Positions 1 to 64,000 of a DNA stretch of 64,000 bases are shown here, piece after piece. The DNA is from Minisyncoccota bacterium (GTDB lineage: Bacteria > Patescibacteriota > Minisyncoccia > Phycocordibacterales > UBA2100). The position numbers were made by a program, and so were the translations under genes. The stretch lies in assembly GCA_043780835.1 (NCBI GenBank), contig JAYWCB010000010.1:66845-130844 (forward strand), given 5' to 3'. The notes under the pieces were generated by a model. The model ran no database searches. It was given only the letters and a program-made list of their open reading frames with translations, and was not told the DNA's origin. How positions within the stretch are numbered: position 1 is the first letter of the stretch; every line of letters begins with the position of its first letter.

Positions 1-278
1 AAGCGTGTCGTCGATGATTTTGGTATGTGCTATTACTTCAGCTTCGAGCAACGCACTCACGCCTTCGTTGCAGATAATCGTCACGTCTGGATTATTGATG
101 CGCAGCTGTTTGAGTGAATCGAGATGATAGTGATCTGCATGCTCGTGCGTGTAGAGTATCGCGTCAATTCCGGTGAGCGCAACGTGTGTCTCGGCGGTAA
201 AAGCGCCCGGGTCGGTGAGTAACCGTATACCCTTTTCTTCAATCAGAAGGCAGCAGTGGCCATATTTCGTGATTTTCA
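1..278 (-). CDS. MBL-fold metallo-hydrolase; 3' end lies beyond the window edge
   Basis: Reverse-strand ATG at 276-278. Translation MKITKYGHCCLLIEEKGIRLLTDPGAF...ILYTHEHADHYH carries the HxHxDH metallo-beta-lactamase motif. No stop codon before position 1. Confidence 0.55.
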
Positions 279-374
279 TAGTGCGAGTATATCAAAGCGA
301 CTCGTTTTTAATCTTTTAAGCTGCACATTCCATATACACCGATCATGCGCTATAGCGTCATATCGGTGTATGGG

Positions 375-785
375 TCATTTTTGAAGTTTCGATGTTTTAT
401 AAATCTCGGGCTTAAACGGTTTGAGGCGCACAATGCGAGTTTCAAGATCGGCCTTTGCAAGTTCGGCCTGCAGTTCCTGCACATACTCTCCCGATTGATC
501 ATAGCCAAGCGCAATAATATCGGGGCGCTCGACAACAATGTGATCTATATAACCTTCGCGATCACCGAGCACGACTTCGTCTGCCAGCGGACACGCTTCA
601 ACGAGCTTCATGCGCTCGAGTTCACTGTGCCGCGGCTGCGTGCCTTTTATCCGCCGCGCCGATACATCTCGCGCAATCGAAACAATGAGATGCGGATCAG
701 GAACAAGTGCACAGGCTTGGCGAAACAAATCAAGATGCCCCTCGTGGAGCATATCGAACGTACCGAAGACCATGATGCGCTTCAT
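375..785 (-). CDS. Cytidylyltransferase-family nucleotidyltransferase; putative FAD synthase / FMN adenylyltransferase (RibL-like)
   Basis: N-terminal [17 protein letters not shown] carries the (H/T)xGH nucleotidyltransferase motif. About 135 aa. Directly downstream of ribH/ribE on the same strand. Confidence 0.45.
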
Positions 786-791
786 CGTCTT

Positions 792-1271
792 TTATAGAAG
801 TGCGATCTCGAGCGCCGCGGCCGCGGCTTCGTGGCCCTTATTTTCTTTTCCTCGCGAGCGAGCCACAGCCTGTGCAAGATTATTCGTGGTGAGAATGCCG
901 AACGAAATCGGTATATGGTGATCAAGTGACAAACGCATGATTCCGTGGGAAACAGCCGATGAGATGTAGTGGTCGTGCTTGGTGTCACCTTGAATAACGC
1001 ATCCGAGCGCGACAATTGCATGCGGCTTTATTTTCTTAATAAGCTTCTGACACGCGACAGGAATTTCGAATGTCCCCGGTACGCGCACGATTGTGATATT
1101 TCGCACCTGTACATGCCACTCGCGAAGCGTAGAGAGCGCCGCTTCGAGCATATTCTCCGTGATGTCGCTGTTGAACGTTGATACAACGAGCGCTACTCTG
1201 AGCTTTGATGCGTTAGCGACGAAGCGCTCTTTTTTGTACTCCGTTCGCTGCATTGCGGAGTACTGTACCAC
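792..1271 (-). CDS. ribH: 6,7-dimethyl-8-ribityllumazine synthase
   Basis: LRVALVVSTFNSDITENMLEAAL...GTFEIPVACQKL...AIVALGCVIQGDTKHDHYIS is the classic lumazine synthase signature. Start uncertain (several in-frame Met; overlaps ribE stop). Confidence 0.85.
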   Translation of the reverse strand: MVQYSAMQRTEYKKERFVANASKLRVALVVSTFNSDITENMLEAALSTLREWHVQVRNITIVRVPGTFEIPVACQKLIKKIKPHAIVALGCVIQGDTKHDHYISSAVSHGIMRLSLDHHIPISFGILTTNNLAQAVARSRGKENKGHEAAAAALEIALL

Positions 1272-1854
1272 CCTTCAAAGTCGCAGCAATACCGTATCGC
1301 GCGAGGTAATCAACCTCGATATTTACGCCGTCACCTATCGCGATGAGGCCGAGGTTTGTGTGCGTGAGTGTATGGGGAATAAGCGCAACGGTACAGGTGC
1401 GGCTCTTAAGTCGGGCAACCGTGAGCGCGACACCATCGACGGTAATTGATCCGTGCAGTGCGACGTACCGTGTGAGCGCACTCGGCAGGTGCAGAGAGAT
1501 TAATCGCGATGAGCCTTGCGCTGTGATGTCTCTGACTGCAGCTTCTGCGTCCACGTGTCCCAACACGAAGTGCCCATCGATTCGCGCGCCGTACACGAGC
1601 GAGCGCTCAAGATTCACCACCGAATCTTCAGTCATCGCGCGTGCCGTAGTTTTCAATATCGTTTCCGGCATGTAGTCGACTTCAAACGTTGTCGCTGATT
1701 TCGCAACGACCGTTGAGCAAATACCGTCTATTGAAATACTTTGTCCGAGCACCAATTTCCAACCGCGCGGTTTTTCGATGCGCACACGAATCCCCTGGTG
1801 TTGTGACAGTACCGCTTTCACCCTCCCCGTCTTTTCGATAATGCCGGTAAACAT
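1213..1854 (-). CDS. ribE: Riboflavin synthase alpha subunit
   Basis: MFTGIIEKTGRVKAV...SISIDGICSTVV...GHVDAEAAV...SITVDGVALTV shows the two-repeat riboflavin synthase architecture. Confidence 0.85.
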   Translation of the reverse strand: MFTGIIEKTGRVKAVLSQHQGIRVRIEKPRGWKLVLGQSISIDGICSTVVAKSATTFEVDYMPETILKTTARAMTEDSVVNLERSLVYGARIDGHFVLGHVDAEAAVRDITAQGSSRLISLHLPSALTRYVALHGSITVDGVALTVARLKSRTCTVALIPHTLTHTNLGLIAIGDGVNIEVDYLARYGIAATLKGGTVLRNAANGVQKRALRR

Positions 1855-1857
1855 GCG

Positions 1858-2889
1858 CTATGCGACAGCGACTGTCTCGTCGCGATTCTCGCGACTGAGC
1901 ATGAAGAGGGCGAATAGAAGCAGTATGGTTCCGATCCACTGTCCCACAAAAAGACCGAAGTGTGTACCGGGCAACACATTACCTGCGATAAAGTACGCGT
2001 TTACAAATACTGCCGCAAGCGGAAAACCGAGCTCGGCAAGCGTTGCGATCGACGCTTTTGTAAATTGGAGTCCGTAGTAATAAATAGAAAGTGAAAGACT
2101 TCCGGAAACAACCGCAACGATAGCAAGAAAGAGCCAGTCCTTCGGGGTGACGGATTCAAACGGCGGCAGTTGGTCCTGTACCGTCGTCATAAAGAATAGA
2201 AATATAAACGCGATCCCAAAGCGGAGTGCCGTCAGCATTTGAAACGAACTCACGCGTAGTGCGTATTTACCGAGCACTGTTGAGGCACCCCACAGAACCG
2301 CCGCGAGTAACGCATAGAGTACGCCGATGGTATTGGGATTGAAAACCTCTCCTTGATACATGCGCGGTACAAAATCCGGAAAACTGATGAGATACGCGCC
2401 GAGAATGGCAATAGCGGCCCAGAGCCAGAAAAATTTATGCATGTGCTCTTTGAGAAAGAGCGCTGCCAATGAAATAGCAATCAGGGGCTGCACTTTTTGC
2501 AACAGGATTGCAACGGAAGGATTTACGTATTTGAAAGACTGCGTAAACGCGACCGACGCGAGCGCCGAGCCACCGATTGCGATCACGAGAATTGCCGCCC
2601 ACTCACGTCTGGTGAAATTCCGCAGTTCTCGCCAATTGAAAAAGAGTACGGGGATTACAAATAATAAATTTACCGCGTGTTCGGCGAACACAATAAAACT
2701 CGACGATAAATCCTTTGTAAGATGCGCACGAAACGGTGCGTCTGTTGCCCACAGCATTGCTGCGATAAAAACGAGAAGCGGTCCTATAAACGCGAGCGTA
2801 CGCGATACAGGCTTCATCCCGTTAGAAATCGCGCCCGCGCTTTGCGCGCCCGCAGGGCCTGTGGGCGGGCTATTTCTAACGGGATTCAT
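1858..2889 (-). CDS. EamA/DMT-family transporter (about 10 TM); possibly flavin-related given context
   Basis: Polytopic hydrophobic protein with two EamA-like halves. Start overlaps the riboflavin kinase stop (ATGA coupling). Confidence 0.55.
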   Translation of the reverse strand: MNPVRNSPPTGPAGAQSAGAISNGMKPVSRTLAFIGPLLVFIAAMLWATDAPFRAHLTKDLSSSFIVFAEHAVNLLFVIPVLFFNWRELRNFTRREWAAILVIAIGGSALASVAFTQSFKYVNPSVAILLQKVQPLIAISLAALFLKEHMHKFFWLWAAIAILGAYLISFPDFVPRMYQGEVFNPNTIGVLYALLAAVLWGASTVLGKYALRVSSFQMLTALRFGIAFIFLFFMTTVQDQLPPFESVTPKDWLFLAIVAVVSGSLSLSIYYYGLQFTKASIATLAELGFPLAAVFVNAYFIAGNVLPGTHFGLFVGQWIGTILLLFALFMLSRENRDETVAVA

Positions 2890-3236
2890 AGATGCGAAAA
2901 GTATGCACGAACCGCATCAACATCGGAAGCAATGGCTGTCTGCAGTGCTTCATCGGTTTCAAAATGCCGATTGCGGCGGATTTTTTTGTGGAGCACAATT
3001 TTGGCTTCACGACCGTAGAAGTCGTCCGAGACATCGAGAATGTATGCTTCCAGCAACCCGCGAAGCGGATCAGCAAAGGCGGCGGCGATTCGTTCGCGAC
3101 CGTCGATTACGACCGTTGCCGCAAAAATACCGTCTACATTCATGTTGTCGATGCCGAGATTAATCGTCGGATAGCCGAGCGTTGCGGCACGCTGTGAACC
3201 GCGGATGACCGTTCCGGAAAAGGACTTCATCGGCAC
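2886..3236 (-). CDS. Monofunctional riboflavin kinase (RibF C-terminal-domain type)
   Basis: GTVIRGSQRAATLGYPTINLG...DGIFAATVVIDG...EAYILDVSDDFYGREAKIVLHKKIR matches the riboflavin kinase domain. Confidence 0.75.
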   Translation of the reverse strand: MPMKSFSGTVIRGSQRAATLGYPTINLGIDNMNVDGIFAATVVIDGRERIAAAFADPLRGLLEAYILDVSDDFYGREAKIVLHKKIRRNRHFETDEALQTAIASDVDAVRAYFSHL

Positions 3237-3307
3237 AGTGTACTCGTTTTCCTGAAATCGGATACTTGAAAGCCCGTCGCCGACGGGTCATACGCTACAA
3301 TAACCCC

Positions 3308-4132
3308 ATGGCTTCACTCATCAATGCACTGCTTTTGGTAGCTCTTTCCCCATTTTTGTTTGCGCTCGTGATTTTGTGTATCGATATGGTGTGGGTATTT
3401 TTGATCGCGCTATATCTTCGCAATAACGGTATCGTCGATATTGCATACGGCCTCGCGTTTATTCTCGTTGCAGCGACAACGCTCTATAACTTTGGAGCGT
3501 ACCCCCTCGGTGGGATCGTGACGACACTTGTATCGGTGTGGGGCTTGCGCTTGGCCATACGAATTCACGAGCGCACTCGCACCCATCCCGAGGATTTTCG
3601 TTATGCGGCGTGGCGTGAACGATGGGTATGGTTTAAAACCCGCAGCTTCTTTCAAATATATATGTTGCAGGGATTTATCGTATGGCTTATTTCGCTCCCG
3701 GTAATCTTTGCGAACACCAATCCGGCACCTGTATTTTCGATTCTCTCCGCAGTCGGCCTCTTCGTATGGCTTACCGGTTTTTTCTTTGAGGCAGTCGGTG
3801 ATTACCAACTCGACACGTTCATCAAAGACCCGCTCAACAAAGGTGCGTTGATGACGAAAGGTCTGTGGAGCATTACGCGACACCCGAATTACTTCGGTGA
3901 AGCAACGATGTGGTGGGGTATGTGGCTCATCGCACTGCCGTCCATACTGCCCTTTGGAACCGGCATAGTTGTGGCAACGTGCGTTTTCAGCCCAGTACTG
4001 ATCACCGTCTTGCTTCTAAAAATATCCGGTGTTCCGATGCTCGAGGCAGCAATGCAGAAAAAAGACGGTTGGGATGCGTATGCATCGCGTGTTGCTATGT
4101 TTGTCCCCTGGTTTCCGAAACGCACGGATTAA
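3308..4132 (+). CDS. DUF1295 / steroid 5-alpha-reductase-like membrane protein
   Basis: Multi-TM protein with the ITRHPNYFGE motif typical of the DUF1295 / ICMT-like family. Start taken at MASLINALL rather than the upstream Arg-rich extension. Confidence 0.45.
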   Translation: MASLINALLLVALSPFLFALVILCIDMVWVFLIALYLRNNGIVDIAYGLAFILVAATTLYNFGAYPLGGIVTTLVSVWGLRLAIRIHERTRTHPEDFRYAAWRERWVWFKTRSFFQIYMLQGFIVWLISLPVIFANTNPAPVFSILSAVGLFVWLTGFFFEAVGDYQLDTFIKDPLNKGALMTKGLWSITRHPNYFGEATMWWGMWLIALPSILPFGTGIVVATCVFSPVLITVLLLKISGVPMLEAAMQKKDGWDAYASRVAMFVPWFPKRTD

Positions 4133-4214
4133 AACAAGACTCGGTTATCGCTAAACCGAATCTCAGCCGCGTTCTGACGACTCATCCGACACAGAGGGCT
4201 TTTTTCCTGGAAAA

Positions 4215-4919
4215 ATGTACCATAGCGATATGACGATTGGACTCATCCTGCTGTGGATCGGCGTGATATCGCTGATTGGCGTTGGTGCGGCATATTATGC
4301 GCGCATTACTGATCGCGCTGATGCGATCGTTGCGCTCTACGTAACGCTTGTCATTACCTCTAATTTGGTAGCCTCGAAGATCGTCGGATTCGATCTGGGT
4401 TTTACAACACTCTTTGCGCCCGGTGCAACGCTTCTTTTTTCCGTAACATTTCTCCTCACCGACATCGTCAGCGAAAAGTTTGGGCGCGCCGCAACACAAC
4501 GCATGATCTTTATCGCTTTTCTTTCGCAAATCGCATTTCTCATCTTTTCTTACATTGCGGTCTCAGCGACCCCGGCGCCCTTCTTTACCGGACAGGCGGC
4601 ATTCGAAGCGGTATTTGCGTCGGTACCACGCATTGCGGCCGCCGGCCTTGTTACTTTTTTGATCAGTGAATCGCTGGACGCGTATCTGTACCAATGGTTC
4701 CGGCTGAAAACGCACGGACGACATGTATGGATGCGTAATGCATTCAGTTCAATTCCGGCGATGTTGCTCGATAGCGTGCTGTTTGTAACGCTGGCCTTCT
4801 ACGGAGTGACGCCGATTCTGCCGCTGATCATCGGACTCACTGCTATTAAATGGATCGTCGCCGTTATCGATATTCCGTTTATGTACATCGCCCGCGCCGT
4901 CATTGGCGCAGGAAAATAG
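4215..4919 (+). CDS. YhhQ/DUF165-family membrane protein (queuosine-precursor / vitamin uptake transporter family)
   Basis: 6-TM protein. The VTLVITSNLVASKIVGF motif resembles the YhhQ family. Confidence 0.5.
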   Translation: MYHSDMTIGLILLWIGVISLIGVGAAYYARITDRADAIVALYVTLVITSNLVASKIVGFDLGFTTLFAPGATLLFSVTFLLTDIVSEKFGRAATQRMIFIAFLSQIAFLIFSYIAVSATPAPFFTGQAAFEAVFASVPRIAAAGLVTFLISESLDAYLYQWFRLKTHGRHVWMRNAFSSIPAMLLDSVLFVTLAFYGVTPILPLIIGLTAIKWIVAVIDIPFMYIARAVIGAGK

Positions 4920-5081
4920 CTGGATTCCGAAACAAAGCGAGCGGATACGGGCATCTCGGTGATTACAAAAATGCCCAGGAGCTATTGCTTTCTCATGATG
5001 GAATTGTCCCATGTGCACTTATTTCAATCTACAGAGCGGCTCTCTCCGCAACAAGTCGCCGGTATTGTATATTGAAAAGAT

Positions 5082-6203
5082 ATGGAAGGCTGGAAACCAA
5101 AGCGCTTAGAGATTCTCTCTCATGAGGAGTCTGCCTCTGAAGGGCTTGTGAGCGCCGAAGAGCGAACACGTCTGGCGTATCTCGAAGAATGGGAGCAACA
5201 ATGCACCCCTGAGCAGATGAAGCGAATCATCGATAAAGTTCAAGACTTAGACAGAAGAGGAATTGCGTACTCGCGTGTCATGAGACTTTTGCAGCAGGAT
5301 TTTAATTTCGAATCGGCTACGATGAAAGAACTTGAAAAATGCTACCCCGAACAATTCGAAAAAGGCATCGAGAAAGAGGATCGGCGAAAGCTGTACAACG
5401 CTTCTTTGTTCCCGTTACAGATGAATTCTAGTTAGTCGGAATTAGAGAAAATACTTGCGCAAGGATTAATCGGCGGCGTTAAAGACATTCCTATTGAATC
5501 TGCTCGCGACTATAGACGAGTAATCAAGAGCCGATCATCTTATGGCCGACTGGTTCATTTTAATATTACAGGTAGGGAGCAGTGGGAACATGAGCGGAGA
5601 CCCTATAACAAGGATATCGCAGCGGAGACACGTCCGGTCTTAGAGATCGGCTCCAAAAGTTATACAGAGTACGCGGACACCGTTACCGTAATTTTTGATA
5701 TAGATGACCTTAGTGAAGTTTCTCCAGGCGAGAAGACGTTCGACGTAGGTCACACTAGGTCAATTTCAAAAACATTTACATTGGGTGATAAAAGTTCGAT
5801 CCCTTATTCTGTACAAGATTTGGTCCCTCCGGCTGGAACCCCACTGTCAGATGTTGACGAAAACGGTTTTGGAACATTTGATACCGGTAGTGGCCACCGA
5901 GAAACTATTCGAGCCACTGCCGAGTATGGATTTATTACTCCATCAAGAATTCCCCCAAAACGATTCGCCGGAATTGTTTATACACCGATAAAAGAGGGTT
6001 CTGCATATGGACCGGCATCGATATTTTATACGGACGAAGAATTACAACGGCCCGTACGAAATATCGCTGCAACCATGGTCAAGGTGAATGAGAAAACTCC
6101 AGAGAGGATTGTGCCTGTGTACGATTCTAGAGGAAATCTGTTATGGCCTAAACAGATGCATTATGAAAAGGTAAAAGAGCTGGTTCAGAAGAAAACTTCA
6201 TGA
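5082..6203 (+). pseudogene. Hypothetical gene interrupted by an in-frame TAG (5433-5435); the two halves are contiguous in one frame
   Basis: ORF 5082..5435 and the downstream open frame (to 6203) share a frame. The 345 nt after the TAG has no ATG/GTG/TTG before the TTG at 5781. AT-rich relative to its surroundings. Confidence 0.35.
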
Positions 6204-6319
6204 GTCAAAACTTTCGAATAACTATTGCGGGCCGTCTTGAGCTAGAACCGTGGTCGGTCAATCCCTGTTTGACGGAATAGCTACATTCTACACGACCCAA
6301 TCGACGCGACTTGGGCGCG

Positions 6320-6862
6320 CTATTTTACATAGTCTATTTCTAAATCCATTTGAGTTTTAAGTTGTAAAACCCTTTCCATTACATGGTCTCCGATTTCTCC
6401 CCAATCAAAATATTTCTTGTGGTCCTTCGGGTCTATGAGTTCTATCCCAGTAATCTCTTCATCGTCAGGATCTCGTACAAAGGGACCGTATGGCTCAACG
6501 ATACAAACTGACCGTGTTTGAGTAATGATTTTCCCTGGTTCAGATATTTCTTGAAAACCAACAAAACGCTGCTTCAATACCTTCATATTTGTTTCTTCTT
6601 TTACTTCTCGAGTTACTGCATCACGAGCGCTTTCTCCAATTTCTACACTTCCTCCCGGCGGAGTCCAGTATCCTTTTAAGTGGGAATATACGACTACAAG
6701 CTTGTCTTTGTAAAAACAATACGCATGAACTCCCGAAATCTTTTTATCTTTGAAATCGAGTTCGCTTTCAATGTCTTTATATGTGACGTTTAAGGCTTGT
6801 CCGGAGCGATTGGTGAGAGTCGATTGCATTTCCATACAGTAATTGTATCGCCGTTTCAGCAT
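6320..6862 (-). CDS. NUDIX hydrolase
   Basis: Nudix box GGSVEIGESARDAVTREVKEETN (GX5EX7REUXEEXGU). AT-rich compared with flanking core genes. Confidence 0.75.
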   Translation of the reverse strand: MLKRRYNYCMEMQSTLTNRSGQALNVTYKDIESELDFKDKKISGVHAYCFYKDKLVVVYSHLKGYWTPPGGSVEIGESARDAVTREVKEETNMKVLKQRFVGFQEISEPGKIITQTRSVCIVEPYGPFVRDPDDEEITGIELIDPKDHKKYFDWGEIGDHVMERVLQLKTQMDLEIDYVK

Positions 6863-6902
6863 CTAAGAAACGACGCATCTCGAGCGCGATGACCGCGCTC
6901 TA

Positions 6903-6925
6903 ATTGGCGGAGGGGGAGAGATTCG
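6903..6925. repeat. Direct repeat of the tRNA-Ser 3' end (att-like remnant)
   Basis: attg(g)cggagggggagagattcg at 6903-6925 versus attgcggagggggagagattcg at 7084-7105 (T-loop through 3' end of the tRNA-Ser gene). 19/19 identical core. Confidence 0.5.
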
Positions 6926-7087
6926 GTCAAGCGCTCGAAATATTGCCGACGCAATATTCCTCCGCCTGACCACGCTCGCGCCGCTCCATCTGCTGATGGA
7001 GCCTCCGGCGCTCGCCTTCGAATCCCTCCCTCAATCTCGCAATGATGAATCAAAAAAACCCCTTACCGGAGTCTTTTCGAATCATTG

Positions 7088-7172
7088 CGGAGGGGGAGAG
7101 ATTCGAACTCTCGAGACCTTGCGGCCTGGCGCATTTCAAGTGCGCTGGAATCAACCACTATCCGACCCCTCC
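7088..7172 (-). tRNA. tRNA-Ser (anticodon UGA), class II with long variable arm
   Basis: Reverse complement GGAGGGGUCGGAUAGUGGUUGAUUCCAGCGCACUUGAAAUGCGCCAGGCCGCAAGGUCUCGAGAGUUCGAAUCUCUCCCCCUCCG. 7-bp acceptor, 3-bp D stem, anticodon loop CUUGAAA, T-loop UUCGAAU. Confidence 0.8.
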
Positions 7173-7173
7173 G

Positions 7174-7659
7174 TTACGTGACCACAGTACCATTAAGCCA
7201 ACTTTTTCCTAAATGATGCTCTTCGTAGTGACAATTCGGACATATGAGCTCCAGATTTTCAAGTTCATTGTTGTTTCGATTACGATCTCGATGATGTACG
7301 TGTAATATTTCAACCCTGCTGTACCTGCATCGTTCGCATTGTGTGCCACGCACTGCAATCAATCTTAACTTGACCGCTCTCTGATTTTTAACCTTATCTT
7401 TGGGACTTCCTATTTTATATTTGATGCCTGCACGATTTTTATTGGCGCATGCCCTACTACACGTCTTCTTATGTAAACTGGCTAATATAGGAGTCGCACA
7501 AATAATGCACGGATTTTCTTTTCTCGATGCGAGTCCGTAACAAGCTGAACTACAATACGCCATCCCCTTACTTCGAAGCAATTCAATCGGTCTTCGGTAT
7601 ACCGATTTGCCGCATATCCCACATTTCGAATTTGGATGTCTCATATGATACTCAGCCAT
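7174..7659 (-). CDS. HNH endonuclease (free-standing, zinc-finger rich)
   Basis: HVHHRDRNRNNNELENLELICPNCH HNH motif plus several CxxC pairs. AT-rich. Abuts the tRNA-Ser 5' end. Confidence 0.7.
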   Translation of the reverse strand: MAEYHMRHPNSKCGICGKSVYRRPIELLRSKGMAYCSSACYGLASRKENPCIICATPILASLHKKTCSRACANKNRAGIKYKIGSPKDKVKNQRAVKLRLIAVRGTQCERCRYSRVEILHVHHRDRNRNNNELENLELICPNCHYEEHHLGKSWLNGTVVT

Positions 7660-7734
7660 ACAACCATTCTACCATCCACTTTCCGACACCCATTCTGATC
7701 GTGCGAGTGACGCGGTGTTACAATAATTCTATCT

Positions 7735-8205
7735 ATGCCCGATCATACGGTTGTCTTGCGATGGAATGCGTACGAACACGAACACGTTGAGCGCGGGTCG
7801 GAGTGGTTTTGGGCGCTCGGGATTGCTGCCGTCTGCGCCGCACTCACCGCAATTCTCTTGAGCGACATTATGTTTGCAATTCTTATTTTGGTCGCCGCAT
7901 TCACTATCGCGCTGCTTGCGCGCCACGCACCCGATGTTTCCACGTTTGAAATTTCCACAAAGGGCGTGCGCGTGGATCGTGTACTTCACCGCTACGACGA
8001 GATTATTTCGTTTTGGGTAGAAGACGAGCACGACGGGCATCCGCTCCTCTTAATCGATACGATTAAATTTATGTCACCGAATCTTATTATTCCCATCCAC
8101 GATATTGAACCGGGACTCGTGCGGGCATATATGCAGGAGCACACAACGGAAGTGCACATGAAAGAACCCTTCGCACACAAGGTGCTTGAATTCTTTGGTA
8201 TTTAA
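7735..8205 (+). CDS. Hypothetical membrane protein (2 TM)
   Basis: ORF with two hydrophobic helices; no recognizable family. Confidence 0.35.
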   Translation: MPDHTVVLRWNAYEHEHVERGSEWFWALGIAAVCAALTAILLSDIMFAILILVAAFTIALLARHAPDVSTFEISTKGVRVDRVLHRYDEIISFWVEDEHDGHPLLLIDTIKFMSPNLIIPIHDIEPGLVRAYMQEHTTEVHMKEPFAHKVLEFFGI

Positions 8206-9437
8206 CGGGTCGGATGCACGGTCGTGTTCATCTGAGAAACCGTGCCGGAAACGCTGGTACAGGTGAGCGCAATCTCGGTGTCTGTGGTGATTGCAGGAAT
8301 AGTGAGTGCTCCGCTTTGCGGCACGGGGTTTTCAAATCGGGCCGATAGTTCGGTATTGCCGGGAGAAGATAAGTCGCATTGATCCATGCCACGAGTCACC
8401 CACGCGAGGGACGCATTCATATTCACCGCTTGCGAGCTCAAGAGCATAAATGGTTTCATAACCGCAACCGAGCACGAAGCGCTTGCTGAACGTCGTCCGT
8501 CAGAACACGTGAGTGCATATTCCATAGTTCCATTCGGAAGGTTCTCCGCAATACGATCCTCGGTCGCCCCCCAAAGCAATCCACCGGTTGAGAATCCACC
8601 GCCCGCACTCGATACAGAATTCGTACATCCAAATGCAATCCCTACTTTCATTCCTGATTGTGCGATTTTCGGTTGACAGGAAATTTGTGCAACCGGACCG
8701 TTTTCGTTTCGTGATACGTGAACAGTATTGAGATCGCGGCCGATAGCGCGAATAGCATCTGCATCAAAATTGTTTTCTGCGGCGGCATTTGCCGTCTGAT
8801 CGATAATTAAAGCAACCGCTGCTCTGCCGCTCTCTGACAAATGATCGGCAAGCGCGATGTGTCCGCTGCTACCCGTCGCCTGGGCATCTGTCTCTCCCCT
8901 ATCGGTGAGCAATTGTGCCGCGATGATATTTGCCGCTTGCGCAGACTGCGACGCGTTTTGAATAGTGCTCTGGAGACACGATGCGCCGTTCGCAGGATCA
9001 CATGTGCCAATCACGAAACATGTTCCGGATTCCGTAATATACGAAGTTGGCGGACAGTATCGTACGGCACACTTACCCTCTATACCCCGCATGCACTCAG
9101 GCCGATCGCTATCGGGACCGGCAACCATTGCGGCACGATTGTGCGGGTCGGGAACAAAACATTTGAGTGCGTGAACTGAACCGGAGCCAGTACCCATATC
9201 CACCGTATACACTTGTCCGCTCGTGCACGTGTCGTTTGAATGCGTAAATGCTGACGCCGCTGACGCCGATTGCGCACCGGCGTTTTGCGATGCAATTTTG
9301 TATCCAGAAATGAAGAGCACAAAGATCGCTACAAAAACCAGCGCGGCGAGCACCGATGTACCGGACTGGGGCCTTCTCATGTATATATCATCGCGTCGAT
9401 GACGCCGCGGCGCAATGCACACACGGGGATACCTCAC
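8202..9437 (-). CDS. Secreted/anchored Cys-rich surface protein with C-terminal W-x-T-x-G-M-D-x-C Ig-like module
   Basis: N-terminal hydrophobic anchor, Cys-rich body, and C-terminal ASLAWVTRGMDQCDLSSPG...IALTCTSVSG module shared with three other proteins in the window. Confidence 0.5.
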   Translation of the reverse strand: MRYPRVCIAPRRHRRDDIYMRRPQSGTSVLAALVFVAIFVLFISGYKIASQNAGAQSASAASAFTHSNDTCTSGQVYTVDMGTGSGSVHALKCFVPDPHNRAAMVAGPDSDRPECMRGIEGKCAVRYCPPTSYITESGTCFVIGTCDPANGASCLQSTIQNASQSAQAANIIAAQLLTDRGETDAQATGSSGHIALADHLSESGRAAVALIIDQTANAAAENNFDADAIRAIGRDLNTVHVSRNENGPVAQISCQPKIAQSGMKVGIAFGCTNSVSSAGGGFSTGGLLWGATEDRIAENLPNGTMEYALTCSDGRRSASASCSVAVMKPFMLLSSQAVNMNASLAWVTRGMDQCDLSSPGNTELSARFENPVPQSGALTIPAITTDTEIALTCTSVSGTVSQMNTTVHPTR

Positions 9438-9494
9438 ACGTGAAAATCAGTACCGCTGGATTTCGTGTCGACTCTACGCTAGACTCCTCTCGAA

Positions 9495-9566
9495 GCTCCC
9501 GTCGTTCAACGGATAGGATTCATCCTTGCGGAGGATGTGATGTAGGTTCGATTCCTGCCGGGAGCA
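9495..9566 (+). tRNA. tRNA-Arg (anticodon GCG as read by eye)
   Basis: GCUCCCGUCGUUCAACGGAUAGGAUUCAUCCUUGCGGAGGAUGUGAUGUAGGUUCGAUUCCUGCCGGGAGCA. Perfect 7-bp acceptor stem, anticodon stem CAUCC/GGAUG, loop UUGCGGA, T-loop UUCGAUU. Confidence 0.6.
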
Positions 9567-9751
9567 CAATGCACAAAGGCCTGCGCAAGCAGGTCTTTGT
9601 GATTGATGCGACCGAGCATAGCGTCTGCGCGCTATGCGTGCAGGAATCGAACGCCGGAACGATGCGAGGTCAACAGACCGAGCAGTGAGGCGGTGCCCAG
9701 ACAAACTTTTGCGACGGCAAAAGTTTAGTCGAGGGAGATTCCGGCGTAGCC

Positions 9752-12700
9752 TTATTGCGCAAAATTAAAGCTTTGTGTAGACGGATTATCCAAAAATTTC
9801 GGCTCCGGCAAACTCGAGTCTTTGAATTCCCCGAGCGAAGCATTCGGCGGCGTGTAGAGGGACGCCATAATTTGATACGTACGCCCGGATATAAGATCCG
9901 ATCCGCACACCACGGATGACGACGAATTGCACGCATCGTCTGCATGCGGAATGTTCCAGGTAAACGTCCCGGCCTTGGCACGATGTCCCGAAATCAATGC
10001 AACGGTTCGTTTGTCGTCGACGCTATACAACCACAGCGCAACTGCCGAGACGTCGGGCGCACTCGGGAAATTCCAACGAATCGTCGCACTCGAGCCGAGC
10101 GCCACATTGGTGCGATTTTCTATTGAACTTGAAACAGTGCCGGGAGTCACCGCATCGACGGTGATCTTTTCTTGCCGAGTGGAGCCCGTAACGGTTTTGC
10201 AATTGAGGTAAAAATCCGTCTTTTGAGTGATGGCAGAACTCGTGGCGATGCCCGATGGCTTCTTGTTTGATGCGTTACGATCCGTGAAATCCGCCTGATC
10301 AGGACTTGAGATGACACACGAATCCATTCCCGTCGTAACCCATCCGATCAGAGTCGTGTCCCCTACGCGCGGTTTTTCGGGAATGGCGCGGAGCACAACG
10401 GAAATTTTGGCGATCTGCACGGTGCACTGCGCTGCCGCAGAAAGATTACCGTTTTCACACTTGAGCGCAAAGTTTGCAGCGTTTGCGTTTTCAGGCGGCG
10501 CGATGATCGTTGTCGTTGCCCCAGATGTGAATCCGCCTGTCACAAAGCCGTACCCCGTGCTTGAGGATGCATTTCCGCAGGTGTAAGAAATTATCGCCTG
10601 CGCGCCGCTTTCAACAACTCCAGGCTCACACGCAAGTTGGGCCGTTGGGGTGACGCTCGTGCTCACCACGCACTGCCACACAGGACAGACGGTGCCGCTG
10701 ACTAGCGTGCTCGTCATTTGTCGCCATGTGCCGTTGGTGCATGTGCTTGCATCGGGTTGTACGGAAAGCTGCGGGCACTGACCTGTCGTTCCCGTTCCGG
10801 AATTCGTGCACGGCTGTGGTGCTTGCGGCGCAATAGCGTACGACGTGACCCCGTAGAGCGCGCTTTGTTGCTGTTGATAATTATATTGCTGCAACTGGTA
10901 GTTGTACTGCTGCAGTTGTGAATTATATTGCTGTTGGTACTGAGAATATGCTTGTGAATCTGTTGGACATTTTTGTGCCGTTTGTGACGAGGCGCTACCG
11001 GACGAAGTTCCCCCACTCAAGCCTTTCATGAGTCCTCCCAAAAATGACGTGAGTCCGCTCAAGCCACTCCCTGAACCTCTGGAGCTTCCACCTCCACCGC
11101 CATTACCCCCGCCATTTGTGTTCGGTGCTTGATACCCCGGACAACCAGCTCTGGTAGCAGGACAATCTGAAGGATTTTCTTTTCTCGCTGGAGCATCTGC
11201 AGGCCGTTCGCGTGGTAATGGCGCAGCTTTCTCGCAGTATGCGGTTCCAGCTTCATACACACTGCATTTGTATCCTTTTTCTTCAAGTGCTTTTCGATCT
11301 TCGTCGGTTTTCGGTGACGCCGTGCACCGCGCGGGATCGGTAGTGCAATCAGGTTGATTCCGCAACGAGCTATCCTCGCTCTTATACATGTCGTCGTTCC
11401 CGCTATTATTTTTAACGGAGCCGCCGGTAGTTTTACCGGTTTCATCGACGCTCGCAGCTTTCGACAGATCTTTTCCCTCCGTCACCGGCTCAAGACCAGC
11501 CGCCCTAATCTGCTCATTAGTTGGCGGCTCGATACCCAACTTTTCTACAATCCAGTCCCCTCCAGCTTTAACCTTCGCATCAACCCAATTGTATGAATTT
11601 GCAAGGTTACTTTTTACGTTCTCCCATGAGTTCACTGGCTTATAGCCGGTGTCGGCTTCGCGCTGCTGATCGTACGGAACTTTATCGACCGGGAAATCTA
11701 CTTCGCCGGGACCTTGTGTACCTTTTCCAAAAGTACTTGTTTGAGTAAGCGCATTCGGATCGTTTGTCGGATTTTTAGGATCATCTCCCTTCGGCTCTTT
11801 TATCGTTCCGTTTAAATAATCGTTTGACGCGGCACCGGGGCTCATGGTTTTAATTTCTCCACCATTCAAAATAGCTCCCACATTCGACTTTGTATCGGTA
11901 GGATTGCCATGAAAGTTCATATCTGACTCCCCCTTGCCCATTCGCTCAAGCGCCTGCGATACCGTTTCGCCCTCTTTGAGATTCGCGATATTACCGGTGT
12001 TGTTATCAACAACTCGAGTTTCTCCGTTGAGAACCTCAACTTTTACTCCGTCTTTCAGCTCGTATGATTTGGCTCCGCTCTTCGCATCAGTCGTGCCGCC
12101 TGCTGGCGTTGTGCCATTCGTTGCCGACAGAATCGCATTCGGTTTCGTCGCGTTTGGCACTGGATTATCTCCTCCTCCACCCGGTGAGGGAAGCTGCGGC
12201 ATACTAGCAGACGTCGGTTGCGGAACGCCACCTGACTGAGGCGTTACCGACTGCCCTGCCCCGAATTGCTTCGGTGTCTCTGAACAATTACTTCCCGCCG
12301 TGGTGTTGTACGGATTTTTTATCGATGAGCAGACCGTGACTTTGCACTGGCCTTTCTGGACAGATTTATCCGGCTTCGTTTTACCGACCGTACTTTCGGT
12401 AGTAATGGTGACCGTGCCGCTTCTTCCCACACAATCATAGTCTTCCGTTTTCTGACTTGGTTGTTTTCCTGCTTTTACGATCGCACCAAAACACGCATCC
12501 ACGGTTCCGCTCTGCCCTTTATCAGTACTGGTGACTTCCGGACCTTCAGCTTTACCGAGCGCTGCCTGAATTGCTTTCGTGCAGTTTTCCGGTGCGGGAC
12601 TATCGTACTTAGTTGTACTTGGCGGCGCGTTATCGTCCGCGGTAATAGCAGCAGCCTGTGCCACCATCGCTCGCTGTTGAACAGACTCACCCGCGATTGA

Positions 12701-12862
12701 GTTCGTTTGATAAGAAGCATACGTACCACTCGTTGAGTTTTGTGGACCAACCAATTGGAACGATCCGGCCATCACGCCGGCAACAATGAGGAGCGAGAAT
12801 GCCATCAGTGGAGATACCCGCCGCTGGGCAGTCAGAAAATTCGCGATGTCCTCGCGGCGCAT
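9752..12862 (-). CDS. Giant (1036 aa) secreted low-complexity surface protein; Q/Y/N-rich and Gly-rich tracts, repeated Ig-like modules
   Basis: N-terminal TM/signal. Contains QYQQQYNSQLQQYNYQLQQYNYQQQQ and GGGNGGGGGSSRGSGSG tracts. Carries the shared module TTLIGWVTTGMDSCVISSPD...FYLNCKTVTG and a second W-N-x-P variant. Confidence 0.6.
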   Translation of the reverse strand: MRREDIANFLTAQRRVSPLMAFSLLIVAGVMAGSFQLVGPQNSTSGTYASYQTNSIAGESVQQRAMVAQAAAITADDNAPPSTTKYDSPAPENCTKAIQAALGKAEGPEVTSTDKGQSGTVDACFGAIVKAGKQPSQKTEDYDCVGRSGTVTITTESTVGKTKPDKSVQKGQCKVTVCSSIKNPYNTTAGSNCSETPKQFGAGQSVTPQSGGVPQPTSASMPQLPSPGGGGDNPVPNATKPNAILSATNGTTPAGGTTDAKSGAKSYELKDGVKVEVLNGETRVVDNNTGNIANLKEGETVSQALERMGKGESDMNFHGNPTDTKSNVGAILNGGEIKTMSPGAASNDYLNGTIKEPKGDDPKNPTNDPNALTQTSTFGKGTQGPGEVDFPVDKVPYDQQREADTGYKPVNSWENVKSNLANSYNWVDAKVKAGGDWIVEKLGIEPPTNEQIRAAGLEPVTEGKDLSKAASVDETGKTTGGSVKNNSGNDDMYKSEDSSLRNQPDCTTDPARCTASPKTDEDRKALEEKGYKCSVYEAGTAYCEKAAPLPRERPADAPARKENPSDCPATRAGCPGYQAPNTNGGGNGGGGGSSRGSGSGLSGLTSFLGGLMKGLSGGTSSGSASSQTAQKCPTDSQAYSQYQQQYNSQLQQYNYQLQQYNYQQQQSALYGVTSYAIAPQAPQPCTNSGTGTTGQCPQLSVQPDASTCTNGTWRQMTSTLVSGTVCPVWQCVVSTSVTPTAQLACEPGVVESGAQAIISYTCGNASSSTGYGFVTGGFTSGATTTIIAPPENANAANFALKCENGNLSAAAQCTVQIAKISVVLRAIPEKPRVGDTTLIGWVTTGMDSCVISSPDQADFTDRNASNKKPSGIATSSAITQKTDFYLNCKTVTGSTRQEKITVDAVTPGTVSSSIENRTNVALGSSATIRWNFPSAPDVSAVALWLYSVDDKRTVALISGHRAKAGTFTWNIPHADDACNSSSSVVCGSDLISGRTYQIMASLYTPPNASLGEFKDSSLPEPKFLDNPSTQSFNFAQ

Positions 12863-12917
12863 AACGCAATGATGCGCCCTGGAGGGCGCATCAACAATCT
12901 CTTATGCGTGGATAAGC

Positions 12918-13184
12918 CTACTTCAGGGCGACGCTTACCTGTTTTGCGAGACGCGATTTCATCCGCGACGCGGTGTTTTTCTTGATGGTGCCGTTCTTTG
13001 CAGCCTTATCGATTGCCTTGTACAAAGCCGGGAGGGACTTTTCGGCATCCTTGCCTTTCTTTGCAGAAACGAATTTAGTTACCGTTTTAACGGAATCTTT
13101 CATAGTCTTCTTGCGGCGCGCGTTAAACACGTAGCGTCGTTCGGAAACTCGTTCTGCCTTCTTTGCGGATGACGTATTTGCCAT
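12918..13184 (-). CDS. rpsT: 30S ribosomal protein S20
   Basis: MANTSSAKKAERVSERRYVFNARRKKTMKD...KAAKNGTIKKNTASRMKSRLAK. Start taken at the internal Met (the ORF track extends upstream). Confidence 0.75.
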   Translation of the reverse strand: MANTSSAKKAERVSERRYVFNARRKKTMKDSVKTVTKFVSAKKGKDAEKSLPALYKAIDKAAKNGTIKKNTASRMKSRLAKQVSVALK

Positions 13185-13414
13185 TCCCGCGATACTACGC
13201 AAAAAAGCGCTCAAATGCAAGCCCGGTAGGACAATTTGCCGTCGCTCAATGAGCGACACGGTTACATCATCACTGTATTCGAAATCTCACCGCGGTGAAC
13301 CGTTTGGGTAATCAGCTCTCGCGAGCATCATAACGACAAATTGTACTGACCGGGCAAGCGTACAGCCGAGGCTCACGGCTCGGCGAAGGCCAAAGCGCAC
13401 GCTATGATGGATAT

Positions 13415-13984
13415 ATGATCGGCTCCATTTCAGGCGAGGTAACGGTATTACGTGCGACGTTTGCAATCATCGCAGCCGGCGGCGTAGGATATAAAGTAGC
13501 AGCAACCCGCTCAACCCTCGCCACACTTACCATAGGAACCACAGCAACGCTCTGGACTCGTCTCATCGTGCGCGAAGACGTGCTTGATCTCTACGGATTT
13601 GAATCCGAAGAAGAGATGCGGTTTTTTGACATGCTGCTCTCGGTCTCGGGCATCGGCCCAAAGTCCGCACTCGCGGTCTTGGACATCGCATCCATCGAAA
13701 CACTCCGCAGTGCGATTTCGAGCGGCAACGCCGCGTATCTTACAAATGTGTCGGGCATCGGCAGAAAGACGGCAGAAAAAATAGTTATCGAATTGCGCGA
13801 TAAAGTGGGCAAATCGGCCGACGCAACAGACGCATCGCTTCGCGGCGACGAAGACGCACTCGAAGCGATGCGGGCACTTGGGTACTCACCGGCAGAAGCG
13901 CGCGACGCCTTACGCAAAGTGCCGACTTCGATTCAGAGCGGAACGGAGCGCTTGCGCGAAGCGCTCAAGATCATGGGTAAATAA
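13415..13984 (+). CDS. ruvA: Holliday junction branch migration protein RuvA
   Basis: MIGSISGEV... start and HhH motifs (LLSVSGIGPKSA, LTNVSGIGRKTAEKI). Confidence 0.9.
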   Translation: MIGSISGEVTVLRATFAIIAAGGVGYKVAATRSTLATLTIGTTATLWTRLIVREDVLDLYGFESEEEMRFFDMLLSVSGIGPKSALAVLDIASIETLRSAISSGNAAYLTNVSGIGRKTAEKIVIELRDKVGKSADATDASLRGDEDALEAMRALGYSPAEARDALRKVPTSIQSGTERLREALKIMGK

Positions 13985-13985
13985 T

Positions 13986-14816
13986 ATGACTTCAATCTAT
14001 TTATTTTTCAGTTTATTATGGACTGCCGTGTGGTGGTTTTTTTCCTGGTCGCACATTCCTTTGTATTCTGAATATTCCTTCTTCCCGCTCTGGCTTGGAT
14101 ACATAGCGGTTGTAAATGCACTATGTGAAGCGATCTACGGAGATTCTTTGTTTCGTCGAGCGGGGTGGCGGTTTCTGTGGCTCTTCGTTTTCTCGATACC
14201 GCTCTGGTGGGCTTTCGAATATATTAACTCCATAGTTCAAAACTGGCACTACGAGTATCGGCCAATTTCTGAATTACGATATTTTTTTCAATCGTCAATT
14301 GATTTCTCTACCGTTATCCCCGCCGTCCTCTCGGCCGCTTTTTTGTTCTACTTTTTTTTCAAAGACATGCGGTGGCGGTCAGACCAACGCACTCCATCAC
14401 CCGCGCTGCTTATTTTATCAATTGCGCTTGGCGCACTCTCGTTTGCCGTAATGCCTCTGTACCCCAACGAAGTTTTTCCACTCGTTTGGTTAGCTCCGCT
14501 CCTGATACTTGATCCGATCGCCTACGGGCTTGGCTTGCCATCAATATTTGGGTATATGACGAGCGGAGATTGGCGCGTACCTATCGCTACAGCGCTCGCA
14601 TCGCTCTGTACCGGTTTCTTCTGGGAGATGTGGAATTTCTGGTCGTACCCAAAATGGGTTTATACGATTCCCTATGTCGGTTTCTGGAAGATTTTTGAAA
14701 TGCCTATCCTGGGCTTTGGAGGCTACTTACCATTCGGACTCATAATTTTCGTGTACACCGTTCTGATCGCACGGATATTTTTTGCTCGACAGTGGCATGA
14801 TATTGGCTTCAATTAA
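13986..14816 (+). CDS. Polytopic membrane protein, unknown function (Trp/Phe-rich)
   Basis: ATG at 13986 immediately after the ruvA stop. About 8 hydrophobic segments. Confidence 0.4.
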   Translation: MTSIYLFFSLLWTAVWWFFSWSHIPLYSEYSFFPLWLGYIAVVNALCEAIYGDSLFRRAGWRFLWLFVFSIPLWWAFEYINSIVQNWHYEYRPISELRYFFQSSIDFSTVIPAVLSAAFLFYFFFKDMRWRSDQRTPSPALLILSIALGALSFAVMPLYPNEVFPLVWLAPLLILDPIAYGLGLPSIFGYMTSGDWRVPIATALASLCTGFFWEMWNFWSYPKWVYTIPYVGFWKIFEMPILGFGGYLPFGLIIFVYTVLIARIFFARQWHDIGFN

Positions 14817-16092
14817 AAGCATGGAAGCACTCAAAAAGATTCTTACGAGCTTAGGGCTGATGTCTGCGTACCACTTGGCACTCGCCTATTTCGGTGCATT
14901 TGTCTACGGATTTCCCTCTCAAAAAATGCTTGTGATCGGCGTGACCGGCACCAAGGGCAAATCAAGTACAACAGAAATGATCGCTGCAATTTTGGACGAA
15001 GCCGGGTATAAAACCGCGATGTTAAATTCTATTCGAATCAAGGTCGGCGAGGTGTCCGAAGCAAACACCATGCGCATGTCGATGCCGGGGCGAATGTATA
15101 TTCAGCGATTTCTTGCCCGCGCACTTTCCGCCGGCTGCAGCGCGGTGGTGCTTGAAATGACATCCGAAGGCGCTCGTCAGTATCGCCATCGCGGTATCGC
15201 GCTGAATGCGCTCGTGTTTACAAATCTCGCTCCCGAACACATTGAATCTCATGGTTCATACGAAGCATACGCCGACGCTAAGTTTTCGATCGGTCTCTCG
15301 CTCGCAAAATCCGCTAAACGCCCCCGCGTCATAATTGCAAATGCAGCCGATGCACAAGGCGTGCGCTATCTCACCCTTCCTGTGGAAATTGCTATCGGAT
15401 TTGCGCTCGATAATTTTGCGCCGTACGCATCAAATGACCGTGGCGGATATTTCACACTTGATCAGATCCGCATTGCCATGCAATTGCCTGGTGATTTTTC
15501 CTTGCAAAACGGACTCGCTGCCGCACTCGTCACCCGCACGTTCGGCGTTCCGCCTGCCACCATCGCGCTCGCGCTCGGTAAACTTTCCACCATCGCGGGG
15601 CGAGCTGAGCGTATCGAAGCGGGCCAGGACTACACCGTGATTGTGGATTATGCCCACACGCCGGACTCACTGGAAGCGCTCTACAGAGCATTCACCATCC
15701 CCTCGACGTCACTCGGGGTGAAGCGCAAATTGATCTGCGTGTTGGGCTCTACTGGCGGTGGTCGCGATACCTGGAAGCGCCCCGTCATGGGCGGTATCGC
15801 CGACACCTACTGCGATCACGTCATCCTCACCAATGAGGATCCGTACGACGAAAAACCAGAAGCGATTGTAACCGCGCTCGCACAGGACATGAAACGAAAA
15901 CCCGAGGTCATCATGGATAGACGCGCCGCAATTGCAAAAGCACTTTCACTCGCAAAAACCGGCGATGCAGTTTTAATCACCGGCAAAGGAACTGATCCGA
16001 ATATCGCCGGGCCGAACGGAACGTATCAACCATGGAGCGACGCCGTTGTTGCGCGCGAAGAAATCGTAAAACGCTCCTCATCGTCGGTATAA
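14782..16092 (+). CDS. Mur ligase family protein (MurE-like UDP-N-acetylmuramoyl-tripeptide synthetase)
   Basis: P-loop GVTGTKGKSSTTEMIAAIL, DYAHTPDSLEAL, and a C-terminal Mur ligase domain. Somewhat short for canonical MurE. Confidence 0.6.
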   Translation: MLDSGMILASIKSMEALKKILTSLGLMSAYHLALAYFGAFVYGFPSQKMLVIGVTGTKGKSSTTEMIAAILDEAGYKTAMLNSIRIKVGEVSEANTMRMSMPGRMYIQRFLARALSAGCSAVVLEMTSEGARQYRHRGIALNALVFTNLAPEHIESHGSYEAYADAKFSIGLSLAKSAKRPRVIIANAADAQGVRYLTLPVEIAIGFALDNFAPYASNDRGGYFTLDQIRIAMQLPGDFSLQNGLAAALVTRTFGVPPATIALALGKLSTIAGRAERIEAGQDYTVIVDYAHTPDSLEALYRAFTIPSTSLGVKRKLICVLGSTGGGRDTWKRPVMGGIADTYCDHVILTNEDPYDEKPEAIVTALAQDMKRKPEVIMDRRAAIAKALSLAKTGDAVLITGKGTDPNIAGPNGTYQPWSDAVVAREEIVKRSSSSV

Positions 16093-16099
16093 TGATTGC

Positions 16100-17065
16100 A
16101 TGGTACTCACCATATTGAAGTGGGTCGGTATTGCGATGGTGCTTTCGCTCATTGCGCTTTGGCTTTGGGAAGGCGGGTATTGGAAAATCGCAAAGTATGC
16201 CCAAATTATTCCGAACCCGCTGAATGCAACCTCAACTGATCCACTTTACCAATTGCCCGGACAACCGGATTTCTTCCAAGTGCCGGATACCACGTCCGGC
16301 TCGCAAGATATGGAATACGGATCATCCGACTATCAGAATCCCTCGGATGCGCTCACTGATCCTCGGCAATCTGACCCGCGCGCGCACGGTGAGCGATCTC
16401 CCTATGCAGATACGATTGATCTGCAAATCGGCGGAGCGCAAAATTCAAATCCCAACGATGAGTACGTCGTGATCCACATGTCCGACATCGCTCCGGTCGC
16501 GGTCGCGGTTTCGGGATGGACAATTCGCAGCGCGCTCTCGGGTGCGCGCGCTGTTGTACCGCTTGCTGCATCACCGTTTATGCAAGGAGTTGTGAATCGC
16601 GTGGACACCATCGTTCTTTCCGGCGGTGAGAGCGTCATATTGTCGAGCGGCACTTCACCGCTGGGAGTTTCCTTTCGCGAAACAACATGTACCGGTTATC
16701 TCGCACAAACACAGCGATTTTCACCCGCGCTTTCGAACGCATGTCCACGACCAACCGATCAAATGCCGCGCACGAGCGATATCGAGAGTCGCTTCGGAGC
16801 GTCATGCATTGATTTTGTAGAACGCCTCCCGCAGTGCAGTTATCCGACGATCATTCCAAACGATGTGACGCCCTCGTGCAGATCGTTTCTTGCAAACACA
16901 CTCACCTACAGCGGATGCATGCGCTCCTACGGCAGCGGACAAACAGAAAATTTAAATACGTGGCGCGTCTATGAATCATCAGCGAGTGAGCTGTGGAACA
17001 ATGAGCGCGACACGCTTATTTTGTACGATGCTGACGGTCGAGCGGTATCTACACTGAGCTACTGA
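16100..17065 (+). CDS. Secreted protein with lamin-tail-domain (LTD)-like segment
   Basis: N-terminal TM. NDEYVVIHMSDIAPVAVAVSGWTIRS resembles the LTD motif. Cys-rich C-terminus. Confidence 0.4.
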   Translation: MVLTILKWVGIAMVLSLIALWLWEGGYWKIAKYAQIIPNPLNATSTDPLYQLPGQPDFFQVPDTTSGSQDMEYGSSDYQNPSDALTDPRQSDPRAHGERSPYADTIDLQIGGAQNSNPNDEYVVIHMSDIAPVAVAVSGWTIRSALSGARAVVPLAASPFMQGVVNRVDTIVLSGGESVILSSGTSPLGVSFRETTCTGYLAQTQRFSPALSNACPRPTDQMPRTSDIESRFGASCIDFVERLPQCSYPTIIPNDVTPSCRSFLANTLTYSGCMRSYGSGQTENLNTWRVYESSASELWNNERDTLILYDADGRAVSTLSY

Positions 17066-17526
17066 ACCGCGGCAAACAAAATCACCCCCGCCGCAACAGA
17101 TACATTGAGCGATTCTTTTGATCCGAGCATCGGTATTTCGATGATGGTGTCGCACGCGTCGCAGAGTGATTTTGAAAGGCCGCGCACTTCATTCCCGAAC
17201 AGATACAGAGTTGCATCGGCTTCTTTAAATGAGCGGTACGGTAGGGCGCGCTCATCTTGTTCGACACCGACGATATGAACCCCTTCTTTTTTGAAGCGAC
17301 GAATTGTGGGAAGTGGTGTTTTTACATATGACCACGGGATCGTATGCTCGGCGCCAAGCGCTGTTTTTGCGATGTCTTTTTGTGGCCGGCCGAATCGATC
17401 CACCGGGAGGGGTGTATAGCCTGAAAGAATGATTTCGTGTACGCCGGCGCAATCGGCTGTGCGGAAAATGGACCCCACGTTATGAGCACTGCGGATATTA
17501 TGTAAAAGCACGGCGCGTTTTTGCAT
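17059..17526 (-). CDS. TrmH/SpoU-family RNA 2'-O-methyltransferase
   Basis: LHNIRSAHNVGSIFRTADCAGV...LFGNEVRGLS...IEIPMLGSKESLNVSVAAGVILF SpoU motifs. Start taken at MQKRAV. Confidence 0.7.
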   Translation of the reverse strand: MQKRAVLLHNIRSAHNVGSIFRTADCAGVHEIILSGYTPLPVDRFGRPQKDIAKTALGAEHTIPWSYVKTPLPTIRRFKKEGVHIVGVEQDERALPYRSFKEADATLYLFGNEVRGLSKSLCDACDTIIEIPMLGSKESLNVSVAAGVILFAAVQ

Positions 17527-17557
17527 AGGAAGACTGAGAGACTGTATACTACACGAC

Positions 17558-17902
17558 ATGCTTGCGCTGCTTCCCCAAGTCCTCTTTCTCGGTACGTTTG
17601 CCGCGTCCCTCATCCGTATCACCCTCGCGCTCATGTTTGCGTACTCCGCATGGGCCACTGTTTCGAAGCCGGATCTTGCAGTGCGCGGCTTCGCACTGCT
17701 AGAAATTGCGGTTGCAGCGGCACTCTTCGTGGGTGCGTGGACTCAAGCGGTCGCACTCGGTGCCGCGCTCATACTCGCGATTGAATGTGTGTTGCCGCAA
17801 TTCCGCACGTGGCCGCGCTCAACCGTCGCGCTCATGCTTGTAATGACACTCACACTTATTGTGACCGGGCCGGGCGCATTTGCGTTCGACTACCCGCTCT
17901 AA
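17558..17902 (+). CDS. Small membrane protein (DoxX-like, 3-4 TM)
   Basis: Entirely hydrophobic 114-aa ORF. Confidence 0.3.
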   Translation: MLALLPQVLFLGTFAASLIRITLALMFAYSAWATVSKPDLAVRGFALLEIAVAAALFVGAWTQAVALGAALILAIECVLPQFRTWPRSTVALMLVMTLTLIVTGPGAFAFDYPL

Positions 17903-17903
17903 T

Positions 17904-18272
17904 ATGGAGCCGCAGAAACCAATCGGAGGCGGATTGGCCGTTACACTGATTGCGTTTGCCGTTTTTATTGATGTGCTGCAGGCAATATTGACGTTTCTTT
18001 TGATCGGAATCGTTTTGAATCCTGCGATCGACATTCTCGCATCACTCGTGTTTTCGATGCTTCTTGCGTCGCACGGTGGCGGCTTGTTCAAGCGACGCGC
18101 CATTTCAATGATCTTTACCGCAATCGGAGAGTTTATTCCCGTCGTCAATGCGCTTCCTTTATGGACCGCGTTTGCGTTCTATACCGTTTTTATGGACCGC
18201 GCTCGCACTACAATAAAAAAACACTCATCGACTGAACAGATGCCTCGCGGCGGAGGCGGCTGGAGGTTGTAA
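17904..18272 (+). CDS. Small membrane protein, unknown
   Basis: Start MEPQKP; three hydrophobic helices. Confidence 0.3.
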   Translation: MEPQKPIGGGLAVTLIAFAVFIDVLQAILTFLLIGIVLNPAIDILASLVFSMLLASHGGGLFKRRAISMIFTAIGEFIPVVNALPLWTAFAFYTVFMDRARTTIKKHSSTEQMPRGGGGWRL

Positions 18273-18465
18273 TTTTTTGGTTACTATCCCGCGTGCTCGC
18301 GGGCCCCACGCAAAACCTTTCGAATCCTGACGTTCGCTTCGCGAACTCTGGTCACAGCATTATTGTGGTCAGGGATATTTTTCTCGTCGCCACTCGAAAA
18401 ATTCCACGACCCTGGCTCGCGGTCCCGCATGCTTGCGGGACATCGCTCCGCCTCGCACATGTAAA

Positions 18466-18495
18466 GAAAAACAGCACGCAGGTGCTGTTTTTTTA
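18466..18495. terminator. Bidirectional rho-independent terminator
   Basis: aaaaacagcacgcaggtgctgttttttt: GC stem flanked by an A-run and a T-run. Terminates the plus transcript and the minus-strand tRNA-Lys. Confidence 0.6.
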
Positions 18496-18500
18496 TCATG

Positions 18501-18573
18501 TGCGCCCACCAGGATTCGAACCTGGGACCGTCTCCTTAAAAGGGAGCTGCTCTACCAACTGAGCTATGAGCGC
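18501..18573 (-). tRNA. tRNA-Lys (anticodon UUU)
   Basis: Reverse complement GCGCUCAUAGCUCAGUUGGUAGAGCAGCUCCCUUUUAAGGAGACGGUCCCAGGUUCGAAUCCUGGUGGGCGCA. Canonical arms; anticodon loop CUUUUAA. Confidence 0.85.
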
Positions 18574-18636
18574 AAGTGTCGAAAATATAGCACCCCATTG
18601 CGGTGTGAGCGAGCGGAGGTGTGTTACTGTTTTTTT

Positions 18637-19107
18637 ATGGACCCCCTCATTATCTTCGGAGCGAAGTATCTCATCATCGTTTCCGCTGTTATCACACTCT
18701 GGATCATATCAATGCTCCCCTCGCGCGAGCGCGTGCGCTTCACCATACTGCTCATGATCTCGCTTCCGCTCGCGTACGTGCTCGCGAAAATCGCCGGGCA
18801 TTTCTACATCAATCCACGGCCGTTTGTTGTTGGACATTTCATACCGCTTGTACAACACGGAGCGGACAACGGATTTCCGTCTGATCACACCCTCCTTGCC
18901 GCTTCGCTTGCCGCAGCAGTTACCCTGATTCGACCCCGCGTCGGTATCGCACTGTGGATCATCGCTATTGTTGTCGGTATATGCCGAGTACTTGCCGGTG
19001 TTCACCATGGAATCGATATCATCGGCTCAATTGTGATTGCATCCCTTGCGGTATATGCGACACATCGTTTGCTCAGCTCGCGATTGCCGCGCTTCTTGCG
19101 CGACTAA
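18637..19107 (+). CDS. PAP2-family phosphatase (undecaprenyl-diphosphatase-like)
   Basis: Motifs FPSDHT and GVHHGIDI (PAP2 signature). Start MDPLIIF chosen because the track ORF start overlaps the tRNA. Confidence 0.65.
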   Translation: MDPLIIFGAKYLIIVSAVITLWIISMLPSRERVRFTILLMISLPLAYVLAKIAGHFYINPRPFVVGHFIPLVQHGADNGFPSDHTLLAASLAAAVTLIRPRVGIALWIIAIVVGICRVLAGVHHGIDIIGSIVIASLAVYATHRLLSSRLPRFLRD

Positions 19108-20840
19108 AGCGCCATTTGTACGGTTACGTTGTCAGTCAAATGCGCACCGTTTGGCGCAACGCACGAGATTGTAAACGTGGTCGACTGAGTGAGCGGCACC
19201 GTGGAAGCACCGCCCTTGAGAGAGGTGTGTGTAAAGCTGCCGTCCGGCGAGGTTTCGATGCAGTCTTTCACACCCTGTGTGTTCCAAAAAATTGAGGTGC
19301 GCGCTCCGAGTGGCACCGAAGGAGGCGAAGCCCATATATCAACCTTTGCCGTATTTTGAATCGTAGCCGGAGCGGATGTTGCCGTTACAGGCGGTTTTGT
19401 GCCGCCGATCGTTGTTTTTACCGTCGTTGGCCGAAATGTGGTGATCGTCGCAGTCGGCGCAATGGCGCTCGGTGGCTTTTGTCCGACAGTGTAACCGCGC
19501 AATGTGCACAAAGAATCAAAAAATGTGGATGGGATGATAAACGATAAGAAATTCTTTGACCATGGGCGGTTGATGCACATGCGAGCAATAGCCCCTTGTG
19601 ATTTACCTGTCGTGCTGTTCGTTCCATAAAAGCCGGCCACGCCTGAATTGCCGTCGCGAACACCCGCGATGATGGTCGTGCCGTTGGCAAGAATTTTTAC
19701 ATCGCCATATGCACCCGCGGGTACGTTTTTTTGAATAATACTCTGCACAATCGATTGCGGCGTGTTGAAATTGAGTGACGCGCCCGTCGAATTAGACCCA
19801 CCGGTCGAGGCGCTTCCGCCGCTCGTGTTAGACCCGCCAGTTCCGTTATTCGATACCGACCCATTGTCATTCAGATTCGTAAGCGGTGTATTAAAGCGTG
19901 AGCCACTGATATTTGTTGCGTTACCGTTTGTGAATATTGCGTCGTGTGTGTTGGTGGTTCCGCCGGTAGTATTTCCGGATGCACAATCAGGCGCATTGAG
20001 ACAATTACTATGCGTGAGCGGCGTGGGAGTGTCCGGCCGTGGCGTATCTGTTGCAGTCGCGGCTGTAACGTTTAAGTTCACACCGCCGCGCACTTCTGAA
20101 GTCTGTGCGTTTTTGATGCGAGCTGCATACAATCCGATGAGGGTATAGGTATGTGCCGTTGTTTCTGATGTACCGCTGCAGACCGTTGATGTGTGCGTGG
20201 GAAGCTGTTCGGTGTTTCCGTCTCCGTAGTCTATAAGCAAAAGCGATGTTGGGCATGCGGTCGTACCGTTGGTGAACGCAAACGTAACCTTGAGCGGTAC
20301 AGGACCCTCGGTCGGCGTGGCAACGAGGCCGCCGGTTGGATCTGTTGCACTCGTCACCGTGGTGTCGAGGTTTTTGTCATAGAAATAGCAGGTGGAATTA
20401 CTCTGTGAGAGCGCCTTATCACCGGTCGGCTGCATCGTGGTACAGCTGTTTGGATCGGTTGAACCGCTGCCGCTTCCACTACCGCCCCCTCCCCCACCTC
20501 CTTTCATTGCCTCCATGAGTTTACCGAGCAGTTCTCCAAGTTTTGAAAGACCCGCGTCCGGTCCCTTACCGTCACTTGTACCGGTTGCCTGACATTTCGG
20601 CGGAATGGTGCTTACGCATTTTCCATTCGTTGTGAATCCGCTTGTCATATCTTTGCAGGGTTTATTTATCGTCCCGCCTCCTGCCTTATCGCATTTTCCC
20701 GTCGGACCTTTTCCAAGAGGACATTGAGCAGTTCCGATACATTCCATATCTGCTGCCTCGCCTTCCGCCAAAGAAACGAACGGTGCCGCCAGAAGCAGCG
20801 TACAAAATATCAAGAGCACTACACGACTACGTGCCAACAT
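19104..20840 (-). CDS. Secreted Cys/Gly-rich surface protein, paralog A
   Basis: Signal peptide MLARSRVVLLIFCTLLLAAPFVSLAEG. Blocks GTSDGKGPDAGLSKLGELLGKLMEAMKGGGGGGGS, LNFNTPQSIVQSIIQKNVPAGAYGDVKIL and C-terminal DIWASPPSVPLGARTSIFWNTQGVKDCIETSPDGS...TISCV. Confidence 0.55.
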   Translation of the reverse strand: MLARSRVVLLIFCTLLLAAPFVSLAEGEAADMECIGTAQCPLGKGPTGKCDKAGGGTINKPCKDMTSGFTTNGKCVSTIPPKCQATGTSDGKGPDAGLSKLGELLGKLMEAMKGGGGGGGSGSGSGSTDPNSCTTMQPTGDKALSQSNSTCYFYDKNLDTTVTSATDPTGGLVATPTEGPVPLKVTFAFTNGTTACPTSLLLIDYGDGNTEQLPTHTSTVCSGTSETTAHTYTLIGLYAARIKNAQTSEVRGGVNLNVTAATATDTPRPDTPTPLTHSNCLNAPDCASGNTTGGTTNTHDAIFTNGNATNISGSRFNTPLTNLNDNGSVSNNGTGGSNTSGGSASTGGSNSTGASLNFNTPQSIVQSIIQKNVPAGAYGDVKILANGTTIIAGVRDGNSGVAGFYGTNSTTGKSQGAIARMCINRPWSKNFLSFIIPSTFFDSLCTLRGYTVGQKPPSAIAPTATITTFRPTTVKTTIGGTKPPVTATSAPATIQNTAKVDIWASPPSVPLGARTSIFWNTQGVKDCIETSPDGSFTHTSLKGGASTVPLTQSTTFTISCVAPNGAHLTDNVTVQMAL

Positions 20841-20894
20841 GCGATAAATCGTAACACACAGACGAGCACCTAAGGTGCTATGCGCATTCCGTGA

Positions 20895-22394
20895 CTACGG
20901 CGCCATGAGCACCGTCACGTGATTGTTCAAATGCACTCCGTTCGATGCAACACAGGAGATGGTATACGTGGTCGACTGCGTAAGTGGCACGGTCGAGGCG
21001 CCGCCTTTGAGCGATGCGTGTGTAAAACTGCCGTCCGCCGAAGTCTCGATACAATCTGTGACTCCTTGTGTGTTCCAAAAAATCGAAGTGCGCGCACCGA
21101 GCGGAACCGTAGGAGGCGAAGCCCAGATATCAACGACGGCAGTGGGAGCTGATGAAGTTGCCGCGACGGGCTTCTGGGTGGCGGTTCTCTGTATATTCAC
21201 GGTTTTTTGGTTTCCGGTTTTGTCGAATTGCGAAATGACTGCTGCATCGGGTTGAGTTTTTGCTGTGCCAATTACGTATCCCCGACCTGTGCAGAGCGAA
21301 TCAAAGAACGATGCCGGAATAATGTACGCAAGCACATTTGAAGCCCACGGACGGGTGCTGCACAAGCGCGTAACAGTGCCGAACCGCCCGCTCGCGTTGC
21401 GAGCGCTATTCGCTCCGTAGAATCCCGATACTCCTGCATTACCGTCTCGAGCGGCGACGATAATCGTCGTTCCATTGTCGAGGATTTTCACATCGCCATA
21501 CGGACCTGCCGGCACATTTTTCTGAATGATGCTTTGCACAATTGATTGTGGCGTATTGAAATTAAGCGCGGCGCCCACACCGTCGTTTGTACCACCGGTT
21601 GAGGCGCTGCTGCCCGTGGAATAGTTTCCCGCCGACCCGCCCGTCGAAACAGATCCGCTGTTATTCAAATTAGTGAGCGGCGTTGTAAACAACACTTTAC
21701 CGATGTTCGATAGTCCGTTGCCAGTAAACGCAGCGTTATGTATGCCGGCGAGGTCTGCGAGCGAATTTGTACCTCCTGTCGTTGCATGCGTTTCTACCGA
21801 CGGCGTGTCAGACGCGGTAAACGTTGCTGCGTTTACCCTCACATTTAAGCCACCTGATGATTGTTGAGACGCACTCCACGTATCAAATGCATTGAAAGAC
21901 GAGCCTGATGAACCTCCGTACGTACACGCACTGTTCGTCCCGGACGATGACGCGTCTACCGGTTGCATCGTCGTACAAATCTGACTGTTCAAACCGAATG
22001 ATGATGAGGCGTCCCCGCTTTCACCACCGCCACCTCCTCCGCCACCTCCCCCCTTCAAGGACTCCATGAGTTTGCCGAGAATTTCACCGAGCTTGGAGAG
22101 CCCTGCATCGGGCCCTTTACCGTCACTTGTGCCTTCGGCCTGACACTTGAATGTAGAGACGCATTTCCCAGACGTGGTAAATCCATTGGTCGAATCCGAG
22201 CACGGACACATGAACTTGTTCGGTGCGCCGACACATCCTTTTTTTGGAACAAATTTCGGTGAACATATACATGGATCCGGATCCGCAGGTACACACATGG
22301 CATCTGCCTCAGTACCCATTGCACGCGATATAAAAGGAGAAATCAAAAGGATGGCGCCGATGGCGAGCAACGCAACCCGGCCGCGTGTTTTCAT
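20895..22394 (-). CDS. Secreted Cys/Gly-rich surface protein, paralog B (tandem duplicate of A)
   Basis: Signal MKTRGRVALLAIGAILLISPFISRAMG. Same conserved blocks as paralog A and a nearly identical C-terminal 80 aa. Upstream leader catgcgataaatcgta is also duplicated. Confidence 0.55.
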   Translation of the reverse strand: MKTRGRVALLAIGAILLISPFISRAMGTEADAMCVPADPDPCICSPKFVPKKGCVGAPNKFMCPCSDSTNGFTTSGKCVSTFKCQAEGTSDGKGPDAGLSKLGEILGKLMESLKGGGGGGGGGGESGDASSSFGLNSQICTTMQPVDASSSGTNSACTYGGSSGSSFNAFDTWSASQQSSGGLNVRVNAATFTASDTPSVETHATTGGTNSLADLAGIHNAAFTGNGLSNIGKVLFTTPLTNLNNSGSVSTGGSAGNYSTGSSASTGGTNDGVGAALNFNTPQSIVQSIIQKNVPAGPYGDVKILDNGTTIIVAARDGNAGVSGFYGANSARNASGRFGTVTRLCSTRPWASNVLAYIIPASFFDSLCTGRGYVIGTAKTQPDAAVISQFDKTGNQKTVNIQRTATQKPVAATSSAPTAVVDIWASPPTVPLGARTSIFWNTQGVTDCIETSADGSFTHASLKGGASTVPLTQSTTYTISCVASNGVHLNNHVTVLMAP

Positions 22395-22407
22395 GCGATA
22401 AATCGTA

Positions 22408-23037
22408 TCACGCGCTCGAAAGCACAAAGTGCTCAAGCGCGTACTCAAGATCGAATCCCGAACGTCGTGCTTCATGCGGCAATTGCGCGAGCGTCGCTAC
22501 GAGTTTTTTTGCGCGCTCATCGGACGGTTTGCGCAGGAGCGCGTCTTTCGCAGCGTAAAAAAGGATGCCGTGAATGGCTTCAGGGGCTTTCCCCGCGTGT
22601 ATTTCTTTTTGATAGGCAACCCACAAATCTTTTTTCTTGCCGTCTTGGAGTGGCCGCACAAGATTGAAGATCGATTCTTTCACTGCACTTTTGGTCGCGT
22701 CATATTTCTCGCTCTTTTCTGCGAACTTCTCGATCTGTTTTCGCGTAGGCGTATCAATTGCGCCCTCATAGATATAAAACACGTCGGTCGATGCTTTCAG
22801 TTGCGGGAGCCGCTCGAGTACGATGGCGCGCATGTCCTCGTGCGTGAGCGTACTATCAAGCACGACCACGCGCGCTCCCCCGAACATGCCGCCGCCCATG
22901 AGCGCGGCTTCGAGGTCATTGAGCGTGTGTGCGTCGGTGATTCGAAACAATTCTACCTGTGCGACTTTTTCTTCGAGCTCAATATTCAAACGCGTGCGCG
23001 AACGTTCTGTATCTGTCCCGCTATACAAAAACAACAT
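22408..23037 (-). CDS. Short DNA polymerase III delta (HolA)-like protein
   Basis: 209 aa; weak resemblance to the delta N-terminal domain; directly downstream of polA on the same strand. Tentative. Confidence 0.4.
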   Translation of the reverse strand: MLFLYSGTDTERSRTRLNIELEEKVAQVELFRITDAHTLNDLEAALMGGGMFGGARVVVLDSTLTHEDMRAIVLERLPQLKASTDVFYIYEGAIDTPTRKQIEKFAEKSEKYDATKSAVKESIFNLVRPLQDGKKKDLWVAYQKEIHAGKAPEAIHGILFYAAKDALLRKPSDERAKKLVATLAQLPHEARRSGFDLEYALEHFVLSSA

Positions 23038-23149
23038 AGCTCCATCCTACCGTGGAGCGAAATAAATAACATCTTGAGAAGCCCTTCGCAGCGTGGCGAC
23101 GCGAGAAGAGCAAAAACGCAGCAGCGTTTTATGCGTGCTTCGAAAGAAG

Positions 23150-25654
23150 TTATTTATTTCGCGCAACTCTCTCTACATTCCCCCACGTCGTTCCGATCGA
23201 CATGTCTGCAATGATAGGCACTCCGGAAAGCAACGCCGGATCGACGACTGATTCCATGACACTCCGCAGTGCTTCGCCGATTTCTTCCACATCATTGTCA
23301 TCAATTTCGTATACGAGTTCATCGTGAACCTGCATCAAGAGTTTCGCGCGCTCTCGCCATCCTTTTTGTTCTATCATCTCATCGGCAACCACCATCGCAC
23401 GCTTGATGATGTCGGCCTGGGTACCCTGAATTGGTGCGTTGATCGCCATGCGCTCAGCCTGTGCCTTGATATTTGGGAGAGGCGACTGGAATCCCGGAAA
23501 GTATCTCCGTCGTCCGTACAGTGTTTCTGTGTAGCCCTGGCGTTGCGCGTCCGCTTTCGTCTTTTCAATATAGCGCGCAACGCCGGCAAAGTTTTTGAAG
23601 TATTCAGAAAGGAACGTGGCGGCTTCATCGCGACTCACTCCCGCTCCAAGGTTTTGGCGTAATGCATTCACACCCATGCCGTACAAGATGCCGAAATTTA
23701 TTACTTTTGCGCGTCGTCGCATTTCTTTATCGACATGCTCGGGTGGTACGCCGAAAACTTGTGCCGCGGTTGCGGCGTGCACGTCTTCTCCGCGCCGAAA
23801 AACCCCGGTGAGAATTTCGTCACCGGACAACCCGGCCGCGATTCGCAATTCAATCTGCGAGTAATCAATCGCAACAAGCTTCTTACCCTGTGGCGCAATA
23901 AATCCGGTACGAATGCGTCTGCCGAGTTCTGTTTTTATCGGAATATTCTGTAGATTCGGGTCCTGACACGACATGCGCCCCGTGGCTGATCCGTTTTGTA
24001 CAAATTCAGTGCGAAGTCGCCCGTCATCCGACACCATCTTGGGCATCTTTTCAATATAGGTGCCGAGCAGCTTCTGCAATTCGCGATAAGAAAGCACATC
24101 CATGATGATGGGGTGCTGATCTGCCATCTTGAGCAGCTCCTCTTCACGCGTCGTGCGAGCGCCCGTTGCGGTTTTCTTTTGTCTTTCGGGTGTGATTTTC
24201 AGTTCGTCGTAGAGCACATCGCCCAATTGCTTCGGTGAATTGATATTGAACTCATGTCCGACATATCCGAATATGCGCAATCCGATTTTTGAAAGCTCTG
24301 CGGCGTATTCTTTTTCGAGCGCGTTCAAATATTTCACATCAAGCATGATGCCGGTCGCGTTCATGCGATTCACCACAGGAATGAGCGGGCCTTCAATTTC
24401 GTTAAACACGAGTTCAAGACGACCGGTTTCGCGCAGTTGGGCAAATATATAGTCGCGCGCCTCACTAAAATCTTGCGTTTTCGCAAACGAAAGAATGTCT
24501 TGCACGCTCGGCGCAACAACATCGCTTTTCAGCAGCCAGAGCGCAACCGCGAGCTCTTTTATCTGTGCAGCATCAACAACCGCATCGCTCTCACCCACCG
24601 GTTGCACGGTCGCTTCACTCAACCCCAACGCGCCCTTGAGCCGCTGTCGTATGGAGTGAAATTCGAATGCCTCGAGCATTGGGCCGATGGTGTCTGCGAA
24701 TTCTTTCATGTGGTAATGACGCTCGGGCAAGGTGAATCCAATCGGCAAATCGCAATGGATCGTTGCAAGATCTTTTGAAAATTTCGCTTGGCTTTGATTC
24801 ATCGCCACGAGTTCCACGTACTGTTTTCGGACACCCGATTCTTTTGAAACGACTTCTACTCCCTTTTTTTGTAGTGCTTCGTAAATCTTTGGCAATCCGC
24901 CGTATTTCGCAATGAGTTTGCTCGCGCTTCCCGCCCCGACGCCGGGTACGCCAGGAATATTATCGGACGTGTCGCCCACAATGCCTTTGTAATCAATCAC
25001 GTATTCCGGACCGAAACCGTATTTGGCTTTTACTTCTTCTTCGTCATAAATGACCGTATCTGATATGCCGGTACGCATCATAAATACCTTGGTGCGCGGC
25101 CCGACCAATTGCAGGGTGTCGCTATCTCCGGTTGCGATAATGGTTTCCATATCGCTTCGCATACTTGTTTCTCGTGCGATGGTTCCGAGCATGTCGTCGG
25201 CTTCATAGCCGGGCTTTTCATAAACGGGAATGCCAAACGCCTTGAAAATCTCCGGCGCCTGAATGAGTTGTTTGATGAGTGCGTCGTCAATTTGTGCACG
25301 AGTCGCTTTATATGCCTCAAACGTTTCGTGTCGTACTGTTTTTCCTGGCAAGTCACGCGTTGCAATGATGTAGTCAGGTTTGAGCGCATCGTTGATTTTG
25401 AGGAGCATCAAAATAAGCCCATAAAGTGCACCCGTCGGTTCGCCGTTAGTTTTGGCGAAATCCGGTAGCGCGTGATACGCACGGTGCAAAATCGCGTGCG
25501 AATCCAAAAGCACAACTCGTGTCGGCTTGCCGGCATCTTTTGGAAGGGCTTTCCCCATACGCCCGACTGACTTACCCGGTTTATTTGGTTTTTCATCCGT
25601 AGGCGCAACGGAATTTTCAGGCTTCTCCAGTTTTTGCGATGATTTCTTCGCCAT
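23150..25654 (-). CDS. polA: DNA polymerase I (5'-3' exonuclease plus polymerase domains)
   Basis: 5' nuclease motifs (VVLLDSHAILHRAYHAL, GDTSDNIPGVPGVG) and pol motifs (DYSQIELRI, RRRAKVINFGILYGMG, QVHDELV). Start uncertain (Met candidates at 25654 and 25558). Confidence 0.9.
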   Translation of the reverse strand: MAKKSSQKLEKPENSVAPTDEKPNKPGKSVGRMGKALPKDAGKPTRVVLLDSHAILHRAYHALPDFAKTNGEPTGALYGLILMLLKINDALKPDYIIATRDLPGKTVRHETFEAYKATRAQIDDALIKQLIQAPEIFKAFGIPVYEKPGYEADDMLGTIARETSMRSDMETIIATGDSDTLQLVGPRTKVFMMRTGISDTVIYDEEEVKAKYGFGPEYVIDYKGIVGDTSDNIPGVPGVGAGSASKLIAKYGGLPKIYEALQKKGVEVVSKESGVRKQYVELVAMNQSQAKFSKDLATIHCDLPIGFTLPERHYHMKEFADTIGPMLEAFEFHSIRQRLKGALGLSEATVQPVGESDAVVDAAQIKELAVALWLLKSDVVAPSVQDILSFAKTQDFSEARDYIFAQLRETGRLELVFNEIEGPLIPVVNRMNATGIMLDVKYLNALEKEYAAELSKIGLRIFGYVGHEFNINSPKQLGDVLYDELKITPERQKKTATGARTTREEELLKMADQHPIIMDVLSYRELQKLLGTYIEKMPKMVSDDGRLRTEFVQNGSATGRMSCQDPNLQNIPIKTELGRRIRTGFIAPQGKKLVAIDYSQIELRIAAGLSGDEILTGVFRRGEDVHAATAAQVFGVPPEHVDKEMRRRAKVINFGILYGMGVNALRQNLGAGVSRDEAATFLSEYFKNFAGVARYIEKTKADAQRQGYTETLYGRRRYFPGFQSPLPNIKAQAERMAINAPIQGTQADIIKRAMVVADEMIEQKGWRERAKLLMQVHDELVYEIDDNDVEEIGEALRSVMESVVDPALLSGVPIIADMSIGTTWGNVERVARNK

Positions 25655-26072
25655 AGGTAAACGTGATGATACGCCCATCCCCTTCGATGTCGAATCGGAT
25701 GCCGATGGCGTCTTTTGGAATCGCGCCGGGCACTCCCTCGGGCCACTCAAGCACAATAAGGTTTCGTGGATCCGCAATAATCTGCTTCCAGCCGATCGTC
25801 TCAAGTTCCTGTTCATTTTTTAAACGGTACATATCGATATGAATGAGTCTGTCGAACAGCTGGTTTTTCAGTGCATATATTTTCTCAATCACAAACGTCG
25901 GGCTCGTGACAATTTCGCCCACACCGAGTGCCTGTGCGATGCCTTTGGCAAACGTAGTTTTCCCTGCACCCAGCTGTCCGGAGAGCGCTACCACCGTTGC
26001 AGCCTTGCCCGGGCGAAGCGTCGCAACAAAATCTGCTGCTATCTTTGGCATCTCCCGTTCGAGGACTTTCAT
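25617..26072 (-). CDS. tsaE: tRNA threonylcarbamoyladenosine biosynthesis protein TsaE
   Basis: VVALSGQLGAGKTTFAKGIA P-loop and TsaE-like length. Confidence 0.8.
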   Translation of the reverse strand: MKVLEREMPKIAADFVATLRPGKAATVVALSGQLGAGKTTFAKGIAQALGVGEIVTSPTFVIEKIYALKNQLFDRLIHIDMYRLKNEQELETIGWKQIIADPRNLIVLEWPEGVPGAIPKDAIGIRFDIEGDGRIITFTYGEEIIAKTGEA

Positions 26073-26145
26073 ATGCGCATTCTACCCCCTGGAAAACCGA
26101 TCAAAGCGCCATAGGCCACATACTTATGAGATACACTATTGAGAC

Positions 26146-27837
26146 ATGACCGTGTTCAACGAAAAGAAGCAAGACGAACGCCTGCACGAGCTGCGCCTGA
26201 AAGAAGAAGAGGCGCTCGCCGAAATGCTCTCGCATAAATACGGCGTTGATTATGTGGACCTGACGTCAAAATCAATCGATACCGATGCGCTCGGGCTCAT
26301 TCCGGAAGCAGCTGCCCGCTCGTGTGAAATGGCGGCGTTCCGAAAAGTAAATAAACAAGTCATGATGGCGATGCGTTCGCCCGACCGCCCTGATTCCTTA
26401 AAGCAAATCGAAACGGTCGAGCGACTTGGATACCAAGTGCGGCGCTTCATCGCGTCGCAAGCATCGCTTGAGCACGCGTGGGATCGCTATCACGATATTT
26501 CATTTGCTACGCAAACCGAAGCCGGCGTGCTCACGCTCTCGAGCGAGACCATTCAGGAAATGCTGCAGAAGCTCCACACTATAGAAGACGTCAGAAGAGA
26601 AATCGCCGTCAGCACCGAATCAAAAGATGCACACCGTATTTCGCGTGTGCTTGAAATTCTCATGGCGGGCGCGCTTTCACTCGGTGCATCCGACGTGCAC
26701 CTTGAGCCGGAAGATGCGGGCGTTGGCATGCGCTACCGCATGGACGGTGTCCTCTTACAAGTCCTTATGTTTGACGCGCCCACGTATGCGCTTATCTCTG
26801 CGCGATTGAAACTCTTGTCGGGACTGAAACTCAATATAAAAAACATGGCGCAAGACGGCCGCTTCTCGATTGTGGTCGGAGGAAAAGAAATTGAAATACG
26901 TACGTCGATTCTCCCCGGTGCGTATGCAGAAACGATCGTCATGCGTATTCTCGACCCTTCAACGATCGCGCTCCCGATGGAAGTGCTCGGATTCGATAAA
27001 TATTTGATGGAGATCTTTCAGCACGAAATCGCCAAGCCCAACGGGATGATTTTGAATACGGGACCGACCGGTTCCGGGAAAACCACTACCCTCTATGCCT
27101 TCTTGCGCGGCGTTATGAGTTCCGAAATTAAAATCGTAACCATCGAAGATCCGATCGAATACCATTTGCCCGGCGTGGTGCAGACGCAGGTTTCAAAAGA
27201 TTACACATTTGCGCAGGGCTTGCGCTCCACACTACGCCAAGACCCCGATGTGATCATGGTCGGAGAAATCCGCGACGGTGAAGTCGCTTCGACTGCAGTG
27301 AATGCCTCGCTGACCGGCCACCTCGTGTTCTCCACACTGCACACCAACGACGCCGGCGGCACGTTCCCGAGACTTATCGATATGGGTGTCTCACCAGATA
27401 TATTAGGGGCCGCAATCACGACCGCAATGGCGCAACGTCTCGTGCGACGCCTGTGCCCGCACTGCCGTGAAGCGGTGCCAATCCAAGGCGCTGATCGCGC
27501 AACCATGGACAAGCTTCTGAATAACATTCCGCACGCAGACGAATTGCCGGCAAACAAAGACACGATGTGGAAAGCGAAAGGTTGTGTGAAATGCGGCGGT
27601 ATCGGCTACAAAGGACGAATCGCCGTCGTCGAAGTTATTTTGATGGATAAAGAGATAGAAGAATGCGTTCGGCACACGTCGTCGGAGCGCGAAATTTGGG
27701 CGGCGGCCAAACACCAAAGAATCCGCCGCATGGCGCAAGACGGTGCAGTAAAAGTACTCCAAGGCGTAACAACGCTCGACGAACTTGGACGAGTCGTGGA
27801 TTTGAACGACGAAGTAATGCTCTCGACAATCGAATAA
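26146..27837 (+). CDS. pilB: Type IV pilus / type II secretion assembly ATPase (PilB/GspE family)
   Basis: N-terminal GSPII_E N domains, Walker A LNTGPTGSGKTTTLYAFL, Asp/His boxes, and C-terminal tetracysteine CPHC...CVKCGG. Confidence 0.85.
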   Translation: MTVFNEKKQDERLHELRLKEEEALAEMLSHKYGVDYVDLTSKSIDTDALGLIPEAAARSCEMAAFRKVNKQVMMAMRSPDRPDSLKQIETVERLGYQVRRFIASQASLEHAWDRYHDISFATQTEAGVLTLSSETIQEMLQKLHTIEDVRREIAVSTESKDAHRISRVLEILMAGALSLGASDVHLEPEDAGVGMRYRMDGVLLQVLMFDAPTYALISARLKLLSGLKLNIKNMAQDGRFSIVVGGKEIEIRTSILPGAYAETIVMRILDPSTIALPMEVLGFDKYLMEIFQHEIAKPNGMILNTGPTGSGKTTTLYAFLRGVMSSEIKIVTIEDPIEYHLPGVVQTQVSKDYTFAQGLRSTLRQDPDVIMVGEIRDGEVASTAVNASLTGHLVFSTLHTNDAGGTFPRLIDMGVSPDILGAAITTAMAQRLVRRLCPHCREAVPIQGADRATMDKLLNNIPHADELPANKDTMWKAKGCVKCGGIGYKGRIAVVEVILMDKEIEECVRHTSSEREIWAAAKHQRIRRMAQDGAVKVLQGVTTLDELGRVVDLNDEVMLSTIE

Positions 27838-27889
27838 TTCATTGACGCTCCGGTTGCTTTTGTGTACTACGTACGCAGGAGGTAACCCA

Positions 27890-28282
27890 ATGAAACGAGA
27901 CGAGGAACATCGACTCAGTGTGTCGAGACGCGCGGTGTGCTTTGTGCAGTTGATGGACCGTGTATTTGGTGCAAAAAACGGTGTGCCATGGCATCACTGC
28001 ATCGATATTACGGATATGGATGTCGGAAACGCGAAGAGGTGCCCCGTTGCGCAGATCGTGGGCGTTGCCGGTGGCGATTTCTATGCCGCATGCAGATACA
28101 CGGGCATTGAGATCAATGACCGGATACTGCAACATGCGGGCGTATTGTTTTACAACGTAAAAAGTGACAACAAGCCCTGGACGCTCGACTGGAGGAAGCT
28201 CGAGATCGAAAAACTCAATCGGGCACTCCGTGCCAAAATTGAACAGCGGTATCTGGAGCAGCCGAAACTCGAGTTCGCATAA
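27890..28282 (+). CDS. Hypothetical protein
   Basis: RBS aggagg 8 nt upstream of ATG (MKRDEEH). No recognizable family. Confidence 0.3.
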   Translation: MKRDEEHRLSVSRRAVCFVQLMDRVFGAKNGVPWHHCIDITDMDVGNAKRCPVAQIVGVAGGDFYAACRYTGIEINDRILQHAGVLFYNVKSDNKPWTLDWRKLEIEKLNRALRAKIEQRYLEQPKLEFA

Positions 28283-28317
28283 GGCTTCGGTTCGACGACA
28301 TTAGTTGCCATCATGTA

Positions 28318-28360
28318 AAGAAGCGCGGTCTATTGCAAGATCGCGCTTCTAAATTTTCTG
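28318..28360 (+). terminator. Rho-independent terminator candidate
   Basis: agaagcgcggtctattgcaagatcgcgcttct hairpin followed by aaattttctg. Confidence 0.45.
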
Positions 28361-28639
28361 TCGGGTGTTATGGTTCGGGAAGTCCTTCTCTGTTATTTCA
28401 CACAATGTATGGAGATGCACAATTTCGGGCGATCCTTTTGTAGGAAAAGTTGCAGTTGAAATCTAAGGATGGTGAGAGTCGAAACTTTCACGTCCTCGAA
28501 GATACCGCGATCGCCCGAAGCTATGCGTCTCCAAGCCAGCTAAGGAAAAAGCGCCTTTCAGCGCTTCTAAAGGGAATATAGCATAGTATAACTAATTGTC
28601 AAGCCCACGGGATGGCCAAAGCCTTCTCGTGAAAACTAT

Positions 28640-29662
28640 ATGACACATACCGAATCTGACGGTGCAACAAGTCCAAGAGGCTCTCGCACCCTCGACCAAG
28701 CGCTTCGCCCCGACTCGTGGACACAATATGTGGGGCAAACCGCTATCAAAGAGAATCTTCGGATCCTCCTCACTGCCGCTCAGGGCAGAAATCATCAACC
28801 CGAACACGTGCTGCTGTACGGTCCCCCCGGTTTGGGTAAAACCACACTCGCGCATCTCGTTGCCAAAGAGATTGGTGCCAACCTGCGCACTACATCCGGC
28901 CCGGCAATAGAACGAGTCGGCGATCTCGCATCAATTCTCACCAACCTCGCTCCCGGCGATGTGCTCTTTATTGATGAAATCCATCGTTTGAACCGCACTA
29001 TCGAGGAAGTCCTCTATCCTGCCATGGAGGCGGGCGTACTCGATATCATTATCGGTAAAGGCCCCGCGGCACGCACAGTGCAATTGGAATTACCGCCGTT
29101 TACATTAATTGCCGCAACGACGCGCATTTCGATGCTCTCCGCTCCGCTTCGCTCGCGCTTTTCCGGCGGCACATTCCGCCTGCAGTACTACACAGACGAA
29201 GAAATCGCCGAGATTCTTCGGCGCTCGGGTGCGATTCTCGGCATCGAGACAGATGCCGAATCATTGATGGAAATCGCAAAACGATCCCGCTCCACGCCGC
29301 GCACCGCGAATTATCTCTTGAAACGCGCCCGTGATTACGCCTCGGTGAGCGAGCAGGAGCTCAACGTGAAAGCCGTCAAACGAGCACTCGCGATGCTCGA
29401 AATCGATGCGGGCGGGCTCAATCAAACCGATCGCGATATTCTGACACTGCTCATCGAGAAATATAACGGTGCACCGGTTGGACTCAAAACAATTGCTGCC
29501 GCCCTTTCCGAAGAGGAAGCGACCATTGAAGAAGTAAACGAGCCGTATCTCATGCAAACAGGATTAATTGATAGGACTCCTCGGGGACGCATTGTGACAA
29601 AAAAAGGATATCTACACATGGGATACAAGCCGCCCGCACAGCAAAATTCGCTCAATGTATAG
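28640..29662 (+). CDS. ruvB: Holliday junction ATP-dependent DNA helicase RuvB
   Basis: LLYGPPGLGKTTLA Walker A, DEIHRL, and a C-terminal winged helix. Ends with TAG, showing TAG is a normal stop in this genome. Confidence 0.9.
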   Translation: MTHTESDGATSPRGSRTLDQALRPDSWTQYVGQTAIKENLRILLTAAQGRNHQPEHVLLYGPPGLGKTTLAHLVAKEIGANLRTTSGPAIERVGDLASILTNLAPGDVLFIDEIHRLNRTIEEVLYPAMEAGVLDIIIGKGPAARTVQLELPPFTLIAATTRISMLSAPLRSRFSGGTFRLQYYTDEEIAEILRRSGAILGIETDAESLMEIAKRSRSTPRTANYLLKRARDYASVSEQELNVKAVKRALAMLEIDAGGLNQTDRDILTLLIEKYNGAPVGLKTIAAALSEEEATIEEVNEPYLMQTGLIDRTPRGRIVTKKGYLHMGYKPPAQQNSLNV

Positions 29663-29746
29663 GTGTTCATAAACACCTTGTGAAAGACGCGAAATAGCGT
29701 CACCTTGTGGAATAGAACCATTCGGTTCTTAGGGAAGGAGCCTGCC

Positions 29747-30034
29747 ATGACGGCTTTGACTGGACGCGCTTCCGGAGATTTCAAACGGATGATTGCAGGA
29801 CACGGTTTGACGACGGCACAGATCCTGTATCGAATGCCCGACTATCCGCTGATCCTTCAATCTTTTGTCTGGCAGGACTATGATTTGTGTCCGAAATTTC
29901 CCGGACTTTTCAAGTTCCTGACCTTCTGGCAGAAAAAACTTGACGGACCGTTGTTTGCCGTCTCCGTTGCGCACTCAAGCCTCATCAGGCCGGCAGAAAT
30001 CAAAGCTGTCGACGGAGTGTTGCTACTTCACTGA
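29747..30034 (+). CDS. Usg-like family small protein
   Basis: GHGLTTAQILYRMPDYPLILQSFVWQDYDLCPKFPGLFKFLTFWQKKLDGPLFAVSVAHSSLIRPAEIKAVDG matches my recollection of the Usg family pattern. Confidence 0.45.
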   Translation: MTALTGRASGDFKRMIAGHGLTTAQILYRMPDYPLILQSFVWQDYDLCPKFPGLFKFLTFWQKKLDGPLFAVSVAHSSLIRPAEIKAVDGVLLLH

Positions 30035-30129
30035 TCACGATCCTTACGGCGGCCTTGCGGCCGCCGTTTCGTTGCACATCGTTTACAGTGGTTTAGGATG
30101 CCCACAGCTCAAATCCACAGGAGAATCAC

Positions 30130-30825
30130 ATGACGATTCAGTCGCGCCTCCCGAGTACCGCTGAACGGCGCACTATCGAGGATGTGTACAATGCGTTTCA
30201 ATTCAACCCGCAAAGAGACGCGCAGGATAGTGCCAAGAAGAAACTCGCAATGGGAATCGCTTCCGTTGTACTGCGCGATATGTTCCAACACCCGAAAGAA
30301 ATTGTCGCCGCGCTCTTGCGTAGTGATACGCTCTGGGTACAAGAAACAACCGTGCACGCCGAGCGACTGCTGCAATTATCAAAAGAAATGCGCGATATTG
30401 TCGTGGGTATCAAGGGCCTGTCTGTGCAGAAAAAAATAGAACAGTCTGTGCCTCGTAAAAAGCCGCGACAACAAACGCGTAACGCTAAGTGCGCGAATCT
30501 GAATCTTGAAGCAATGAACGACATAGCGTCGATTATCAGCTTCAAACTCGGTATTGCGCTCGAAGACATACGCGGCGATACCCGGGGACTGGCTGAATCA
30601 AACGCCCGATTTATCGCCATGGCAATAACATGCGCACTGCATAAAGACTGGAGACATGGCCACATTGCAGAGTATTTTCGACGTCATGCGTCCGATGTTA
30701 CGTTTGCACTCAGACGCGTTTCTCTCGCCTTAGAGCGCAAATCCAACACCGCCCTCCATCGCGACACGGAGCGAGTCTGCAACGAATTCGGGATTCAGTC
30801 CGTCGTGTTGAAAATCGACCACTGA
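30130..30825 (+). CDS. Protein with DnaA C-terminal (domain IV-like) helix-turn-helix DNA-binding domain
   Basis: C-terminal RGLAESNARFIAMAITCALHKDWRHGHIAEYFRRHASDVTFALRRVS resembles DnaA domain IV (R...ARQIAMYL...IG..FG.RDHTTV.HA). No AAA+ domain. Confidence 0.4.
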   Translation: MTIQSRLPSTAERRTIEDVYNAFQFNPQRDAQDSAKKKLAMGIASVVLRDMFQHPKEIVAALLRSDTLWVQETTVHAERLLQLSKEMRDIVVGIKGLSVQKKIEQSVPRKKPRQQTRNAKCANLNLEAMNDIASIISFKLGIALEDIRGDTRGLAESNARFIAMAITCALHKDWRHGHIAEYFRRHASDVTFALRRVSLALERKSNTALHRDTERVCNEFGIQSVVLKIDH

Positions 30826-30894
30826 AACACATCTGTGGATATGCACATACCTCGTTGCCGTCCAGGCTATAGAATGATCTGGACACACGGTAAC

Positions 30895-30930
30895 GAAAAA
30901 GCCTCCGATCGCTCGGGGGCTTTTTTCGTC
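30895..30930 (+). terminator. Rho-independent terminator
   Basis: aaaaagcctccgatcgctcgggggcttttttcg: GC-rich hairpin plus T-run. Confidence 0.6.
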
Positions 30931-31224
30931 TTCGGCCATTTCGAATCGCCGTACGGTTGTGCACAGCTTGATATGATCTCACCGTACTCGAGCTAGAAAT
31001 GATGCTTGCGCTTCAGTTCCCCGCACGACCACTGTTCTGACCGACTATTCCCACAGTGTGTCTCACTTTCGTTTTGACGGGATCCTGGGAACTGAGATTC
31101 GATTTGCCGATCTTGCGACCAGTCGATCGTTTCTCGCTGACACACGGTAAGGCGTATCAGAAGTCAAATACTACTGCGCCGTTTTACGAGTCAAATAATG
31201 ACCAATCATCTGTTTCGGGGGATT

Positions 31225-31345
31225 AGTCATGCGTAACTATGTGGATAGCGAGGGGATAACGGGGTGGATATCTCCACACTCACCGTATGGTGGCTCTACA
31301 GTGGGGTTTTAACGTAGCGACGGAACACTTCGTGGATGTTCGTTG
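31225..31345. promoter_or_regulatory. Cluster of DnaA-box-like 9-mers (tgtggatag, ggggataac, ggtggatat, cgtggatgt) in a 640-nt non-coding region
   Basis: ctatgtggatagcgaggggataacggggtggatatc closely matches the module upstream of dnaA (ctatgtggataacaaggggatatc) and resembles gggggataacgggataac in the dnaA-dnaN spacer. Confidence 0.4.
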
Positions 31346-31466
31346 GAGCAGGTCATTTCCCTTAATCACCCATCATTGATTTCATGGAAATAAACGCTCG
31401 TTACTATCGGCACAGCATGCAATCTATGAAGTTTGCCATTCGTGTGTAAGCGAATAGAATCAGCGC

Positions 31467-32000
31467 ATGTCGGGACACAATAAATGGAGTCAGATCAAGC
31501 ACAAAAAAGGCGCGACCGATAAGGCAAAGTCTAATGTGTGGGGCAAGCTCGCCAAACGCATCATTGTGGAAAGCCGTCTGGCCGCCGGCGATGTTACCTC
31601 TCCCACGCTCCGCACCATGATCGAAAAAGCGCGCAAGGAAAATATGCCGAAAGAAAATATCGAACGCGCGGTCGCAAAAGGGATTTCCAAAGACGCCGGC
31701 ACTATGGAGAGCATCCTCTACGAGACCTACGGTCCGGGTGGTGCGGCAATTCTTATTGCGACCGTCACCGACAGCCGTAATCGCACCGCGCAAGAAATAA
31801 AACACCTCCTCACAAAAAACGGTCTTGAGCTCGCATCGCAAGGCTCGGCCATGTGGGCGTTTGAAAAGGATATCGAGGGCGGATTCACCGCAAAAACGAC
31901 TGTTCCCCTATCAGAAACTGACAACGACGCGCTCATGAAAGTACTCCAAGAGATCGATGCCAACGACGACGTCGAAGACGTCTACACGAACGCAGAATAA
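31467..32000 (+). CDS. YebC/PmpR-family protein (short form)
   Basis: MSGHNKWSQIKHKKGATDKAKSNVWGKLAKRI matches the YebC N-terminus. Only 177 aa. Confidence 0.6.
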   Translation: MSGHNKWSQIKHKKGATDKAKSNVWGKLAKRIIVESRLAAGDVTSPTLRTMIEKARKENMPKENIERAVAKGISKDAGTMESILYETYGPGGAAILIATVTDSRNRTAQEIKHLLTKNGLELASQGSAMWAFEKDIEGGFTAKTTVPLSETDNDALMKVLQEIDANDDVEDVYTNAE

Positions 32001-32009
32001 ACTTCGTCT

Positions 32010-32495
32010 TTACAGCACGCCGTGGGCAATTGCGCCGATCACAGAGCCGGCAGCGGCAACGTAAGCCAGGTGCCACGCGCTTTTCCAAATTGCTGCGCCC
32101 TTGTGTCCACTCCACAAACCGATGATGAATGCAGCGGCAAACGCGCACACTATCGCGGTCGTAAATGCACGACTCACATCAAGAATCATGTACGGAAGGA
32201 GCGGTACGATACCCGCCAATATATACAGAAGTCCAAGAAGAATTCCCGCCTGCGTTGCGGAAGAATCACTGATCGGCTCTGGGGCATGTTTGGCCGCGAT
32301 CATATATCGTGATGCGGCGGCAATACCTCCGGTGAACACAAAAATCATGCCCACCAATATAACTGTGCTGTGGGAGAGCCCCGCAATGGCGATGCCCGAG
32401 AGCAGTCCAACCGCGAGTACAAGCCCCTCTTCGATATTCGAAACGAGGGTTGAAATAAAGTGTTGACTACGTACGTTAAATGACATGCGCGCCAT
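32010..32495 (-). CDS. VIT1/CCC1-family membrane protein (iron/manganese transporter-like)
   Basis: Small polytopic protein with a VIT-family-like C-terminal arrangement. Tentative. Confidence 0.45.
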   Translation of the reverse strand: MARMSFNVRSQHFISTLVSNIEEGLVLAVGLLSGIAIAGLSHSTVILVGMIFVFTGGIAAASRYMIAAKHAPEPISDSSATQAGILLGLLYILAGIVPLLPYMILDVSRAFTTAIVCAFAAAFIIGLWSGHKGAAIWKSAWHLAYVAAAGSVIGAIAHGVL

Positions 32496-32737
32496 ACTAA
32501 CCTATTGCCAAAATAGTGCAAGTGTGGTCTCGTTTTTCGCGCAGTATGGGTCAAAACATGGGTATTTTTGCGATATACTACTGACTATATGGAAGGAACC
32601 TGTAATCGCTGTAACGCGAATTTATCACAAGGCGGCATTCTTTTTACTCCCCCGGGCGATAACAAGACTTCACAAAATTTGTGCATGACGTGTTTTGAGG
32701 GCACGAGCTCTGCCGACGTCATGCCCGAGCAGGCGGT

Positions 32738-33247
32738 ATGAAAGTCCTCGCCATCGACCCCGGGTACGGGCGATGCGGCATGGCGGTTATTGAACGGGTC
32801 GGTATAAAAGATGTACTCATTTATTCAACCTGTGTGGAAACAGAGCCGAATTCGGATTTTGCCGCTCGGCTGCATGCGGTTGTGTCCGTATGTGAAAATC
32901 TCCTTCGTGTTCATACACCGGACTGCATGGCGATGGAGAAACTATTTTTTAAAGCGAACCGCACCACAGCGCTTCGTGTGGCAGAAGTACGTGGCGCTCT
33001 TTTGAATGCTGCGACCGCGGTATCAGTTCCGGTCCATGAATACTCCCCCGCTGAAGTGAAGAGTGCTGCGGCCGGGTGGGGCGGCGCTGATAAAAAACAA
33101 ATTGCGACTATGTTACACGCGCTCGTAAAAATCGAAAAAATAATCAAGTACGACGATGAATACGACGCGATTGCCGTCGGCGTTACGCATCTTGCACATA
33201 TGCGCATTCCCGCGCATCGCGAAAACAATCGAAAAATTGTACAATAG
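32738..33247 (+). CDS. ruvC: Crossover junction endodeoxyribonuclease RuvC
   Basis: MKVLAIDPGYGRCGMAV... RNase H-fold start; about 165 aa. Confidence 0.85.
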   Translation: MKVLAIDPGYGRCGMAVIERVGIKDVLIYSTCVETEPNSDFAARLHAVVSVCENLLRVHTPDCMAMEKLFFKANRTTALRVAEVRGALLNAATAVSVPVHEYSPAEVKSAAAGWGGADKKQIATMLHALVKIEKIIKYDDEYDAIAVGVTHLAHMRIPAHRENNRKIVQ

Positions 33248-33253
33248 GCTGCA

Positions 33254-35680
33254 ATGGGTAAACTCCGCGAGTTGCGAAAGCGAACGAAGCATCACTTCGG
33301 CCGATTGCCTGAGTGGGCACGCCTGACGATCACCGCTTTGGCGGCGATTATTTTTTTCGGGCTTGGTGGGGTGATTGCGTGGGCCACGTTCATGCCTATC
33401 CCCGCAATCAACAGCTTCGAAAATCGACAGGTTGCTGAGAGCACCAAGATTTACGACCGTACGGGAAACATAGTGCTCTACGACGTGCACGGTTCAATGC
33501 GCCGCACGTCGGTTCCGCTTGAACAAATTTCGCCCTATATCCAAAAGGCTACGATCGCCATAGAAGATGCGACATTTTACGAGCATCACGGCTTTCGACC
33601 GCTTGCGTTCGGCCGCGCAGTCCTCGCAAACCTCACCACCGGCTCCTTTGGACAAGGTGGTTCGACGATCACCCAACAGGTTGTAAAAAATGCATTACTC
33701 ACGCGTAAAAAAACACTGACGCGTAAACTACAGGAAATTATTCTAGCCGTCCGTCTTGAGCGCGTCTTTTCAAAAGATGAAATATTGAGTGTCTACCTCA
33801 ATGAAAACCCGTATGGCGGCACCATCTATGGTGTTGAGGAAGCTGCGCAATATTATTTCGGCGTCGACGCAAAAGATGTCACGCTTGCGCAAGCTGCATA
33901 CATCGCTGCACTTCCCCAAGCGCCAACCTACTACTCTCCCCATGGAAATCATCGGGATGCGCTCGATGCCCGCAAAGACCGCGTACTTGTAGAGATGCGC
34001 GATCACAACTTCATAACAAAAGACCAGTTTGATGAGGCGAAAAGTGAGCAGGTTCAGTTCCGTGACGCTGCGGACGCAGGCATTAAGGCTCCTCATTTCG
34101 TGTTCTACATACAGGAATATCTGGAAAGTAAGTACGGTGTCGATGCGGTGCAAAAAGAAGGCCTCAAGGTGGTTACTACACTGGATTACGATCTGCAGAA
34201 AAAAGCCGAAGACACTGTCGCGGCCTTTGCTCCGACGATGAAAAAGAATTTCGACGCTTCGAACGAGGGCATGGTTGCAATCGAACCGTCAACCGGACAA
34301 ATTCTTTCCATGGTCGGCTCAAAGGGATATTTTGACGACTCCATCGACGGTAAAGTAAACATAGCGCTCGCGCATCGTCAGCCAGGATCGTCGTTCAAAC
34401 CGATTGTGTATGCAACCGCGTTCCAAAAAGGTTACACACCAGACACGATGCTCTTCGATCTCAAAACACAGTTCTCGACCGCGTGCCAACCGAATGATTT
34501 TAATGACACGCCGCCGTGCTATAGCCCGGAAAATTTTGATTTGAAGTTCCATGGCCCGATTTCGATGCGTGATGCGCTCGCCCAATCTATGAATATTCCG
34601 GCGGTGAAAACGTTGTACTTGGCGGGTGTTACCGATTCGCTCACAACCGCGAAGAATCTCGGCATTACCACTCTCACCGATGCCTCTCGCTACGGCCTCA
34701 CCCTGGTGCTTGGCGGTGGAGAGGTCACGCTGCTTGAGATGACAGGCGCGTACAGTGTTTTTGCAAATGACGGCGTTCGTCATCCACCCACCGGCCTCAT
34801 GCGTGTTGAGGATCGTGACGGCGCAGTACTTGAAGAATACAAAGATACGAGCGCTCGCGTTTTGGAACCGGAAATTGCTCGCCAGATGAACGATGTGTTA
34901 TCGGATAATGTTGCTCGAACACCGGAGTTCGGTGCAGATTCCCCGCTCAATTTCTCGGAGTTTAAGGTGGCTGATAAAACCGGTACCACAAACGATTTCC
35001 GCGATGTGTGGATTATCGGCTACACACCGGGTATTTCTGTTGGCGCGTGGGCCGGTAATAACAACAACAGTCAGATGCAGAAAAAAATCGCTGCGTTCAT
35101 CATTGCCCCGATGTGGCATGAATTTATGGCATATGCGATAAAAAAATACCCGGCACAGCCGTTCACCGCCCCTGCCCCCGATCCAGATCATGATTCTTTG
35201 CCGCCGGTACTTCGTGGTGAATGGAATTCCAATCCCTCACAAGGTATCCACGAAATTTTATACTGGGTTAACAAAGACAATCCCCGCACCCCCGGGAAAA
35301 GCACCGGGGATTCACAGTTCCGGTATTGGGATTACCCGGTCCAATTGTGGGCTGCGGGACAACCGACACCTGCCGGTGAAATAGTCGAACCCGTTACCCC
35401 TACGGATCCGAACGCGGGCTCTGCATTCCGCATCCTCACACCGGAAGCAGGCGGATATGTAGGCGTTGGTCGCCCTATGTCGATCACCGCCTATTATCCG
35501 AACCCCGTCAATGTCGTACAAGTGACCTATATGCTCAATGGCGCGCCAATCGGCACCGCATCTCAGCCCCCGTATGCAATTACATACGTCCCCACGAGTC
35601 CCGGTCCGGCAAGTTTGCAGGCGGTCGCCCAGACGACAACGGGTACCGAAACATCACAGGTACCATTCACAGTTCAGTAA
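33254..35680 (+). CDS. Class A penicillin-binding protein (PBP1A-type glycosyltransferase plus transpeptidase)
   Basis: GT51 motifs (EDATFYEHHGF, GGSTITQQ, RKLQE), TP motifs SSFKP and KTGT. N-terminal TM anchor. Confidence 0.85.
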   Translation: MGKLRELRKRTKHHFGRLPEWARLTITALAAIIFFGLGGVIAWATFMPIPAINSFENRQVAESTKIYDRTGNIVLYDVHGSMRRTSVPLEQISPYIQKATIAIEDATFYEHHGFRPLAFGRAVLANLTTGSFGQGGSTITQQVVKNALLTRKKTLTRKLQEIILAVRLERVFSKDEILSVYLNENPYGGTIYGVEEAAQYYFGVDAKDVTLAQAAYIAALPQAPTYYSPHGNHRDALDARKDRVLVEMRDHNFITKDQFDEAKSEQVQFRDAADAGIKAPHFVFYIQEYLESKYGVDAVQKEGLKVVTTLDYDLQKKAEDTVAAFAPTMKKNFDASNEGMVAIEPSTGQILSMVGSKGYFDDSIDGKVNIALAHRQPGSSFKPIVYATAFQKGYTPDTMLFDLKTQFSTACQPNDFNDTPPCYSPENFDLKFHGPISMRDALAQSMNIPAVKTLYLAGVTDSLTTAKNLGITTLTDASRYGLTLVLGGGEVTLLEMTGAYSVFANDGVRHPPTGLMRVEDRDGAVLEEYKDTSARVLEPEIARQMNDVLSDNVARTPEFGADSPLNFSEFKVADKTGTTNDFRDVWIIGYTPGISVGAWAGNNNNSQMQKKIAAFIIAPMWHEFMAYAIKKYPAQPFTAPAPDPDHDSLPPVLRGEWNSNPSQGIHEILYWVNKDNPRTPGKSTGDSQFRYWDYPVQLWAAGQPTPAGEIVEPVTPTDPNAGSAFRILTPEAGGYVGVGRPMSITAYYPNPVNVVQVTYMLNGAPIGTASQPPYAITYVPTSPGPASLQAVAQTTTGTETSQVPFTVQ

Positions 35681-35683
35681 TGA

Positions 35684-35716
35684 AAAACTCGGCCGTTCGG
35701 CCGAGTTTTTCATTAC
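35684..35716. terminator. Bidirectional rho-independent terminator (perfect hairpin)
   Basis: tgaaaaactcggccgttcggccgagtttttca between convergent PBP1A (+) and 35713..36225 (-). Confidence 0.65.
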
Positions 35717-36225
35717 GATACCCGCCGTACCGACCCATCGATAACAAATAGATTTCCCGCGTCATCCTTTCCCAGATTATCGCGACCCGCATCGTCCCAA
35801 GTATATCCATCGTTCGCAAATTCTTTTTGTACCATTGCAACATCGTTGTCAGTAATTGCATCTGTCTGAAGTTTCTTTGAAATAACAACGCTTATTCCGT
35901 CTATTATCTCACTGTGCGAGGGTTTGAGAACACGTCGATGTTCAGGTTTCGCAGTCGGATACATCCCGCTTAACCGAATCACATTGTCCCCTGCGTCAAG
36001 CAAGACGGCGCTCATACCGTACCCGTCTTTAAGGGGTGTAAGGTCGTAAAACCCTTTTTCATGTAAATAACTTTCGACAGATTTCAATGCTGATTTTTTA
36101 GAGACAAGGTATTCGGCAATGGGGTCTGGAACCGCTTCCCCTTCCATTCCCGGTATTGGAGAAAGGCGTGTGAGGCCGCGAATAACATCGATTAACCCTT
36201 TTTTATTTCTTTCGATCGACTCCAT
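35713..36225 (-). CDS. Hypothetical protein
   Basis: Start MESIERNKKG overlaps the dnaN stop (ATGA). No family recognized. Confidence 0.3.
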   Translation of the reverse strand: MESIERNKKGLIDVIRGLTRLSPIPGMEGEAVPDPIAEYLVSKKSALKSVESYLHEKGFYDLTPLKDGYGMSAVLLDAGDNVIRLSGMYPTAKPEHRRVLKPSHSEIIDGISVVISKKLQTDAITDNDVAMVQKEFANDGYTWDDAGRDNLGKDDAGNLFVIDGSVRRVS

Positions 36226-37322
36226 TATCGATTCAGTGGCATCACGAGGTACATGAAAGAACCGTCGGACGCACCGCGTATCACGAGTGGTTTGCCGGGT
36301 CCCGCAAAAGAAAGAGTCACACTGTCGCTTTCTACACTCGAAAGACATTCCGATAGATATCCGATATGAAAATTGATGTCCAAATCATCCCCGGAAAGCG
36401 CCGCATCGATTGAATCCGACATTTCGCCCACATCACTTGAACGGGCGGTCGCACTAAATATCTTTTTCTTCGGGTACACATGCAAGCCGACATGTTGATC
36501 GTTACCGGAAAATACCCGCGCCTTGCGAAGCATTTCTGAAAGATCACCTTTCAGCATTGTGGCTTCTGTCGCTGTTGTTTTCGGAATGATTTCCTTGTAA
36601 TTCGGGAATGTTGCATCAACAACACGTGATACAAACCGTACCCCGCCGCCTGAAAGCACGAGCTGTGCGTCTTCAGTTGCAATAGTTACTATCTCGTCAT
36701 CGATACGCTCGAGAATATGACTGAGCTCAAGAGCGTGCTTGAGAGGTATCAGGAGTTCATTGTTATCTTTTGCGCCGGTGCCGGTAATTGTCTTTTCGGC
36801 CAGTCGAAAAGAATCTGTTGCAACCGTTGTCATCGTTCCGTCTTTAATCACTATGTAGATACTTCCAAGGTCGGGACGAATCATTGAGGGTGATGCTGCA
36901 TACGAGACAGCCTGTAATCCGCGCATAACGCGCTCTCTACTGAGTGCAATACCCTTTTTAGTAGTCGTGGTAGGGAGTACCGGGAATTCAGCTTGTGGCA
37001 CGGCCTTTATGAGCGTTTTCGTTCCACGTGATTCGATTAATAAATTTCCATCTTCACTTGCGAAGGCAATTGTCTCACCGCTGATTGATCGCAGTGTCTG
37101 AGAAAGAATTGTTGCAGGCACCGCAATGGTTCCTTTTTCTTGGATATTTGCAGGTACAGTTATTTCTACACCTGCTTCTAAATTTGTAGCGCGGATAGAA
37201 AGAGTCTCTTGTGCATCTATGAGAATGCACGACAAGATCGGGAGGGATTCTTTTTTACCGACAACACGTTCCGCAATCAGAATCGCATTGAGAATTTTTT
37301 CCTTCGTAGTGTCTATCTTCAT
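36225..37322 (-). CDS. dnaN: DNA polymerase III beta sliding clamp
   Basis: 365 aa with three-domain beta-clamp features; MKIDTTKEKILNAILIAERVVGKKESLPILSCILIDA start; directly downstream of dnaA. Confidence 0.9.
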   Translation of the reverse strand: MKIDTTKEKILNAILIAERVVGKKESLPILSCILIDAQETLSIRATNLEAGVEITVPANIQEKGTIAVPATILSQTLRSISGETIAFASEDGNLLIESRGTKTLIKAVPQAEFPVLPTTTTKKGIALSRERVMRGLQAVSYAASPSMIRPDLGSIYIVIKDGTMTTVATDSFRLAEKTITGTGAKDNNELLIPLKHALELSHILERIDDEIVTIATEDAQLVLSGGGVRFVSRVVDATFPNYKEIIPKTTATEATMLKGDLSEMLRKARVFSGNDQHVGLHVYPKKKIFSATARSSDVGEMSDSIDAALSGDDLDINFHIGYLSECLSSVESDSVTLSFAGPGKPLVIRGASDGSFMYLVMPLNR

Positions 37323-37559
37323 AGTTATTTAATTAAAGACTATTACTACTACTAGTCAGGGGGATAACGGGATAACTCACATTGAGCTAGGAAACACGCG
37401 GTATTTTTGGTAGGGCGCGGTAGTGGATAACTGCTGTGCGAACGATGTGTAACGAGTGGATTCACGCGAACATGAAAAGCGAAAGAGGTTGTTCATGGTG
37501 ACTTCATGGTGCTGTACCTCGTGCTGTCCTACCTGGTATGCACTCGATATCCACATATA
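37323..37559. promoter_or_regulatory. oriC-like dnaA-dnaN intergenic region (AT-rich DUE plus DnaA boxes)
   Basis: AT-rich atagttatttaattaaagactattactactactag. DnaA-box-like agtggataa, gggggataacgggataac, gagtggatt, atatccaca. Confidence 0.5.
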
Positions 37560-38909
37560 CTAGGCGTGAATCAGTGCGCGAATATGGTCGAGCTCCTGTT
37601 CGAGCGAGCTCGAGGTTTTCATTTCTTCCTTTATTTTTTCACATGAGTGAATGACGGTGGTATGGTCGCGACCGCCGAGTTTCTCGCCGATAGACGGATA
37701 CGAAACGGCGAACTCTTCTCGCAAGACGTACATAATGATTTGTCGCGGCTTCACCACCTCCTTCTTTCGGGTTTTTTCGTAAATACTCTTTTCCGGCACT
37801 TCGTAGTATTGCGCGATGCGACGCACCACCTCGTCTATTGAAACGCCCCGGTTGGGCTTCACATTGTGTTTGATGAGTGCGCGTACGTCTGCATGAGAAA
37901 TTGCCTTTCCCTTCAGCTGCGATTTACAGACAATCATATTAAGCACCCCTTCGAGTTCGCGAATGTTGCCGCGTACATTTTCTGCGATGTATTGAATGAT
38001 GTCGTCGGGAATAGAAAAGCCGTGCTGTTCTATCTTTGCACTAATAATTGCAGTGCGTGATTCAACATCGGGTTCCGGTATTTCTGCAATCATTCCGCCT
38101 GAAAAACGTCCCTTGAGGCGGTCTTCAAACCCGGGCAAAAGCGACGGATGTTTATCCGATGAAAATACAATCTGCTTATTGTTATCACGGAGCGCATTAA
38201 ACAAATGGAATAATTCTTCCTGAGTCTTCTCTGTGTTTGCGATGAACTGCACGTCATCCATGATGAGTACATCGTATTGTCGGTACTGGTCCTTGAAATT
38301 ATTGGCATGCCCTGCTCGCACCGCATTGATGTAATCAATCGCAAAGCGTTCCGACGTGACGTACAAGACCTTCTTATTGGCATGGGACTTTTTGAAATAG
38401 TTTCCGATTGCCTGAATAAGATGTGTTTTCCCGTGACCGGTCGATCCGTATATAAAAAGCGGATTATATGCGAGGCCCGGTCGCTCAAGAACGGCCTTTG
38501 AGGCGGCGTGTGCGAGCTGATTGAATGGGCCGACGACAAACGTATCGAACGTGTAGCGTGGATTCAGGTTGTCGCGCTTGTCTATATAGAGCGATTGCAA
38601 ATCAAAAGATGCATTTTGCTGCGGCTCTTGCTTTTGTGGCTTGCGATCCGCCTGTGGAGCAGTTCGATGTACCACGTATTCGACAATCCGAATTGAATTA
38701 TCAAGACTGCGTAGCGCCTTCAAGATTAATTTGTGATGTTTGTCTGAGAGCCACTCTTTTACAATCTTTGAGGGAACGGCAACTTGAATCGTTCCCCCAT
38801 CGCGATGAGAGACGTCAGTATTTCGGAACCATGTGCGAAACGATGCCTCGGACGTGCCTAACTCAATCTGCACGAGTGCGTTCTGCCATAGTTCTCTGTT
38901 AGTCATCAT
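37560..38909 (-). CDS. dnaA: Chromosomal replication initiator DnaA
   Basis: AAA+ motifs (LFIYGSTGHGKTHL, LIMDDVQF), domain IV (RQIIMYVLREEFAVSYPSIGEKLGGRDHTTVIHSCEKI). Start set at MMTNRELWQ. Confidence 0.9.
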   Translation of the reverse strand: MMTNRELWQNALVQIELGTSEASFRTWFRNTDVSHRDGGTIQVAVPSKIVKEWLSDKHHKLILKALRSLDNSIRIVEYVVHRTAPQADRKPQKQEPQQNASFDLQSLYIDKRDNLNPRYTFDTFVVGPFNQLAHAASKAVLERPGLAYNPLFIYGSTGHGKTHLIQAIGNYFKKSHANKKVLYVTSERFAIDYINAVRAGHANNFKDQYRQYDVLIMDDVQFIANTEKTQEELFHLFNALRDNNKQIVFSSDKHPSLLPGFEDRLKGRFSGGMIAEIPEPDVESRTAIISAKIEQHGFSIPDDIIQYIAENVRGNIRELEGVLNMIVCKSQLKGKAISHADVRALIKHNVKPNRGVSIDEVVRRIAQYYEVPEKSIYEKTRKKEVVKPRQIIMYVLREEFAVSYPSIGEKLGGRDHTTVIHSCEKIKEEMKTSSSLEQELDHIRALIHA

Positions 38910-39002
38910 GGTTTTTTGTTGATGTCTTGAGAACAATGTCAGGACATTATACGCACTTCGAGCGCGGTGGGAATCTTGACCGACCCTCAGCGGGGTGTTC
39001 AC

Positions 39003-39179
39003 AACTATGTGGATAACAAGGGGATATCTTTTTTCATTTAAATATGAGCACTCGGCTCGCGTACAAAATGCAAATCCCTTTTTTATGTTCCCCTCACCTC
39101 AGCGTCTCAGAAAACGATGAATTATTTTAATTTACGTGCACGATTGCGTTTTTCATAATCGTGTCGCATACTACGCCGC
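39003..39179. promoter_or_regulatory. dnaA upstream region with perfect DnaA box and AT-rich tracts; also rpmH promoter region
   Basis: tgtggataa at about 39008-39016; AT-rich ttttttcatttaaatatgag and attattttaatttacg. Confidence 0.45.
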
Positions 39180-39320
39180 ATGTCGACCAAGCGAACATAT
39201 CAGCCGAAAAAGAAAAAGCGATTGGCAACGCACGGATTCCGTATCCGTTCCAAAAGCGTTAAGAAAGTATCGGTTCTCACTCGCCGACGCCGCAAGGGGC
39301 GCGCGAAACTCACTGTGTAA
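39180..39320 (+). CDS. rpmH: 50S ribosomal protein L34
   Basis: [46 protein letters not shown] (46 aa); not in the ORF track because it is under 60 aa. Confidence 0.8.
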
Positions 39321-39343
39321 CGAGGTATCTGCATAGCCCGTGT

Positions 39344-39670
39344 ATGCCAAAAAAAAACCGGCTTACAGGGGCACAGATCCGTCGTTTGAAACCGGGAAAA
39401 AGGCTTATTTCAAGCCTTTTTTCGCTATCAGCGACAGTGCAGGAAAGTGCAGTAACGCAGATTGCATGTATTGTCTCAAAAAAAGTATCCGCAAAGGCGG
39501 TGGTACGAAATACCGTGAAGCGGCGGATGCATGCAGCGCTCGCCGGCACCAAACTCCCTACCGGTATGTCTCTTGTGCTAACCGCAAAGAAGACTGCGTC
39601 ACAATGCCCCTATAGCGAGGTGCACAAAGACATCACGATGCTGATCGAACGACTCCGTAGCGGGAAATAG
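39344..39670 (+). CDS. rnpA: Ribonuclease P protein component
   Basis: Basic 108-aa protein directly after rpmH; RNase P protein-like core. Confidence 0.8.
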   Translation: MPKKNRLTGAQIRRLKPGKRLISSLFSLSATVQESAVTQIACIVSKKVSAKAVVRNTVKRRMHAALAGTKLPTGMSLVLTAKKTASQCPYSEVHKDITMLIERLRSGK

Positions 39671-39695
39671 TACCAACAGGTACAATGCACCATCT

Positions 39696-40430
39696 ATGAT
39701 TGGCACTGTTTTCCATACCGTCGTCTATTTACCGATCTATAACGCGCTGGTTTTCTTCGTTGATGCAGTACCGTCACATGATATCGGCATTGCCGTCATC
39801 ATCGTTACTATTATTGTACGGCTTATCCTCTTTCCCCTCGCACGCAAGGCTATCAAATCGCAGATGGCAATGAAGGCTGTGGCACCGGAAGTTGAAGAAC
39901 TGAAGAAAAAATACAAAGATAAACCGGAAGAACAAGGAAAGGCGATGTTTGCCCTCTATCGCGAGCGCAAGGTGAATCCCTTCTCTGGTTTTTTGCTGCT
40001 TTTACTGCAACTCCCGATTCTTTTAGGGCTGTACTGGGTCTTTGCGCGCGGCGGTTTCCCTACCGTTGACCCGAGCATGCTGTATTCCTTTATACGGGTT
40101 CCCGAAACGGTCAACATGCACTTTCTGGGCATACTTGATATGGGCAGCCATAGCATAGTGCTTGCCGTCTTGGTTGCGCTTACGCAGGCGGTATACACGC
40201 GTCTTTCGATGGGTCCCAAAGGTACCATTACGCAAACAGAGGCTTCATTTTCAGATGAAATGGCGAAAAGCTTTGATGTGCAAGCGCGCTACGTGCTTCC
40301 CTGCGTCATCGGCGTCGTCTCGTACTTTGTCGTTGCAGCAGCGCCACTCTACTGGGTAACCAGTAACCTCTTTATGATTGCGCAGGAAGCATTTGTGGGA
40401 CGTCGTTTTCACGGCCGACACATCATGTAG
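39696..40430 (+). CDS. yidC: Membrane protein insertase YidC (short, Gram-positive type)
   Basis: 5-TM 244-aa protein with the YidC conserved core (RLILFPLA...QLPILLGLYWVF); rpmH-rnpA-yidC-jag synteny. Confidence 0.8.
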   Translation: MIGTVFHTVVYLPIYNALVFFVDAVPSHDIGIAVIIVTIIVRLILFPLARKAIKSQMAMKAVAPEVEELKKKYKDKPEEQGKAMFALYRERKVNPFSGFLLLLLQLPILLGLYWVFARGGFPTVDPSMLYSFIRVPETVNMHFLGILDMGSHSIVLAVLVALTQAVYTRLSMGPKGTITQTEASFSDEMAKSFDVQARYVLPCVIGVVSYFVVAAAPLYWVTSNLFMIAQEAFVGRRFHGRHIM

Positions 40431-40486
40431 GGGCATCTATTTCAGGCTGGGCATTCGAGTCGCGCAGCAAAAGAAAAAAGCGTATA

Positions 40487-40954
40487 GTGCCCTTCATGCA
40501 CGATGTCGTCGAAATCATCCTGAAAGAACTGCTCGTAGCAATGGGTATAGCTGATGCAACGATCAGTCGCGGAGAAGTTGCGAGGCAGACTATTTTTTCT
40601 ATTCAAACGTCCGAGGCACGGGCGCTTATCGGTGCACACGGCGATACCGTTCAGGCGATGGACATGCTGGTGAAAAAGATCGCTGAGAAGCGTCTTGTTC
40701 CGGAAGCGGCACAAGATCTGCATTTTCTGGTAGACGTGAACGACTACCGGGTAAAGCAAATTAAGGATTTGCAAACTAAAGCGCTGATGATGGCGGATCG
40801 CGCCCGCAGCTTTCAATATGATGTAGAGCTCACGCCGATGAGCGCATACGAGCGTCTGATCGTGCACACCACCCTTCAAGACGCTCCCAATGTAAAAACG
40901 GAGTCTCAGGGTGAGGGACGAAACCGTCGGGTTGTAATCAAATACTCAGCCTAG
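40487..40954 (+). CDS. jag: Jag/KhpB-like RNA-binding protein (KH plus R3H domains)
   Basis: C-terminal R3H-like YERLIVHTTLQD...GEGRNRRVVIK; position after yidC. Confidence 0.65.
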   Translation: MPFMHDVVEIILKELLVAMGIADATISRGEVARQTIFSIQTSEARALIGAHGDTVQAMDMLVKKIAEKRLVPEAAQDLHFLVDVNDYRVKQIKDLQTKALMMADRARSFQYDVELTPMSAYERLIVHTTLQDAPNVKTESQGEGRNRRVVIKYSA

Positions 40955-40957
40955 TTA

Positions 40958-41365
40958 CTACGAAATGCCCTTTATTTTGAGTTGCAGGATCTGAGGATTG
41001 ATCTGATTAAGAATGAGCCACACGCTCAGCAACAACAAGAGTCCGATTGTGACATCACCAAGAATTTCCTTCGCGTGCGATTTTTCTCCCCACGCGTCAG
41101 ATGACATGTATTGATAGCCGGCCCACGCGATGCGCAGTACCGCAAGAATTGCTCCGATAGAGAGCGTGATTTTGAATGCGGCGTTGATGAACGTCCCGAG
41201 ATCATTTGCTCCGGTTCCGATAGAGCCACCGGTAAGACCGAATATCTTTTGAAAATCAGCATCCTTCGTAAGCGGTACAAAGCCTCCGGCAGCAAGCGCA
41301 AAAGCCGGGAGAACACATGAGAGGGCAAAGGCACTACAGGAGACGAGGAGGTTTCTTTTTATCAT
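40958..41365 (-). CDS. VirB2/TrbC-like T4SS pilin candidate
   Basis: Signal peptide ending AFALAAGG, then two hydrophobic helices separated by a short loop (INAAFKITLSIGAILAVLRIAWAGY ... TIGLLLLLSVWLILNQI). About 135 aa. First gene of the minus-strand T4SS-like operon. Confidence 0.45.
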   Translation of the reverse strand: MIKRNLLVSCSAFALSCVLPAFALAAGGFVPLTKDADFQKIFGLTGGSIGTGANDLGTFINAAFKITLSIGAILAVLRIAWAGYQYMSSDAWGEKSHAKEILGDVTIGLLLLLSVWLILNQINPQILQLKIKGIS

Positions 41366-41372
41366 AGGTACA

Positions 41373-42608
41373 TTATTCACTGATTCTAAGCATCCAGAGC
41401 GACTTATCCGCAGCGTTGCGCCATCCGATATACGATCCTGTTTCGTCGATTGCGGGATCCTCAACATCGAACTCAGCGCGCGTATCGGGTACGAAGAATC
41501 GCTCTGCCGTTCCTTCAGACGCTTGTATTTTCCACCATACGTCTTTTGTGTGTGTCACCCCCTGGTACCAATTCGTGAGATACGATGCGCCCGTCTCCGT
41601 TGTCGGCACCGCGCAATATGCAATAAGTCCTGTGCCAGGCGCCCATGTGCATTTATCGGCCGTGGTTTCAATAGAGAGCTTCACTGCTTTTGATGAGCCG
41701 ACCTTAACGTACAGGGATAGTTTTCCCGCATCTGATGATCCGTACAAGTAGGCAGCGCTTGTTTCGTGATGAAGAACGGTCAGTCCCCTCACGTCGCTCA
41801 TCAGAGTTCTTGTAACGCCATTTGCGGCGACCATGAATGAATAGCCTGCTATGTCGTCTGATGCACTCTGTGTAATAACCACGCGTCCATCGGCAAGCAA
41901 CTGTGCTCGCCACTGGAACAGCGGAGAAGAGAAGATCTTTTTAACTGAACCCCCTTTCCAGTTTGCGCTCACCCCTAACGATCCTCCCTCAGGGAGGTGT
42001 GTCATAAAGAAGAGCCCGTGTGACGTCGGTTGATTGTTAGCAACATCGATCGCCACGATGTCTGGTGGGAGATAGGTACCTTCAAGCACATTCGCGGTCG
42101 ATGTTGATGTAATAACTGTCGTCGTTGCAATCGTTGCGGCAAATGATGTGATCGTCCCGGCGTCGTTTGTAGATCGTAAGATGACGTCTCCGGAGCGGCT
42201 GAAAAGCGCGTCGCGTACTTTTGGAATGAGTGTATTGGTTAAACGTAAAATCGAACTCGTCTGAGGATCAGCACGCAGAATATTTCCGGTCGCCCGCTCG
42301 GCGATGTATACCGATGTCCCACCCGGACCGAATCCAAAGCCTGCCACCGGCGTTTTTGTGACGTGCCATAAGCGGGGCGCTTGCTTTCCAATTTCTGCGA
42401 CCGTAGAGCTACCCGGTTGATCTGCTGTAATGTTTCGATAGGTGCTTCCGACTTGTCCGGTGAACGACGTAGAATCGCTCCCTCGCCCGCCGGCGTCGGC
42501 GATGGTTTGGGCGGTTTTACTTTTAATGAAAAAATACCAACCACCGAATCCGCCGACAATCATCACGATGAGGGCAGCGAGCGTGAACTGGATAATTTTA
42601 TTCTGCAT
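41373..42608 (-). CDS. N-terminally anchored periplasmic/extracytoplasmic protein (possible beta-propeller)
   Basis: Start MQNKIIQFTLAALIVMIVGG (TM), then about 380 aa of beta-rich sequence. Part of the T4SS-like operon. Confidence 0.35.
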   Translation of the reverse strand: MQNKIIQFTLAALIVMIVGGFGGWYFFIKSKTAQTIADAGGRGSDSTSFTGQVGSTYRNITADQPGSSTVAEIGKQAPRLWHVTKTPVAGFGFGPGGTSVYIAERATGNILRADPQTSSILRLTNTLIPKVRDALFSRSGDVILRSTNDAGTITSFAATIATTTVITSTSTANVLEGTYLPPDIVAIDVANNQPTSHGLFFMTHLPEGGSLGVSANWKGGSVKKIFSSPLFQWRAQLLADGRVVITQSASDDIAGYSFMVAANGVTRTLMSDVRGLTVLHHETSAAYLYGSSDAGKLSLYVKVGSSKAVKLSIETTADKCTWAPGTGLIAYCAVPTTETGASYLTNWYQGVTHTKDVWWKIQASEGTAERFFVPDTRAEFDVEDPAIDETGSYIGWRNAADKSLWMLRISE

Positions 42609-42609
42609 A

Positions 42610-43614
42610 TTATTTTCCGGTAAACGCATCGCTACTACCTCCGGCACTTCCCGCGCTCGAGCCGAATGTGACGATCCACGTTCCGTGCGCGTCGAGTTGA
42701 TAGTTGTTCTTGTGGGTGAGGGATAGATCAATTTTTGCCTCACCGCCGGCTGCACCGGCATTAATGGTTAGGGTGTTCGGGTGTTCCGTGTTCGATTCCA
42801 CTGACGCGTTGTTGACCCTCCAGATATACGAAAAAAGATTGTCGTTTGGACCGGATGCTTGCGCAAAATACGGGATAGCTGCGAATGACATTTCAGTATC
42901 CGAAACATGCGTCGTTGATTGAAGCGAATTGTGATACATAGTCCCGTACAGCGGATGTTCAAAATAGAGGCGCACCGGCGGATCGACGGTGAGGATGGAA
43001 AGCGTTCGCTCAGCGCTCAGCGTTTTATCCGACGTAGTGACACTCACCGATATGTCGTTTGTATCCGAGAGTGATGCAGTCGGCGTGGTGAATGATGACT
43101 TGCCTTTACCTGCCAACGCAATCTGCCCATCACGTTTCCACGTGAATGTAAGTTGTGATGCGAGCAATTCTGTTCCCTTTTGAAACATGTGCGGAAATGC
43201 CTGGAGTGTAATGTGTGTACCTTTGCTCGGCAGATGTTTTCCGCGGTAGAGCCCCGGTGCATATGAATCGGATTCCCACATCACGTCGACAGACGAGGGC
43301 GTAAGTGAAAGCGATGCCGTTTCGGGAATTCCTTGTACCGCGACTGAAATATCCATGCGCTCTCCCGTATTTGGAGCCGTAGTTCGATACATCATTTCGC
43401 CCTCGCCTTGCATCACAACAGTACCGCTGTTTTTCCATGTGATTATCCGGTTAGAGATATCAACAAGAGGATTTTGAATGGTGAACGTTACCGCATCATT
43501 TGGTTTGGGATACGGCGGCGATACTGAGAGAAAAAGCGATGGACCGAGATCGACCTGTGCGAAAACGGGTAACGCGAAAAAGAGCGTTATCAGCGGAATG
43601 AGGAAGTGTTTCAT
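42610..43614 (-). CDS. Secreted protein (cleavable signal peptide), unknown function
   Basis: MKHFLIPLITLFFALPVFAQV signal; Ser/Thr-rich. Part of the T4SS-like operon. Confidence 0.35.
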   Translation of the reverse strand: MKHFLIPLITLFFALPVFAQVDLGPSLFLSVSPPYPKPNDAVTFTIQNPLVDISNRIITWKNSGTVVMQGEGEMMYRTTAPNTGERMDISVAVQGIPETASLSLTPSSVDVMWESDSYAPGLYRGKHLPSKGTHITLQAFPHMFQKGTELLASQLTFTWKRDGQIALAGKGKSSFTTPTASLSDTNDISVSVTTSDKTLSAERTLSILTVDPPVRLYFEHPLYGTMYHNSLQSTTHVSDTEMSFAAIPYFAQASGPNDNLFSYIWRVNNASVESNTEHPNTLTINAGAAGGEAKIDLSLTHKNNYQLDAHGTWIVTFGSSAGSAGGSSDAFTGK

Positions 43615-45542
43615 ACGACGCCTGGTGCAAGCGGTGGTTCGGTTGCAGCCGCCGCGGGCTTAGCAATTGAAATATGTGAGCGCTGATCCTCAACAGCAGC
43701 GGTGCGCGCGTCGCTCGCGATTTGAAGATCCTGTTTTGCTTTTTTTATTGCAAGAATTTGAGACGGATCTGATGTGATGATCTGGTCTTCGGTATACGAT
43801 GCGATTACTTTGATTGCCACGTGCTTGAGACCGGCGAAGAAAATACCCTCCCCCACGTCAGACTCAAGGAGAAGGTATTTCTCCTCGTCGGAGAGTTTAA
43901 AAGTCTGCTGCACGAGGTCGACGGATGTCGGCGATTGACGCAGCAGCATTTGGATTGATGAGTTCGTAATCATTGGTACACCGTACGGAGAATTCAAAAA
44001 GTCTGAGACGTCCTGTGTGATGGTTGAGATACCGAGAAAGTATTTTCGTCCGCGCTTTGCGATAGAAAACAAGAACGACGCCGTGTCTTCAGAGCGCATC
44101 ATCCACCAGGCTTCGTCGATAATAAGCAGGCGTTTACGCAATTCTTTGCGGACCGTATTCCAAATGTGGTGCGTAATGATATACATCGCGACCGGTTTCA
44201 GATCGTCTTCCATGTCGCGCACTGAAAAGACGACGAGTTTTTTGTTCATGTCAACGTTTGTCGGCCGATTCATAAATCCGGACCACGTCCCCTTGGTGTA
44301 TTTCGAAAGGCGCGCCACAAGCGACTCAGATCCTTCCATGCCCGAAAGCACGAGTTCGAAGTCGGAAAGCAGCGGTGGCTCCACTGCTGCAAAGTTTGCA
44401 TCCGCAGTGATGTCTTTGAGTGCGTATGTTTCGGTGATGGCGCGATCGATCACCGCGTCTTCTTCCGGGGTTAAACCGCCGAGCATGATACGGAAGAGTC
44501 CGACAAGCGTGATGATGTTGTTGCGAAGCACATCAGAGGCAGCCTCATCTTCACGCGGTATCGGTAGATCAAACGGATTAATGTGATGTTCGGACGAGAG
44601 TGAGATATTGAAATACCGACCGCCCACGGTTTCTGCGAGATATTCATATTCGCGTTCAGGGTCGATAACAATGACCTCCGTGTCGAACATGAGTGAGCGC
44701 AAGATCTCGAGCTTCGTCGTGTATGACTTGCCGGCGCCGGATTTCGCGAATGTTACAGAGTTGTAGTTTTCGAGCGAGAAACGATCGAAAAGAATGAGCG
44801 AAGAATTGTGACGGTTAATGCCGTACAGGATGCCTCGGTCTGAGGTGAGGTCGAACGATATGAACGGAAAGATAGATGAGAGCGGGGCGGAGTTGAGTTT
44901 CGTATGGACATCGAGTTCGTCGGTTGCGATCGGCAATACGGAGCGGAAACCCTGTTCCTGTTGAAAGAGTGCGGGTCGGATGTAAACGAGGCGGGACTCA
45001 AGGATAGAACGGACTTCGGACTCTGTTTTATCGACTTCTTCGCGCGTAGCACCATAAATTGTCATGTACAGTCCTACATCGAAAATACGCTCTTGAGCCT
45101 GTTGCAGCGAATCGCGGAGTTGTTCGAGATCGGAATACGCGGTATCCAGCATCGGGTCTCGCACCATTCCCTTCTCTTCTCGGGTAGAAATTTGACTCTG
45201 GACCTCGGCGACTTTCTTTTGGAATTTGCGCAGCATCTCGTTGGTATCCATCGGGTGGATGAATATGGAAATATCGATCACCTTGTCCATGTTGATGATT
45301 GGTGCAAACCAGCCCGTCGTAAGGAAACGCGGATATGAAATGACGAAAAACGTACGTGCTATTTTCTCGCCCAAGTCCAGTTCATGCGACGAAATCTTGA
45401 GCGCGTGCGGAGCGATGACGTCTTGCAGGTCGAGTACGCCGGTTTGGTAGATTTCATCGGGCAAGACCGGCAGCACATTCGGGCCGAGCTCTTGTCGCTT
45501 ACCTAATCCGAGTGATTCGAACAGTCCCATACCCTTACACAC
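43611..45542 (-). CDS. virB4: Type IV secretion system ATPase VirB4 (Gram-positive PrgJ/TcpF-like)
   Basis: N-domain KIARTFFVISYPRFLTTGWFAPIINMDKVIDISIFIHP; Walker A FAKSGAGKSYTTK, VIVIDPEREY, Walker B LLIIDEAWWMM. Confidence 0.8.
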   Translation of the reverse strand: MCKGMGLFESLGLGKRQELGPNVLPVLPDEIYQTGVLDLQDVIAPHALKISSHELDLGEKIARTFFVISYPRFLTTGWFAPIINMDKVIDISIFIHPMDTNEMLRKFQKKVAEVQSQISTREEKGMVRDPMLDTAYSDLEQLRDSLQQAQERIFDVGLYMTIYGATREEVDKTESEVRSILESRLVYIRPALFQQEQGFRSVLPIATDELDVHTKLNSAPLSSIFPFISFDLTSDRGILYGINRHNSSLILFDRFSLENYNSVTFAKSGAGKSYTTKLEILRSLMFDTEVIVIDPEREYEYLAETVGGRYFNISLSSEHHINPFDLPIPREDEAASDVLRNNIITLVGLFRIMLGGLTPEEDAVIDRAITETYALKDITADANFAAVEPPLLSDFELVLSGMEGSESLVARLSKYTKGTWSGFMNRPTNVDMNKKLVVFSVRDMEDDLKPVAMYIITHHIWNTVRKELRKRLLIIDEAWWMMRSEDTASFLFSIAKRGRKYFLGISTITQDVSDFLNSPYGVPMITNSSIQMLLRQSPTSVDLVQQTFKLSDEEKYLLLESDVGEGIFFAGLKHVAIKVIASYTEDQIITSDPSQILAIKKAKQDLQIASDARTAAVEDQRSHISIAKPAAAATEPPLAPGVV

Positions 45543-45664
45543 GAAACGGCATTGTGCTTACAGCACGTGCCATCCCGTAATTACTGGTAAGTATCGCATT
45601 TAAAATCAGTTGTCGTCGCAAACCAATATCTATTATATTCATGTCGTTTCGTGTGAGGGGCATA

Positions 45665-46327
45665 TTATTGTTGTGCGAGCGACATCGGCTTCGAATCCTC
45701 TCCCGGGTTAAACATTTTATATAACAGCTCAATTGCTTCTTCGGTGCCCAGCTGCACGGTGCGTACCCCGGTGCGTATAAGACCTTGTTGCACGATTGCG
45801 ATACGCTGTTCTAACTGCGTAGCCTGTTCTTCAAACGTGCGATTTTCTTCAGCGGCATTTGCCTTCTTTTTACTGAACGGATTAAACGACGAGACACCGC
45901 CGCTCGTTGAAATAACTGCCGGCGTGTATGGAACCACGACAAAAAAGTTTTTTGTCATAATGTTCGCGGCTTCGGTAAAGCTGCGGATGAATTCTATATA
46001 TTCACGAATTTGAATACGCATGAGGTCATCAAGCTGACCTTTGTAGGCCTCTTCGAGCGTTGCGACGTACGGTCGGATATCGAGTTGGCGAGATTGTACG
46101 AAAATCTGGCACGAAAAATCGAGGGAGTTCAGGAAGTTTTGAAACTGCACAATAAACGCAGTTTGCTCGTCTTCGGATTTCAGTGCGAAGTTGATCGATG
46201 AGGCGAGAAGTACCGCACGTAAGCCGTTGTCTTTCATAATGACGACGCCGTCTCGCACCTCTTTAATCGGCACAAATTCCTGTGTCGATTTATTATCGTT
46301 GCGTGTGTTAGATCCAATTTGGGGCAT
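45665..46327 (-). CDS. Standalone protein resembling the N-terminal domain of VirB4-family proteins (no ATPase domain)
   Basis: VPIKEVRDGVVIMKDNGLRAVLLASSINFALKSEDEQ...FQNFLNSLDFSCQIFVQSRQLDIRPY resembles the PIKDI..DG.I.TKDG..KILEI.PINF.LKSEEEQ start motif of Gram-positive VirB4s. Confidence 0.35.
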   Translation of the reverse strand: MPQIGSNTRNDNKSTQEFVPIKEVRDGVVIMKDNGLRAVLLASSINFALKSEDEQTAFIVQFQNFLNSLDFSCQIFVQSRQLDIRPYVATLEEAYKGQLDDLMRIQIREYIEFIRSFTEAANIMTKNFFVVVPYTPAVISTSGGVSSFNPFSKKKANAAEENRTFEEQATQLEQRIAIVQQGLIRTGVRTVQLGTEEAIELLYKMFNPGEDSKPMSLAQQ

Positions 46328-46331
46328 ACCA

Positions 46332-46838
46332 TTACTGAGTGAGCGACTTCAATGCCTCGCGGGGTGTTCGGATACCGCGGTATACATCTTCGCCGCGGAT
46401 TGCATTTCTGTCTTTTTCATTGCCGTAGCCGGCCGCGATGCGTTCTTTAATGTCGAGGCTCCACGCGAGTTCGTGCAAACGGCTATCGGAGAGCTTCGGT
46501 ACATAGAGGTTTTCCTGCGGCACGACCGGATTCTGACGCTCTTGAGCGATACGCGACTTCGTCTTGTTGTTCCAGAGATAAAGCTTCGTGTGTATGACAT
46601 AGAAAAAGGATGTTTCGAGTGCAATCATGAATGGCCGACCGTTGTATTGCATAAACGCAAGGGCAATTGCAAAACCCATTACGCCGATAACGAGTGGGGC
46701 GGCGATAAACACCGGCAATAAGCGCCACAAGAGGTAGGCGAGTCCTAAGCCGCCCGCAATATAGACGAATTGCTTGAATGTAAAGGGTCCGAAGATTTTA
46801 TCTTCGACCTCAATGAATTGAGGTACTTGGAACTGCAT
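46332..46838 (-). CDS. VirB3/PrgI-like small T4SS membrane protein
   Basis: MQFQVPQFIEVEDKIFGPFTFKQFVYIAGGLGLAYLLW then a second TM helix; located directly upstream of VirB4. Confidence 0.5.
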   Translation of the reverse strand: MQFQVPQFIEVEDKIFGPFTFKQFVYIAGGLGLAYLLWRLLPVFIAAPLVIGVMGFAIALAFMQYNGRPFMIALETSFFYVIHTKLYLWNNKTKSRIAQERQNPVVPQENLYVPKLSDSRLHELAWSLDIKERIAAGYGNEKDRNAIRGEDVYRGIRTPREALKSLTQ

Positions 46839-46913
46839 ACCGTATTAGTATACCTTGCACTTTCTGCAGTCTGCGCGCCTCCGAGCACGCAATATGTTTA
46901 TAGAATCAGATGC

Positions 46914-47507
46914 TTACAAGAGTTGTTCACGATACGGATCCCCTTCGATAGATTTGCGCTCATGGCTCGCGCTCCCTGCATATGTTTGGGCAACCTGGGC
47001 ACGCACCGCCTTTTCTTCGGGAGCGGGCGGCGGTGGTGTGCCGGGTAAAACAGCGGACGTACCAGTTTCAGGACTCGGGGCGGACGTGTTCACCGGAGAC
47101 GCATTTGCCGCAGCGGCGCCGAGCTCTTGCGCACGCACGGCTTCCACGTCTGAAATAGCCGCTTGTACAGCCGCCGGATGATCGAGCGAGCGTTCCATTT
47201 CGCCGCGTATGGGGCTAAATACAATATCGGAGATACTCGTGGCAAGCTCGACTGCCACCTCTTCGGTGATTGCGAGGTCTTTTTGAAGGTGCTGAGTCAA
47301 TTCAGCAACCGGTTGGAAGCCGAGCAATGTGAGCATGACGTTGTTTTCAAGTACCTGCCATTGATCAACATGCAGTTTATGCCCCTCCGCCAAGTCCCGC
47401 ATGTGCTTCTGCACATCGGCAGACGTGATTGCGTCCTGTACTACTTTTGGAAGTGTTTTAAAACGTTCCTCCAGTTTCTTATCGAAGTCTGTTTCCGTGG
47501 AATCCAT
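46914..47507 (-). CDS. Hypothetical acidic protein with Pro/Ala-rich C-terminus
   Basis: ORF in the T4SS-like operon; no family recognized. Confidence 0.3.
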   Translation of the reverse strand: MDSTETDFDKKLEERFKTLPKVVQDAITSADVQKHMRDLAEGHKLHVDQWQVLENNVMLTLLGFQPVAELTQHLQKDLAITEEVAVELATSISDIVFSPIRGEMERSLDHPAAVQAAISDVEAVRAQELGAAAANASPVNTSAPSPETGTSAVLPGTPPPPAPEEKAVRAQVAQTYAGSASHERKSIEGDPYREQLL

Positions 47508-47509
47508 AT

Positions 47510-49870
47510 CTATGCGTGCTCACCCCCGGCCGAGGGATTTTTTTCTTCATTCTTTTCTATCTTCTCCAGCCGGTCGAGCAGTCGTTTCGAATTCGACGTG
47601 CTTTTATATGTTTCGTCCATATGGTGCTGGATGATGTGCTCCGCTTCATGGCCACCACCGCGCAGATTTACATCGCGTTGAACAACTTGTTGAATTCCTT
47701 CCTTTACGCCTTTTTCTGCCTCATCAAGGCGCTCCCTGTATTTTTTATTCACATCAGCGTCTCGCGGTTTTGCTTCTGCGATAGCTTTTTTGTTATTGCT
47801 TACGATTGCTGCCTGCTCTGCCTCTTCTGTACGGTTTAAAATTTCCTGTGCCGCTTTTTGCTGTCGTTTTGTCAGCGCAGCACGAGGTGCCTTTATTTCG
47901 GAGGTTATCTCGTCCACTTTTGCTCGGGCCGCTGTAATGTTTGCGGCTTGTTTCTGAAGTTCTTCAGCGTGCTCCGCTTTGCGAGTTGCGACGGCTCGAA
48001 GTTGATTATCTTTGTCTGCGCCATTTGCCTGTTGCGCCTTTTGCATCATGATGTTGATTTCTGCGCCATGGCTCGCTTCCATTTGCGTCTTACGAGTATC
48101 GTGAATCTCGACTTCTCGCTGCGCAGCATCTAGTGCAGGCGCCTTTTCAATAGAATTTTGAACAACTTGCTTGTCCGCTGCAGCGTTGAGTGTCGGATCA
48201 TCTGCCGCCGCCTTTTCCTTATGCGCTTGTTCGAGCGCAGTTTTGGCAACCTCGAGACCCTTCGCTGCATTTTCAGCGTTTTTATTGTTGGTGGCTTGTA
48301 TTTCGTCTGACGCTTTTTTACGAATGGCATCTTTATCGCTCTGCGTGAGTAGAATCGCCTTCGCCTTCTGCTCCAAATTCTTTGCGCGCTCTTCTGCTGA
48401 CCCAGCAAAGCTCGATTTCTTTTCACCAGCAAGCACACCAGCTAGTCCAGCGGAGCCGGCAGCTGCCTTGCCAAGGTTCGTGTTGAGCGGATTGAAGCTT
48501 GCGTGCGCTCCCTTATCGGCTATCGATTTCAATTTGCGCAAACGCTCCACTTTGTCCCAATCTTTCGGATCTTGCGTTTGAATTGCACGCAGTTTCGCCG
48601 TTTGCATACGTTTGTTTGTCGCATCAGACGCGGCTTGTGATGCGCGACCTATTGAAAGCTGTGCAAGCCGTGCCGCCCCACGTGTGCCGAATGCGAGCGG
48701 GATACCTGCAGCCATTTGACCGATCTTTACGCCGCTGATCGATCCGGCCAGCGAGCTTGAGAGGCGGATCGAAGTAAACAACAGTCCGGTGCCGAGGATA
48801 TAGGCAAAGATGATGTGCCATCCATCTGCGAGCACTTGTTTCATCGGGTCGTTATCAAACGCACCCAGAGTGTTCCCCGGTCCGATTGATCCGGCAGACG
48901 ATTGCATGATGAGAATGGACACCGAGAGAAACATCATAAACAACGGCGCAAATGCCGCGTTATTAATGAGCGCTTTCCACCAATTACCCCAACCGAACTG
49001 GCTCGCTTCAAAATGCGGAGACAGATACGTGGCATATGCGAGTGGCGCAGTGAGCATAAGTAAAATAAACATAATGGCGCGCGCAATAATAAGAAACGCA
49101 CCGTACAGTATAACGACAGACAGAGTCGCAAGAATGAGGAACCCAAACAGACCGAATGCCAACGCCTTTAACGAGCCGCTAAATTCTGATTGGTTGTATA
49201 CGGCCTTTGCGAGATCGGATGTATCCCACGTACCCGATATGTGGAGCGGTTTGAGAATTTTTTCAGCAATGCTAAAGACCACCGGTCCGCCTGCCGCGGG
49301 TGCGGCGCCCGCGGTCTGTGAATAAATGGTATACGCTGCAAAATTTGACGCGTCGATTATAATTTTAGTGAACAATAAACTGAAATTCAGCAAGACTGCA
49401 ATGATGAGTACGCGTGCGATGAGTTTTTTCTGTCCGTATTCCGTCAGTCCGAGAATGAGACTAATGGCAATGAATACGAAAATACCGATGATCAAGATAT
49501 TTGCGAGATCTCGGAAAAATGTCCACCCACCGTTGATGATCGGCATGAGGTGCATTTGTGTATCGAGCGTATCTTTGAAGTTGATGATGATGTGATTGAT
49601 TGCGAAATCAAACATGGCGCCCGAGAAGCGCAAGATTGATCCGCCGAGCTCGAGAAGCATAGAACTGCCCCATTTCGCGAGTGGTATGCCGATACATTGT
49701 GCAAAATCAAACGATACAATGGGGATACAAGCGCTTCCCCTCGATTGAATACTTTTGTCTGCGCTCGTCGCTGCAAGCGCAACAAACGGGACCGCGGCGC
49801 ATACGACCAGAAACAGTGCGAGTACCGCTCCTGCGATAGACCATCGATGAGTGCGAGGTGTCAGCATATT
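47510..49870 (-). CDS. VirB6/TrbL-like polytopic membrane protein with about 350-aa C-terminal coiled-coil extension
   Basis: N-terminal signal/TM and at least 6 TM segments (LANILIIGIFVFIAISLILGL, LIARVLIIAVLLNFSLLFTKIII, ...), then a K/E/A/Q-rich predicted coiled coil. Confidence 0.45.
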   Translation of the reverse strand, partial: NMLTPRTHRWSIAGAVLALFLVVCAAVPFVALAATSADKSIQSRGSACIPIVSFDFAQCIGIPLAKWGSSMLLELGGSILRFSGAMFDFAINHIIINFKDTLDTQMHLMPIINGGWTFFRDLANILIIGIFVFIAISLILGLTEYGQKKLIARVLIIAVLLNFSLLFTKIIIDASNFAAYTIYSQTAGAAPAAGGPVVFSIAEKILKPLHISGTWDTSDLAKAVYNQSEFSGSLKALAFGLFGFLILATLSVVILYGAFLIIARAIMFILLMLTAPLAYATYLSPHFEASQFGWGNWWKALINNAAFAPLFMMFLSVSILIMQSSAGSIGPGNTLGAFDNDPMKQVLADGWHIIFAYILGTGLLFTSIRLSSSLAGSISGVKIGQMAAGIPLAFGTRGAARLAQLSIGRASQAASDATNKRMQTAKLRAIQTQDPKDWDKVERLRKLKSIADKGAHASFNPLNTNLGKAAAGSAGLAGVLAGEKKSSFAGSAEERAKNLEQKAKAILLTQSDKDAIRKKASDEIQATNNKNAENAAKGLEVAKTALEQAHKEKAAADDPTLNAAADKQVVQNSIEKAPALDAAQREVEIHDTRKTQMEASHGAEINIMMQKAQQANGADKDNQLRAVATRKAEHAEELQKQAANITAARAKVDEITSEIKAPRAALTKRQQKAAQEILNRTEEAEQAAIVSNNKKAIAEAKPRDADVNKKYRERLDEAEKGVKEGIQQVVQRDVNLRGGGHEAEHIIQHHMDETYKSTSNSKRLLDRLEKIEKNEEKNPSAGGEHA

Positions 49871-51458
49871 ATGGTGTCGGGCACGTCCCGCTTCCGCTCC
49901 AACAGGCGGTCCATTTGTCTTTTGTTCCCTGACTGTCAGCACACCAGCCAACGGGAGCGTCAACGCTCTCCCAATTCTTAAATGTGTCGGTTATCAATTT
50001 GGACATTTGCTGCGCGATGACGGTTTGATTCGCCGATTCCGCATTTGTGGCGGTGACGTCATGTGGCGCAATCCCCGCGAGGCTCGCGAGCGCTTGCGTT
50101 TGTGCTGCCGCAGATCCGTTCGCCCGCAGATCCGTTATGAGTCCGTTGATCCGATTTTGAATCGGTGTTGAGCTATTCAGTCGAGTGATCGCGGCGTTAG
50201 AAAGCGCTTTGGTACCGGCATCAATCACTGTTTTTGCAAAGGGCGGCTTCGAAAACGTGAGCGTACCACCACTGGTGCCCGTGCAAGCCGTGCTCGTGAT
50301 GGTGCCCGCCTGACATACCGCATTTTGAATGGTAGTGAAACACTGTGTTTCTTTTGCGGTGAGCTGATTGTTGGTCGAAGTAAATAATTGAATGGTTTTG
50401 CCGACCTCGGACGCGTATTTTATCTCTTGTGTGAGTGCCGCCTGCAGGGCTGAAAGCACCACATTATTTGTCGCATCTACATAATCTCCACCGGTTTTTT
50501 GTACGACTTGTAGCATGTATGACGCCGCACCTTGCGTAAGGCCGGCCAGACCCTTGGAACTGCCCGTGAGTACCTGGTTTACAACACCCAAATAGAGCCC
50601 GTCGATCATTTCATTGATATCATCTGCTTGTTGCGCCTGCACATACGGTGATTCAACCGATTGCAATGCAACTGCCCCCACGATCCCGCCCGGCGTGTCG
50701 GTGTATCGGAAGCCATTTTCGTCGTAGTGGGCAACATCGTAAATACCGTTGCCCCAGCTCAACCGTTCTCTGTTCTTGTACAACTCGTATGCGCCTTGGT
50801 TTGTCAGTGCGTTATACCCGATATCGGCCGCAAAGAGCACGCTGCAGGAAGGATTATCTGCGACTGCGTTGAACCCGTCCCAATAATTGCCGACCGGGAC
50901 GCCGTTATACACCGCTTCAAGATCGCCACCATCATCGGCATACTTACATGCAAACGATCTTCGTGGATCGCTCGCGTTGATGTATCCGAGTGCAATTGCC
51001 TGTTTCACTTTTCCCTTGAGCACTGCATTGAATCCTGAAAGACTGTCATTATCTTCAAGGTAGCGAACCATTGTTTTTTCGCTCAGCTTCCATTCTTCTT
51101 GGCCGAGTTCACGGGACGGAAATCCGCCAAACGTAGGATTTCCGCTCCCGTCCGTACTCGAATTAAATCTCGAGAGCACTTTTTCATCAACGGTCGCGAG
51201 CGCGGCTTTACGCTTGCTCGTGACGATCTCCCTTAGCACGCACTCCTTATAGACGAGAATTCCTGTATTGAGCTCAACTGCATAGTCTGCCACCGGCACA
51301 TACGGTCCTCCGAGTGGCTGCGTTGATCCCGCGCTCGCGGTGGAGGCACCGTTTCTGCTGCAATTAAAAACCGTGCTATCAGCAACGTCTGAGAATGTTA
51401 CAAACGGTATCAAGCTGAGACAAGAAACGATGACCGTGATGAGCGCTGTACGTTTCAT
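49869..51458 (-). CDS. Large secreted protein (signal peptide), Gly/Ala/Thr-rich, Cys pairs; unknown
   Basis: MKRTALITVIVSCLSLIPFVTFSDVADS signal. Possible T4SS surface/adhesin component by position. Confidence 0.35.
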   Translation of the reverse strand: MKRTALITVIVSCLSLIPFVTFSDVADSTVFNCSRNGASTASAGSTQPLGGPYVPVADYAVELNTGILVYKECVLREIVTSKRKAALATVDEKVLSRFNSSTDGSGNPTFGGFPSRELGQEEWKLSEKTMVRYLEDNDSLSGFNAVLKGKVKQAIALGYINASDPRRSFACKYADDGGDLEAVYNGVPVGNYWDGFNAVADNPSCSVLFAADIGYNALTNQGAYELYKNRERLSWGNGIYDVAHYDENGFRYTDTPGGIVGAVALQSVESPYVQAQQADDINEMIDGLYLGVVNQVLTGSSKGLAGLTQGAASYMLQVVQKTGGDYVDATNNVVLSALQAALTQEIKYASEVGKTIQLFTSTNNQLTAKETQCFTTIQNAVCQAGTITSTACTGTSGGTLTFSKPPFAKTVIDAGTKALSNAAITRLNSSTPIQNRINGLITDLRANGSAAAQTQALASLAGIAPHDVTATNAESANQTVIAQQMSKLITDTFKNWESVDAPVGWCADSQGTKDKWTACWSGSGTCPTP

Positions 51459-52291
51459 ATCGATTTCTTTGCGAAGTAGGAGCGCAGAGCGTTGTATGCG
51501 TCATGGATTCCCTGCTCTTTTTCATTATAGGTACGCAGCAGTGCAACGGAAGCAAACGGATCGTCGGCGTGATCTGCAAGGCCATCAAGCACGGAGGAGA
51601 ACGCGCGCAACGAATTCAAAACCTCGCGGTGATAATTGACGGCGTCACTGGGAACCGTAAGTGAAGCACCGGCCTTCGCAGCGGCACGGTAGGAGTTGGC
51701 GGCATCTTTTAGTCGCACCAAATATTTTTTGTCGCTGGTTTCAACATATCGTCCGTATATTTCGTATTCAGCATTGGGAATAGATGAGATGGGCGCCAAT
51801 GCGGTGAGTAGATTGTCGCGGTAGGTACGTACACGTTCTGTTGAAACATCAGGATCGGTCTTGAAGTCTCCGTTCTTGAACATGTCGTAGGAAACCGCGG
51901 CCTTCAAATAGACTGCGATTTTTTCTGCGGCGGTGCGCAGATCGTCTTGCGTATAGGCGCCGTTTGCACGGATTGCAGAATACGATCCGAACAGTTCACC
52001 TTTGATCATGGGCCCGATCATTGCGAGGTGATCGGTTGATGTCGTAGCCGAAGAATCGGTAGATGTTGTTTTGCCGAGCAGCAGTAATGCCTGTTGCAGA
52101 TCCGGTGTTCCATCGGACAGATCTTTTTGTGACGGCGTGCTCGATGCGATAGCTGCAATGGGTGATGCCACAGGGGGGCGTATCAGCGCGATGATCCGTG
52201 CGACTGAAACGCCGCCGAGGAGCAATATAGAGAGTGTTGCAGTCACTGCAATAGAAGAAGAGCCGCCGAGAATCCCGCGTAATTTCTGCAC
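51455..52291 (-). CDS. Bitopic membrane protein (N-terminal TM plus about 230-aa extracytoplasmic domain)
   Basis: Topology resembles VirB8-like components; no sequence-level proof. Confidence 0.3.
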   Translation of the reverse strand: MQKLRGILGGSSSIAVTATLSILLLGGVSVARIIALIRPPVASPIAAIASSTPSQKDLSDGTPDLQQALLLLGKTTSTDSSATTSTDHLAMIGPMIKGELFGSYSAIRANGAYTQDDLRTAAEKIAVYLKAAVSYDMFKNGDFKTDPDVSTERVRTYRDNLLTALAPISSIPNAEYEIYGRYVETSDKKYLVRLKDAANSYRAAAKAGASLTVPSDAVNYHREVLNSLRAFSSVLDGLADHADDPFASVALLRTYNEKEQGIHDAYNALRSYFAKKSI

Positions 52292-52366
52292 ACTAAAAGT
52301 ATACCTCGCCGCACTACGCGTCGGTGGCGTACTTTCGGTAAGATATGGGATATCTGCAAGAGGCTA

Positions 52367-53242
52367 TCAGTTGTGACGAAAACTAAACACTGATCCTGCG
52401 TCCGTTTCTTCAAAGGCAACACCGGCGCTCGAAAAAAATGAGGCAAGAGACACAAGTGCGCGAGTATTGACGTCTGCTTTGTTGTTGTAAGCGGTAATCG
52501 CTGCAATAAATGCCTGATCATCCGTCGCATCGGGCACGTGAGCGAGCGCGGTCCCCAGATTTACGTATGACTCACCCAATGTTTTGTGCAGTGCGATCGC
52601 GCTGGGGAGCACATCATGAATGGCAAGAATACTCTCTCCAAGCGATTGATATCTAAGGCCGAGATCGCGTACCGCAGTACCCATCTGCTGATTTGCGCGG
52701 TGATTGATTTGGTCGGTCAGGGTTTGCGTCATATTTAGGTTAACGGCAGAAAATCCCTGCAGGCGCGATCCGATTGCGTTACCGTACGCAAATAATGCGA
52801 TTTGTTCAGGGGCTTTAGTTTTTTCAGCGGGCGCGCTCGTCTTTGGTGAGTACGAAAACGCACTCATCAGTTCCTCGTACGTTTTATTAGCCTGTTGGGC
52901 GGGGGTTGTTGCCGTATCGTGTCGCATTTGCGCAAGCAGCGCGTTGTAATCAAACGTGTCGTCGGATTGGCTTGGTTTTTTTGCAGTGGTCGTTGTTGCT
53001 CGCGGAGCCGGAATGGCGAGTGTATCGGGATCGGTTTGCGTGAGCACGTGTGCGTCGGAACGAGAACTTGTATCAGCCGCAACAGGTGTTTCGGTCGGCG
53101 CGACGTAGCCCCCCTCTGTTTGCCAGGAAACACTGGCACCGTTCGGCGCAACAGCGCTCTCACGTGCTACAAAATAAAATCCGACTGCTACCAGGATGAG
53201 CGCGGCGAGGAGTGTCAGGATAACCGGATGCCTGAAGTTCAT
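52367..53242 (-). CDS. Bitopic membrane protein (N-terminal TM), unknown
   Basis: Start MNFRHPVILTLLAALILVAVGFYF. Ser/Thr/Ala-rich extracytoplasmic part. Confidence 0.3.
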   Translation of the reverse strand: MNFRHPVILTLLAALILVAVGFYFVARESAVAPNGASVSWQTEGGYVAPTETPVAADTSSRSDAHVLTQTDPDTLAIPAPRATTTTAKKPSQSDDTFDYNALLAQMRHDTATTPAQQANKTYEELMSAFSYSPKTSAPAEKTKAPEQIALFAYGNAIGSRLQGFSAVNLNMTQTLTDQINHRANQQMGTAVRDLGLRYQSLGESILAIHDVLPSAIALHKTLGESYVNLGTALAHVPDATDDQAFIAAITAYNNKADVNTRALVSLASFFSSAGVAFEETDAGSVFSFRHN

Positions 53243-53291
53243 TATCAGAAGTATAGCGCACACACGTCCACTGATGTCGTATACTTCATGC

Positions 53292-53615
53292 ATGCGATCA
53301 ATTGCCGGTATGCTTGTGGGAATTTTTCTACTGACAGTTCCGACCGCTGTGTATGCACAGACAAACCCCTTCGGTGGTCCGATCACTCAGATTATCTTTT
53401 GCTACAACCAAGCTATCTGGACCACGATCGGCCCGCCCGTGGGAGGTATTTATATTTGGACACCCTCAACCGTAACGTATCCCTTCGGTCCGCCTGCGCA
53501 CACCGGCCAGTATTTGCTCGGACTCTACGGCGCTCCGTACTATTGTTTGGTTTCGATTGTACCGATTATCGTATACGCCGGCATTTCGATAACTATGATG
53601 GGCAGTTCTCAGTAA
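53292..53615 (+). CDS. Small secreted protein with C-terminal hydrophobic segment (pilin-like candidate)
   Basis: MRSIAGMLVGIFLLTVPTAVYA signal, Pro/Gly/Tyr-rich mature part, C-terminal YYCLVSIVPIIVYAGISITMMG. Divergent from the T4SS-like operon. Confidence 0.3.
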   Translation: MRSIAGMLVGIFLLTVPTAVYAQTNPFGGPITQIIFCYNQAIWTTIGPPVGGIYIWTPSTVTYPFGPPAHTGQYLLGLYGAPYYCLVSIVPIIVYAGISITMMGSSQ

Positions 53616-53775
53616 CAAAATCAGTGCCTGCGCACTGATCTTGTACGAGAACTGAGCCGCAGGTATATCGCGGCGATCACGCCGTGATTCCGAGGCGGGG
53701 TCGCGGAATTTTGTTTTCGTCGGAAAACAAAATATCTGTGACCAAGTTGGTCAGATTTCCCCCGAGGTTCAGCTG

Positions 53776-54552
53776 TTACTGTGTCAGCGCCCTCGTTATC
53801 CCCTTCCACTCCTCAACATGAATAGTTTCCGCGCGCGCTTTTTGCGGTATGCCCGAGCGCGCGAGCGCTGCAAGCGCCTTCTCCTTGCCGAAGGCAACCG
53901 CAAGATTATTTGAAACGAACTTCCGTCTGGATGCGAATCCTGCCCGTACCGCACGAAAGAAATCCGCTTCGCTGACATCGCCAAAAAAATCTTTTGACAC
54001 GTGTTCGATGACGAGTATCGCGGAGTCAACCTTCGGTGCCGGCGAGAAATGTTTTTTTGGAACCTTATCCGTGATGCGCGGCTTCCCGTACGCTTTCACC
54101 GAAAGGGATAGTATGCTTTCTGTCGCGCTCACGATGCGTTGTGCAACTTCTTTTTGTACAAGAAGCGCAAGCGCCCGCGGCTGCACGGTGGCCGTTAGAA
54201 ACTGGCGAATGATTTCACCCGTAATGTAGTACGGAATATTCGCCGCAACGATGTACGCCTCGAGTCCGAGAGATTCCGCGGTCACATTGCGCACGTCGTC
54301 TTCAACGAGGCGAAGTCTTCCCGAAGCGATGTGCTCCTGGAAAGTGGTGCGCAATTTTCCAACCAGCTCGGGATCTTTCTCGATCGCAACCACCGGACCG
54401 AGTGTAAGTAGTTCGCGCGTGAGCATACCCTTCCCGGGACCGATTTCCACATAGGTCTCGGTGCGCTCGAGCGGAATCGCATGCGCAAGTGCTCGCGCAG
54501 CCCATGAATGTATAAGAAAGTGTTGGCCCAATTTGGCTCCAGTGCGACTCAT
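53776..54552 (-). CDS. rsmA: 16S rRNA (adenine1518/1519-N6)-dimethyltransferase RsmA/KsgA
   Basis: KLGQHFLIHSWAARALA..., VEIGPGKGMLTREL SAM motif, NIPYYIT. Confidence 0.85.
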   Translation of the reverse strand: MSRTGAKLGQHFLIHSWAARALAHAIPLERTETYVEIGPGKGMLTRELLTLGPVVAIEKDPELVGKLRTTFQEHIASGRLRLVEDDVRNVTAESLGLEAYIVAANIPYYITGEIIRQFLTATVQPRALALLVQKEVAQRIVSATESILSLSVKAYGKPRITDKVPKKHFSPAPKVDSAILVIEHVSKDFFGDVSEADFFRAVRAGFASRRKFVSNNLAVAFGKEKALAALARSGIPQKARAETIHVEEWKGITRALTQ

Positions 54553-54555
54553 CTG

Positions 54556-56451
54556 TTAACGAATAACATCTTCATCGTCAAGAAGCGAGCGTTTTCGAAC
54601 AACGGGCGCAATGAGGCGAGCATCGATATCGTCGATGAATTCCGATGCAGCTGCGTACTCTCGCGAACCGTACTTCATGCGCTCACTCGCATACGATAAA
54701 TACAACCGTTGTCGTGCTCGCGTAAGCGCCACGTAAAAGAGACGACGTTCCTCTTCTTCATCACGACCGGCATCATTTTGTCGAATTGCGGGAAATAAGC
54801 CCTGTTCGAGTCCTGTTACAAACACCGCATCAAACTCCAATCCTTTCGATGCGTGGATGGTCATGAGGGAAACTTGCTCTTGTTTTTCTTCAAGCTCATC
54901 CTGATCGCTCTGTAAGGCAGCTTCTTCGAGCAGTTTTTCCATACCGGCGACCGGTTCTTCGTAGTCGTATTTGGTTGCAAAGTTCACTAGTTCGCGAACG
55001 TTTTCGAGACGCTCTCTGCCCTCTTCCGTTTTACCGAACACGGACTCCATGCCCGTGATTTCAAGTGCGAATCGAACAGTCTCTGATGGCGGCAATGTAT
55101 TAATTGCGTGAGTAATTTTCGCAATGAGCCCACGAAACGCTGTTACCTTTGCCCCGGTTGCGCCTACGAGTTCTGCGTCTTTTCCATCAAGCATCTTTTC
55201 AAGCGTGACCTTACCGATACCGCGCGGCGGAACGCCGACGATACGCATAAGATCGATGCGACTTTGCGGATTCATCGCCGCGCGCAGGTACGAAAGCATG
55301 TCTTTTACTTCTTTTCGTTCGAAAAACCGAGTGCCGAGCACGCGGTATGGTATCCCGTATCGCATCATTGCTTCTTCAAGCGTACGCGACATAAAATTCT
55401 CACGATAGAGTACGGCGATTTCGCTCGGTTTCATGCCTCCCTGTATTAAAAGAGCGGCTGATTGTGCTATAAACCACGCTTCATCGATTTCATTTTTGGC
55501 TCCGTACAGCGTGATAGGGTCTCCGATACCATTATCGGTATACAGCACCTTCGGTTTGCGATTTTTGTTTTTCTCTATAACAGCATTTGCGGCGGAGAGA
55601 ATGGTGCGGGTCGAACGATAGTTTTGTTCAAGCGTCACCAATTTCGCGCCGGGATACGTGAGCTCGAACTCCATGAGATGCGCAATATCCGCACCGCGCC
55701 AACTGTAAATATTTTGATCGATATCACCCACGACGCAGATGTTGCGCTTTTCTCCTGCAAGACGTCGTGCAATTTCGTACTGAGCTTTGTTGGTGTCTTG
55801 ATATTCATCAATAGTGATGTGCGACCAGCGGTTTTGCAGCAGCGCCTGCACGCGATCGGATTCTCGCAGTAAGGTGAGCGTGCGACACAGTAGGTCATCG
55901 AAATCAAGCGCACCCTCATCGCGGAGTGCTTTTTCGTATTGTTCCCATACCTGGGCTACGACTTGGTCGCGGTAGCTTTTTGTTTTACCCGCGTAATCGC
56001 GTTGCGCAACACCGTCACCTTTCTGACGAGAAATGGAGGAGAGAATGTTTCGCGGCGGCCACTGCTCAATTGAGAGTCGATCGAGCGCAGCTTTTACGCA
56101 GCGAGTACTGTCGTCGCGATCCCATATGGTAAAGCCTTTGGGGAGTGACGCGTCCTCGTGGAACTCACGCAAGAGCCGAACGCCAAGCGAATGGAACGTT
56201 GAAACGGTCGGCATTCCTCTGTTTTCAGGGATGAGTGCACGAATCCGATCGCGCATTTCTCCTGCTGCTTTATTGGTAAAGGTGACTGCGAGTATCTGTC
56301 GGGCCGGAACACCCGTTTCAATGAGATGGGCTATGCGATGCGTAATGGTTTTAGTTTTTCCCGCACCGGCACCCGCAATGATCAAAAGAGGGCCTTCGGT
56401 GTGTCCGGCGGCATCTTGCTGCCTTTCATTGAGCCCTTCAAAGTAATTCAC
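54556..56451 (-). CDS. UvrD/PcrA-family ATP-dependent DNA helicase
   Basis: LIIAGAGAGKTKTITHRIAHL Walker A, HITIDEYQDTN, VGDIDQNIYSWRGA, C-terminal VALTRARQRLYLS. Confidence 0.85.
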   Translation of the reverse strand: MNYFEGLNERQQDAAGHTEGPLLIIAGAGAGKTKTITHRIAHLIETGVPARQILAVTFTNKAAGEMRDRIRALIPENRGMPTVSTFHSLGVRLLREFHEDASLPKGFTIWDRDDSTRCVKAALDRLSIEQWPPRNILSSISRQKGDGVAQRDYAGKTKSYRDQVVAQVWEQYEKALRDEGALDFDDLLCRTLTLLRESDRVQALLQNRWSHITIDEYQDTNKAQYEIARRLAGEKRNICVVGDIDQNIYSWRGADIAHLMEFELTYPGAKLVTLEQNYRSTRTILSAANAVIEKNKNRKPKVLYTDNGIGDPITLYGAKNEIDEAWFIAQSAALLIQGGMKPSEIAVLYRENFMSRTLEEAMMRYGIPYRVLGTRFFERKEVKDMLSYLRAAMNPQSRIDLMRIVGVPPRGIGKVTLEKMLDGKDAELVGATGAKVTAFRGLIAKITHAINTLPPSETVRFALEITGMESVFGKTEEGRERLENVRELVNFATKYDYEEPVAGMEKLLEEAALQSDQDELEEKQEQVSLMTIHASKGLEFDAVFVTGLEQGLFPAIRQNDAGRDEEEERRLFYVALTRARQRLYLSYASERMKYGSREYAAASEFIDDIDARLIAPVVRKRSLLDDEDVIR

Positions 56452-56790
56452 CGATGCACTATAGCATGGCTAGAAATCAGGGTTTTTCGGCAGTTTGGCG
56501 TATGGTCGCGCCTTCATGTTTTTATTGACAAATTCGCTATCCACCGCCAAGCCCGTTTATGAATTGACTATGAATGCCCAATTGGCTACCGTTAACAAGT
56601 CGATGGTCATCTGAAATTCGAAAAAAGGCAATTCCTCTAAATATCGAGGTTTTAAGCCACTTTTCAGCCTGACTGCCCACGCCATCGCAACACTTCGGCT
56701 TACAGCACTTCGCCTTCGGGATAGTTAGCGGACATACCGCATATCCGAGAAGGCACACATAAGTGAATCGGCCGACAACATTGACGTATT

Positions 56791-57903
56791 TTGGCTAAAA
56801 ATAAGGATTCTTCGTCAGCTTTGTCGAAGATGAAATATCGAAAATTGAAGCCCTTGCGAATGGCGGTCTCTTTGATTTCTTTACTGCTCATCGTGGGTAC
56901 TCTGCTTCCGGCGGTCGCGCGAGCAAGTATCATCTCGGATATCATCGGCGCTATCAACATTTCAATTCACGGCAACATCGCGGAAGCAGAAACGGTGACC
57001 GGCTCAGGGAACGTGCAGACAATGCAGCTGCCAAAAGCCGGGCTCAATGCGGGTCAAAATACGGGCGGCACCATTACTGTGGTAGATGATTCTGCGCTCG
57101 TTTCCGACGGTGGACCGGCGGGCACGGTGTACACACCAAAGAATTTGACCGTTTCAACCCATCTTGTGAAAGAGGGTGAGACCATCTCAGGAATTGCCGC
57201 ATCGTATGACGTGAGCCCGGATACGATTCGATGGGCGAACAATTTGTCGAAGACGTCGGTCCTTAAATCCGGTCAATCACTCACAATTTTGCCGGTGACG
57301 GGCACCAAACATACGGTCAAAAAAGGCGATACGCTCGCAGCGATCGCGAAGAAATACGACGGTGATGCAACGGAAATTGCAAGTTACAACGGCGTTGATG
57401 ACACGACGCTGGTCATTGGGTCAGAAGTCATTATTCCGAACGGTGAAATTCAAGCACCTCCGGCTGCGCCTGTTCAGGTTGTAAAGAAATCGAGCGGCAT
57501 TGTGAAGGTGCTTAGCACTACTATCACCAATACGATATCTGCAGGATATTATTCTGCGCCGCTCGCGCACTACATCAAAACACAGGGAATTCATGGCACC
57601 AATGGCGTCGATATCGTTTCTATGGACGGTGTCAACGGATCGATCCTGGCGGCAGCTGAGGGAGACGTGGTCGTTGCGATGGACGGCGGGTACAACGGCG
57701 GGTATGGTAGTTACGTCGTCATTCAACACGATAACGGTTCGCAAACTCTGTATTCGCACATGTCGAGTGTCAGTTCAACGGTTGGAGAACATGTGGTACG
57801 AGGGCAGGTCATCGGTTACCAAGGCCGAACAGGTAAGGTTACAGGACCGACCGGCTACCACCTCCATTTCGAGATTCGTAACGGCATCCGTAATCCGTTC
57901 TAA
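56791..57903 (+). CDS. LysM-domain peptidoglycan DD-metalloendopeptidase (M23 family)
   Basis: Two LysM repeats (HLVKEGETISGIAASYDVS..., HTVKKGDTLAAIAKKYDGD...) and M23 motifs HGTNGVDI...GYHLHFEI. Confidence 0.75.
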   Translation: MAKNKDSSSALSKMKYRKLKPLRMAVSLISLLLIVGTLLPAVARASIISDIIGAINISIHGNIAEAETVTGSGNVQTMQLPKAGLNAGQNTGGTITVVDDSALVSDGGPAGTVYTPKNLTVSTHLVKEGETISGIAASYDVSPDTIRWANNLSKTSVLKSGQSLTILPVTGTKHTVKKGDTLAAIAKKYDGDATEIASYNGVDDTTLVIGSEVIIPNGEIQAPPAAPVQVVKKSSGIVKVLSTTITNTISAGYYSAPLAHYIKTQGIHGTNGVDIVSMDGVNGSILAAAEGDVVVAMDGGYNGGYGSYVVIQHDNGSQTLYSHMSSVSSTVGEHVVRGQVIGYQGRTGKVTGPTGYHLHFEIRNGIRNPF

Positions 57904-57922
57904 AAAGAGATCGCTTCGCTAC

Positions 57923-57955
57923 AAAAAACGCGCTTGTGTAAGCGCGTTTTTTCGT
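57923..57955 (+). terminator. Rho-independent terminator
   Basis: aaaaaacgcgcttgtgtaagcgcgttttttcg. Confidence 0.55.
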
Positions 57956-57997
57956 GTTGAATCGCTCCAGAGATTCATTGAGGCAAGGAGATGCTCG

Positions 57998-58798
57998 ATG
58001 GTGGGAATGATTGTCGTTGCTGCCGGGTATGGGACACTCCGGTCTAAAAACGGGAGACCGGTCTCAAAGCTTATGGAACGAATCCATGGACAACCAATGT
58101 TTATGCATGCGCTTCGGCGAGCCAACATTGTCGGCATTCGGGAAATTGTGATTGTCGCAAATCCGATGTATGTCGATGAGTTTAAGGACGCGGTCCGGCG
58201 GGCCATCGACGTAGACTTTATTCGGAACCAGCCGGTATTTGTGTCGCAACAGAATCGACATGGCGCCGCAGACGCGGTCTCGTATGCAATTCCTTCTTTG
58301 GTGGGCCGCGGCATTCGACGGGCGCTCATTACATACGGCGACATGCCCGAGTGGTCTGCGAACACGTTTCGCACCCTCTTGTGCGAAGACGATGCGCGCG
58401 AGGTGGTAACGATGGTCACCGCGGAACGCTCATTGAGGTATCCGGCACTCGATCGTTATGGTCGCATACTGCGCAATGCGCACGGACACATCGCACGTGT
58501 TATGGAGGTCGATGATCCGCAAATGACTGACGACGTGTACGACATTCATAGCGTGAATCCGTCGCTGTGGATTTGGGACCTTGCGTGGTTGCAGAAAATG
58601 ATTCCTTTGATTCCGCCATTTCAAAAGAAGGATGGTCATGGTGATGAGTTACACATGCCGCGTCTCATCGGCATGGCAACTTCTGAAGGGCGGCACATAC
58701 AAGAAGTGGCGCTATCGTGTGCTCAGAGCAGAGAGGCGCTCGGCGTAAAAACTGCAGAGGAACTCGATGCGCTCGTGCGACGATTTGTTTGTTCGTGA
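57998..58798 (+). CDS. Sugar-phosphate nucleotidyltransferase (NTP_transferase family, GlmU/MurU-like N-domain only)
   Basis: MVGMIVVAAGYGTLRS (G-x-G-T-R-L-like), RBS aaggag 7 nt upstream; about 267 aa. Confidence 0.55.
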   Translation: MVGMIVVAAGYGTLRSKNGRPVSKLMERIHGQPMFMHALRRANIVGIREIVIVANPMYVDEFKDAVRRAIDVDFIRNQPVFVSQQNRHGAADAVSYAIPSLVGRGIRRALITYGDMPEWSANTFRTLLCEDDAREVVTMVTAERSLRYPALDRYGRILRNAHGHIARVMEVDDPQMTDDVYDIHSVNPSLWIWDLAWLQKMIPLIPPFQKKDGHGDELHMPRLIGMATSEGRHIQEVALSCAQSREALGVKTAEELDALVRRFVCS

Positions 58799-58848
58799 TC
58801 AATCACAAAAACAGTCTGGTTCGTCCCGACCGTTTTTTAATTGTGTGT

Positions 58849-59418
58849 TCATTTCATGTTCGGCGCGAGCGTTGTAACAGCCGCATTGTTCAGAAACAAT
58901 TGTACGTTTGAAACATTTGGAAATTGCTTTGCCGTTTCTTCGATTTGAATTTCCGCGCGCAGATCGTCGCAGATACCGGCGAGTCCGGACAGCGATCCGG
59001 TGAGATAAATAGTGGCAGTACCGGAAACAATTGATACATGGTCGAAATGGAGCGTTGCTCCGGTGCGGGAAATAAAATTGAACCATCCGTCAACTGAAGT
59101 TGTAGAAAGCGCAAACAGTATATTGAGTGCGGCCGTGAGCGGCGTGGTCGTACTCGGGATGGATCGATTCACCATGACAATTCTGTCGCATCCGCGCGTC
59201 GCTCCATTTGAAATCTGCGCAGTGTCGAGCATCGCAAGTTGGACGCTCGAAGTTGCCAGCGCACTTTCTGCAATCGGTGTCGCTTGTTCCGGAACTGTCG
59301 TAGGCGGTACGGGCACTCCGCCCATCGGGGGAGAATTCTGCACCCACGTCAGTACGATAAAAAGAATTGCCACCGTAGCGATGATGATGGTGAGGACAAA
59401 ATTTCGGGGACCCATTAC
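58849..59418 (-). CDS. N-terminally anchored protein with GerMN-like domain (tentative)
   Basis: Start MGPRNFVLTIIIATVAILFIV; C-terminal TATIYLTGSLSGLAGICDDLRAEIQIEETAKQFPNVSNVQLFLNN resembles GerMN. Confidence 0.35.
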   Translation of the reverse strand, partial: VMGPRNFVLTIIIATVAILFIVLTWVQNSPPMGGVPVPPTTVPEQATPIAESALATSSVQLAMLDTAQISNGATRGCDRIVMVNRSIPSTTTPLTAALNILFALSTTSVDGWFNFISRTGATLHFDHVSIVSGTATIYLTGSLSGLAGICDDLRAEIQIEETAKQFPNVSNVQLFLNNAAVTTLAPNMK

Positions 59419-59455
59419 AGCGACTGTAGACCTATTTGCTGAAGTTGCAAAGAAG

Positions 59456-61024
59456 TCAGAAATCGCGCTGTCGATACTGCAACGCCTCCAACATATGAGC
59501 GGGTTCGATGGTGTCGCTTCCCGCGAGGTCGGCGATAGTGCGGGCAAGTTTAATGGTTCGGTGAAATCCTCGCGCGGAAAGCTTCATTGCGCGAGCGGCG
59601 CTCATGAGCGTCTCTTCAGCCTTTTGTGTGAGGCCTGCAAGTGATTCTATTTCTTTTGGTCGCATGTCTGCGTTTGTGGTCACGCCGTGTACATCGAGAA
59701 AGCGTGCTTCTTGTCGTGCTCGCGCCTGCAGAATTCTGCCGCGCGCTTTTTCGCTCAAATCGTCAGCTTGTTTCTTTTTCGTTGCGAGTGCTTCCATTGG
59801 CATGTCGCCGACTTGGACCCACATATCGATTCGATCTGCAACAGGGCCGGAAATCTTTTTGCGGTATTTGTCGATCGCATGTGGCATGCACGTGCATTCG
59901 CCGTTGCGGGAACCGTTTGAAGACTGTCCGTATCGTCCGCACGGACACGGGTTGAGCGCGGCAATGAGCATAAAATTTGCAGGAAAAATTGCAGAACCTC
60001 GTGCTCGTGCAACGCTCACCTGCGCATCTTCCAATGGTTCACGGAGTGCGTTCACCACATCGCGGTGAAACTCCGGAAACTCATCGAGAAATAATACTCC
60101 CCTATGAGCGAGCGTCACTTCGCCGGGACGCGGAATTGTACCGCCGCCGATGAGCGATGCGTACGATGATGTGTGATGCGGTGAACGAAATGGCGGCCGT
60201 GTAACCGCGCCGTGTGTCACACCTGCATACGAATGAATCGCCGTAACTTCAATCATTTCACTTTCAGAAAGATCGGGAAGGAGCGAGACCGCGGTGCGCG
60301 CGAGCATGGTTTTGCCGGTACCGGGCGGACCGTAGAGTGCAATATTGTGTCGACCTGCGGCAGCTATTTCGAGTCCGCGTTTCGCACTTTCCTGTCCGCG
60401 TATATCACTGAGTGAAACCGAAAATGTTTCGGGGACTGAACGTCGTTCTTGTTTTTCGAATGCGGAAATGACTAACGGAGAATCAGAAATATGCGCGACG
60501 ACCTCGGCGAACGTTCTGACTGGATAAATTTTTAGACCGGACACGAGTGCAGCTTCTTCGCAGTTTGCATGCGGAATAAAAAGTTCTGTGAAACCCTCGT
60601 CGCGTGCACAGAGTGCTATCGAAAGCGCGCCACGAACGGAGCGCAGCGTACCGTCGAGCGCAAGCTCACCGGAGAATAACTTACCCGTAGGATCAAACGA
60701 GAGTTGACCGGAGGCAAGCAGATACGAAAGCGCGAGTGATAAATCAAAGACAGCACCTTCTTTTTTTAGTTCCGCAGGAGCGAGCGAGAAAACAATTTTT
60801 TTATTGCTCCGTTTTGGAGATTCAAAATGACCGTCAGAATTTTTGATTGCGGCGGCGATGCGATCTTTTGCCTCTTCGACTGCTTTATCGGGAAGACCGA
60901 CAACGGTGAATGCGTGGAGTCCCCGAATGATGTCGCACTCCACCGATACGAGGTGCGCGCGCGGGAGCGCGGGTTGCGCACTGAAGACGCGAGCAAACCC
61001 GGATTCAATTTCGCCGTGAGTCAC
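59456..61024 (-). CDS. comM: YifB/ComM-family Mg-chelatase-like AAA+ ATPase
   Basis: N-terminal Lon-like/ChlI domains, Walker A LYGPPGTGKTMLA, LFLDEFPEF, and a C-terminal Mg-chelatase domain. Confidence 0.85.
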   Translation of the reverse strand: MTHGEIESGFARVFSAQPALPRAHLVSVECDIIRGLHAFTVVGLPDKAVEEAKDRIAAAIKNSDGHFESPKRSNKKIVFSLAPAELKKEGAVFDLSLALSYLLASGQLSFDPTGKLFSGELALDGTLRSVRGALSIALCARDEGFTELFIPHANCEEAALVSGLKIYPVRTFAEVVAHISDSPLVISAFEKQERRSVPETFSVSLSDIRGQESAKRGLEIAAAGRHNIALYGPPGTGKTMLARTAVSLLPDLSESEMIEVTAIHSYAGVTHGAVTRPPFRSPHHTSSYASLIGGGTIPRPGEVTLAHRGVLFLDEFPEFHRDVVNALREPLEDAQVSVARARGSAIFPANFMLIAALNPCPCGRYGQSSNGSRNGECTCMPHAIDKYRKKISGPVADRIDMWVQVGDMPMEALATKKKQADDLSEKARGRILQARARQEARFLDVHGVTTNADMRPKEIESLAGLTQKAEETLMSAARAMKLSARGFHRTIKLARTIADLAGSDTIEPAHMLEALQYRQRDF

Positions 61025-61069
61025 AAAAACAGTATACCAGTATCTCTATGCGGAGATGCTCATATGTCT

Positions 61070-62332
61070 TTAGCGCAGGCACACGGTGCGTTGCGGTTCA
61101 GGAAGTGCGTGACAAAACGCAGCGCGCGCGACCGGGTCACTGCCGAAATAAAACTGCACGTGATCCGCAAAGGTTGAAAGACATGTCTCGGATGCACTTA
61201 GTAAGGAAACGTTTGTACACGCTGCAATTGCTGCGGGTCCCGCGTTCAGATCCTCTTCGAGTATTGCGGATGCGACTGATATGGCGCACACCCCTTGCCA
61301 GAGCTGCGGCAAGTGACTGCACGCGGTGTTGCCCGAGTCGCCGTGGCCCAGACTCGAACGACCTATAATTGCGGTGGCACTTCGGTAGCAATTGTATTCC
61401 TCTTTCGCATTCGGCTGGTGCGCGCAAAATGCGGCAACGCCGGTACCGTTCATGATCGAGATTCGGGAGAACGGCCAGCTTTCTCGCAGGCATGCTCCTT
61501 CGTCGCGGGGATCCTCGTTGTAACTGCTGCAGAACTGACGGATCGTTGAGGTTGCCGGTCGAACCGGCATTTGCTCAATCATAAGAAAATCGTCGGGCTC
61601 AAGCGGTTGATAGATCTGCATGAACACTCCTTCACGGCAGACTTGTCCGTAGTCACCATGAGACGTATCCGTCGTGCGCGCGCAGAGCGAGAGTGCTTTG
61701 TGCAGATGAGCATCGGTAATATAGACGTACAAATGACCAAGACCGTGGTAGCACGTCGCTTGAATAGAGGGTGTTGGTTTCCAATTATCGTGCGCCTCGC
61801 ATGCCTTACGGAAATCCGGGAGCAGCGCGTCAAGCGCATCGTCGGTAAGGACATTGGCACGAAAACGCCCGCCGATGACGCCGTGTGTAAATCCATTGGA
61901 GCACAATCCGTCACTTGGATTGAGCGGCATCGCTTGCATCCATCTATCGGGATCCTGTGCGACTATTTTTTCTCCCAGCTTATGGGCAAGTACGTGGCAG
62001 AACTGGTATGACTGATCACGCTTCCTGATGTTGCGAATGACATCGAAAATAAGAGGAATCGAATATTTTGGAAAAAGTTTTGGTACTTCGCGTTCGTAAC
62101 ATACCGTGTGATCTCTTCCGACATTGCACAGCGACGTCATCTGTACGGCCAGCTCTTCAGGGATGTTCCGTGGTTTGAGGTGTGTATATCGATACAGAGC
62201 AATCGCGCCGTATCCGATGCTCCACAAGAGGAAAAGAAGAAGGAATATTCGCAGTGCGCGTGTATCAAATATGGTATGAAATGAACCTCGAGGATCGCGT
62301 GTAACACGACTCAATTTTTTTTTCAATGCCAC
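61070..62332 (-). CDS. Cys-rich membrane-anchored hypothetical protein
   Basis: N-terminal TM (IFLLLFLLWSIGYGAIAL), at least 20 Cys; no family recognized. Confidence 0.3.
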   Translation of the reverse strand: MALKKKLSRVTRDPRGSFHTIFDTRALRIFLLLFLLWSIGYGAIALYRYTHLKPRNIPEELAVQMTSLCNVGRDHTVCYEREVPKLFPKYSIPLIFDVIRNIRKRDQSYQFCHVLAHKLGEKIVAQDPDRWMQAMPLNPSDGLCSNGFTHGVIGGRFRANVLTDDALDALLPDFRKACEAHDNWKPTPSIQATCYHGLGHLYVYITDAHLHKALSLCARTTDTSHGDYGQVCREGVFMQIYQPLEPDDFLMIEQMPVRPATSTIRQFCSSYNEDPRDEGACLRESWPFSRISIMNGTGVAAFCAHQPNAKEEYNCYRSATAIIGRSSLGHGDSGNTACSHLPQLWQGVCAISVASAILEEDLNAGPAAIAACTNVSLLSASETCLSTFADHVQFYFGSDPVARAAFCHALPEPQRTVCLR

Positions 62333-62356
62333 GGACGCATTGTAACCTCTGTGTCG

Positions 62357-62731
62357 CTAGATTTCTTCAGCGTGCTCTATATCAGTTCGTGCTGAGGGAA
62401 TCGCTTTGAGTCGCTCAAGCGGAATGGTATCACTGCAGACTTCGCATATACCGTACACGCCCTCATCCATTTTCTCGAGTGCGTCCGCAACATCGCGATG
62501 ACGATCCTCAAGCTCTTCCACGAGCGGCACATTGGTAGCGAGTTCTTCTATCTGATCAGCAACATCATTCGGATCGGATTCTTGTCCTTCGAAACCGGAC
62601 GAGGCGCCCTGCCAATCACCCGTGTCAGTTTGCACGCGACCATGGGCAGCCAACTCTTCTTCGAGATTCTCTTTGTCGACCTCGAGCACAGCGCGTAATT
62701 CTTCTAATTCTACTTGTGGAATTTTATTCAT
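62357..62731 (-). CDS. DksA/TraR-family C4 zinc-finger protein
   Basis: C-terminal CEVCSDTIPLERLKAIPSARTDIEH (CxxC-x17-C... DksA-type); acidic coiled-coil N-part. Start at MNKIPQVE. Confidence 0.6.
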   Translation of the reverse strand: MNKIPQVELEELRAVLEVDKENLEEELAAHGRVQTDTGDWQGASSGFEGQESDPNDVADQIEELATNVPLVEELEDRHRDVADALEKMDEGVYGICEVCSDTIPLERLKAIPSARTDIEHAEEI

Positions 62732-62785
62732 GCCGAGAGTATACCCTGACAAATACAAAATTTCGAATGAAGATTGTCCCATTCC

Positions 62786-63931
62786 TCACAGTCGTCGTCC
62801 CGCTTGAAGACGGCTCAAAATCTCAGTAAAGGTATACGGACTTTCCGCGATGATGAGTAAATCTCGCGTGGGGAACGAATAATATAACTGTATAACACCA
62901 TCATCATCTTTCAGTGCACGAACGTCGTAGTTTCGCATTACCAGATCGCTAAACTGACGCTGCGCCTGCAAACCGTCCCGACCCATTTGCAGTCGCGGAA
63001 CAGATGTAAACAGCGGTGCCAGGTCGCCGTTCATATTTTTTTCCCAGGAGAGCATGCCGTCGAACGCACGGTCGTATGATGTCACTTTGATTACTAAGAT
63101 CGGCGCATTCTTGTCGACCGTGTGAATACCGAGAAAAAAATCGTTTCCGACGGCACGCAACAGACTCTCCGGTGGCTCAATGTTCAGCGCGGTAAAAAAT
63201 TCTTGCAGGGTCGCAGGTCGCTGGATGTTTTTACCGTCTAAATCGGTCGTATTTACCATCGGAACGATATGCAATAGTGATCCAAGTGTACCGCTCGAGG
63301 TTCGCGCAAGCGCAAGTTGTGCGCGTAATGATTGCGGCGCATCGCGCGTGAGCGGAAATGGGACGGTTTGTTCGGCAAATACAAGCGATGCGGTATCGCT
63401 CGACTGACTCGGCGCGGATTGCAGTGCGGCGATATAATACACACCGCCGAGCGCACCGAGTCCCAATAGCACAAAGATACAAATTGTGAATATAACCGCC
63501 GGCGCGCGACTCGGGGCGCGTGGCGGTTCGATCACTCGATCCATTCGGGATTTTTTTTCCTGTTCAAGTGCGACCGCTTTCACGATCGACATCTTTTGTT
63601 CCAGCACAACGTGCTGCAAATCTTGTTTAAGCGTGTGCACAGAGGCGACATGTAAATCTTCGTGGAACACGTTTTGTACGGGAACGACAGATGGAGCCGA
63701 TGGCACAGATGCGTGTGTTGACGACGTGGTGGTATTTTCAGTGATATTCGCCGCGAGTATATCGGCCAGCTTTTTTCCTCCTTCAGCCGCAGCGTTAGGA
63801 GCAACGGTGCGTTCGCCGTCAGGTACATACGAACGTTTTTCGGGCAATTTTATGTTCTTCAATATTTTGTCCATGTCGGTACGCATCCCGTCCGGGGATT
63901 TTGATCTTGCACGTGGCTTGACCAGGCCCAC
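62786..63931 (-). CDS. Bitopic membrane protein, unknown
   Basis: Internal TM (VIFTICIFVLLGLGALGGVYYIAAL); no family recognized. Confidence 0.3.
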   Translation of the reverse strand: MGLVKPRARSKSPDGMRTDMDKILKNIKLPEKRSYVPDGERTVAPNAAAEGGKKLADILAANITENTTTSSTHASVPSAPSVVPVQNVFHEDLHVASVHTLKQDLQHVVLEQKMSIVKAVALEQEKKSRMDRVIEPPRAPSRAPAVIFTICIFVLLGLGALGGVYYIAALQSAPSQSSDTASLVFAEQTVPFPLTRDAPQSLRAQLALARTSSGTLGSLLHIVPMVNTTDLDGKNIQRPATLQEFFTALNIEPPESLLRAVGNDFFLGIHTVDKNAPILVIKVTSYDRAFDGMLSWEKNMNGDLAPLFTSVPRLQMGRDGLQAQRQFSDLVMRNYDVRALKDDDGVIQLYYSFPTRDLLIIAESPYTFTEILSRLQAGRRL

Positions 63932-64000
63932 TTCGTCTGCGATCGCGTCTCCGCTGAGGGGAAGTGCCGCAGAAGCCGGTTCCTTTTTTGATTGCGGTTT

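Follow-up and report, generated by a model that had tools for sequence, protein, structure and literature searches.

The tRNA-Ser locus and its repeated 3' end

In a Paceibacteria-type genome of the CPR, the 3' end of a serine tRNA gene is repeated a short distance behind the gene and AT-rich genes lie on both sides, which raises the question of what produced the repeat. The region from the T-loop to the 3' end of tRNA genes is the classic crossover region of integrases, and the first-pass annotation of the window (the whole stretch of DNA that was analysed, 64,000 nucleotides) took the repeat for the integrase footprint of an AT-rich islet. Under that explanation the two copies are the attL/attR scar of an integrase-borne island inserted at tRNA-Ser, the integrase has been lost and the AT-rich genes are the remaining cargo. 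The tRNA gene and the two copies of the repeat are as follows.

7087-7172 (ARAGORN) or 7088-7172 (Rfam tRNA, 52.1 bits), minus strand: tRNA-Ser(TGA)
7087-7105, minus strand: repeat copy 1 (A), the T-loop-to-3' end of the tRNA-Ser itself, exact 19-nt direct repeat, CGAATCTCTCCCCCTCCGC
6905-6925, minus strand: repeat copy 2 (A), a direct copy of the tRNA-Ser 3' end and 3' arm of a closing helix, exact part 6907-6925

The intact tRNA-Ser(TGA) gene annotated at 7088-7172 was confirmed by ARAGORN and Rfam, both on the minus strand; with the default Rfam filters at the gathering threshold it was missed. It does not encode a CCA end, CAA coming after its discriminator G (7088), and in the window copy 2 has the discriminator G followed by CCA. 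The copy of the tRNA end is real, but the exact direct repeat is 19 nt (6907-6925 = 7087-7105, from T-loop C56 to the discriminator +1), and the 22-23 nt given at first pass would need a 1-nt indel. The copies start 180 nt apart and leave 161 bp in between. With up to 3 mismatches the 19-mer matches these two places in the 64 kb, where shuffled sequences gave an expectation of 0.01, so that the repeat is non-random and derived from the tRNA 3' end. The further tRNA-Ser 3' copies to the left that could have bounded a larger island were not found anywhere in the 64 kb at the same tolerance. The repeat equals the 3' part of a tRNA gene, a trait by which tRNA-borne islands are recognized.

Accessory genes and the island explanation

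The GC content of the whole window is 0.509 and falls to 0.440 over 4920-6903 (z = -3.6), while the tRNA and repeat segment (6904-7172) is GC-rich at 0.569; the low GC attributed to the entire segment at first pass therefore holds for the genes but not for the part that carries the tRNA and the repeat. Three low-GC accessory genes are present.

5082-6203, plus strand: interrupted gene, function not assigned (ORF373), open over 373 codons but for one TAG at 5433-5435, GC 0.447
6320-6862, minus strand: NUDIX hydrolase gene, Pfam NUDIX (PF00293) at 44.6 bits against a cutoff of 21.1, GC 0.394, z = -4.2
7174-7659, minus strand: free-standing HNH endonuclease gene, Pfam HNH (PF01844) at 23.2 bits against a cutoff of 21.4, GC 0.414, z = -3.3

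The HNH gene adjoins the 5' side of the tRNA, its stop codon being 1 nt from the tRNA-Ser 5' end, and the NUDIX gene and the interrupted gene lie on the other side; the HNH and NUDIX assignments made at first pass hold above the Pfam gathering thresholds and agree with the PHROG families (for the HNH frame phrog_1271, E = 7.7e-15). The nonsense interruption was also borne out: no start codon occurs within 115 codons after the TAG, and homologues of 333-453 aa cover both halves, with a conserved Leu opposite the TAG. The gene is probably a recent pseudogene. Its family is rare (11 matches in the protein database) and one relative neighbours ParB-methyltransferase, HTH/ImmA and NUDIX genes. A homologue of the NUDIX protein, 38% identical, is encoded together with an ORF373 homologue on an unrelated, mobile-element-like contig (L028). 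The Pfam scan of all candidate ORFs between 4215 and 8205 returned Vut_1, NUDIX and HNH only, and no integrase domain was found in any ORF of 4920-7700, in agreement with the first-pass statement that no integrase remains.

In the window, the stretch 4920-7700 is variable and is bordered by two backbone genes, Vut_1 and one for a 156-aa membrane protein. In all six independent related genomes fetched that have both genes, something else lies between them, two loci without Vut_1 (L015 and L026) show still other arrangements, and related Paceibacteria loci differ in gene content as well as in the orientation of the tRNA. Neither the HNH gene, the NUDIX gene nor the interrupted gene was found at this locus in any related genome fetched, which makes them accessory rather than ancestral. 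The three low-GC genes are thus strain-specific additions, acquired piecemeal, at a gene-flux hotspot next to tRNA-Ser. The first-pass annotation had offered a decayed integrative element or a series of insertions at a tRNA hotspot; the hotspot is retained, the repeat-bounded element is not.

An island would account for a repeat that spans the T-loop to the 3' end, for the low GC and strain-specificity of the adjoining genes and for the joint occurrence of NUDIX and ORF373 homologues on L028. However, the repeats enclose 161 GC-rich bp (GC approximately 0.57) and leave the NUDIX, ORF373 and HNH genes all outside, with neither an integrase nor a further repeat. The enclosed segment is conserved at five related loci (L001, L002, L003, L014 and L019), where the cargo differs or is missing, and the same arrangement recurs in close clusters of tRNA genes free of islands, behind those for Val, His and Lys. 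Conversely, L015, L018 and L022 have the tRNA-Ser without the segment and without the islet, and L019 has the segment but none of the islet genes. A phage or ICE origin of 4920-7734 was also considered, and none of 50,697 phage records matched the segment in blastn. The likeness to attL/attR pairs and to integrase-less remnants (CIME-type) lies in the T-loop-to-3'-end repeat, with an intact tRNA on one side and a displaced end on the other, and in the variable genes nearby; the differences are the mere 161 bp between the repeats with no integrase, the structured conserved core with its additional, inverted site and the joining of one core to different tRNA ends. The island explanation is therefore largely refuted and retains very little probability.

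A folded element behind the tRNA

The GC-rich segment between the repeat copies belongs to a Y-shaped element of approximately 140 nt with strong covariation. In the tRNA sense, the order is tRNA, hairpin 1, A', a core made of P2 and P3, A and hairpin 2, forming a trailer of approximately 190 nt in which the supposed att-like repeat is A.

7052-7079, minus strand: hairpin 1, terminator-like (ACUCC GGUAA GGGGU and seven U), just behind the tRNA
7017-7045, minus strand: A', in which the tRNA 3' end and trailer are repeated imperfectly and inverted (its reverse complement aligned with copy 1), 5' arm of the closing helix
6978-7011, minus strand: P2 hairpin of the conserved core (GCGCC..CUCCAUC AGCA GAUGGAG..GGCGC), from the MFE fold
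6925-6971, minus strand: P3 hairpin of the conserved core, whose internal loop is conserved and whose tip covaries, from the MFE fold
6882-6900, minus strand: hairpin 2 (GAGCGCG GUCAU CGCGCUC), behind copy 2

The covariance model matches the element of the window over 6907-7045 with 145.2 bits. Hairpin 1 looks like an efficient intrinsic terminator with its U run and would limit read-through into the element; a simple terminator scan did not call it, and in the alignments its stems covary among related copies, which have differing stems within the same flanks. Hairpin 2 occupies the position of a second terminator-like hairpin in related loci. A' is also the distal arm of a quasi-palindrome that has hairpin 1 at its centre, and in the window it pairs with copy 1 at a duplex energy of -35.7 kcal/mol and with copy 2 at -26.3 kcal/mol. 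We take the repeated tRNA end for one arm of this small folded element and not for the scar left by an integrating island.

Other origins of these parts were considered and set aside. A' is not a copy of the 5' acceptor strand of the tRNA, because the G.U pair of tRNA-His shows that it is the complement of the 3' strand. A protein-coding spacer was discarded, its short ORFs (6856-7053 and 6996-7181) running antisense into the tRNA. The G-CCA found at copy 2 in the window and in L001 could recall the end of a mature tRNA after reverse transcription, or else a primer-binding site; this was rejected as a general explanation, since L014 and L019 have no CCA at that place and since the repeat of L003-Val runs 11 nt into the genomic trailer. 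Rfam searches at gathering and relaxed thresholds returned tRNAs only, plus sub-threshold overlaps of the tRNA itself (for example sX4 and plastid UTR models), with no ribozyme, SRP, 6S, tmRNA or Y-RNA match for the element, and no promoter-like site was found in front of A'.

Copies behind other tRNA genes

Searches with nhmmer and the covariance model returned copies directly 3' of several tRNA genes and in the same orientation. Besides the window, they stand behind tRNA-Ser(TGA) in L002, L003 and L019, behind tRNA-Ser(CGA) in L014, behind tRNA-Val in L003, L015 and L019, behind tRNA-His in L019 and behind tRNA-Lys in L023; the contig ends before the tRNA for the L001 copy, of the tRNA-Ser(TGA) set, and for a partial copy, of the tRNA-Val set, at the start of the L018 contig. 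Weaker variants occur behind tRNA-Lys (window and L018) and tRNA-Arg(TCT) (L018). All type-A copies whose tRNA is on the fetched contig, and the type-B copies, are immediately 3' of the tRNA and co-oriented with it. A scan of metagenomes with the invariant core gave one further locus, L014. The additional copies in the window are the following.

18353-18480, minus strand: second, divergent type-B copy behind tRNA-Lys(TTT) (18500-18573), covariance model 28.9 bits, E = 3e-6
approximately 18290-18326: truncated type-A remnant behind the type-B copy

In each full copy the common core lies between two versions of its own tRNA's 3' end, one inverted and one direct, while in type-B copies only a hairpin stem reaches into the final 5-8 nt of the tRNA. 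The arms fit the local tRNA: exact direct copies of at least 18 nt are found at +157 to +162 in window-Ser, L014-Ser(CGA) and L003-Val (19/19, 20/20 and 30/30, respectively), those of the other copies being decayed, and near-exact inverted copies are found at +43 to +47 in L015-Val and L019-His. Three copies lie within 20 kb of L019. Orthologous sites can be filled or empty, as in L019 versus L018 and L022 for Ser and in L003 versus L002 for Val, and copies may be truncated, in tandem or nested, with mosaic hairpins among the copies of one genome. This presence/absence polymorphism, the truncated and nested copies and the mosaic hairpins are traits of selfish repeats and count against a trailer RNA. 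As for viral carriage of the core, one core pattern had no match in the IMG/VR viral contigs and the other had 7, none of which was confirmed by the covariance model, and we regard them as chance matches. Our literature searches returned nothing relevant on a described CPR element downstream of tRNAs.

Conservation of the fold

The fold of the element has an MFE z-score of -6.0, and RNAalifold on the MAFFT alignment gave compensatory change in 27 of the 44 pairs. Over 15 copies, 89.7% of the cells are paired, against 68% when shuffled and approximately 40% when slid, and changes on both sides are seen in 34 of the 44 pairs, a value reached in none of 500 shuffles. The changes are spread over P2 (helices 3 and 4, 11 of 13 pairs), P3 (helices 5 and 6, 14 of 19 pairs, with one G.U conserved in 12 of 14 copies) and the closing helix (helix 1, 82.8% paired, 8 of 10 pairs). 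On the tRNA-sense strand, the core helices hold 21 G.U against 3 A.C. In the closing helix G.U and A.C are balanced (8 versus 9), and the arms thus look like copies and not like products of selection on an RNA. In nine of nine copies, A' pairs more strongly with the real tRNA 3' end (copy 1) than with copy 2, and the MFE fold of the full transcript uses the pairing of A' with copy 1; therefore the closing helix may not be the preferred fold. The strand-biased covariation would fit a single-stranded DNA intermediate equally well.

In a further explanation, repeat and palindrome would be functionless by-products of replication template-switching around the terminator hairpin of the tRNA (growth and correction of a quasi-palindrome). 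The long quasi-palindrome spanning the tRNA 3' end, hairpin 1 and A', the type-B copies with their stem extended into the tRNA and the fact that either arm can be refreshed to exactness independently are all in agreement with it. Such a process cannot explain a common core of approximately 110 nt with covarying hairpins at many tRNA genes and genomes, and since the core covaries and is homologous at many loci, we hold template-switching to be very unlikely as the full explanation; it may account for the maintenance of the arms.

Comparison with the RtT element of Escherichia coli

RtT, the repeat unit behind the tRNA-Tyr genes of E. coli, has been known for decades and is little understood. 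We re-analysed the tyrT/rtT locus on NC_000913.3. The rtT repeats have a period of 178 nt, against 180 nt in the window, and each unit ends, as in the CPR element, in 19 nt that repeat the tRNA 3' end, here that of tRNA-Tyr (AATCCTTCCCCCACCACCA). In E. coli, a 22-nt inverted copy, 86% complementary, lies 64-67 nt behind the tRNA, so that both systems have an imperfect inverted copy of the tRNA 3'/T-arm approximately 45-65 nt behind it. The Rfam RtT consensus structure (RF00391) is closed by that inverted/direct pair and ends in CCA. Both units thus stand directly behind the tRNA in the same orientation, and in both the inverted and direct copies pair to close a multi-hairpin fold, behind which comes a tRNA-like tail that is single-stranded. 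The CPR-derived model matches four of four E. coli RtT units, in register, at 7-13 bits, where RF00391 gives them 133-138 bits. In the other direction, RF00391 found no match in the CPR copies, at E up to 10 for window 6700-7400 and at E up to 0.1 for L014, L015 and L019, and homology between the two is consequently unproven.

There are also clear differences. RtT is known at one tRNA operon (tyrT-tyrV, rttR repeats) as tandem units, whereas the CPR family consists of single units behind at least 5 or 6 tRNA species with tRNA-specific arms. The CPR copies have a terminator-like hairpin between tRNA and element, most of them have no encoded CCA and the CPR element has no Tpr-like ORF. According to the literature as quoted in a recent preprint (bioRxiv 10.1101/2024.07.17.603846), RtT is processed from the tyrT transcript.

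Taking these data together, we favor, with a probability of roughly 55%, an RtT-like tRNA-trailer element that lies beside accessory genes at a variable spot. By analogy with RtT, the CPR element is probably processed from the tRNA transcript. It would be transcribed in the tRNA sense as the trailer of that transcript, and in the Y-fold the closing helix and the single-stranded tail would imitate the acceptor/T-arm stack of the same tRNA; through this mimicry the enzymes that process tRNA ends could release the element. The released product would be a stable RNA of approximately 150-190 nt with a tRNA-like 3' end, as reported for the RtT RNA of E. coli. The arms could be kept matched to the adjoining tRNA by local copy-correction in the quasi-palindrome and the direct repeat, and the core may have spread among tRNA genes by recombination.

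Possible mobility of the element

The distribution of the copies could also suggest a selfish insertion element, miniature and non-autonomous, whose target would be the stretch from the T-loop to the 3' end in tRNA genes. Such an element would bring a new tRNA 3' end with its terminator (copy 1 and hairpin 1) and displace the original ones (copy 2 and hairpin 2), and the order A, loop, A', cargo, A would be the product of a folded single-strand hairpin that mimics the duplex target and recombines with it by one strand exchange, with a recombinase required in trans. Integration of a folded single-strand hairpin is the mechanism of CTX phage with XerCD and of integron attC sites. Several of the observations above would follow from it: the same core at non-orthologous tRNA genes in different genomic contexts, the filled and empty orthologous sites of close relatives, the truncated, tandem and nested copies, the preference of A' for copy 1 across hairpin 1 and an attC-like, strand-specific covariation. 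Furthermore, between window-Ser(TGA) and L014-Ser(CGA) the sequence just past copy 1 is conserved and that past copy 2 is not.

Against this stand the small size that such an element would have, just approximately 190 nt, the variable length of the duplication (19 to 30 nt), the re-specification of the arms for each tRNA, which it leaves unexplained, and the fact that neither a recombinase, a transposase nor a circular form was seen, nor copies in the IMG/VR viral contigs. In addition, identity in the orthologous Val-Arg spacer is 70-82% for the core and 9-66% for the adjacent spacers; a core that is kept while its flanks randomize at a fixed orthologous site suggests constraint in place or repeated gene conversion, and the constraint also speaks for the RtT-like trailer element. 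We regard a selfish insertion element as possible but doubtful.

The comparison with known mobile elements is likewise divided. With CTX attP/XerCD and integron attC, the CPR copies share the order site, loop, inverted site, cargo, site and a structure conserved on one strand with covarying stems, a likeness of architecture alone; the CPR element differs by its target, a tRNA gene and not dif or attI, by a cargo of approximately 110 nt and by having no associated recombinase or phage genome. Bacterial MITEs and REPIN-type repeats are also small and intergenic, occur in multiple copies, form hairpins and vary in presence from strain to strain, and the CPR family does show several copies per genome with presence/absence polymorphism. 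In contrast to MITEs, it has neither constant terminal inverted repeats, which here copy the adjoining tRNA (Ser, Val, His or Lys), nor a target-site duplication of fixed length, the duplicated length being variable (19, 20 or 30 nt) and unusually long, and its copies lie strictly 3' of tRNA genes in one orientation. A more specific proposal, that the element and by extension E. coli rtT are integrated mobile units of approximately 190 nt whose folded-hairpin att site, made up of the tRNA 3' end, a loop and the inverted copy, mimics the duplex 3' end of a tRNA gene, seems unlikely to us. If true, it would be a tRNA-gene-specific counterpart of CTX-phage/attC integration with a single strand exchange, and would account for the recurrence of A, loop, A', core and A in this order at many tRNA genes.

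Significance

For annotation, the locus shows that AT-rich genes beside a short direct repeat of a tRNA 3' end do not by themselves indicate an integrase-made island. The element described here gives a second family with the unusual build of RtT, in a distant lineage with reduced genomes (CPR, Paceibacteria), which suggests that tRNA-trailer elements copying the tRNA 3' end are a general class and not an oddity of E. coli. Its many natural variants provide material for working out the role of such elements, be it as processing substrates, as tRNA mimics or decoys, or as selfish insertions.

The tRNA-Ser islet and its genes

The islet at tRNA-Ser is real but mosaic: three low-GC accessory genes flank a resident module made of the tRNA gene and a Y-shaped folded element of about 140 nt, and the repeated tRNA 3' end, instead of closing off an island, forms one arm of this RtT-like tRNA-trailer element.

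Features of the islet and its surroundings (GC of the whole window, 0.509)
3266-4132, DUF1295 membrane-protein gene, GC 0.501
4920-6903, segment left of the repeat, GC 0.440 (z -3.6)
5082-6203, interrupted gene (ORF373)
6320-6862, minus strand, NUDIX gene (Pfam), GC 0.394 (z -4.2)
6904-7172, tRNA and repeat, GC 0.569 (z +1.7)
7087-7172, minus strand, tRNA-Ser(TGA) (ARAGORN)
7174-7659, minus strand, HNH gene (Pfam), GC 0.414 (z -3.3)

The first-pass annotation had described the whole islet as AT-rich, which is true of the genes but not of the tRNA and its repeat, which are GC-rich (0.569). Its HNH and NUDIX genes were both recovered by Pfam, and the integrase that it had reported missing was not found by the same search. 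The gene that it had called nonsense-interrupted is one 373-codon frame with a single TAG; homologues of 333-453 aa span both halves and align a conserved leucine to the TAG, which indicates that either a nonsense codon or an error in sequencing interrupts the gene. The ORF373 family is very rare (11 matches among 5.8 billion proteins). On the unrelated contig L028 (620-7002), a homologue of the NUDIX protein (38% identity) and one of ORF373 (26%) are encoded 6 kb apart, adjoining ParB-N6/N4 methyltransferase and HTH/ImmA-like genes, and this co-occurrence hints that the left gene pair could come from one mobile element.

The tRNA-Ser(TGA) had been considered intact, in agreement with ARAGORN and with the Rfam tRNA model (52.1 bits at 7088-7172 under relaxed filters); the default Rfam gathering scan did not call it. 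The 19-mer CGAATCTCTCCCCCTCCGC (tRNA sense), spanning T-loop C56 to discriminator +1, has two exact sites, one in the tRNA (copy 1, 7087-7105) and one downstream (copy 2, 6907-6925). The direct copy reported earlier is therefore real and exact over 19 nt, although it does not mark the far border of an island, and none of the further 3'-end copies envisaged at that time was found in the whole 64 kb with up to 3 mismatches (0.01 expected).

A single nucleotide separates the stop codon of HNH (7174-7176) from the 5' end of tRNA-Ser (region 7172-7235). In the relatives L015, L018 and L019 the motif GTGCTACAAnGTGC precedes tRNA-Ser, and the HNH gene stands in its place in the window, so that expression of the tRNA may have come to rely on transcription through HNH. 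In copy 2 (6905-6908) and in L001 (8229-8233) the discriminator G is followed by CCA, whereas the tRNA gene itself has G then CAA; since the equivalents in L014 and L019 lack the CCA, it may be due to chance or to a 1-nt indel. The Rfam model sX4, a Xanthomonas sRNA, gave sub-threshold matches (25-36 bits) at 7029-7188 in the window, at 3304-3480 in L014 and at 9795-9946 in L015; they overlap tRNA-Ser, one of them at a locus without the element, and the model seems to pick up tRNA-Ser itself.

The locus in relatives

The flanking Vut_1 transporter and 156-aa membrane protein served to retrieve relatives, whose common backbone is flavokinase, (Vut_1), a variable stretch and the 156-aa gene. Homology with the window ends at about 4905 and restarts at about 7700-7713, in agreement with the limits first drawn for the islet (4920-7700).

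Variable stretch in relatives
L015-L017: tRNA-Ser alone, minus strand, no Vut_1
L018: RNase_T and tRNA-Ser, tRNA plus strand
L022: tRNA-Ser alone, plus strand
L019, L020: 215- or 178-aa ORF, tRNA-Ser and element, tRNA plus strand
L002, L003: tRNA-Ser, element, DnaJ-like gene and 168-aa gene, tRNA plus strand
L001: different ORF and element, element minus strand

The HNH, NUDIX, ORF373 and DUF1295 genes have no counterpart at any related locus. The comparison proposed by the first-pass annotation thus shows a different content in each relative: the islet genes belong to the accessory content of a hotspot locus. The DUF1295 gene, located between flavokinase and Vut_1 in the window only (not in L001, L018, L019 or L022), is another insertion in the same hotspot, of a different kind because its GC is normal. 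The orientation of tRNA-Ser(TGA) with respect to the same flanking genes varies: it is minus in the window, L015 and L026, plus in L002, L003, L018, L019 and L022, and the L001 element is likewise minus. This small tRNA module has undergone at least one inversion.

A folded element behind tRNA genes

The region of about 180 nt located 3' of tRNA-Ser, including copy 2, can be aligned with its equivalent in L001, L002 and L003, and also with the metagenomic locus L014, where it follows a tRNA-Ser(CGA) among other genes and where the distal copy matches the 3' end of its own tRNA (20/20), unlike that of the window. Further copies were obtained by a profile search, then by a covariance model based on nine copies; with genome-wide and metagenome-wide scans of capped extent, the sample comprises some 15 copies in roughly 10 genomes, and the E-values of the model are rough.

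Further copies of the element
Behind tRNA-Val: L003, L015, L018, L019
Behind tRNA-His: L019
Behind tRNA-Lys: L023
Type B (weaker, divergent) behind tRNA-Lys: window 18353-18480, L018
Type B behind tRNA-Arg(TCT): L018

Wherever the tRNA is on the fetched contig, the copy lies just downstream and co-oriented; for the L001 copy and an L018 fragment, the contig ends short of the tRNA. Profile and covariance searches detected no copy in the more distant relatives L004-L006, L024 and L026 or in L022; none was found in viral contigs, and no Rfam family matches it in an Rfam search. In the window, the type B copy (28.9 bits) follows tRNA-Lys(TTT) (18500-18573, minus strand) and is itself followed, at about 18290-18326, by a truncated remnant of the full type (type A), whose A' matches the tRNA-Lys T-loop.

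Read in the tRNA sense, the module starts with the tRNA and a terminator-like hairpin 1 with a U run, and continues with A', a core, A and a second hairpin. A' is an inverted copy and A a direct copy of the tRNA T-loop-to-3' end, so that both arms vary with the local tRNA (Ser, Val, His, Lys), whereas the core, formed by hairpins P2 and P3 with conserved junction and internal-loop sequences, is common to all. The tRNA-His acceptor G.U pair shows that A' complements the tRNA 3' strand, and it rules out A' as a copy of the 5' strand.

For the window copy, the fold z-score is -6.0 in the tRNA sense and -5.5 on the opposite strand. RNAalifold on a MAFFT alignment gave a three-way junction with compensatory change in 27/44 pairs. 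In the 15 model-aligned copies, 89.7% of cells were paired, against 68.4% after shuffling and 38-46% with partners slid, and two-sided changes affected 34/44 pairs, no measure being reached in 500 shuffles; this alignment is biased towards the structure of the model, and the MAFFT-based result is concordant. Since the core helices hold 21 G.U against 3 A.C in the tRNA sense (one G.U being conserved in 12/14 copies), the constraint acts on the tRNA-sense strand as a single strand, that is RNA or possibly single-stranded DNA. Three genomes were compared at the orthologous Val-Arg spacer, with identities of 70-82% in the core and 9-66% in the flanking spacers.

Comparison with E. coli rtT

Distally, the E. 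coli tyrT operon carries 178-bp repeats, each with 19 bp of the tRNA-Tyr 3' end, which yield RtT RNA. In NC_000913.3 (L037, 1286700-1287630) the units have a 178-nt period and all contain AATCCTTCCCCCACCACCA, and the spacer between the tRNA genes amounts to a 66% copy of one unit. Besides the known 19-nt direct copy, each rtT unit and the tyrT-tyrV spacer carry, 64-67 nt behind the tRNA, the tRNA-Tyr T-arm in inverted form (22 nt, 86% complementary). The Rfam RtT model (130 nt; 133-138 bits on the four E. coli units) has as its closing helix exactly this inverted/direct pair, followed by a single-stranded CCACCA tail, and the annotated rttR stops at this CCA. When our model, built from the Paceibacteria-type host lineage (CPR), was run on the 2.3-kb E. 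coli locus, its four best matches were the four RtT units, on the right strand and in register, with just 7-13 bits; the RtT model detected none of the CPR copies. These scores and this miss leave homology unproven although the architecture is common to both, and rtT is the closest known system to the CPR element.

Trailer RNA or insertion element

Several features make an interpretation as a simple RNA less straightforward. In 9/9 copies A' forms, across hairpin 1, a stronger duplex with the real tRNA end and trailer than it does with copy 2, which makes a single long quasi-palindrome of A', hairpin 1 and the 3' end of the tRNA. In the MFE of the tRNA-plus-element transcript, copy 1 pairs with A' and the tRNA 5' strands with copy 2, a predicted shape resembling a tRNA with a 180-nt T-loop insertion. 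In the closing helix (A' with A), G.U and A.C are balanced (8 vs 9). The exact arm alternates, being A in the window, L014 and L003-Val and A' in L015-Val and L019-His. Of the 30 nt in the L003-Val repeat, 11 are genomic trailer, and the repeat was therefore copied from DNA and not from mature tRNA. Template switching may keep the arms matched, but it leaves the common core unexplained.

Copies also come and go: the Val copy is present in L003 and absent in L002, the Ser copy is present in L019 and absent in L018 and L022, and truncated, tandem and interrupted copies exist. A nested insertion of about 85 nt interrupts the repeat in L019 (9835-9920), where it separates CGAATCTCT from CACCCTCCGCA within the A that follows tRNA-Ser. 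Within L019, the P3 tip is identical in the Ser and Val copies, and P2 is common to Val and His.

A selfish miniature insertion element, possibly integrating through a folded hairpin site, is a live alternative, kept so by the terminator-like hairpin 1, the stronger pairing of A' with copy 1 and the repeat-like population behaviour. The remnant of a decayed integrative element proposed by the first-pass annotation, a classic integrase island, fits poorly, the repeat being an arm of the trailer element and the genes lying on both sides. We favour an RtT-like trailer RNA because the covariation is on the sense strand, the element is constrained in place and E. coli offers a precedent: the element would give a processed trailer RNA, whose closing helix would imitate the acceptor/T-arm of its tRNA.

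Follow-up and report, generated by a model that had tools for sequence, protein, structure and literature searches.

Surface proteins bearing PKD domains and others for adhesion are encoded in the genomes of CPR bacteria and are thought to mediate attachment to a host (PMC8080830), and the giant membrane proteins of Vampirococcus lugosii, with their PKD, fibronectin and DUF11 domains, offer a close comparison (PMC8080830). The four proteins analysed here (P1 to P4) resemble them in belonging to a CPR host, in their predicted export and in their Ig-like/PKD modules, and a role in attachment is presumed in both cases. Unlike the Vampirococcus proteins, they are far smaller (392-1036 aa), rich in cysteine, members of syntenic core families and equipped with family-specific domains that have no known relatives. 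A second point of comparison is the two-cysteine repeat ('...LSWSSTNATSCTASGGWSG...TTYTLTCTG...') known from giant surface proteins of bacteria, including CPR, which has the same length (~80-90 aa) and Ig-like sandwich as a module common to P1-P4, here termed module B. Taken together, the four proteins are probably exported, disulfide-rich multidomain proteins of three lineage-conserved families, in which module B is Ig-like and P3 and P4 are lineage-specific duplicates.

All four ORFs of the initial annotation (4/4) were found on the minus strand in the ORF list of the window, that is, the whole stretch of 64,000 nucleotides analysed. The most likely start of P1 is M20 (position 9380) and not 9437; support comes from P0201, an identical protein in the database, and from 24 orthologs that are ~390 aa long. 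All database homologs of the three families are annotated as 'hypothetical' only. Pfam and NCBIfam scans gave no usable match for the four proteins (a weak CopK match in P2, far under its cutoff, was disregarded), neither the proteins nor the profiles found a relative in sequence searches of the PDB, and a literature search on the P1-, P2- and P3-type families found no paper. Promoter and terminator scans were uninformative, with counts at or under shuffle expectation. The features of the locus are given in Table 1.

Table 1. Features of the locus, in window positions
Feature	Position	Strand	Description
P1	8202..9380	-	392 aa, P1-type family (ORF, database protein P0201, orthologs); N-terminal hydrophobic anchor/signal (aa 1-27), 8-Cys region, helical region, module A, module B (extreme C-terminus)
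P1 module B	8205..8453	-	2-Cys PKD-like Ig module, WVTRGMDQC...LTC
P1 module A	8454..8702	-	4-Cys, ~83 aa
tRNA-Arg(GCG)	9495..9567	+	between P1 and P2
P2	9752..12862	-	1036 aa, P2-type family; N-terminal TM anchor, Cys-containing regions, poly-Gly and amphipathic LGGLMKGL helix, Q-rich stretch, Cys cluster, modules A and B, Kre9/KNH-like Ig domain
P2 Kre9/KNH-like Ig-like domain	9755..10102	-	Pfam PF10342 (borderline), ~115 aa, C-terminal
P2 module B	10145..10405	-	WVTTGMDSC...LNC
P2 module A	10406..10654	-	
P2 glycine-flanked amphipathic helix	11003..11125	-	GLSGLTSFLGGLMKGL
tRNA-Lys(TTT)	18500..18573	-	PAP2 gene between it and P3; position kept in relatives
P3	19104..20840	-	578 aa, P3-type family; signal peptide, Cys-rich N domain, amphipathic helix and poly-Gly, PKD-like insert, S/T/G/N linker, central conserved domain, T-rich linker, module B
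P3 module B	19107..19355	-	WNTQGVKDC...ISC
P3 central conserved domain	19473..19781	-	LNFNTPQSIVQSIIQKN..GD..GFYG..C..RPW..FFDSLC..RGY; family-defining
P3 PKD-like insert	20067..20348	-	aa 165-258; PLKVTF...DYGDG...HTYTLIGLYAARI; from alignments
Leader before P3	20841-20853	-	13 nt, TACGATTTATCGC; degenerate holA 3' end upstream of it
P4-P3 intergenic spacer	20841..20894	-	13-nt leader and degenerate copy of holA 3' end
P4	20895..22394	-	499 aa; tandem duplicate of P3, without PKD-like insert, evolving faster
P4 module B	20898..21146	-	WNTQGVTDC...ISC
P4 central conserved domain	21258..21572	-	
Leader before P4	22395..22407	-	13 nt, between holA-like stop codon and P4 ATG

The four genes had been described as one paralogous family. 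They fall instead into three orthologous families, P1-type, P2-type and P3-type (the last with P3 and P4), each of which occupies one constant place in the gene order of related genomes. P1-type proteins consist of an anchor, a Cys region, module A and module B. P2-type proteins have an anchor, a long variable region, a Gly-flanked amphipathic helix, modules A and B and a Kre9/KNH-like Ig domain, and P3-type proteins a cleavable signal peptide, an 8-Cys N domain, a Gly-flanked amphipathic helix, an optional PKD insert, a low-complexity linker, a family-specific alpha/beta domain, a T-rich linker and module B. Two stretches of gene order, polA-holA-(P3-type)-PAP2/BacA-tRNA-Lys and SpoU-LTD-Mur ligase-RuvA-S20-(P2-type)-tRNA-Arg-(P1-type)-156-aa membrane protein-tRNA-Ser, recur in the related loci L002, L004, L006 and L007, with tRNA-Arg(GCG) adjoining the P2-type gene in the last three. 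A P3-type gene is present in 48 species-level genomes, mostly named Kaiserbacteria or Paceibacteria, and the window itself belongs to a Kaiserbacteria/Paceibacteria (CPR/Patescibacteria) genome. In all, the set consists of three core families that are conserved and a single tandem duplicate of old date.

Considering that three tRNA genes and a tandem duplication lie within a 16-kb region, the genes could be read as cargo of a horizontally acquired island at tRNA genes, forming a variable accessory adhesin cluster. Distant relatives, however, have these tRNAs and this gene order as well, neither GC content (0.51-0.53) nor skew changes along the region, and the ORF list of the window reveals neither an integrase nor repeat boundaries, so that this origin is largely ruled out and very improbable. 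The tRNA-Arg is a conserved neighbour and not an integration scar. The statement that both loci abut tRNA genes holds for tRNA-Arg but not for tRNA-Lys, which the PAP2 phosphatase gene separates from P3.

The shared W-x-T-x-G...C...[IL]-x-C module proposed for all four proteins was recovered by BLASTP, independent family profiles, an HMM scan and a regular expression. Its consensus, W-x-T-x-G-x3-C ... [IL]-x-C, covers ~85 aa in the four ORFs (individual extents of ~83-90 aa, not the ~60 aa first estimated), and P1 and P2 share not one but two tandem modules, a module A with four cysteines followed by module B. Using BLASTP, P1 and P2 are 36% identical over 165 aa (E 9e-26), whereas P2 and P3 match over the module with E 5e-5 and P1 and P3 with E 0.003. 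Profiles built separately for each orthologous family also matched each other in hhalign (93-99.7% probability), in agreement with a similarity above chance: P3-type against P2-type module B gave 97.2% (E 3e-11), P3-type against P1-type 93.3% (E 2.7e-7) and P1-type against P2-type 99.7%. In the six-frame translation of the window the module HMM matches the four ORFs only, and the pattern W.T.G...C.{25,50}[IL].C matches exactly the same four among 81,512 residues. The proteins are rich in S+T (20-25%) and Gly (9-13%), and such composition might produce the appearance of a module with no homology behind it. We consider this artefact ruled out and its probability close to nil, given the W, G, P and two Cys columns that are invariant and in register, the independent profile-profile matches, the absence of HMM matches in any other window ORF and a confident AlphaFold model.

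This model (pLDDT 92.4) is all-beta, with six to seven strands arranged as an Ig-like (E-set) beta-sandwich. The Foldseek comparison with the PDB, one of the checks suggested at annotation, returned generic Ig/PKD neighbours, namely SoxY/Z, the LILRB1 Ig domain and the PKD domains of ColG/ColH and of an S-layer protein, with TM values of 0.6-0.68 to Ig and PKD domains. A profile search retrieved 8,376 cluster representatives at E<=1e-3 (309 at E<=1e-30) among 1.84 billion proteins. Most of these relatives are giant proteins with 5-42 tandem copies, the median being 8 copies per protein among the best 150 of the 8,376 representatives. The repeat profile matches the P3-, P2- and P1-type module B with 99.4%, 98.5% and 95.7% probability (hhalign), the W...C and [YF]x[LI]xC positions lining up: as in the repeat and in PF22352, a conserved W is followed by C 8 residues on, and the second C lies in a [YF]-x-[LI]-x-C strand. 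Module B is a divergent single-copy member of this very widespread two-cysteine PKD-like tandem repeat of giant bacterial surface proteins. It differs from the repeat by standing alone in short proteins, at their C-terminus or close to it, and not in long tandem arrays, and by the P3-type subfamily's own highly conserved loops (ETSPDGSF, GGASTVPLT); it differs from classical PKD domains in having no WxFGDG/HxY motif.

The connection of module B to PF22352 (K319L-like PKD) is transitive only, through the repeat consensus, which aligns end to end with this model at 24.8 bits (cutoff 27); protein P0051 reaches 109 bits. The Pfam scan gave no PF22352 match at the 27-bit threshold for the four proteins or for 35 module B sequences, and no other Pfam or NCBIfam model was reached directly by any of the four copies or the 35 sequences. 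A repeat present in thousands of proteins that escapes the tested Pfam and NCBIfam thresholds represents an annotation gap, mainly in CPR and other metagenomic proteins. The initial annotation had suggested a novel anchoring or recognition domain; the breadth of the repeat family largely makes module B a widespread known domain, and with the module recognised as a commonplace Ig/PKD-like repeat, the chief novelty claimed for it falls away.

In P1, P3 and P4, and likewise in each of their orthologs, module B reaches to within 0-3 residues of the stop codon, and it is more conserved than the remainder of the P3-type protein. An ~80-aa Ig-like domain at the extreme C-terminus of exported proteins recalls, as a resemblance only, the CTDs of type IX secretion, and the anchoring idea could be recast as a C-terminal sorting or anchoring signal read by lineage-specific machinery. 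We give this a small chance, considering that module B is internal in P2-type proteins, where a ~130-aa Kre9-like domain comes after it, and that the repeat occurs elsewhere 5-42 times in tandem, as expected of a spacer or binding unit. Furthermore, no LPXTG motif or adjacent dedicated machinery gene was found, and no T9SS was seen in the window and related loci. Sortase anchoring was discarded for the four proteins, none of which carries an LP.[TSA]G motif and three of which (P1, P3, P4) have the Ig module as their C-terminus. Sequence inspection also led us to reject a type IV pilin or pseudopilin identity: P1 reads SG|TSVLA with no E5, and P3 and P4 have classical SPI-type signals ending in SLA and SRA.

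That these are exported proteins, as initially proposed, is supported by N-terminal signal peptides or anchors, Ig-like modules, even Cys counts in the mature proteins and a 5-7-fold Cys enrichment (2.5-3.6%, against a median of 0.5% in the 44 other window ORFs). Inspection of the four proteins revealed N-terminal hydrophobic segments with basic n-regions, and in the alignment the signal peptide is kept across the P3-type family; for signal-peptide cleavage and disulfide bonding, visual inspection and counts were used. From these sequence features, export, disulfide bonding and a surface location are predicted for all four. The proteins would leave the cytoplasm via Sec, with P1 and P2 tethered by their N-terminal helix and P3 and P4 released or held non-covalently. 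Disulfides would stabilise the domains outside the cell, and the Ig-like modules would serve as rigid, protease-resistant spacer or binding units presenting the family-specific domains, whose adhesion target may be another cell (host or partner) or an element of the envelope.

The four proteins may have an adhesive or an envelope function. Their description as rapidly evolving adhesin or host-interaction families fits the variable linkers and the recurrent tandem duplications (six genomes, the present one included), but not the strong purifying selection on the central domain and module B or the core-gene behaviour. An alternative, possible although doubtful in our opinion, is that these are core envelope proteins and not adhesins, acting as structural or assembly parts (surface-layer or wall-associated scaffolds) in which module B would attach to some conserved part of the envelope. 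Across the 48 species-level genomes the genes keep their synteny and occur as single copies, their neighbours include envelope-related genes (PAP2/BacA undecaprenyl-phosphate phosphatases, Mur ligase, an LTD-like membrane protein), and the P3-type family shows very strong conservation in module B as well as in the central domain. Nevertheless, neighbours in these streamlined genomes are mixed, unrelated housekeeping genes (polA, holA, ruvA, rpsT), so gene adjacency argues only weakly for an envelope role; repeated tandem duplication and hypervariable linkers would be expected sooner of interaction proteins, and Pfam and NCBIfam scans gave no wall-binding or S-layer domain. Strict single-copy core synteny beside housekeeping and envelope genes fits host adhesion no better than it fits a basic role in the envelope.

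Under the preferred reading of exported multidomain proteins, Kaiserbacteria possess three syntenic core families of Cys-rich exported proteins, one of them with a well-conserved domain lacking detectable relatives, and for the surface biology of this uncultured lineage, and its contact with hosts, the three make sensible candidates. It is conceivable, if improbable, that P1-, P2- and P3-type proteins together form a Kaiserbacteria-specific surface apparatus, with the alpha/beta domain (invariant G-D, GF-G, C-x2-RPW, FFD-LC) as a 'head' on PKD-like modules and the glycine-flanked, strongly amphipathic helix common to two of the families (GL.KLGE.LGKLME / LGGLMKGL) as a membrane-active element on the host cell; if true, an uncultured symbiont lineage would here have a host-interaction system of a new kind and not a set of generic adhesins.

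Module A of P1 is probably Ig-like. The P1-family and P2-family versions match at 99.9% (hhalign), and no significant match between modules A and B was obtained within these families; since the profile of the wide repeat does match P2-family module A (88.9%), module A can be taken as a probable relative of greater divergence. With PF10342 (threshold 24.6 bits), P2 scores 22.9, its L007 ortholog 24.7 and two other P2-type orthologs 21.2-21.5, and the L004 ortholog has no match to this model in Pfam. These C-termini align at or near the gathering score with the Kre9/KNH-like N-terminal domain; unlike it, the P2 domain is bacterial, C-terminal and of borderline score, and it is not part of the four-protein module. 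The hydrophobic moment of the P2 helix (0.39) was reached by 0/2000 shuffles, and its weak match to the P3-type Gly-flanked helix (hhalign E 0.0025, probability 12%) is no more than suggestive of homology between the two. The N-terminal Cys regions of P1 and P2 had seemed homologous by eye, which was rejected (hhalign probability 2%).

P3 and P4 are, as first noticed, a diverging tandem pair, 58% identical (E 6e-116, plus an N-terminal segment with E 9e-34; BLASTP). The sequence alignment confirms their common blocks (GTSDGKGPDAGLSKLGE.LGKLME, LNFNTPQSIVQSIIQKNVPAG and the last 80 aa), whereas their signal peptides, described as near-identical, share only ~47% identity. The centre has diverged, but much of the difference is due to the ~95-aa PKD-like domain that P4 does not have. 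The PKD motif (classical models PF00801/PF18911) is visible in P3, which itself is not matched by Pfam; PKD/PKD_4 matches 4/20 homologs weakly (E ~8e-4). For the P3-type central domain, structure comparison and sequence searches gave no fold neighbour and no detectable relatives, and a match to angiotensin-converting enzyme (28 residues, E 0.003) was taken as chance owing to its shortness.

A quick NJ tree from distances, which carries no support values, nests P3 and P4 as a sister pair among the single-copy orthologs of one clade, the long branch being that of P4; the closest single-copy relatives of P3 also have the PKD-like insert. The tandem duplication is specific to this genome's lineage, and after the event P4 lost the insert and evolved the faster of the two. 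Different codons encode 178 of the 288 identical P3/P4 residues (62%); with synonymous sites so scrambled, the duplication is old, and recent paralogs homogenised by gene conversion are ruled out by these codon differences and by a longest exact DNA match of 17 nt. The locus is a clean case of old tandem duplication with domain loss and an exactly conserved small non-coding leader. The duplicated unit took in, besides the gene and its 13-nt leader, ~40 nt from the end of holA, and the residual similarity of the intergenic spacer to the holA tail was reached by only 11/2000 shuffles. The duplicated leader had been noticed at the outset: 16-nt CATGCGATAAATCGTA occurs exactly twice (20838, 22392) against 0.08 expected, and the 13-nt leader is identical before P3, before P4, before the single-copy ortholog in GCA_040959275.1 and in L002.

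The four cysteine-rich proteins considered here, P1 to P4, are encoded by minus-strand ORFs of the window, and none of them gave a match in Pfam and NCBIfam scans. For P1 the best start is at 9380, which yields a protein of 392 aa identical to the database entry P0201 and in agreement with about 24 orthologs. The public version of P3, P0001 (514 aa), begins at M65 and so lacks four conserved cysteines as well as the signal peptide; since both a conserved leader and the alignment of homologs back the ATG at 20840 (578 aa), this start is favoured and that of P0001 is probably a start-codon misannotation. All four N-termini are basic and hydrophobic, with classical signal peptides ending in SLA (P3) and SRA (P4) and a longer hydrophobic helix in P1 and P2. 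Cysteine makes up 2.5-3.6% of the four proteins, against a median of 0.5% for the 44 other ORFs of the window, and the counts after the signal region are all even (14, 26, 16 and 14 for P1 to P4), as would be expected for disulfide-bonded extracytoplasmic proteins. P1 to P4 would be exported via Sec, P1 and P2 being held by their N-terminal anchor and P3 and P4 having their signal peptide cleaved, and disulfide bonds would form in the exported domains, presumably on the cell surface.

Positions of the features discussed (window coordinates unless a related locus is named)
Feature	Position	Strand	Remark
P1 ORF	8202-9437	minus	
P2 ORF	9752-12862	minus	
P3 ORF	19104-20840	minus	
P4 ORF	20895-22394	minus	
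13-nt leader TACGATTTATCGC	20841-20853; 22395-22407	minus	directly before ATG
Same leader, related locus L002	9988-10000		directly before ATG
Poly-Gly-flanked helix, P2	11003-11125	minus	
Poly-Gly-flanked helix, P3	20478-20585	minus	
Poly-Gly-flanked helix, P4	22017-22136	minus	
Angiotensin-converting enzyme match	~19488-19571		P3 aa 424-451; central-domain profile; rejected
tRNA-Ser	7087-7172		
tRNA-Arg(GCG)	9495-9567		
tRNA-Lys	18500-18573		
tRNA-Arg(GCG), related locus L004	16474-16546		
tRNA-Arg(GCG), related locus L006	2979-3051		
tRNA-Arg(GCG), related locus L007	7630-7702		
161-aa ORF	7174-7659	minus	adjoins tRNA-Ser
321-aa ORF	16100-17065	plus	between both loci
420-aa ORF	61070-62332	minus	

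The initial annotation had proposed a module common to the four ORFs, and this holds with some corrections. BLASTP aligned P1 with P2 over 165 aa (36% identity, E 9e-26), P3 with P4 at E 6e-116, P2 with P3 at E 5e-5 and P1 with P3 at E 0.003. The P1/P2 similarity corresponds to two tandem modules, A with four cysteines and then B, of about 85 aa, with two cysteines and the motif W-x-T-x-G-x3-C ... [IL]-x-C; P3 and P4 carry module B without module A, at their extreme C-terminus. Within the window the motif expression matches only the P1 to P4 ORFs, and scanning its six-frame translation with a module HMM brought up no additional copy. Using separate alignments, one for the orthologs of each protein, hhalign gave for module B probabilities of 97.2% (E 3e-11) between the P3- and P2-type families, 93.3% (E 2.7e-7) between the P3- and P1-type and 99.7% between the P1- and P2-type, and 99.9% for module A between the P1- and P2-type. 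Because these family profiles match each other, the shared motifs align better than chance.

The module had also been regarded as possibly novel, a view largely refuted by its breadth and fold. A module B profile of 35 sequences (A2), searched with HMMER against 1.84 billion cluster representatives, matched 8,376 proteins at E<=1e-3, 2,588 at E<=1e-10 and 309 at E<=1e-30, the best matches being proteins of 400-5,000 aa with 5-42 matched stretches each. In the best 150 of the 8,376 matches we counted 1,263 repeat copies (median 8 per protein), with the consensus PTVSLSASPTSVASGGSTTLSWSSTNATSCTASGGWSGSKATSGSETTGPLTATTTYTLTCTGSGGSASASVTVTV. The profile of this repeat matched module B of the P3-, P2- and P1-type families with probabilities of 99.4%, 98.5% and 95.7%, and module A of the P2-type with 88.9%. 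Its consensus aligned end to end with PF22352, the K319L-like PKD domain, at 24.8 bits (threshold 27 bits), and the repeat protein P0051 reached 109 bits on this model; in the other repeat proteins scanned, the repeat was covered by no Pfam or NCBIfam model. Patescibacteria and one Pseudomonadota MAG are among the named carriers. AlphaFold2 on the module B alignment produced a confident all-beta model (pLDDT 92.4, pTM 0.80) whose structural neighbours are generic Ig-like domains (SoxY/Z, LILRB1, ICAMs), PKD domains of ColG/ColH, an S-layer protein, an M14 peptidase and AAVR, and bacterial adhesin repeats. Module B therefore belongs, as a divergent member, to this very common PKD-like Ig repeat, and P1 to P4 are new uncharacterised examples of Ig-domain surface proteins, a broad class. 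The Ig-like modules may function as stable spacers or as binding units for the family-specific domains.

Instead of the single family first described, the four genes belong to three, P1-, P2- and P3-type, each with its own orthologs, and outside modules A and B no relatedness was detected between the N-terminal portions of P1 and P2. P1-type proteins have about 390 aa. P2 orthologs include genes of 838 aa (L004) and 1026 aa (L007), and their order is an N-terminal anchor, cysteine regions, poly-Gly with an LGGLMKGL helix, a Q-rich stretch, a cysteine cluster, modules A and B and, at the C-terminus, a Kre9/KNH-like Ig domain with PF10342 scores of 22.9-24.7 bits (cutoff 24.6). The approximately 40 homologs of P3 and P4 are all annotated as hypothetical; their alignment shows a signal peptide, a Cys-rich N domain, the helix TSDGKG-x-D-x-GL-x-KLGE-x-LGKLME, poly-Gly, an optional PKD-like insert, an S/T/G/N linker, a central domain, a T-rich linker and module B. 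The insert, which P3 has and P4 lacks, gave weak Pfam PKD matches in 4 of 20 homologs. The central domain (about 100 aa) is strongly conserved, with invariant G, G-D, T, GF-G, C, R-P-W, FFD-LC and G positions; its 28-residue profile match to angiotensin-converting enzyme (E 0.003, 20.7 bits) is short, lacks fold support and was discarded as spurious. The glycine-flanked helix, GLSKLGELLGKLMEAMK-GGGGGG in P3 and P4 and GLSGLTSFLGGLMKGL in P2, is conserved within both the P2- and P3-type families and is strongly amphipathic, its hydrophobic moment of 0.39-0.47 being reached by at most about 1% of shuffles; homology of the P2- and P3-type helices (hhalign probability 12%) is suggestive only.

The proposal that P3 and P4 form a diverging tandem pair was borne out. 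Two P3-type genes follow holA in the window and one in each close relative examined, and a quick neighbour-joining tree built on the central domain and module B places P3 and P4 as sisters inside the clade of single-copy orthologs, with a longer P4 branch. P4 is the derived copy; P3 retains two features of the single-copy ortholog, its N-terminus (MLAR...) and its PKD insert. Five further species-level genomes of the lineage have tandem P3-type pairs as well; in the same quick tree, the pairs of L022 and L024 apparently go back to a single duplication and those of L017, L026 and L034 look independent. The duplication is old: codons differ at 178 of the 288 identical P3/P4 residues, and no exact DNA match between the two genes exceeds 17 nt. 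Gene conversion as the source of the conserved blocks is ruled out in favour of purifying selection, because their DNA identity (only 74-79%) trails their amino-acid identity (85-90%). The 13-nt leader is 100% identical before P3, P4 and the single-copy ortholog of another species, GCA_040959275.1, whereas synonymous sites of the genes are scrambled, and this exact conservation implies a function. The leader contains a small inverted repeat (CGAT-TT-ATCG); it may be a regulatory site or have a part in initiating translation. Directly upstream of the P3 leader, 41 nt still resemble the 3' end of holA (only 11 of 2000 shuffles reached the score), and therefore the duplicated unit started inside holA.

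The four genes had been described as clustered at tRNA genes. Three tRNA genes do lie nearby, but the gene order T2SSE-TsaE-PolA-HolA-like-[P3-type]-PAP2 or BacA-tRNA-Lys, and later SpoU-LTD-like-Mur ligase-RuvA-S20-[P2-type]-tRNA-Arg-[P1-type]-156-aa membrane protein-tRNA-Ser, is shared by the window and the relatives compared (GCA_040959275.1, an ENA groundwater scaffold and a 298-kb contig). This rules out the tRNAs as integration sites and, together with the flat composition over the region, identifies them as conserved core synteny and both loci as fixed positions of core genes. The earlier interpretation survives in part, for probable surface exposure and for the tandem pair, and not for a novel module, a single family or special tRNA-linked loci. 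When one genome per species was scanned, P3-type genes were found in 48 genomes, named mostly Candidatus Kaiserbacteria or Paceibacteria. CPR bacteria are thought to attach to hosts by surface proteins with PKD and similar domains (PMC8080830); given the strict core synteny adjoining envelope genes, an envelope scaffold made of the P1-, P2- and P3-type proteins would fit equally well.

The tRNA-Arg(GCG) lies beside the P2-type gene in the window, L004, L006 and L007, with differing place and orientation: before the P2-type gene in L004, which has no adjoining P1-type gene, and between the P2- and P1-type genes in the other three, sharing their strand in L007 and lying opposite to them in L006 and the window. 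This variation points to local rearrangement around the tRNA. The 321-aa protein has an N-terminal TM helix and several cysteines, and its orthologs match the lamin-tail domain (LTD, PF00932) weakly; it would be a further exported protein with an Ig-like fold in the same conserved neighbourhood. The 161-aa ORF (7.5% Cys) carries a CPNCH...H motif and looks like a zinc-finger/HNH-type protein. The 420-aa ORF (4.3% Cys) has a hydrophobic helix at its N-terminus and no module HMM match; its product is probably exported.

Follow-up and report, generated by a model that had tools for sequence, protein, structure and literature searches.

Clusters of DnaA boxes that lie outside the replication origin have been described in both E. 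coli (datA, DARS1 and DARS2) and B. subtilis. The core of a DARS site comprises three boxes, one of which is opposite in orientation to the others, and datA consists of a box cluster with an IHF site and promotes the hydrolysis of DnaA-ATP. Boxes are also located upstream of DnaA-regulated promoters, including those of the dnaA genes of E. coli and B. subtilis. Cells of the Candidate Phyla Radiation (CPR) have tiny genomes with few recognisable regulators, and to our knowledge replication control in these organisms is essentially unstudied. A noncoding RNA (ncRNA) gene with a related setting is ccnA of Caulobacter crescentus, which is located at the origin and is presumably activated by CtrA (PMC8959179).

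The DNA analysed in this study is a 64,000-nt stretch of contig JAYWCB010000010.1 from a Minisyncoccota bacterium (hereafter the window, whose coordinates are used throughout). A sequence-only reading had drawn attention to a 640-nt non-coding stretch carrying a second copy of the DnaA-box arrangement found upstream of dnaA, adjacent to a gene for a protein resembling DnaA domain IV, and had proposed a datA- or DARS-like locus, or else a relic or secondary origin with its own box-binding regulator. We instead favour, with a probability of roughly 0.55, a reading in which the box module is a conserved putative DnaA-binding array that precedes the promoter of a structured ncRNA not described before, such that the locus would encode a DnaA-controlled ncRNA/antisense pair. 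DnaA binding, the transcription of both RNAs and the direction of regulation are the parts of this reading that we infer.

The locus shares with datA, the DARS sites and the B. subtilis clusters the presence of extra-origin boxes near oriC, but it holds three boxes only, these have a single orientation and are locked to a promoter, and no IHF or Fis site was identified there. It resembles ccnA in that an ncRNA gene at or near the origin has a promoter with sites for a master regulator of replication or the cell cycle (PMC8959179). The two RNAs are nevertheless unrelated in sequence and structure, and CcnA is CtrA-dependent and encoded inside Cori, whereas the window ncRNA lies 6 kb from oriC and is preceded by DnaA-type boxes. 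As at DnaA-regulated promoters, the boxes stand upstream of the promoter, and the dnaA gene of the window carries the same module in the same orientation. In contrast with the known DnaA regulon, the target here would be a structured ncRNA with an antisense partner, and the boxes, strictly spaced in an 11-12-nt register, reside far upstream at about -80 to -110. A literature search covering domain-IV-only DnaA paralogs, structured RNAs of the CPR and DnaA-controlled ncRNAs returned neither an earlier description of this ruvB-yebC locus nor a DnaA-controlled ncRNA of comparable kind.

To compare the ncRNA, 23 loci from Patescibacteria MAGs and metagenomes were collected together with the window, giving 22 unique copies with 140 nt of upstream sequence; the source organisms of all compared sequences are uncultured MAGs. 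Each ncRNA copy in this set is located between ruvB and yebC. A hairpin-pattern search of metagenomes yielded nine loci, and an earlier metagenome pattern, CACGGTAACGAAAAAGSCTCCGA, gave zero matches. A scan of viral contigs and a phage blastn search returned no match, and hence there is no sign of a phage origin.

The predicted ncRNA of the window (about 270 nt, 'G type') is encoded on the minus strand at 30893..31161 and has its own predicted -35/-10 elements and intrinsic terminator. Its architecture comprises a 5' hairpin, two or three hairpins with GNRA caps, a multi-branch domain that a long-range helix closes, and the terminator. Consensus folding with RNAalifold gives -96.2 kcal/mol for the minus strand versus -61.6 for the plus strand, 93.6% of cells are paired, and the single-sequence z-score is -4.93. 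Pairs changed on both sides number 21, compared with 12.6±2.1 in shuffles (0/500) and 4-8 in slid controls. The minus strand alone shows G-U pairs and GNRA loops, and the plus strand was rejected as the RNA strand because energy, covariation, G-U pairs and GNRA loops all point to the minus strand. The 5' hairpin, CUGAUACGC-CUUACC-GUGUGUCAG (31137..31160, minus strand), forms nine base-pairs, three of them G-U, and all nine are retained in 21 copies, where G-U pairs are exchanged for A-U or C-G. A joint MAFFT alignment of A- and G-type copies recovered the shared hairpins and did not recover the long-range helices.

A protein-coding function for this region was discarded, since no frame is open across the ncRNA homologues and the indels are of 1 or 4 nt. 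At the gathering threshold, Rfam 15 matched two tRNAs and nothing else in the whole window; in E-value mode, the interval 30780-31480 gave weak matches from the terminator hairpin alone (best 29.3 bits versus a gathering threshold of 55). A scan of the window for targets of the invariant loop GAGAUCAUAUCAA produced none above chance. The ncRNA has the compensatory changes, predicted promoter and terminator, and lack of a conserved ORF that characterize structured ncRNAs in general, and the comparative data argue strongly for an undescribed conserved RNA family with no Rfam match. The 640-nt stretch is thus non-coding, as first proposed, in the sense that it contains no protein gene, but it is mostly occupied by predicted RNA genes.

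The predicted ncRNA promoter (31168..31194, minus strand) consists of a -10 element TAGTAT (31173-31168) and a -35 element TTGACT (31194-31189). The copies that were read show TAnnAT 7-8 nt before CUGAU, with TTGAC or TTGCA 15 nt farther upstream. The 15-nt spacer between -35 and -10 is short. A decayed terminator hairpin is present along with these elements between the boxes and the ncRNA, and in relatives the box unit is tandemly duplicated together with the ncRNA.

The box module AACTATGTGGATAGCGAGGGGATAACGGGGTGGATATC (31235-31275) and the 27-mer located upstream of dnaA (39003-39029) agree at 23 of 27 positions. This is the top non-self match in the window and exceeds the values from all 200 shuffles (mean 17.6, maximum 21), so the likeness between the two modules holds, although the identity is 85% rather than the approximately 88% originally given. 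Within the module, an array of three DnaA-box-like 9-mers (31240..31271, minus strand) shares one orientation, with starts 11-12 nt apart: CTATCCACA (31240-31248) with one mismatch, and TTATCCCCT (31251-31259) and ATATCCACC (31263-31271) with two mismatches each. The extended form of the module can be written as the pattern CCACATAGTT. When the window was scanned with a weight matrix trained on relatives only, the two best matches were the dnaA-upstream module (39008, 15.1 bits) and the ncRNA-upstream module (31240, 13.8 bits). Judged by sequence comparison, the latter is a genuine copy of the dnaA-upstream arrangement, and it is conserved.

The excess of boxes over background depends on stringency. 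With at most two mismatches, the densest 500-nt interval in the 64 kb starts at 30801 and holds eight boxes against a background of about 1.3, whereas at a permissive threshold the density near the ncRNA is not unique within the window. One of two further box-like 9-mers that had been noted, ATATCCACA at 30834-30842, carries a single mismatch. The other, ACATCCACG at about 31335, was dismissed as a DnaA box, as it has three mismatches and is not conserved.

The position of the array relative to the ncRNA is fixed. In the window, the box centres precede the ncRNA start by approximately 83, 94 and 106 nt, and among the 22 unique copies boxes occur at -88 in 22/22, also at -100, and at -112 or -76. 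They are in RNA-sense orientation throughout, at 2.95 boxes per 140 nt versus a background of 0.36 (8-fold). These observations bear on the proposal that the locus is a site of DnaA titration or of control over its nucleotide state (datA- or DARS-like), whose place by the ncRNA promoter is incidental. A conserved cluster of three to four boxes about 6 kb from oriC would be duplicated early in the cycle, a close array of boxes in the same orientation could nucleate a DnaA oligomer, and titration could also accompany DnaA control of the RNA pair as a side effect. However, a pure sink has no need of the register to the ncRNA start that is kept in 22/22 copies, the boxes number only three, of which two are weak, and the same module at the dnaA promoter corresponds to the layout of classical autoregulation. 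In addition, the boxes at 31240-31271 and their counterparts in the 22 copies are all co-oriented, unlike the three-box core of DARS. We therefore regard a free-standing datA- or DARS-like cluster, as suggested by the sequence-only reading, as unlikely.

The boxes might alternatively regulate the divergent gene yebC rather than the ncRNA. The predicted yebC promoter, TTGCCA-16-TAGAAT (31433..31460, plus strand), ends 6 nt before the ATG at 31467 and is conserved in four relatives. At four loci, the boxes occupy a gap of about 110 nt between the ncRNA and yebC promoters and could serve both. In the window, however, the boxes are about 190 nt upstream of the yebC -10, and at five other loci a DoxX gene (sometimes with others) intervenes before yebC while the register of the boxes to the ncRNA start is unchanged. 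This retention ties the boxes to the ncRNA and not to yebC, and makes regulation of yebC alone very unlikely.

A further comparison is provided by the dnaA gene (37560-38909/39002, with the start set by the 449-aa gene call at locus L001). Its upstream module (39008..39027, minus strand) contains TTATCCACA (39016-39008) and ATATCCCCT (39027-39019). A TATAAT at 38951-38946 follows 56 nt downstream of the module, ahead of the dnaA start codon (ATG at 38909). Each of the two modules thus precedes a -10 on the minus strand and has the same orientation relative to it, at distances of 56 nt (dnaA) and 66 nt (ncRNA). The DnaA protein of the window retains GGRDHTTV in domain IV.

The origin itself can probably be placed in the dnaN-dnaA spacer. 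A probable unwinding region at 37323..37376 comprises an AT-rich stretch with the DnaA-trio-like ACTATTACTACTACTAG (together 37323-37358) that abuts GGGGGATAACGGGATAAC; these elements lie beside boxes and are conserved in two relatives. Cumulative GC skew is still declining as it passes 31 kb, and its minimum comes at about 36-37 kb, within the limited resolution of a 64-kb window. On these sequence features, oriC of the Patescibacteria clade to which the window belongs is likely to be at the dnaN-dnaA spacer. The idea that the locus upstream of the ncRNA is a relic or secondary replication origin draws on its DnaA-box cluster in a long intergenic region near dnaA, as is typical of oriC, and on a moderately AT-rich stretch between the boxes and the repeated 12-mer described below. 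Nevertheless, no AT-rich unwinding element or DnaA-trio was found beside 31240-31271, both being conserved at the dnaN-dnaA spacer instead, and the skew minimum is not at 31 kb. The sequence from the boxes to the ncRNA is accounted for by the -35/-10 elements and the decayed hairpin, and the tandem duplication in relatives includes the ncRNA. An origin at this site is hardly tenable on these grounds.

Convergent to the ncRNA, a 46-nt small RNA composed of GGACACACGGUAACG and a terminator hairpin is predicted on the plus strand (30881..30926). Its predicted -10, TAGAAT (30870..30875), fits a TAnnAT that 15 unique instances share at a distance of 7-8 nt ahead of GGACACACGG. Approximately 28 nt upstream of this -10 is a near-palindromic double box, TGTGGATATGCACA (30834..30847), formed by two overlapping inverted DnaA-box-like 9-mers, and both its place and its sequence are conserved in the same number of unique instances from relatives. 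The unit as a whole (box, -10, 5' sequence and terminator) is kept in 15 instances. A predicted bidirectional intrinsic terminator, the inverted repeat AAAAAGCCUCCGA-ucgc-UCGGGGGCUUUUU (30896..30925), is common to the domain-IV gene and the small RNA on the plus strand and to the ncRNA on the minus strand, and its stem covaries (CG/GC 3:3). At five loci, the small RNA unit lies about 50 nt apart from the terminal hairpin of an A-type ncRNA, a separation which indicates that the unit is a module of its own.

The small RNA also explains the repeated motif that had been noted near 30880 and 31135. This is a 12-mer, GACACACGGTAA, whose exact copies at 30882-30893 and 31139-31150 are its sole occurrences in the window, and the repeat is accounted for because the ncRNA 5' hairpin and its antisense partner carry complementary copies. 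A role as a DNA motif was set aside in favour of this explanation at the RNA level. Complementarity to the ncRNA 5' hairpin extends over the 5' 12 nt of the small RNA, whose own hairpin is antisense to the ncRNA terminator. A 12-bp duplex could accordingly form between the 5' end of the small RNA and the loop plus 3' arm of the ncRNA 5' hairpin, with GACACACGGUAA and UUACCGUGUGUC as the candidate pairing segments.

This arrangement has parallels in two described classes of antisense systems. As in 3'-overlapping type I toxin-antitoxin pairs, two convergent RNAs share a common terminator, but the long RNA of the window has no conserved ORF and hence is not a toxin mRNA. Plasmid copy-control RNAs with YUNR loops offer the second parallel: in the window, too, the short RNA shows complementarity to the loop of a hairpin in the long RNA, and this loop (CUUA) fits YUNR. 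The window locus differs from the plasmid systems in being chromosomal and conserved, and in having a second pairing site at the opposite end of the long RNA, 250 nt from the first.

The gene at 30130..30825 (plus strand) encodes a 231-aa protein in which a disordered linker joins an N-terminal helical domain (residues 10-106) to a C-terminal part with the DnaA domain IV fold (119-227). Its match to Pfam Bac_DnaA_C (PF08299) spans positions 2-69 of the 69 in the model and scores 24.7 bits, below the cut-off of 31.5. A family profile matches the E. coli DnaA domain IV structure 1J1V with an E value of 2.4e-8, and hhalign against residues 384-462 of the window's own DnaA gives a probability of 80%. 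The AF2 model (pLDDT 88.8) finds 3PVP and 1J1V as its best PDB matches in Foldseek, with target TM scores of 0.80-0.81 and an rmsd of 2.1 Å over 93 residues. No AAA+ domain (Bac_DnaA, PF00308) was detected in the 231-aa protein, whereas the real DnaA of the window matches this model at E 3.8e-65. The suspected domain IV-like helix-turn-helix without AAA+ is therefore borne out. The protein has the fold and profile of DnaA domain IV (PF08299; 1J1V, 3PVP) over its C-terminal 110 aa, but differs from E. coli DnaA in that it is missing domains I-III, has altered recognition-helix residues and carries an added N-terminal helical domain. Whether this N-terminal domain is a second domain IV was considered and not adopted, as an hhalign comparison of the N- and C-terminal domains (E 0.012, probability 3.6%) is suggestive but not significant.

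A word-index homology search with the 231-aa protein returned only the protein itself. An exhaustive HMMER search of 1.8 billion representative proteins identified 10 relatives, for a family of 11 members, of which 10 match PF08299 at E≤0.01 (best E 8.9e-15). All 11 are encoded directly downstream of ruvB, beside the ncRNA or small RNA genes. In the E. coli structure 1J1V, we take R399, D433, H434, T435 and H439 to be base-contacting residues, with R399 serving as the minor-groove arginine. All family members keep the equivalent of R399 (A159 and R160 of the query). The window protein has H, A, S and F where E. coli DnaA has D433, H434, T435 and H439, and these positions are variable among members P0002-P0008, whereas the subfamily P0009-P0011 retains D-H-T-S/T-V-L-H.

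These data are relevant to another possibility, namely that the domain-IV-only proteins encoded at the locus, rather than DnaA, use the boxes as operators, so that protein and boxes would be a private regulator-operator pair with the ncRNA and small RNA under its control. The strict adjacency of 11/11 family genes to the RNA genes is consistent with such a pair, as are the DnaA-like recognition residues of P0009-P0011, the palindromic box directly after the paralog stop codon, and a box-like AAATCCACA in the 5' UTR of the paralog itself. On the other hand, a gene of this kind is absent from the locus in approximately half of the genomes whose boxes and ncRNA are intact (for example, seven loci retain the boxes without it), the window subfamily has replaced the equivalents of D433, H434 and H439 at positions that vary among members, and the module shared with dnaA favours DnaA. 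The notion of a dedicated box-binding regulator consequently appears improbable to us, and the pairing of gene and box module in relatives is one-sided: the 11 genes are always at the locus, but the boxes often occur without the gene.

In the reading that we prefer, the cell's own DnaA, with its canonical domain IV signature, would occupy the three boxes of like orientation upstream of the ncRNA promoter, just as it would occupy the near-identical module upstream of its own promoter. The fact that the module is shared with the dnaA promoter argues for DnaA itself as the reader. The output of the ncRNA, and reciprocally that of its antisense partner, would then track the level or activity of DnaA and hence the replication cycle. 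The domain-IV-only proteins would be accessory, lineage-specific modulators that may compete for the boxes or bind other sites, rather than the primary readers of the boxes. Several points count against this reading. Two of the three window boxes carry two mismatches to TTATCCACA, the box density is not unique when the threshold is permissive, and the ncRNA promoter has a short spacer. Boxes placed 80-110 nt ahead of a start site are also distant for simple repression, and the fact that three subfamilies of domain-IV-only proteins are strictly confined to this locus suggests that these proteins are more than accessories.

A bolder version of this proposal is tentative and, taken as a whole, rather doubtful. 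It holds that the locus is a Patescibacteria-specific cell-cycle or replication module in which DnaA, via the phased array and the palindromic box, reciprocally controls the ~270-nt ncRNA and a 46-nt antisense RNA that opens its 5' hairpin. The fast-evolving, locus-only domain-IV-only paralogs would tune or hijack this control, and the ncRNA would feed back on replication, recombination (ruvB, ruvC, yebC) or division.

The locus offers three testable objects: a new RNA family, its predicted antisense partner, and rare proteins made up of the DnaA DNA-binding domain only. All three are tied to putative DnaA boxes that copy the module of the dnaA promoter. If DnaA does drive the RNA pair, this would constitute an RNA output of the initiator protein, of a kind that we did not find described in the literature. 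The analysis also corrects a tempting mis-annotation of the locus as a second origin or datA-like site.

The predicted promoter and 5' UTR of the paralog gene (30094..30119, plus strand) contain a -10-like TAGGAT (30094-30099), and the box-like 9-mer of this leader (30111-30119) lies directly before the Shine-Dalgarno sequence. TAGGAT is likewise found upstream of the family genes at six other loci.

The 640-nt gap downstream of the 231-aa ORF (30130-30825) lies in a Patescibacteria (CPR) genome within the gene order T2SS ATPase, ruvB, usg, 231-aa ORF, gap, yebC, VIT1, ruvC, class A PBP, dnaN and dnaA, past which rpmH, rnpA and yidC are divergent. The sequence-only reading had identified in this gap a module of DnaA-box-like 9-mers duplicating the arrangement upstream of dnaA (39003-39029). 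The sequence at 31235-31275 was read correctly, and it matches the dnaA-upstream 27-mer at 23 of 27 positions, more than any other non-self site in the window (mean 17.6 and maximum 21 in 200 shuffles). When TTATCCACA-like 9-mers (≤2 mismatches) were counted per 500-nt window, the segment from 30801 proved to be the richest, with 8 versus ~1.3 expected, and a weight matrix trained only on relatives placed its top two sites in the 64 kb at 39008 and 31240. A further box-like 9-mer proposed at ~31335 has three mismatches and is unsupported. Six weak matches (≥6 bits with the relatives' matrix) are clustered at ~17301-17500, where only one (17411) reaches ≥8 bits; this cluster is probably due to chance. 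Although the module is real, the idea of an origin or datA-like site is outweighed in interest by features that were missed, namely an array of phased DnaA boxes, an undescribed structured ncRNA with a putative antisense partner, and a family of domain-IV-only proteins confined to this locus. This picture of the locus rests on comparative evidence throughout.

The gap indeed lacks a conserved reading frame, but it is not empty, and contains predicted RNA genes. On the short contigs of the two closest homologues of the 231-aa protein (L002 and L003; L numbers denote loci or contigs of relatives), the DNA that follows the gene occurs as tandem repeats and shows nucleotide-level conservation. Public genomes and metagenomes were scanned with a 24-nt motif, CTGACACACGGTAARGCGYATCAG, which yielded 17 loci, and more were obtained from contigs of other family members. 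The loci sharing the window's non-coding motif are all from MAGs labelled Kaiserbacteria, Paceibacterota or 'Saccharibacteria', and at every locus found the element resides between ruvB and yebC. Two paralogous types of the element, 'A' and 'G', usually occur in tandem, and only the G type is present in the window.

The evidence indicates that the element is a minus-strand RNA of ~270 nt (31161 to ~30893). For six G copies, RNAalifold calculates -96.2 kcal/mol on the minus strand (89 pairs, covariation contributing -5.4) and -61.6 kcal/mol on the plus strand (covariation contributing -0.2); 93.6% of minus-strand cells are paired. Double-changed pairs on the minus strand number 21, compared with 12.6±2.1 after shuffling (0/500) and 4-8 in slid controls. 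All nine pairs of the 5' hairpin are kept across 21 A and G copies, and three of these are G-U pairs, which the opposite strand would render as A-C mismatches. GNRA apical loops (GCAA, GAAA, GUAA) are found only on the minus strand, and the window sequence by itself folds to -102.4 kcal/mol (z = -4.9). Every reading frame is closed in at least one copy, and indels among the copies are 1 or 4 nt. Searches of Rfam 15 returned no match, and viral and phage collections held nothing similar. A conserved TAnnAT precedes the start of the predicted transcript by 7-8 nt and is itself preceded by TTGAC/TTGCA at a distance of 15 nt; the transcript ends at a good intrinsic terminator (30925-30896) followed by a U-run.

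To establish the placement of the boxes, the 140 nt upstream of the RNA start were surveyed in 22 unique ncRNA copies, allowing ≤2 mismatches to TTATCCACA. There are 2.95 boxes per copy versus a background of 0.36, and nearly all are in RNA-sense orientation. All 22 copies have a box at -88; further boxes occur at -100, and then at -112 in the G type or at -76 and -64 in the A type. Because this register is unchanged whether yebC is 110 nt off (L004, L009) or a DoxX gene intervenes (L008, L010, L011, L020, L027), we assign the boxes to the ncRNA promoter rather than to yebC. The dnaA copy is arranged likewise: its minus-strand sequence, ATATCCCCT-TG-TTATCCACA-TAGTT, lies 56 nt upstream of TATAAT (38951-38946), followed by the dnaA ATG at 38909; the corresponding gap to the -10 element at the ncRNA is 66 nt. 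The DnaA of the window should read such boxes, judging from the 1J1V structure, since it retains the canonical GGRDHTTV signature. Between the boxes and the ncRNA -35 element is a hairpin, AATCCCCCGAAACGGGGGATT (window 31203-31229; L008 3150-3172; L010 4609-4631). Relatives in which a minus-strand DoxX gene ends immediately upstream have this hairpin in intact form, and it looks like the terminator of that gene; in the window and L003, neither of which has the gene, it is decayed.

The repeated 12-mer GACACACGGTAA, as previously noticed, occurs exactly at 30882 and 31139 and nowhere else. The copy at 31139-31150 corresponds to the loop and 3' arm of the ncRNA 5' hairpin, read on the other strand. 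The copy at 30882-30893 begins a distinct plus-strand unit. Conserved in 15 unique instances, this unit comprises in order a near-palindromic double box TG(T/G)GGATAT(G/A)CACA, a ~28-nt spacer, TAnnAT, a 7-nt spacer, GGACACACGGTAACG and a terminator. In several A-type copies this unit is ~50 nt apart from the terminal hairpin of the ncRNA, which marks it as an independent module. It is most simply read as encoding a 46-nt RNA (30881-30926) antisense to the ncRNA terminator, and the free 5' end of this RNA could pair over 12 bp with the 5' hairpin of the ncRNA. That hairpin has a CUUA or UUUA loop, which matches the YUNR motif characteristic of antisense targets.

The best-supported reading of these arrangements is DnaA-box operator control of both RNA promoters. 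The array would serve the ncRNA promoter as an operator placed upstream, and the palindromic box would act at the small RNA promoter. The putative ncRNA/antisense pair would thereby be coupled to DnaA alongside the autoregulation of dnaA. DnaA titration, as at datA, may occur as a side effect. The DARS-like layout that had been considered does not apply, because all of the boxes share one orientation. Functionally, the closest analogue found is Caulobacter CcnA (PMC8959179); this ncRNA is encoded at the origin, and its promoter has a box for a master regulator. The sequences of the two ncRNAs are unrelated.

Alternatively, the boxes might constitute a private operator for the 231-aa protein, whose proposed DnaA domain IV homology and lack of an AAA+ domain were both borne out. 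The protein matches Bac_DnaA_C over the full length but below threshold (24.7 versus 31.5 bits). A word-index homology search recovered only the protein itself, and when 1.8 billion representative proteins were searched exhaustively with HMMER, just ten relatives came to light. PF08299 is matched by 10/11 family members (best E-value 8.9e-15), and the family profile matches the E. coli DnaA domain IV-DNA structure 1J1V (E 2.4e-8) and aligns with residues 384-462 of the window's own DnaA. An AF2 model (pLDDT 88.8) has two helical domains (10-106 and 119-227), with the DnaA DNA-binding domains 3PVP and 1J1V as best PDB matches (TM 0.81, rmsd 2.1 Å). Alignment to 1J1V shows that the arginine corresponding to E. 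coli R399 never varies in the family. In place of D433, H434, T435 and H439, the window protein has H, A, S and F, and members P0002-P0008 vary at these sites; the DnaA-like D-H-T-S/T-V-L-H is kept in the more distant P0009-P0011. Box reading by the window protein is doubtful because these recognition positions are altered or variable.

The proposed pairing of gene and box module holds for all 11 family members, each directly downstream of ruvB beside these RNA genes. Two paralogs are often in tandem (L002 17-409 and 499-1239; L013 1-561 and 653-1060; L014 120-848 and 961-1455; L026 4001-4714 and 4812-5000), the first canonical-like with a GRDHTTV-type recognition helix and the second diverged like the window protein. 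However, the pairing fails in the other direction, as the interval contains the ncRNA and boxes but no domain-IV gene in L004/L017, L005, L009/L018, L010, L019, L020 and L021/L022. We therefore regard the RNA genes and boxes as the conserved core and the domain-IV-only proteins as locus-confined accessories. A private operator system is possible but fits poorly, both because box arrays exist without the paralog and because its recognition residues are altered. The N-terminal helical domain (residues 1-106; 30130-30447) may be a degenerate duplication, although its weak alignment to the HTH region of the C-terminal domain IV is not significant (hhalign E 0.012, probability 3.6%). Upstream of the gene (30094-30119), a -10-like TAGGAT precedes a box-like AAATCCACA in a short 5' UTR, and family genes in L002, L003, L012, L013, L014 and L026 also have TAGGAT upstream; the gene may be under DnaA control or autoregulated.

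The box module had also been proposed to be a relic or secondary origin. Within the dnaN-dnaA spacer, at 37323-37376, an AT-rich stretch and ACTATTACTACTACTAG are directly beside GGGGGATAACGGGATAAC, an arrangement conserved in L009 (7030-7080) and L023 (5300-5350). The ACTATTACTACTACTAG repeat is closely similar to the DnaA-trio region of B. subtilis. This spacer is probably the true oriC unwinding site in the clade, and the cumulative GC-skew minimum is at ~36-37 kb. No comparable AT-rich or trio-like arrangement flanks the boxes at 31240-31271, where the promoter and the decayed terminator hairpin account for the sequence up to the ncRNA. A second origin is unlikely given that the oriC features and skew minimum are at dnaN-dnaA.

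Several minor observations concern the neighbourhood. ARAGORN calls a tRNA-Ser(tga) at 7087-7172 that is missing from an Rfam gathering-threshold scan. The yebC promoter (TTGCCA-16-TAGAAT, 31433-31467) ends 6 nt 5' of the ATG, and its mRNA thus looks leaderless. YebC is typically ~240 aa in length, and is only 177 aa in the window and all relatives found. The ruvB-yebC interval is a variable island among relatives. As judged from ORF sequences, L021 (587-1925) and L022 (10169-11507) carry an apparent HicA/HicB-type pair and a DoxX-type membrane protein, and L027 (4745-6949) carries an apparent DoxX protein and a defence-system-like AAA_15/AAA_21 ATPase with a small partner.
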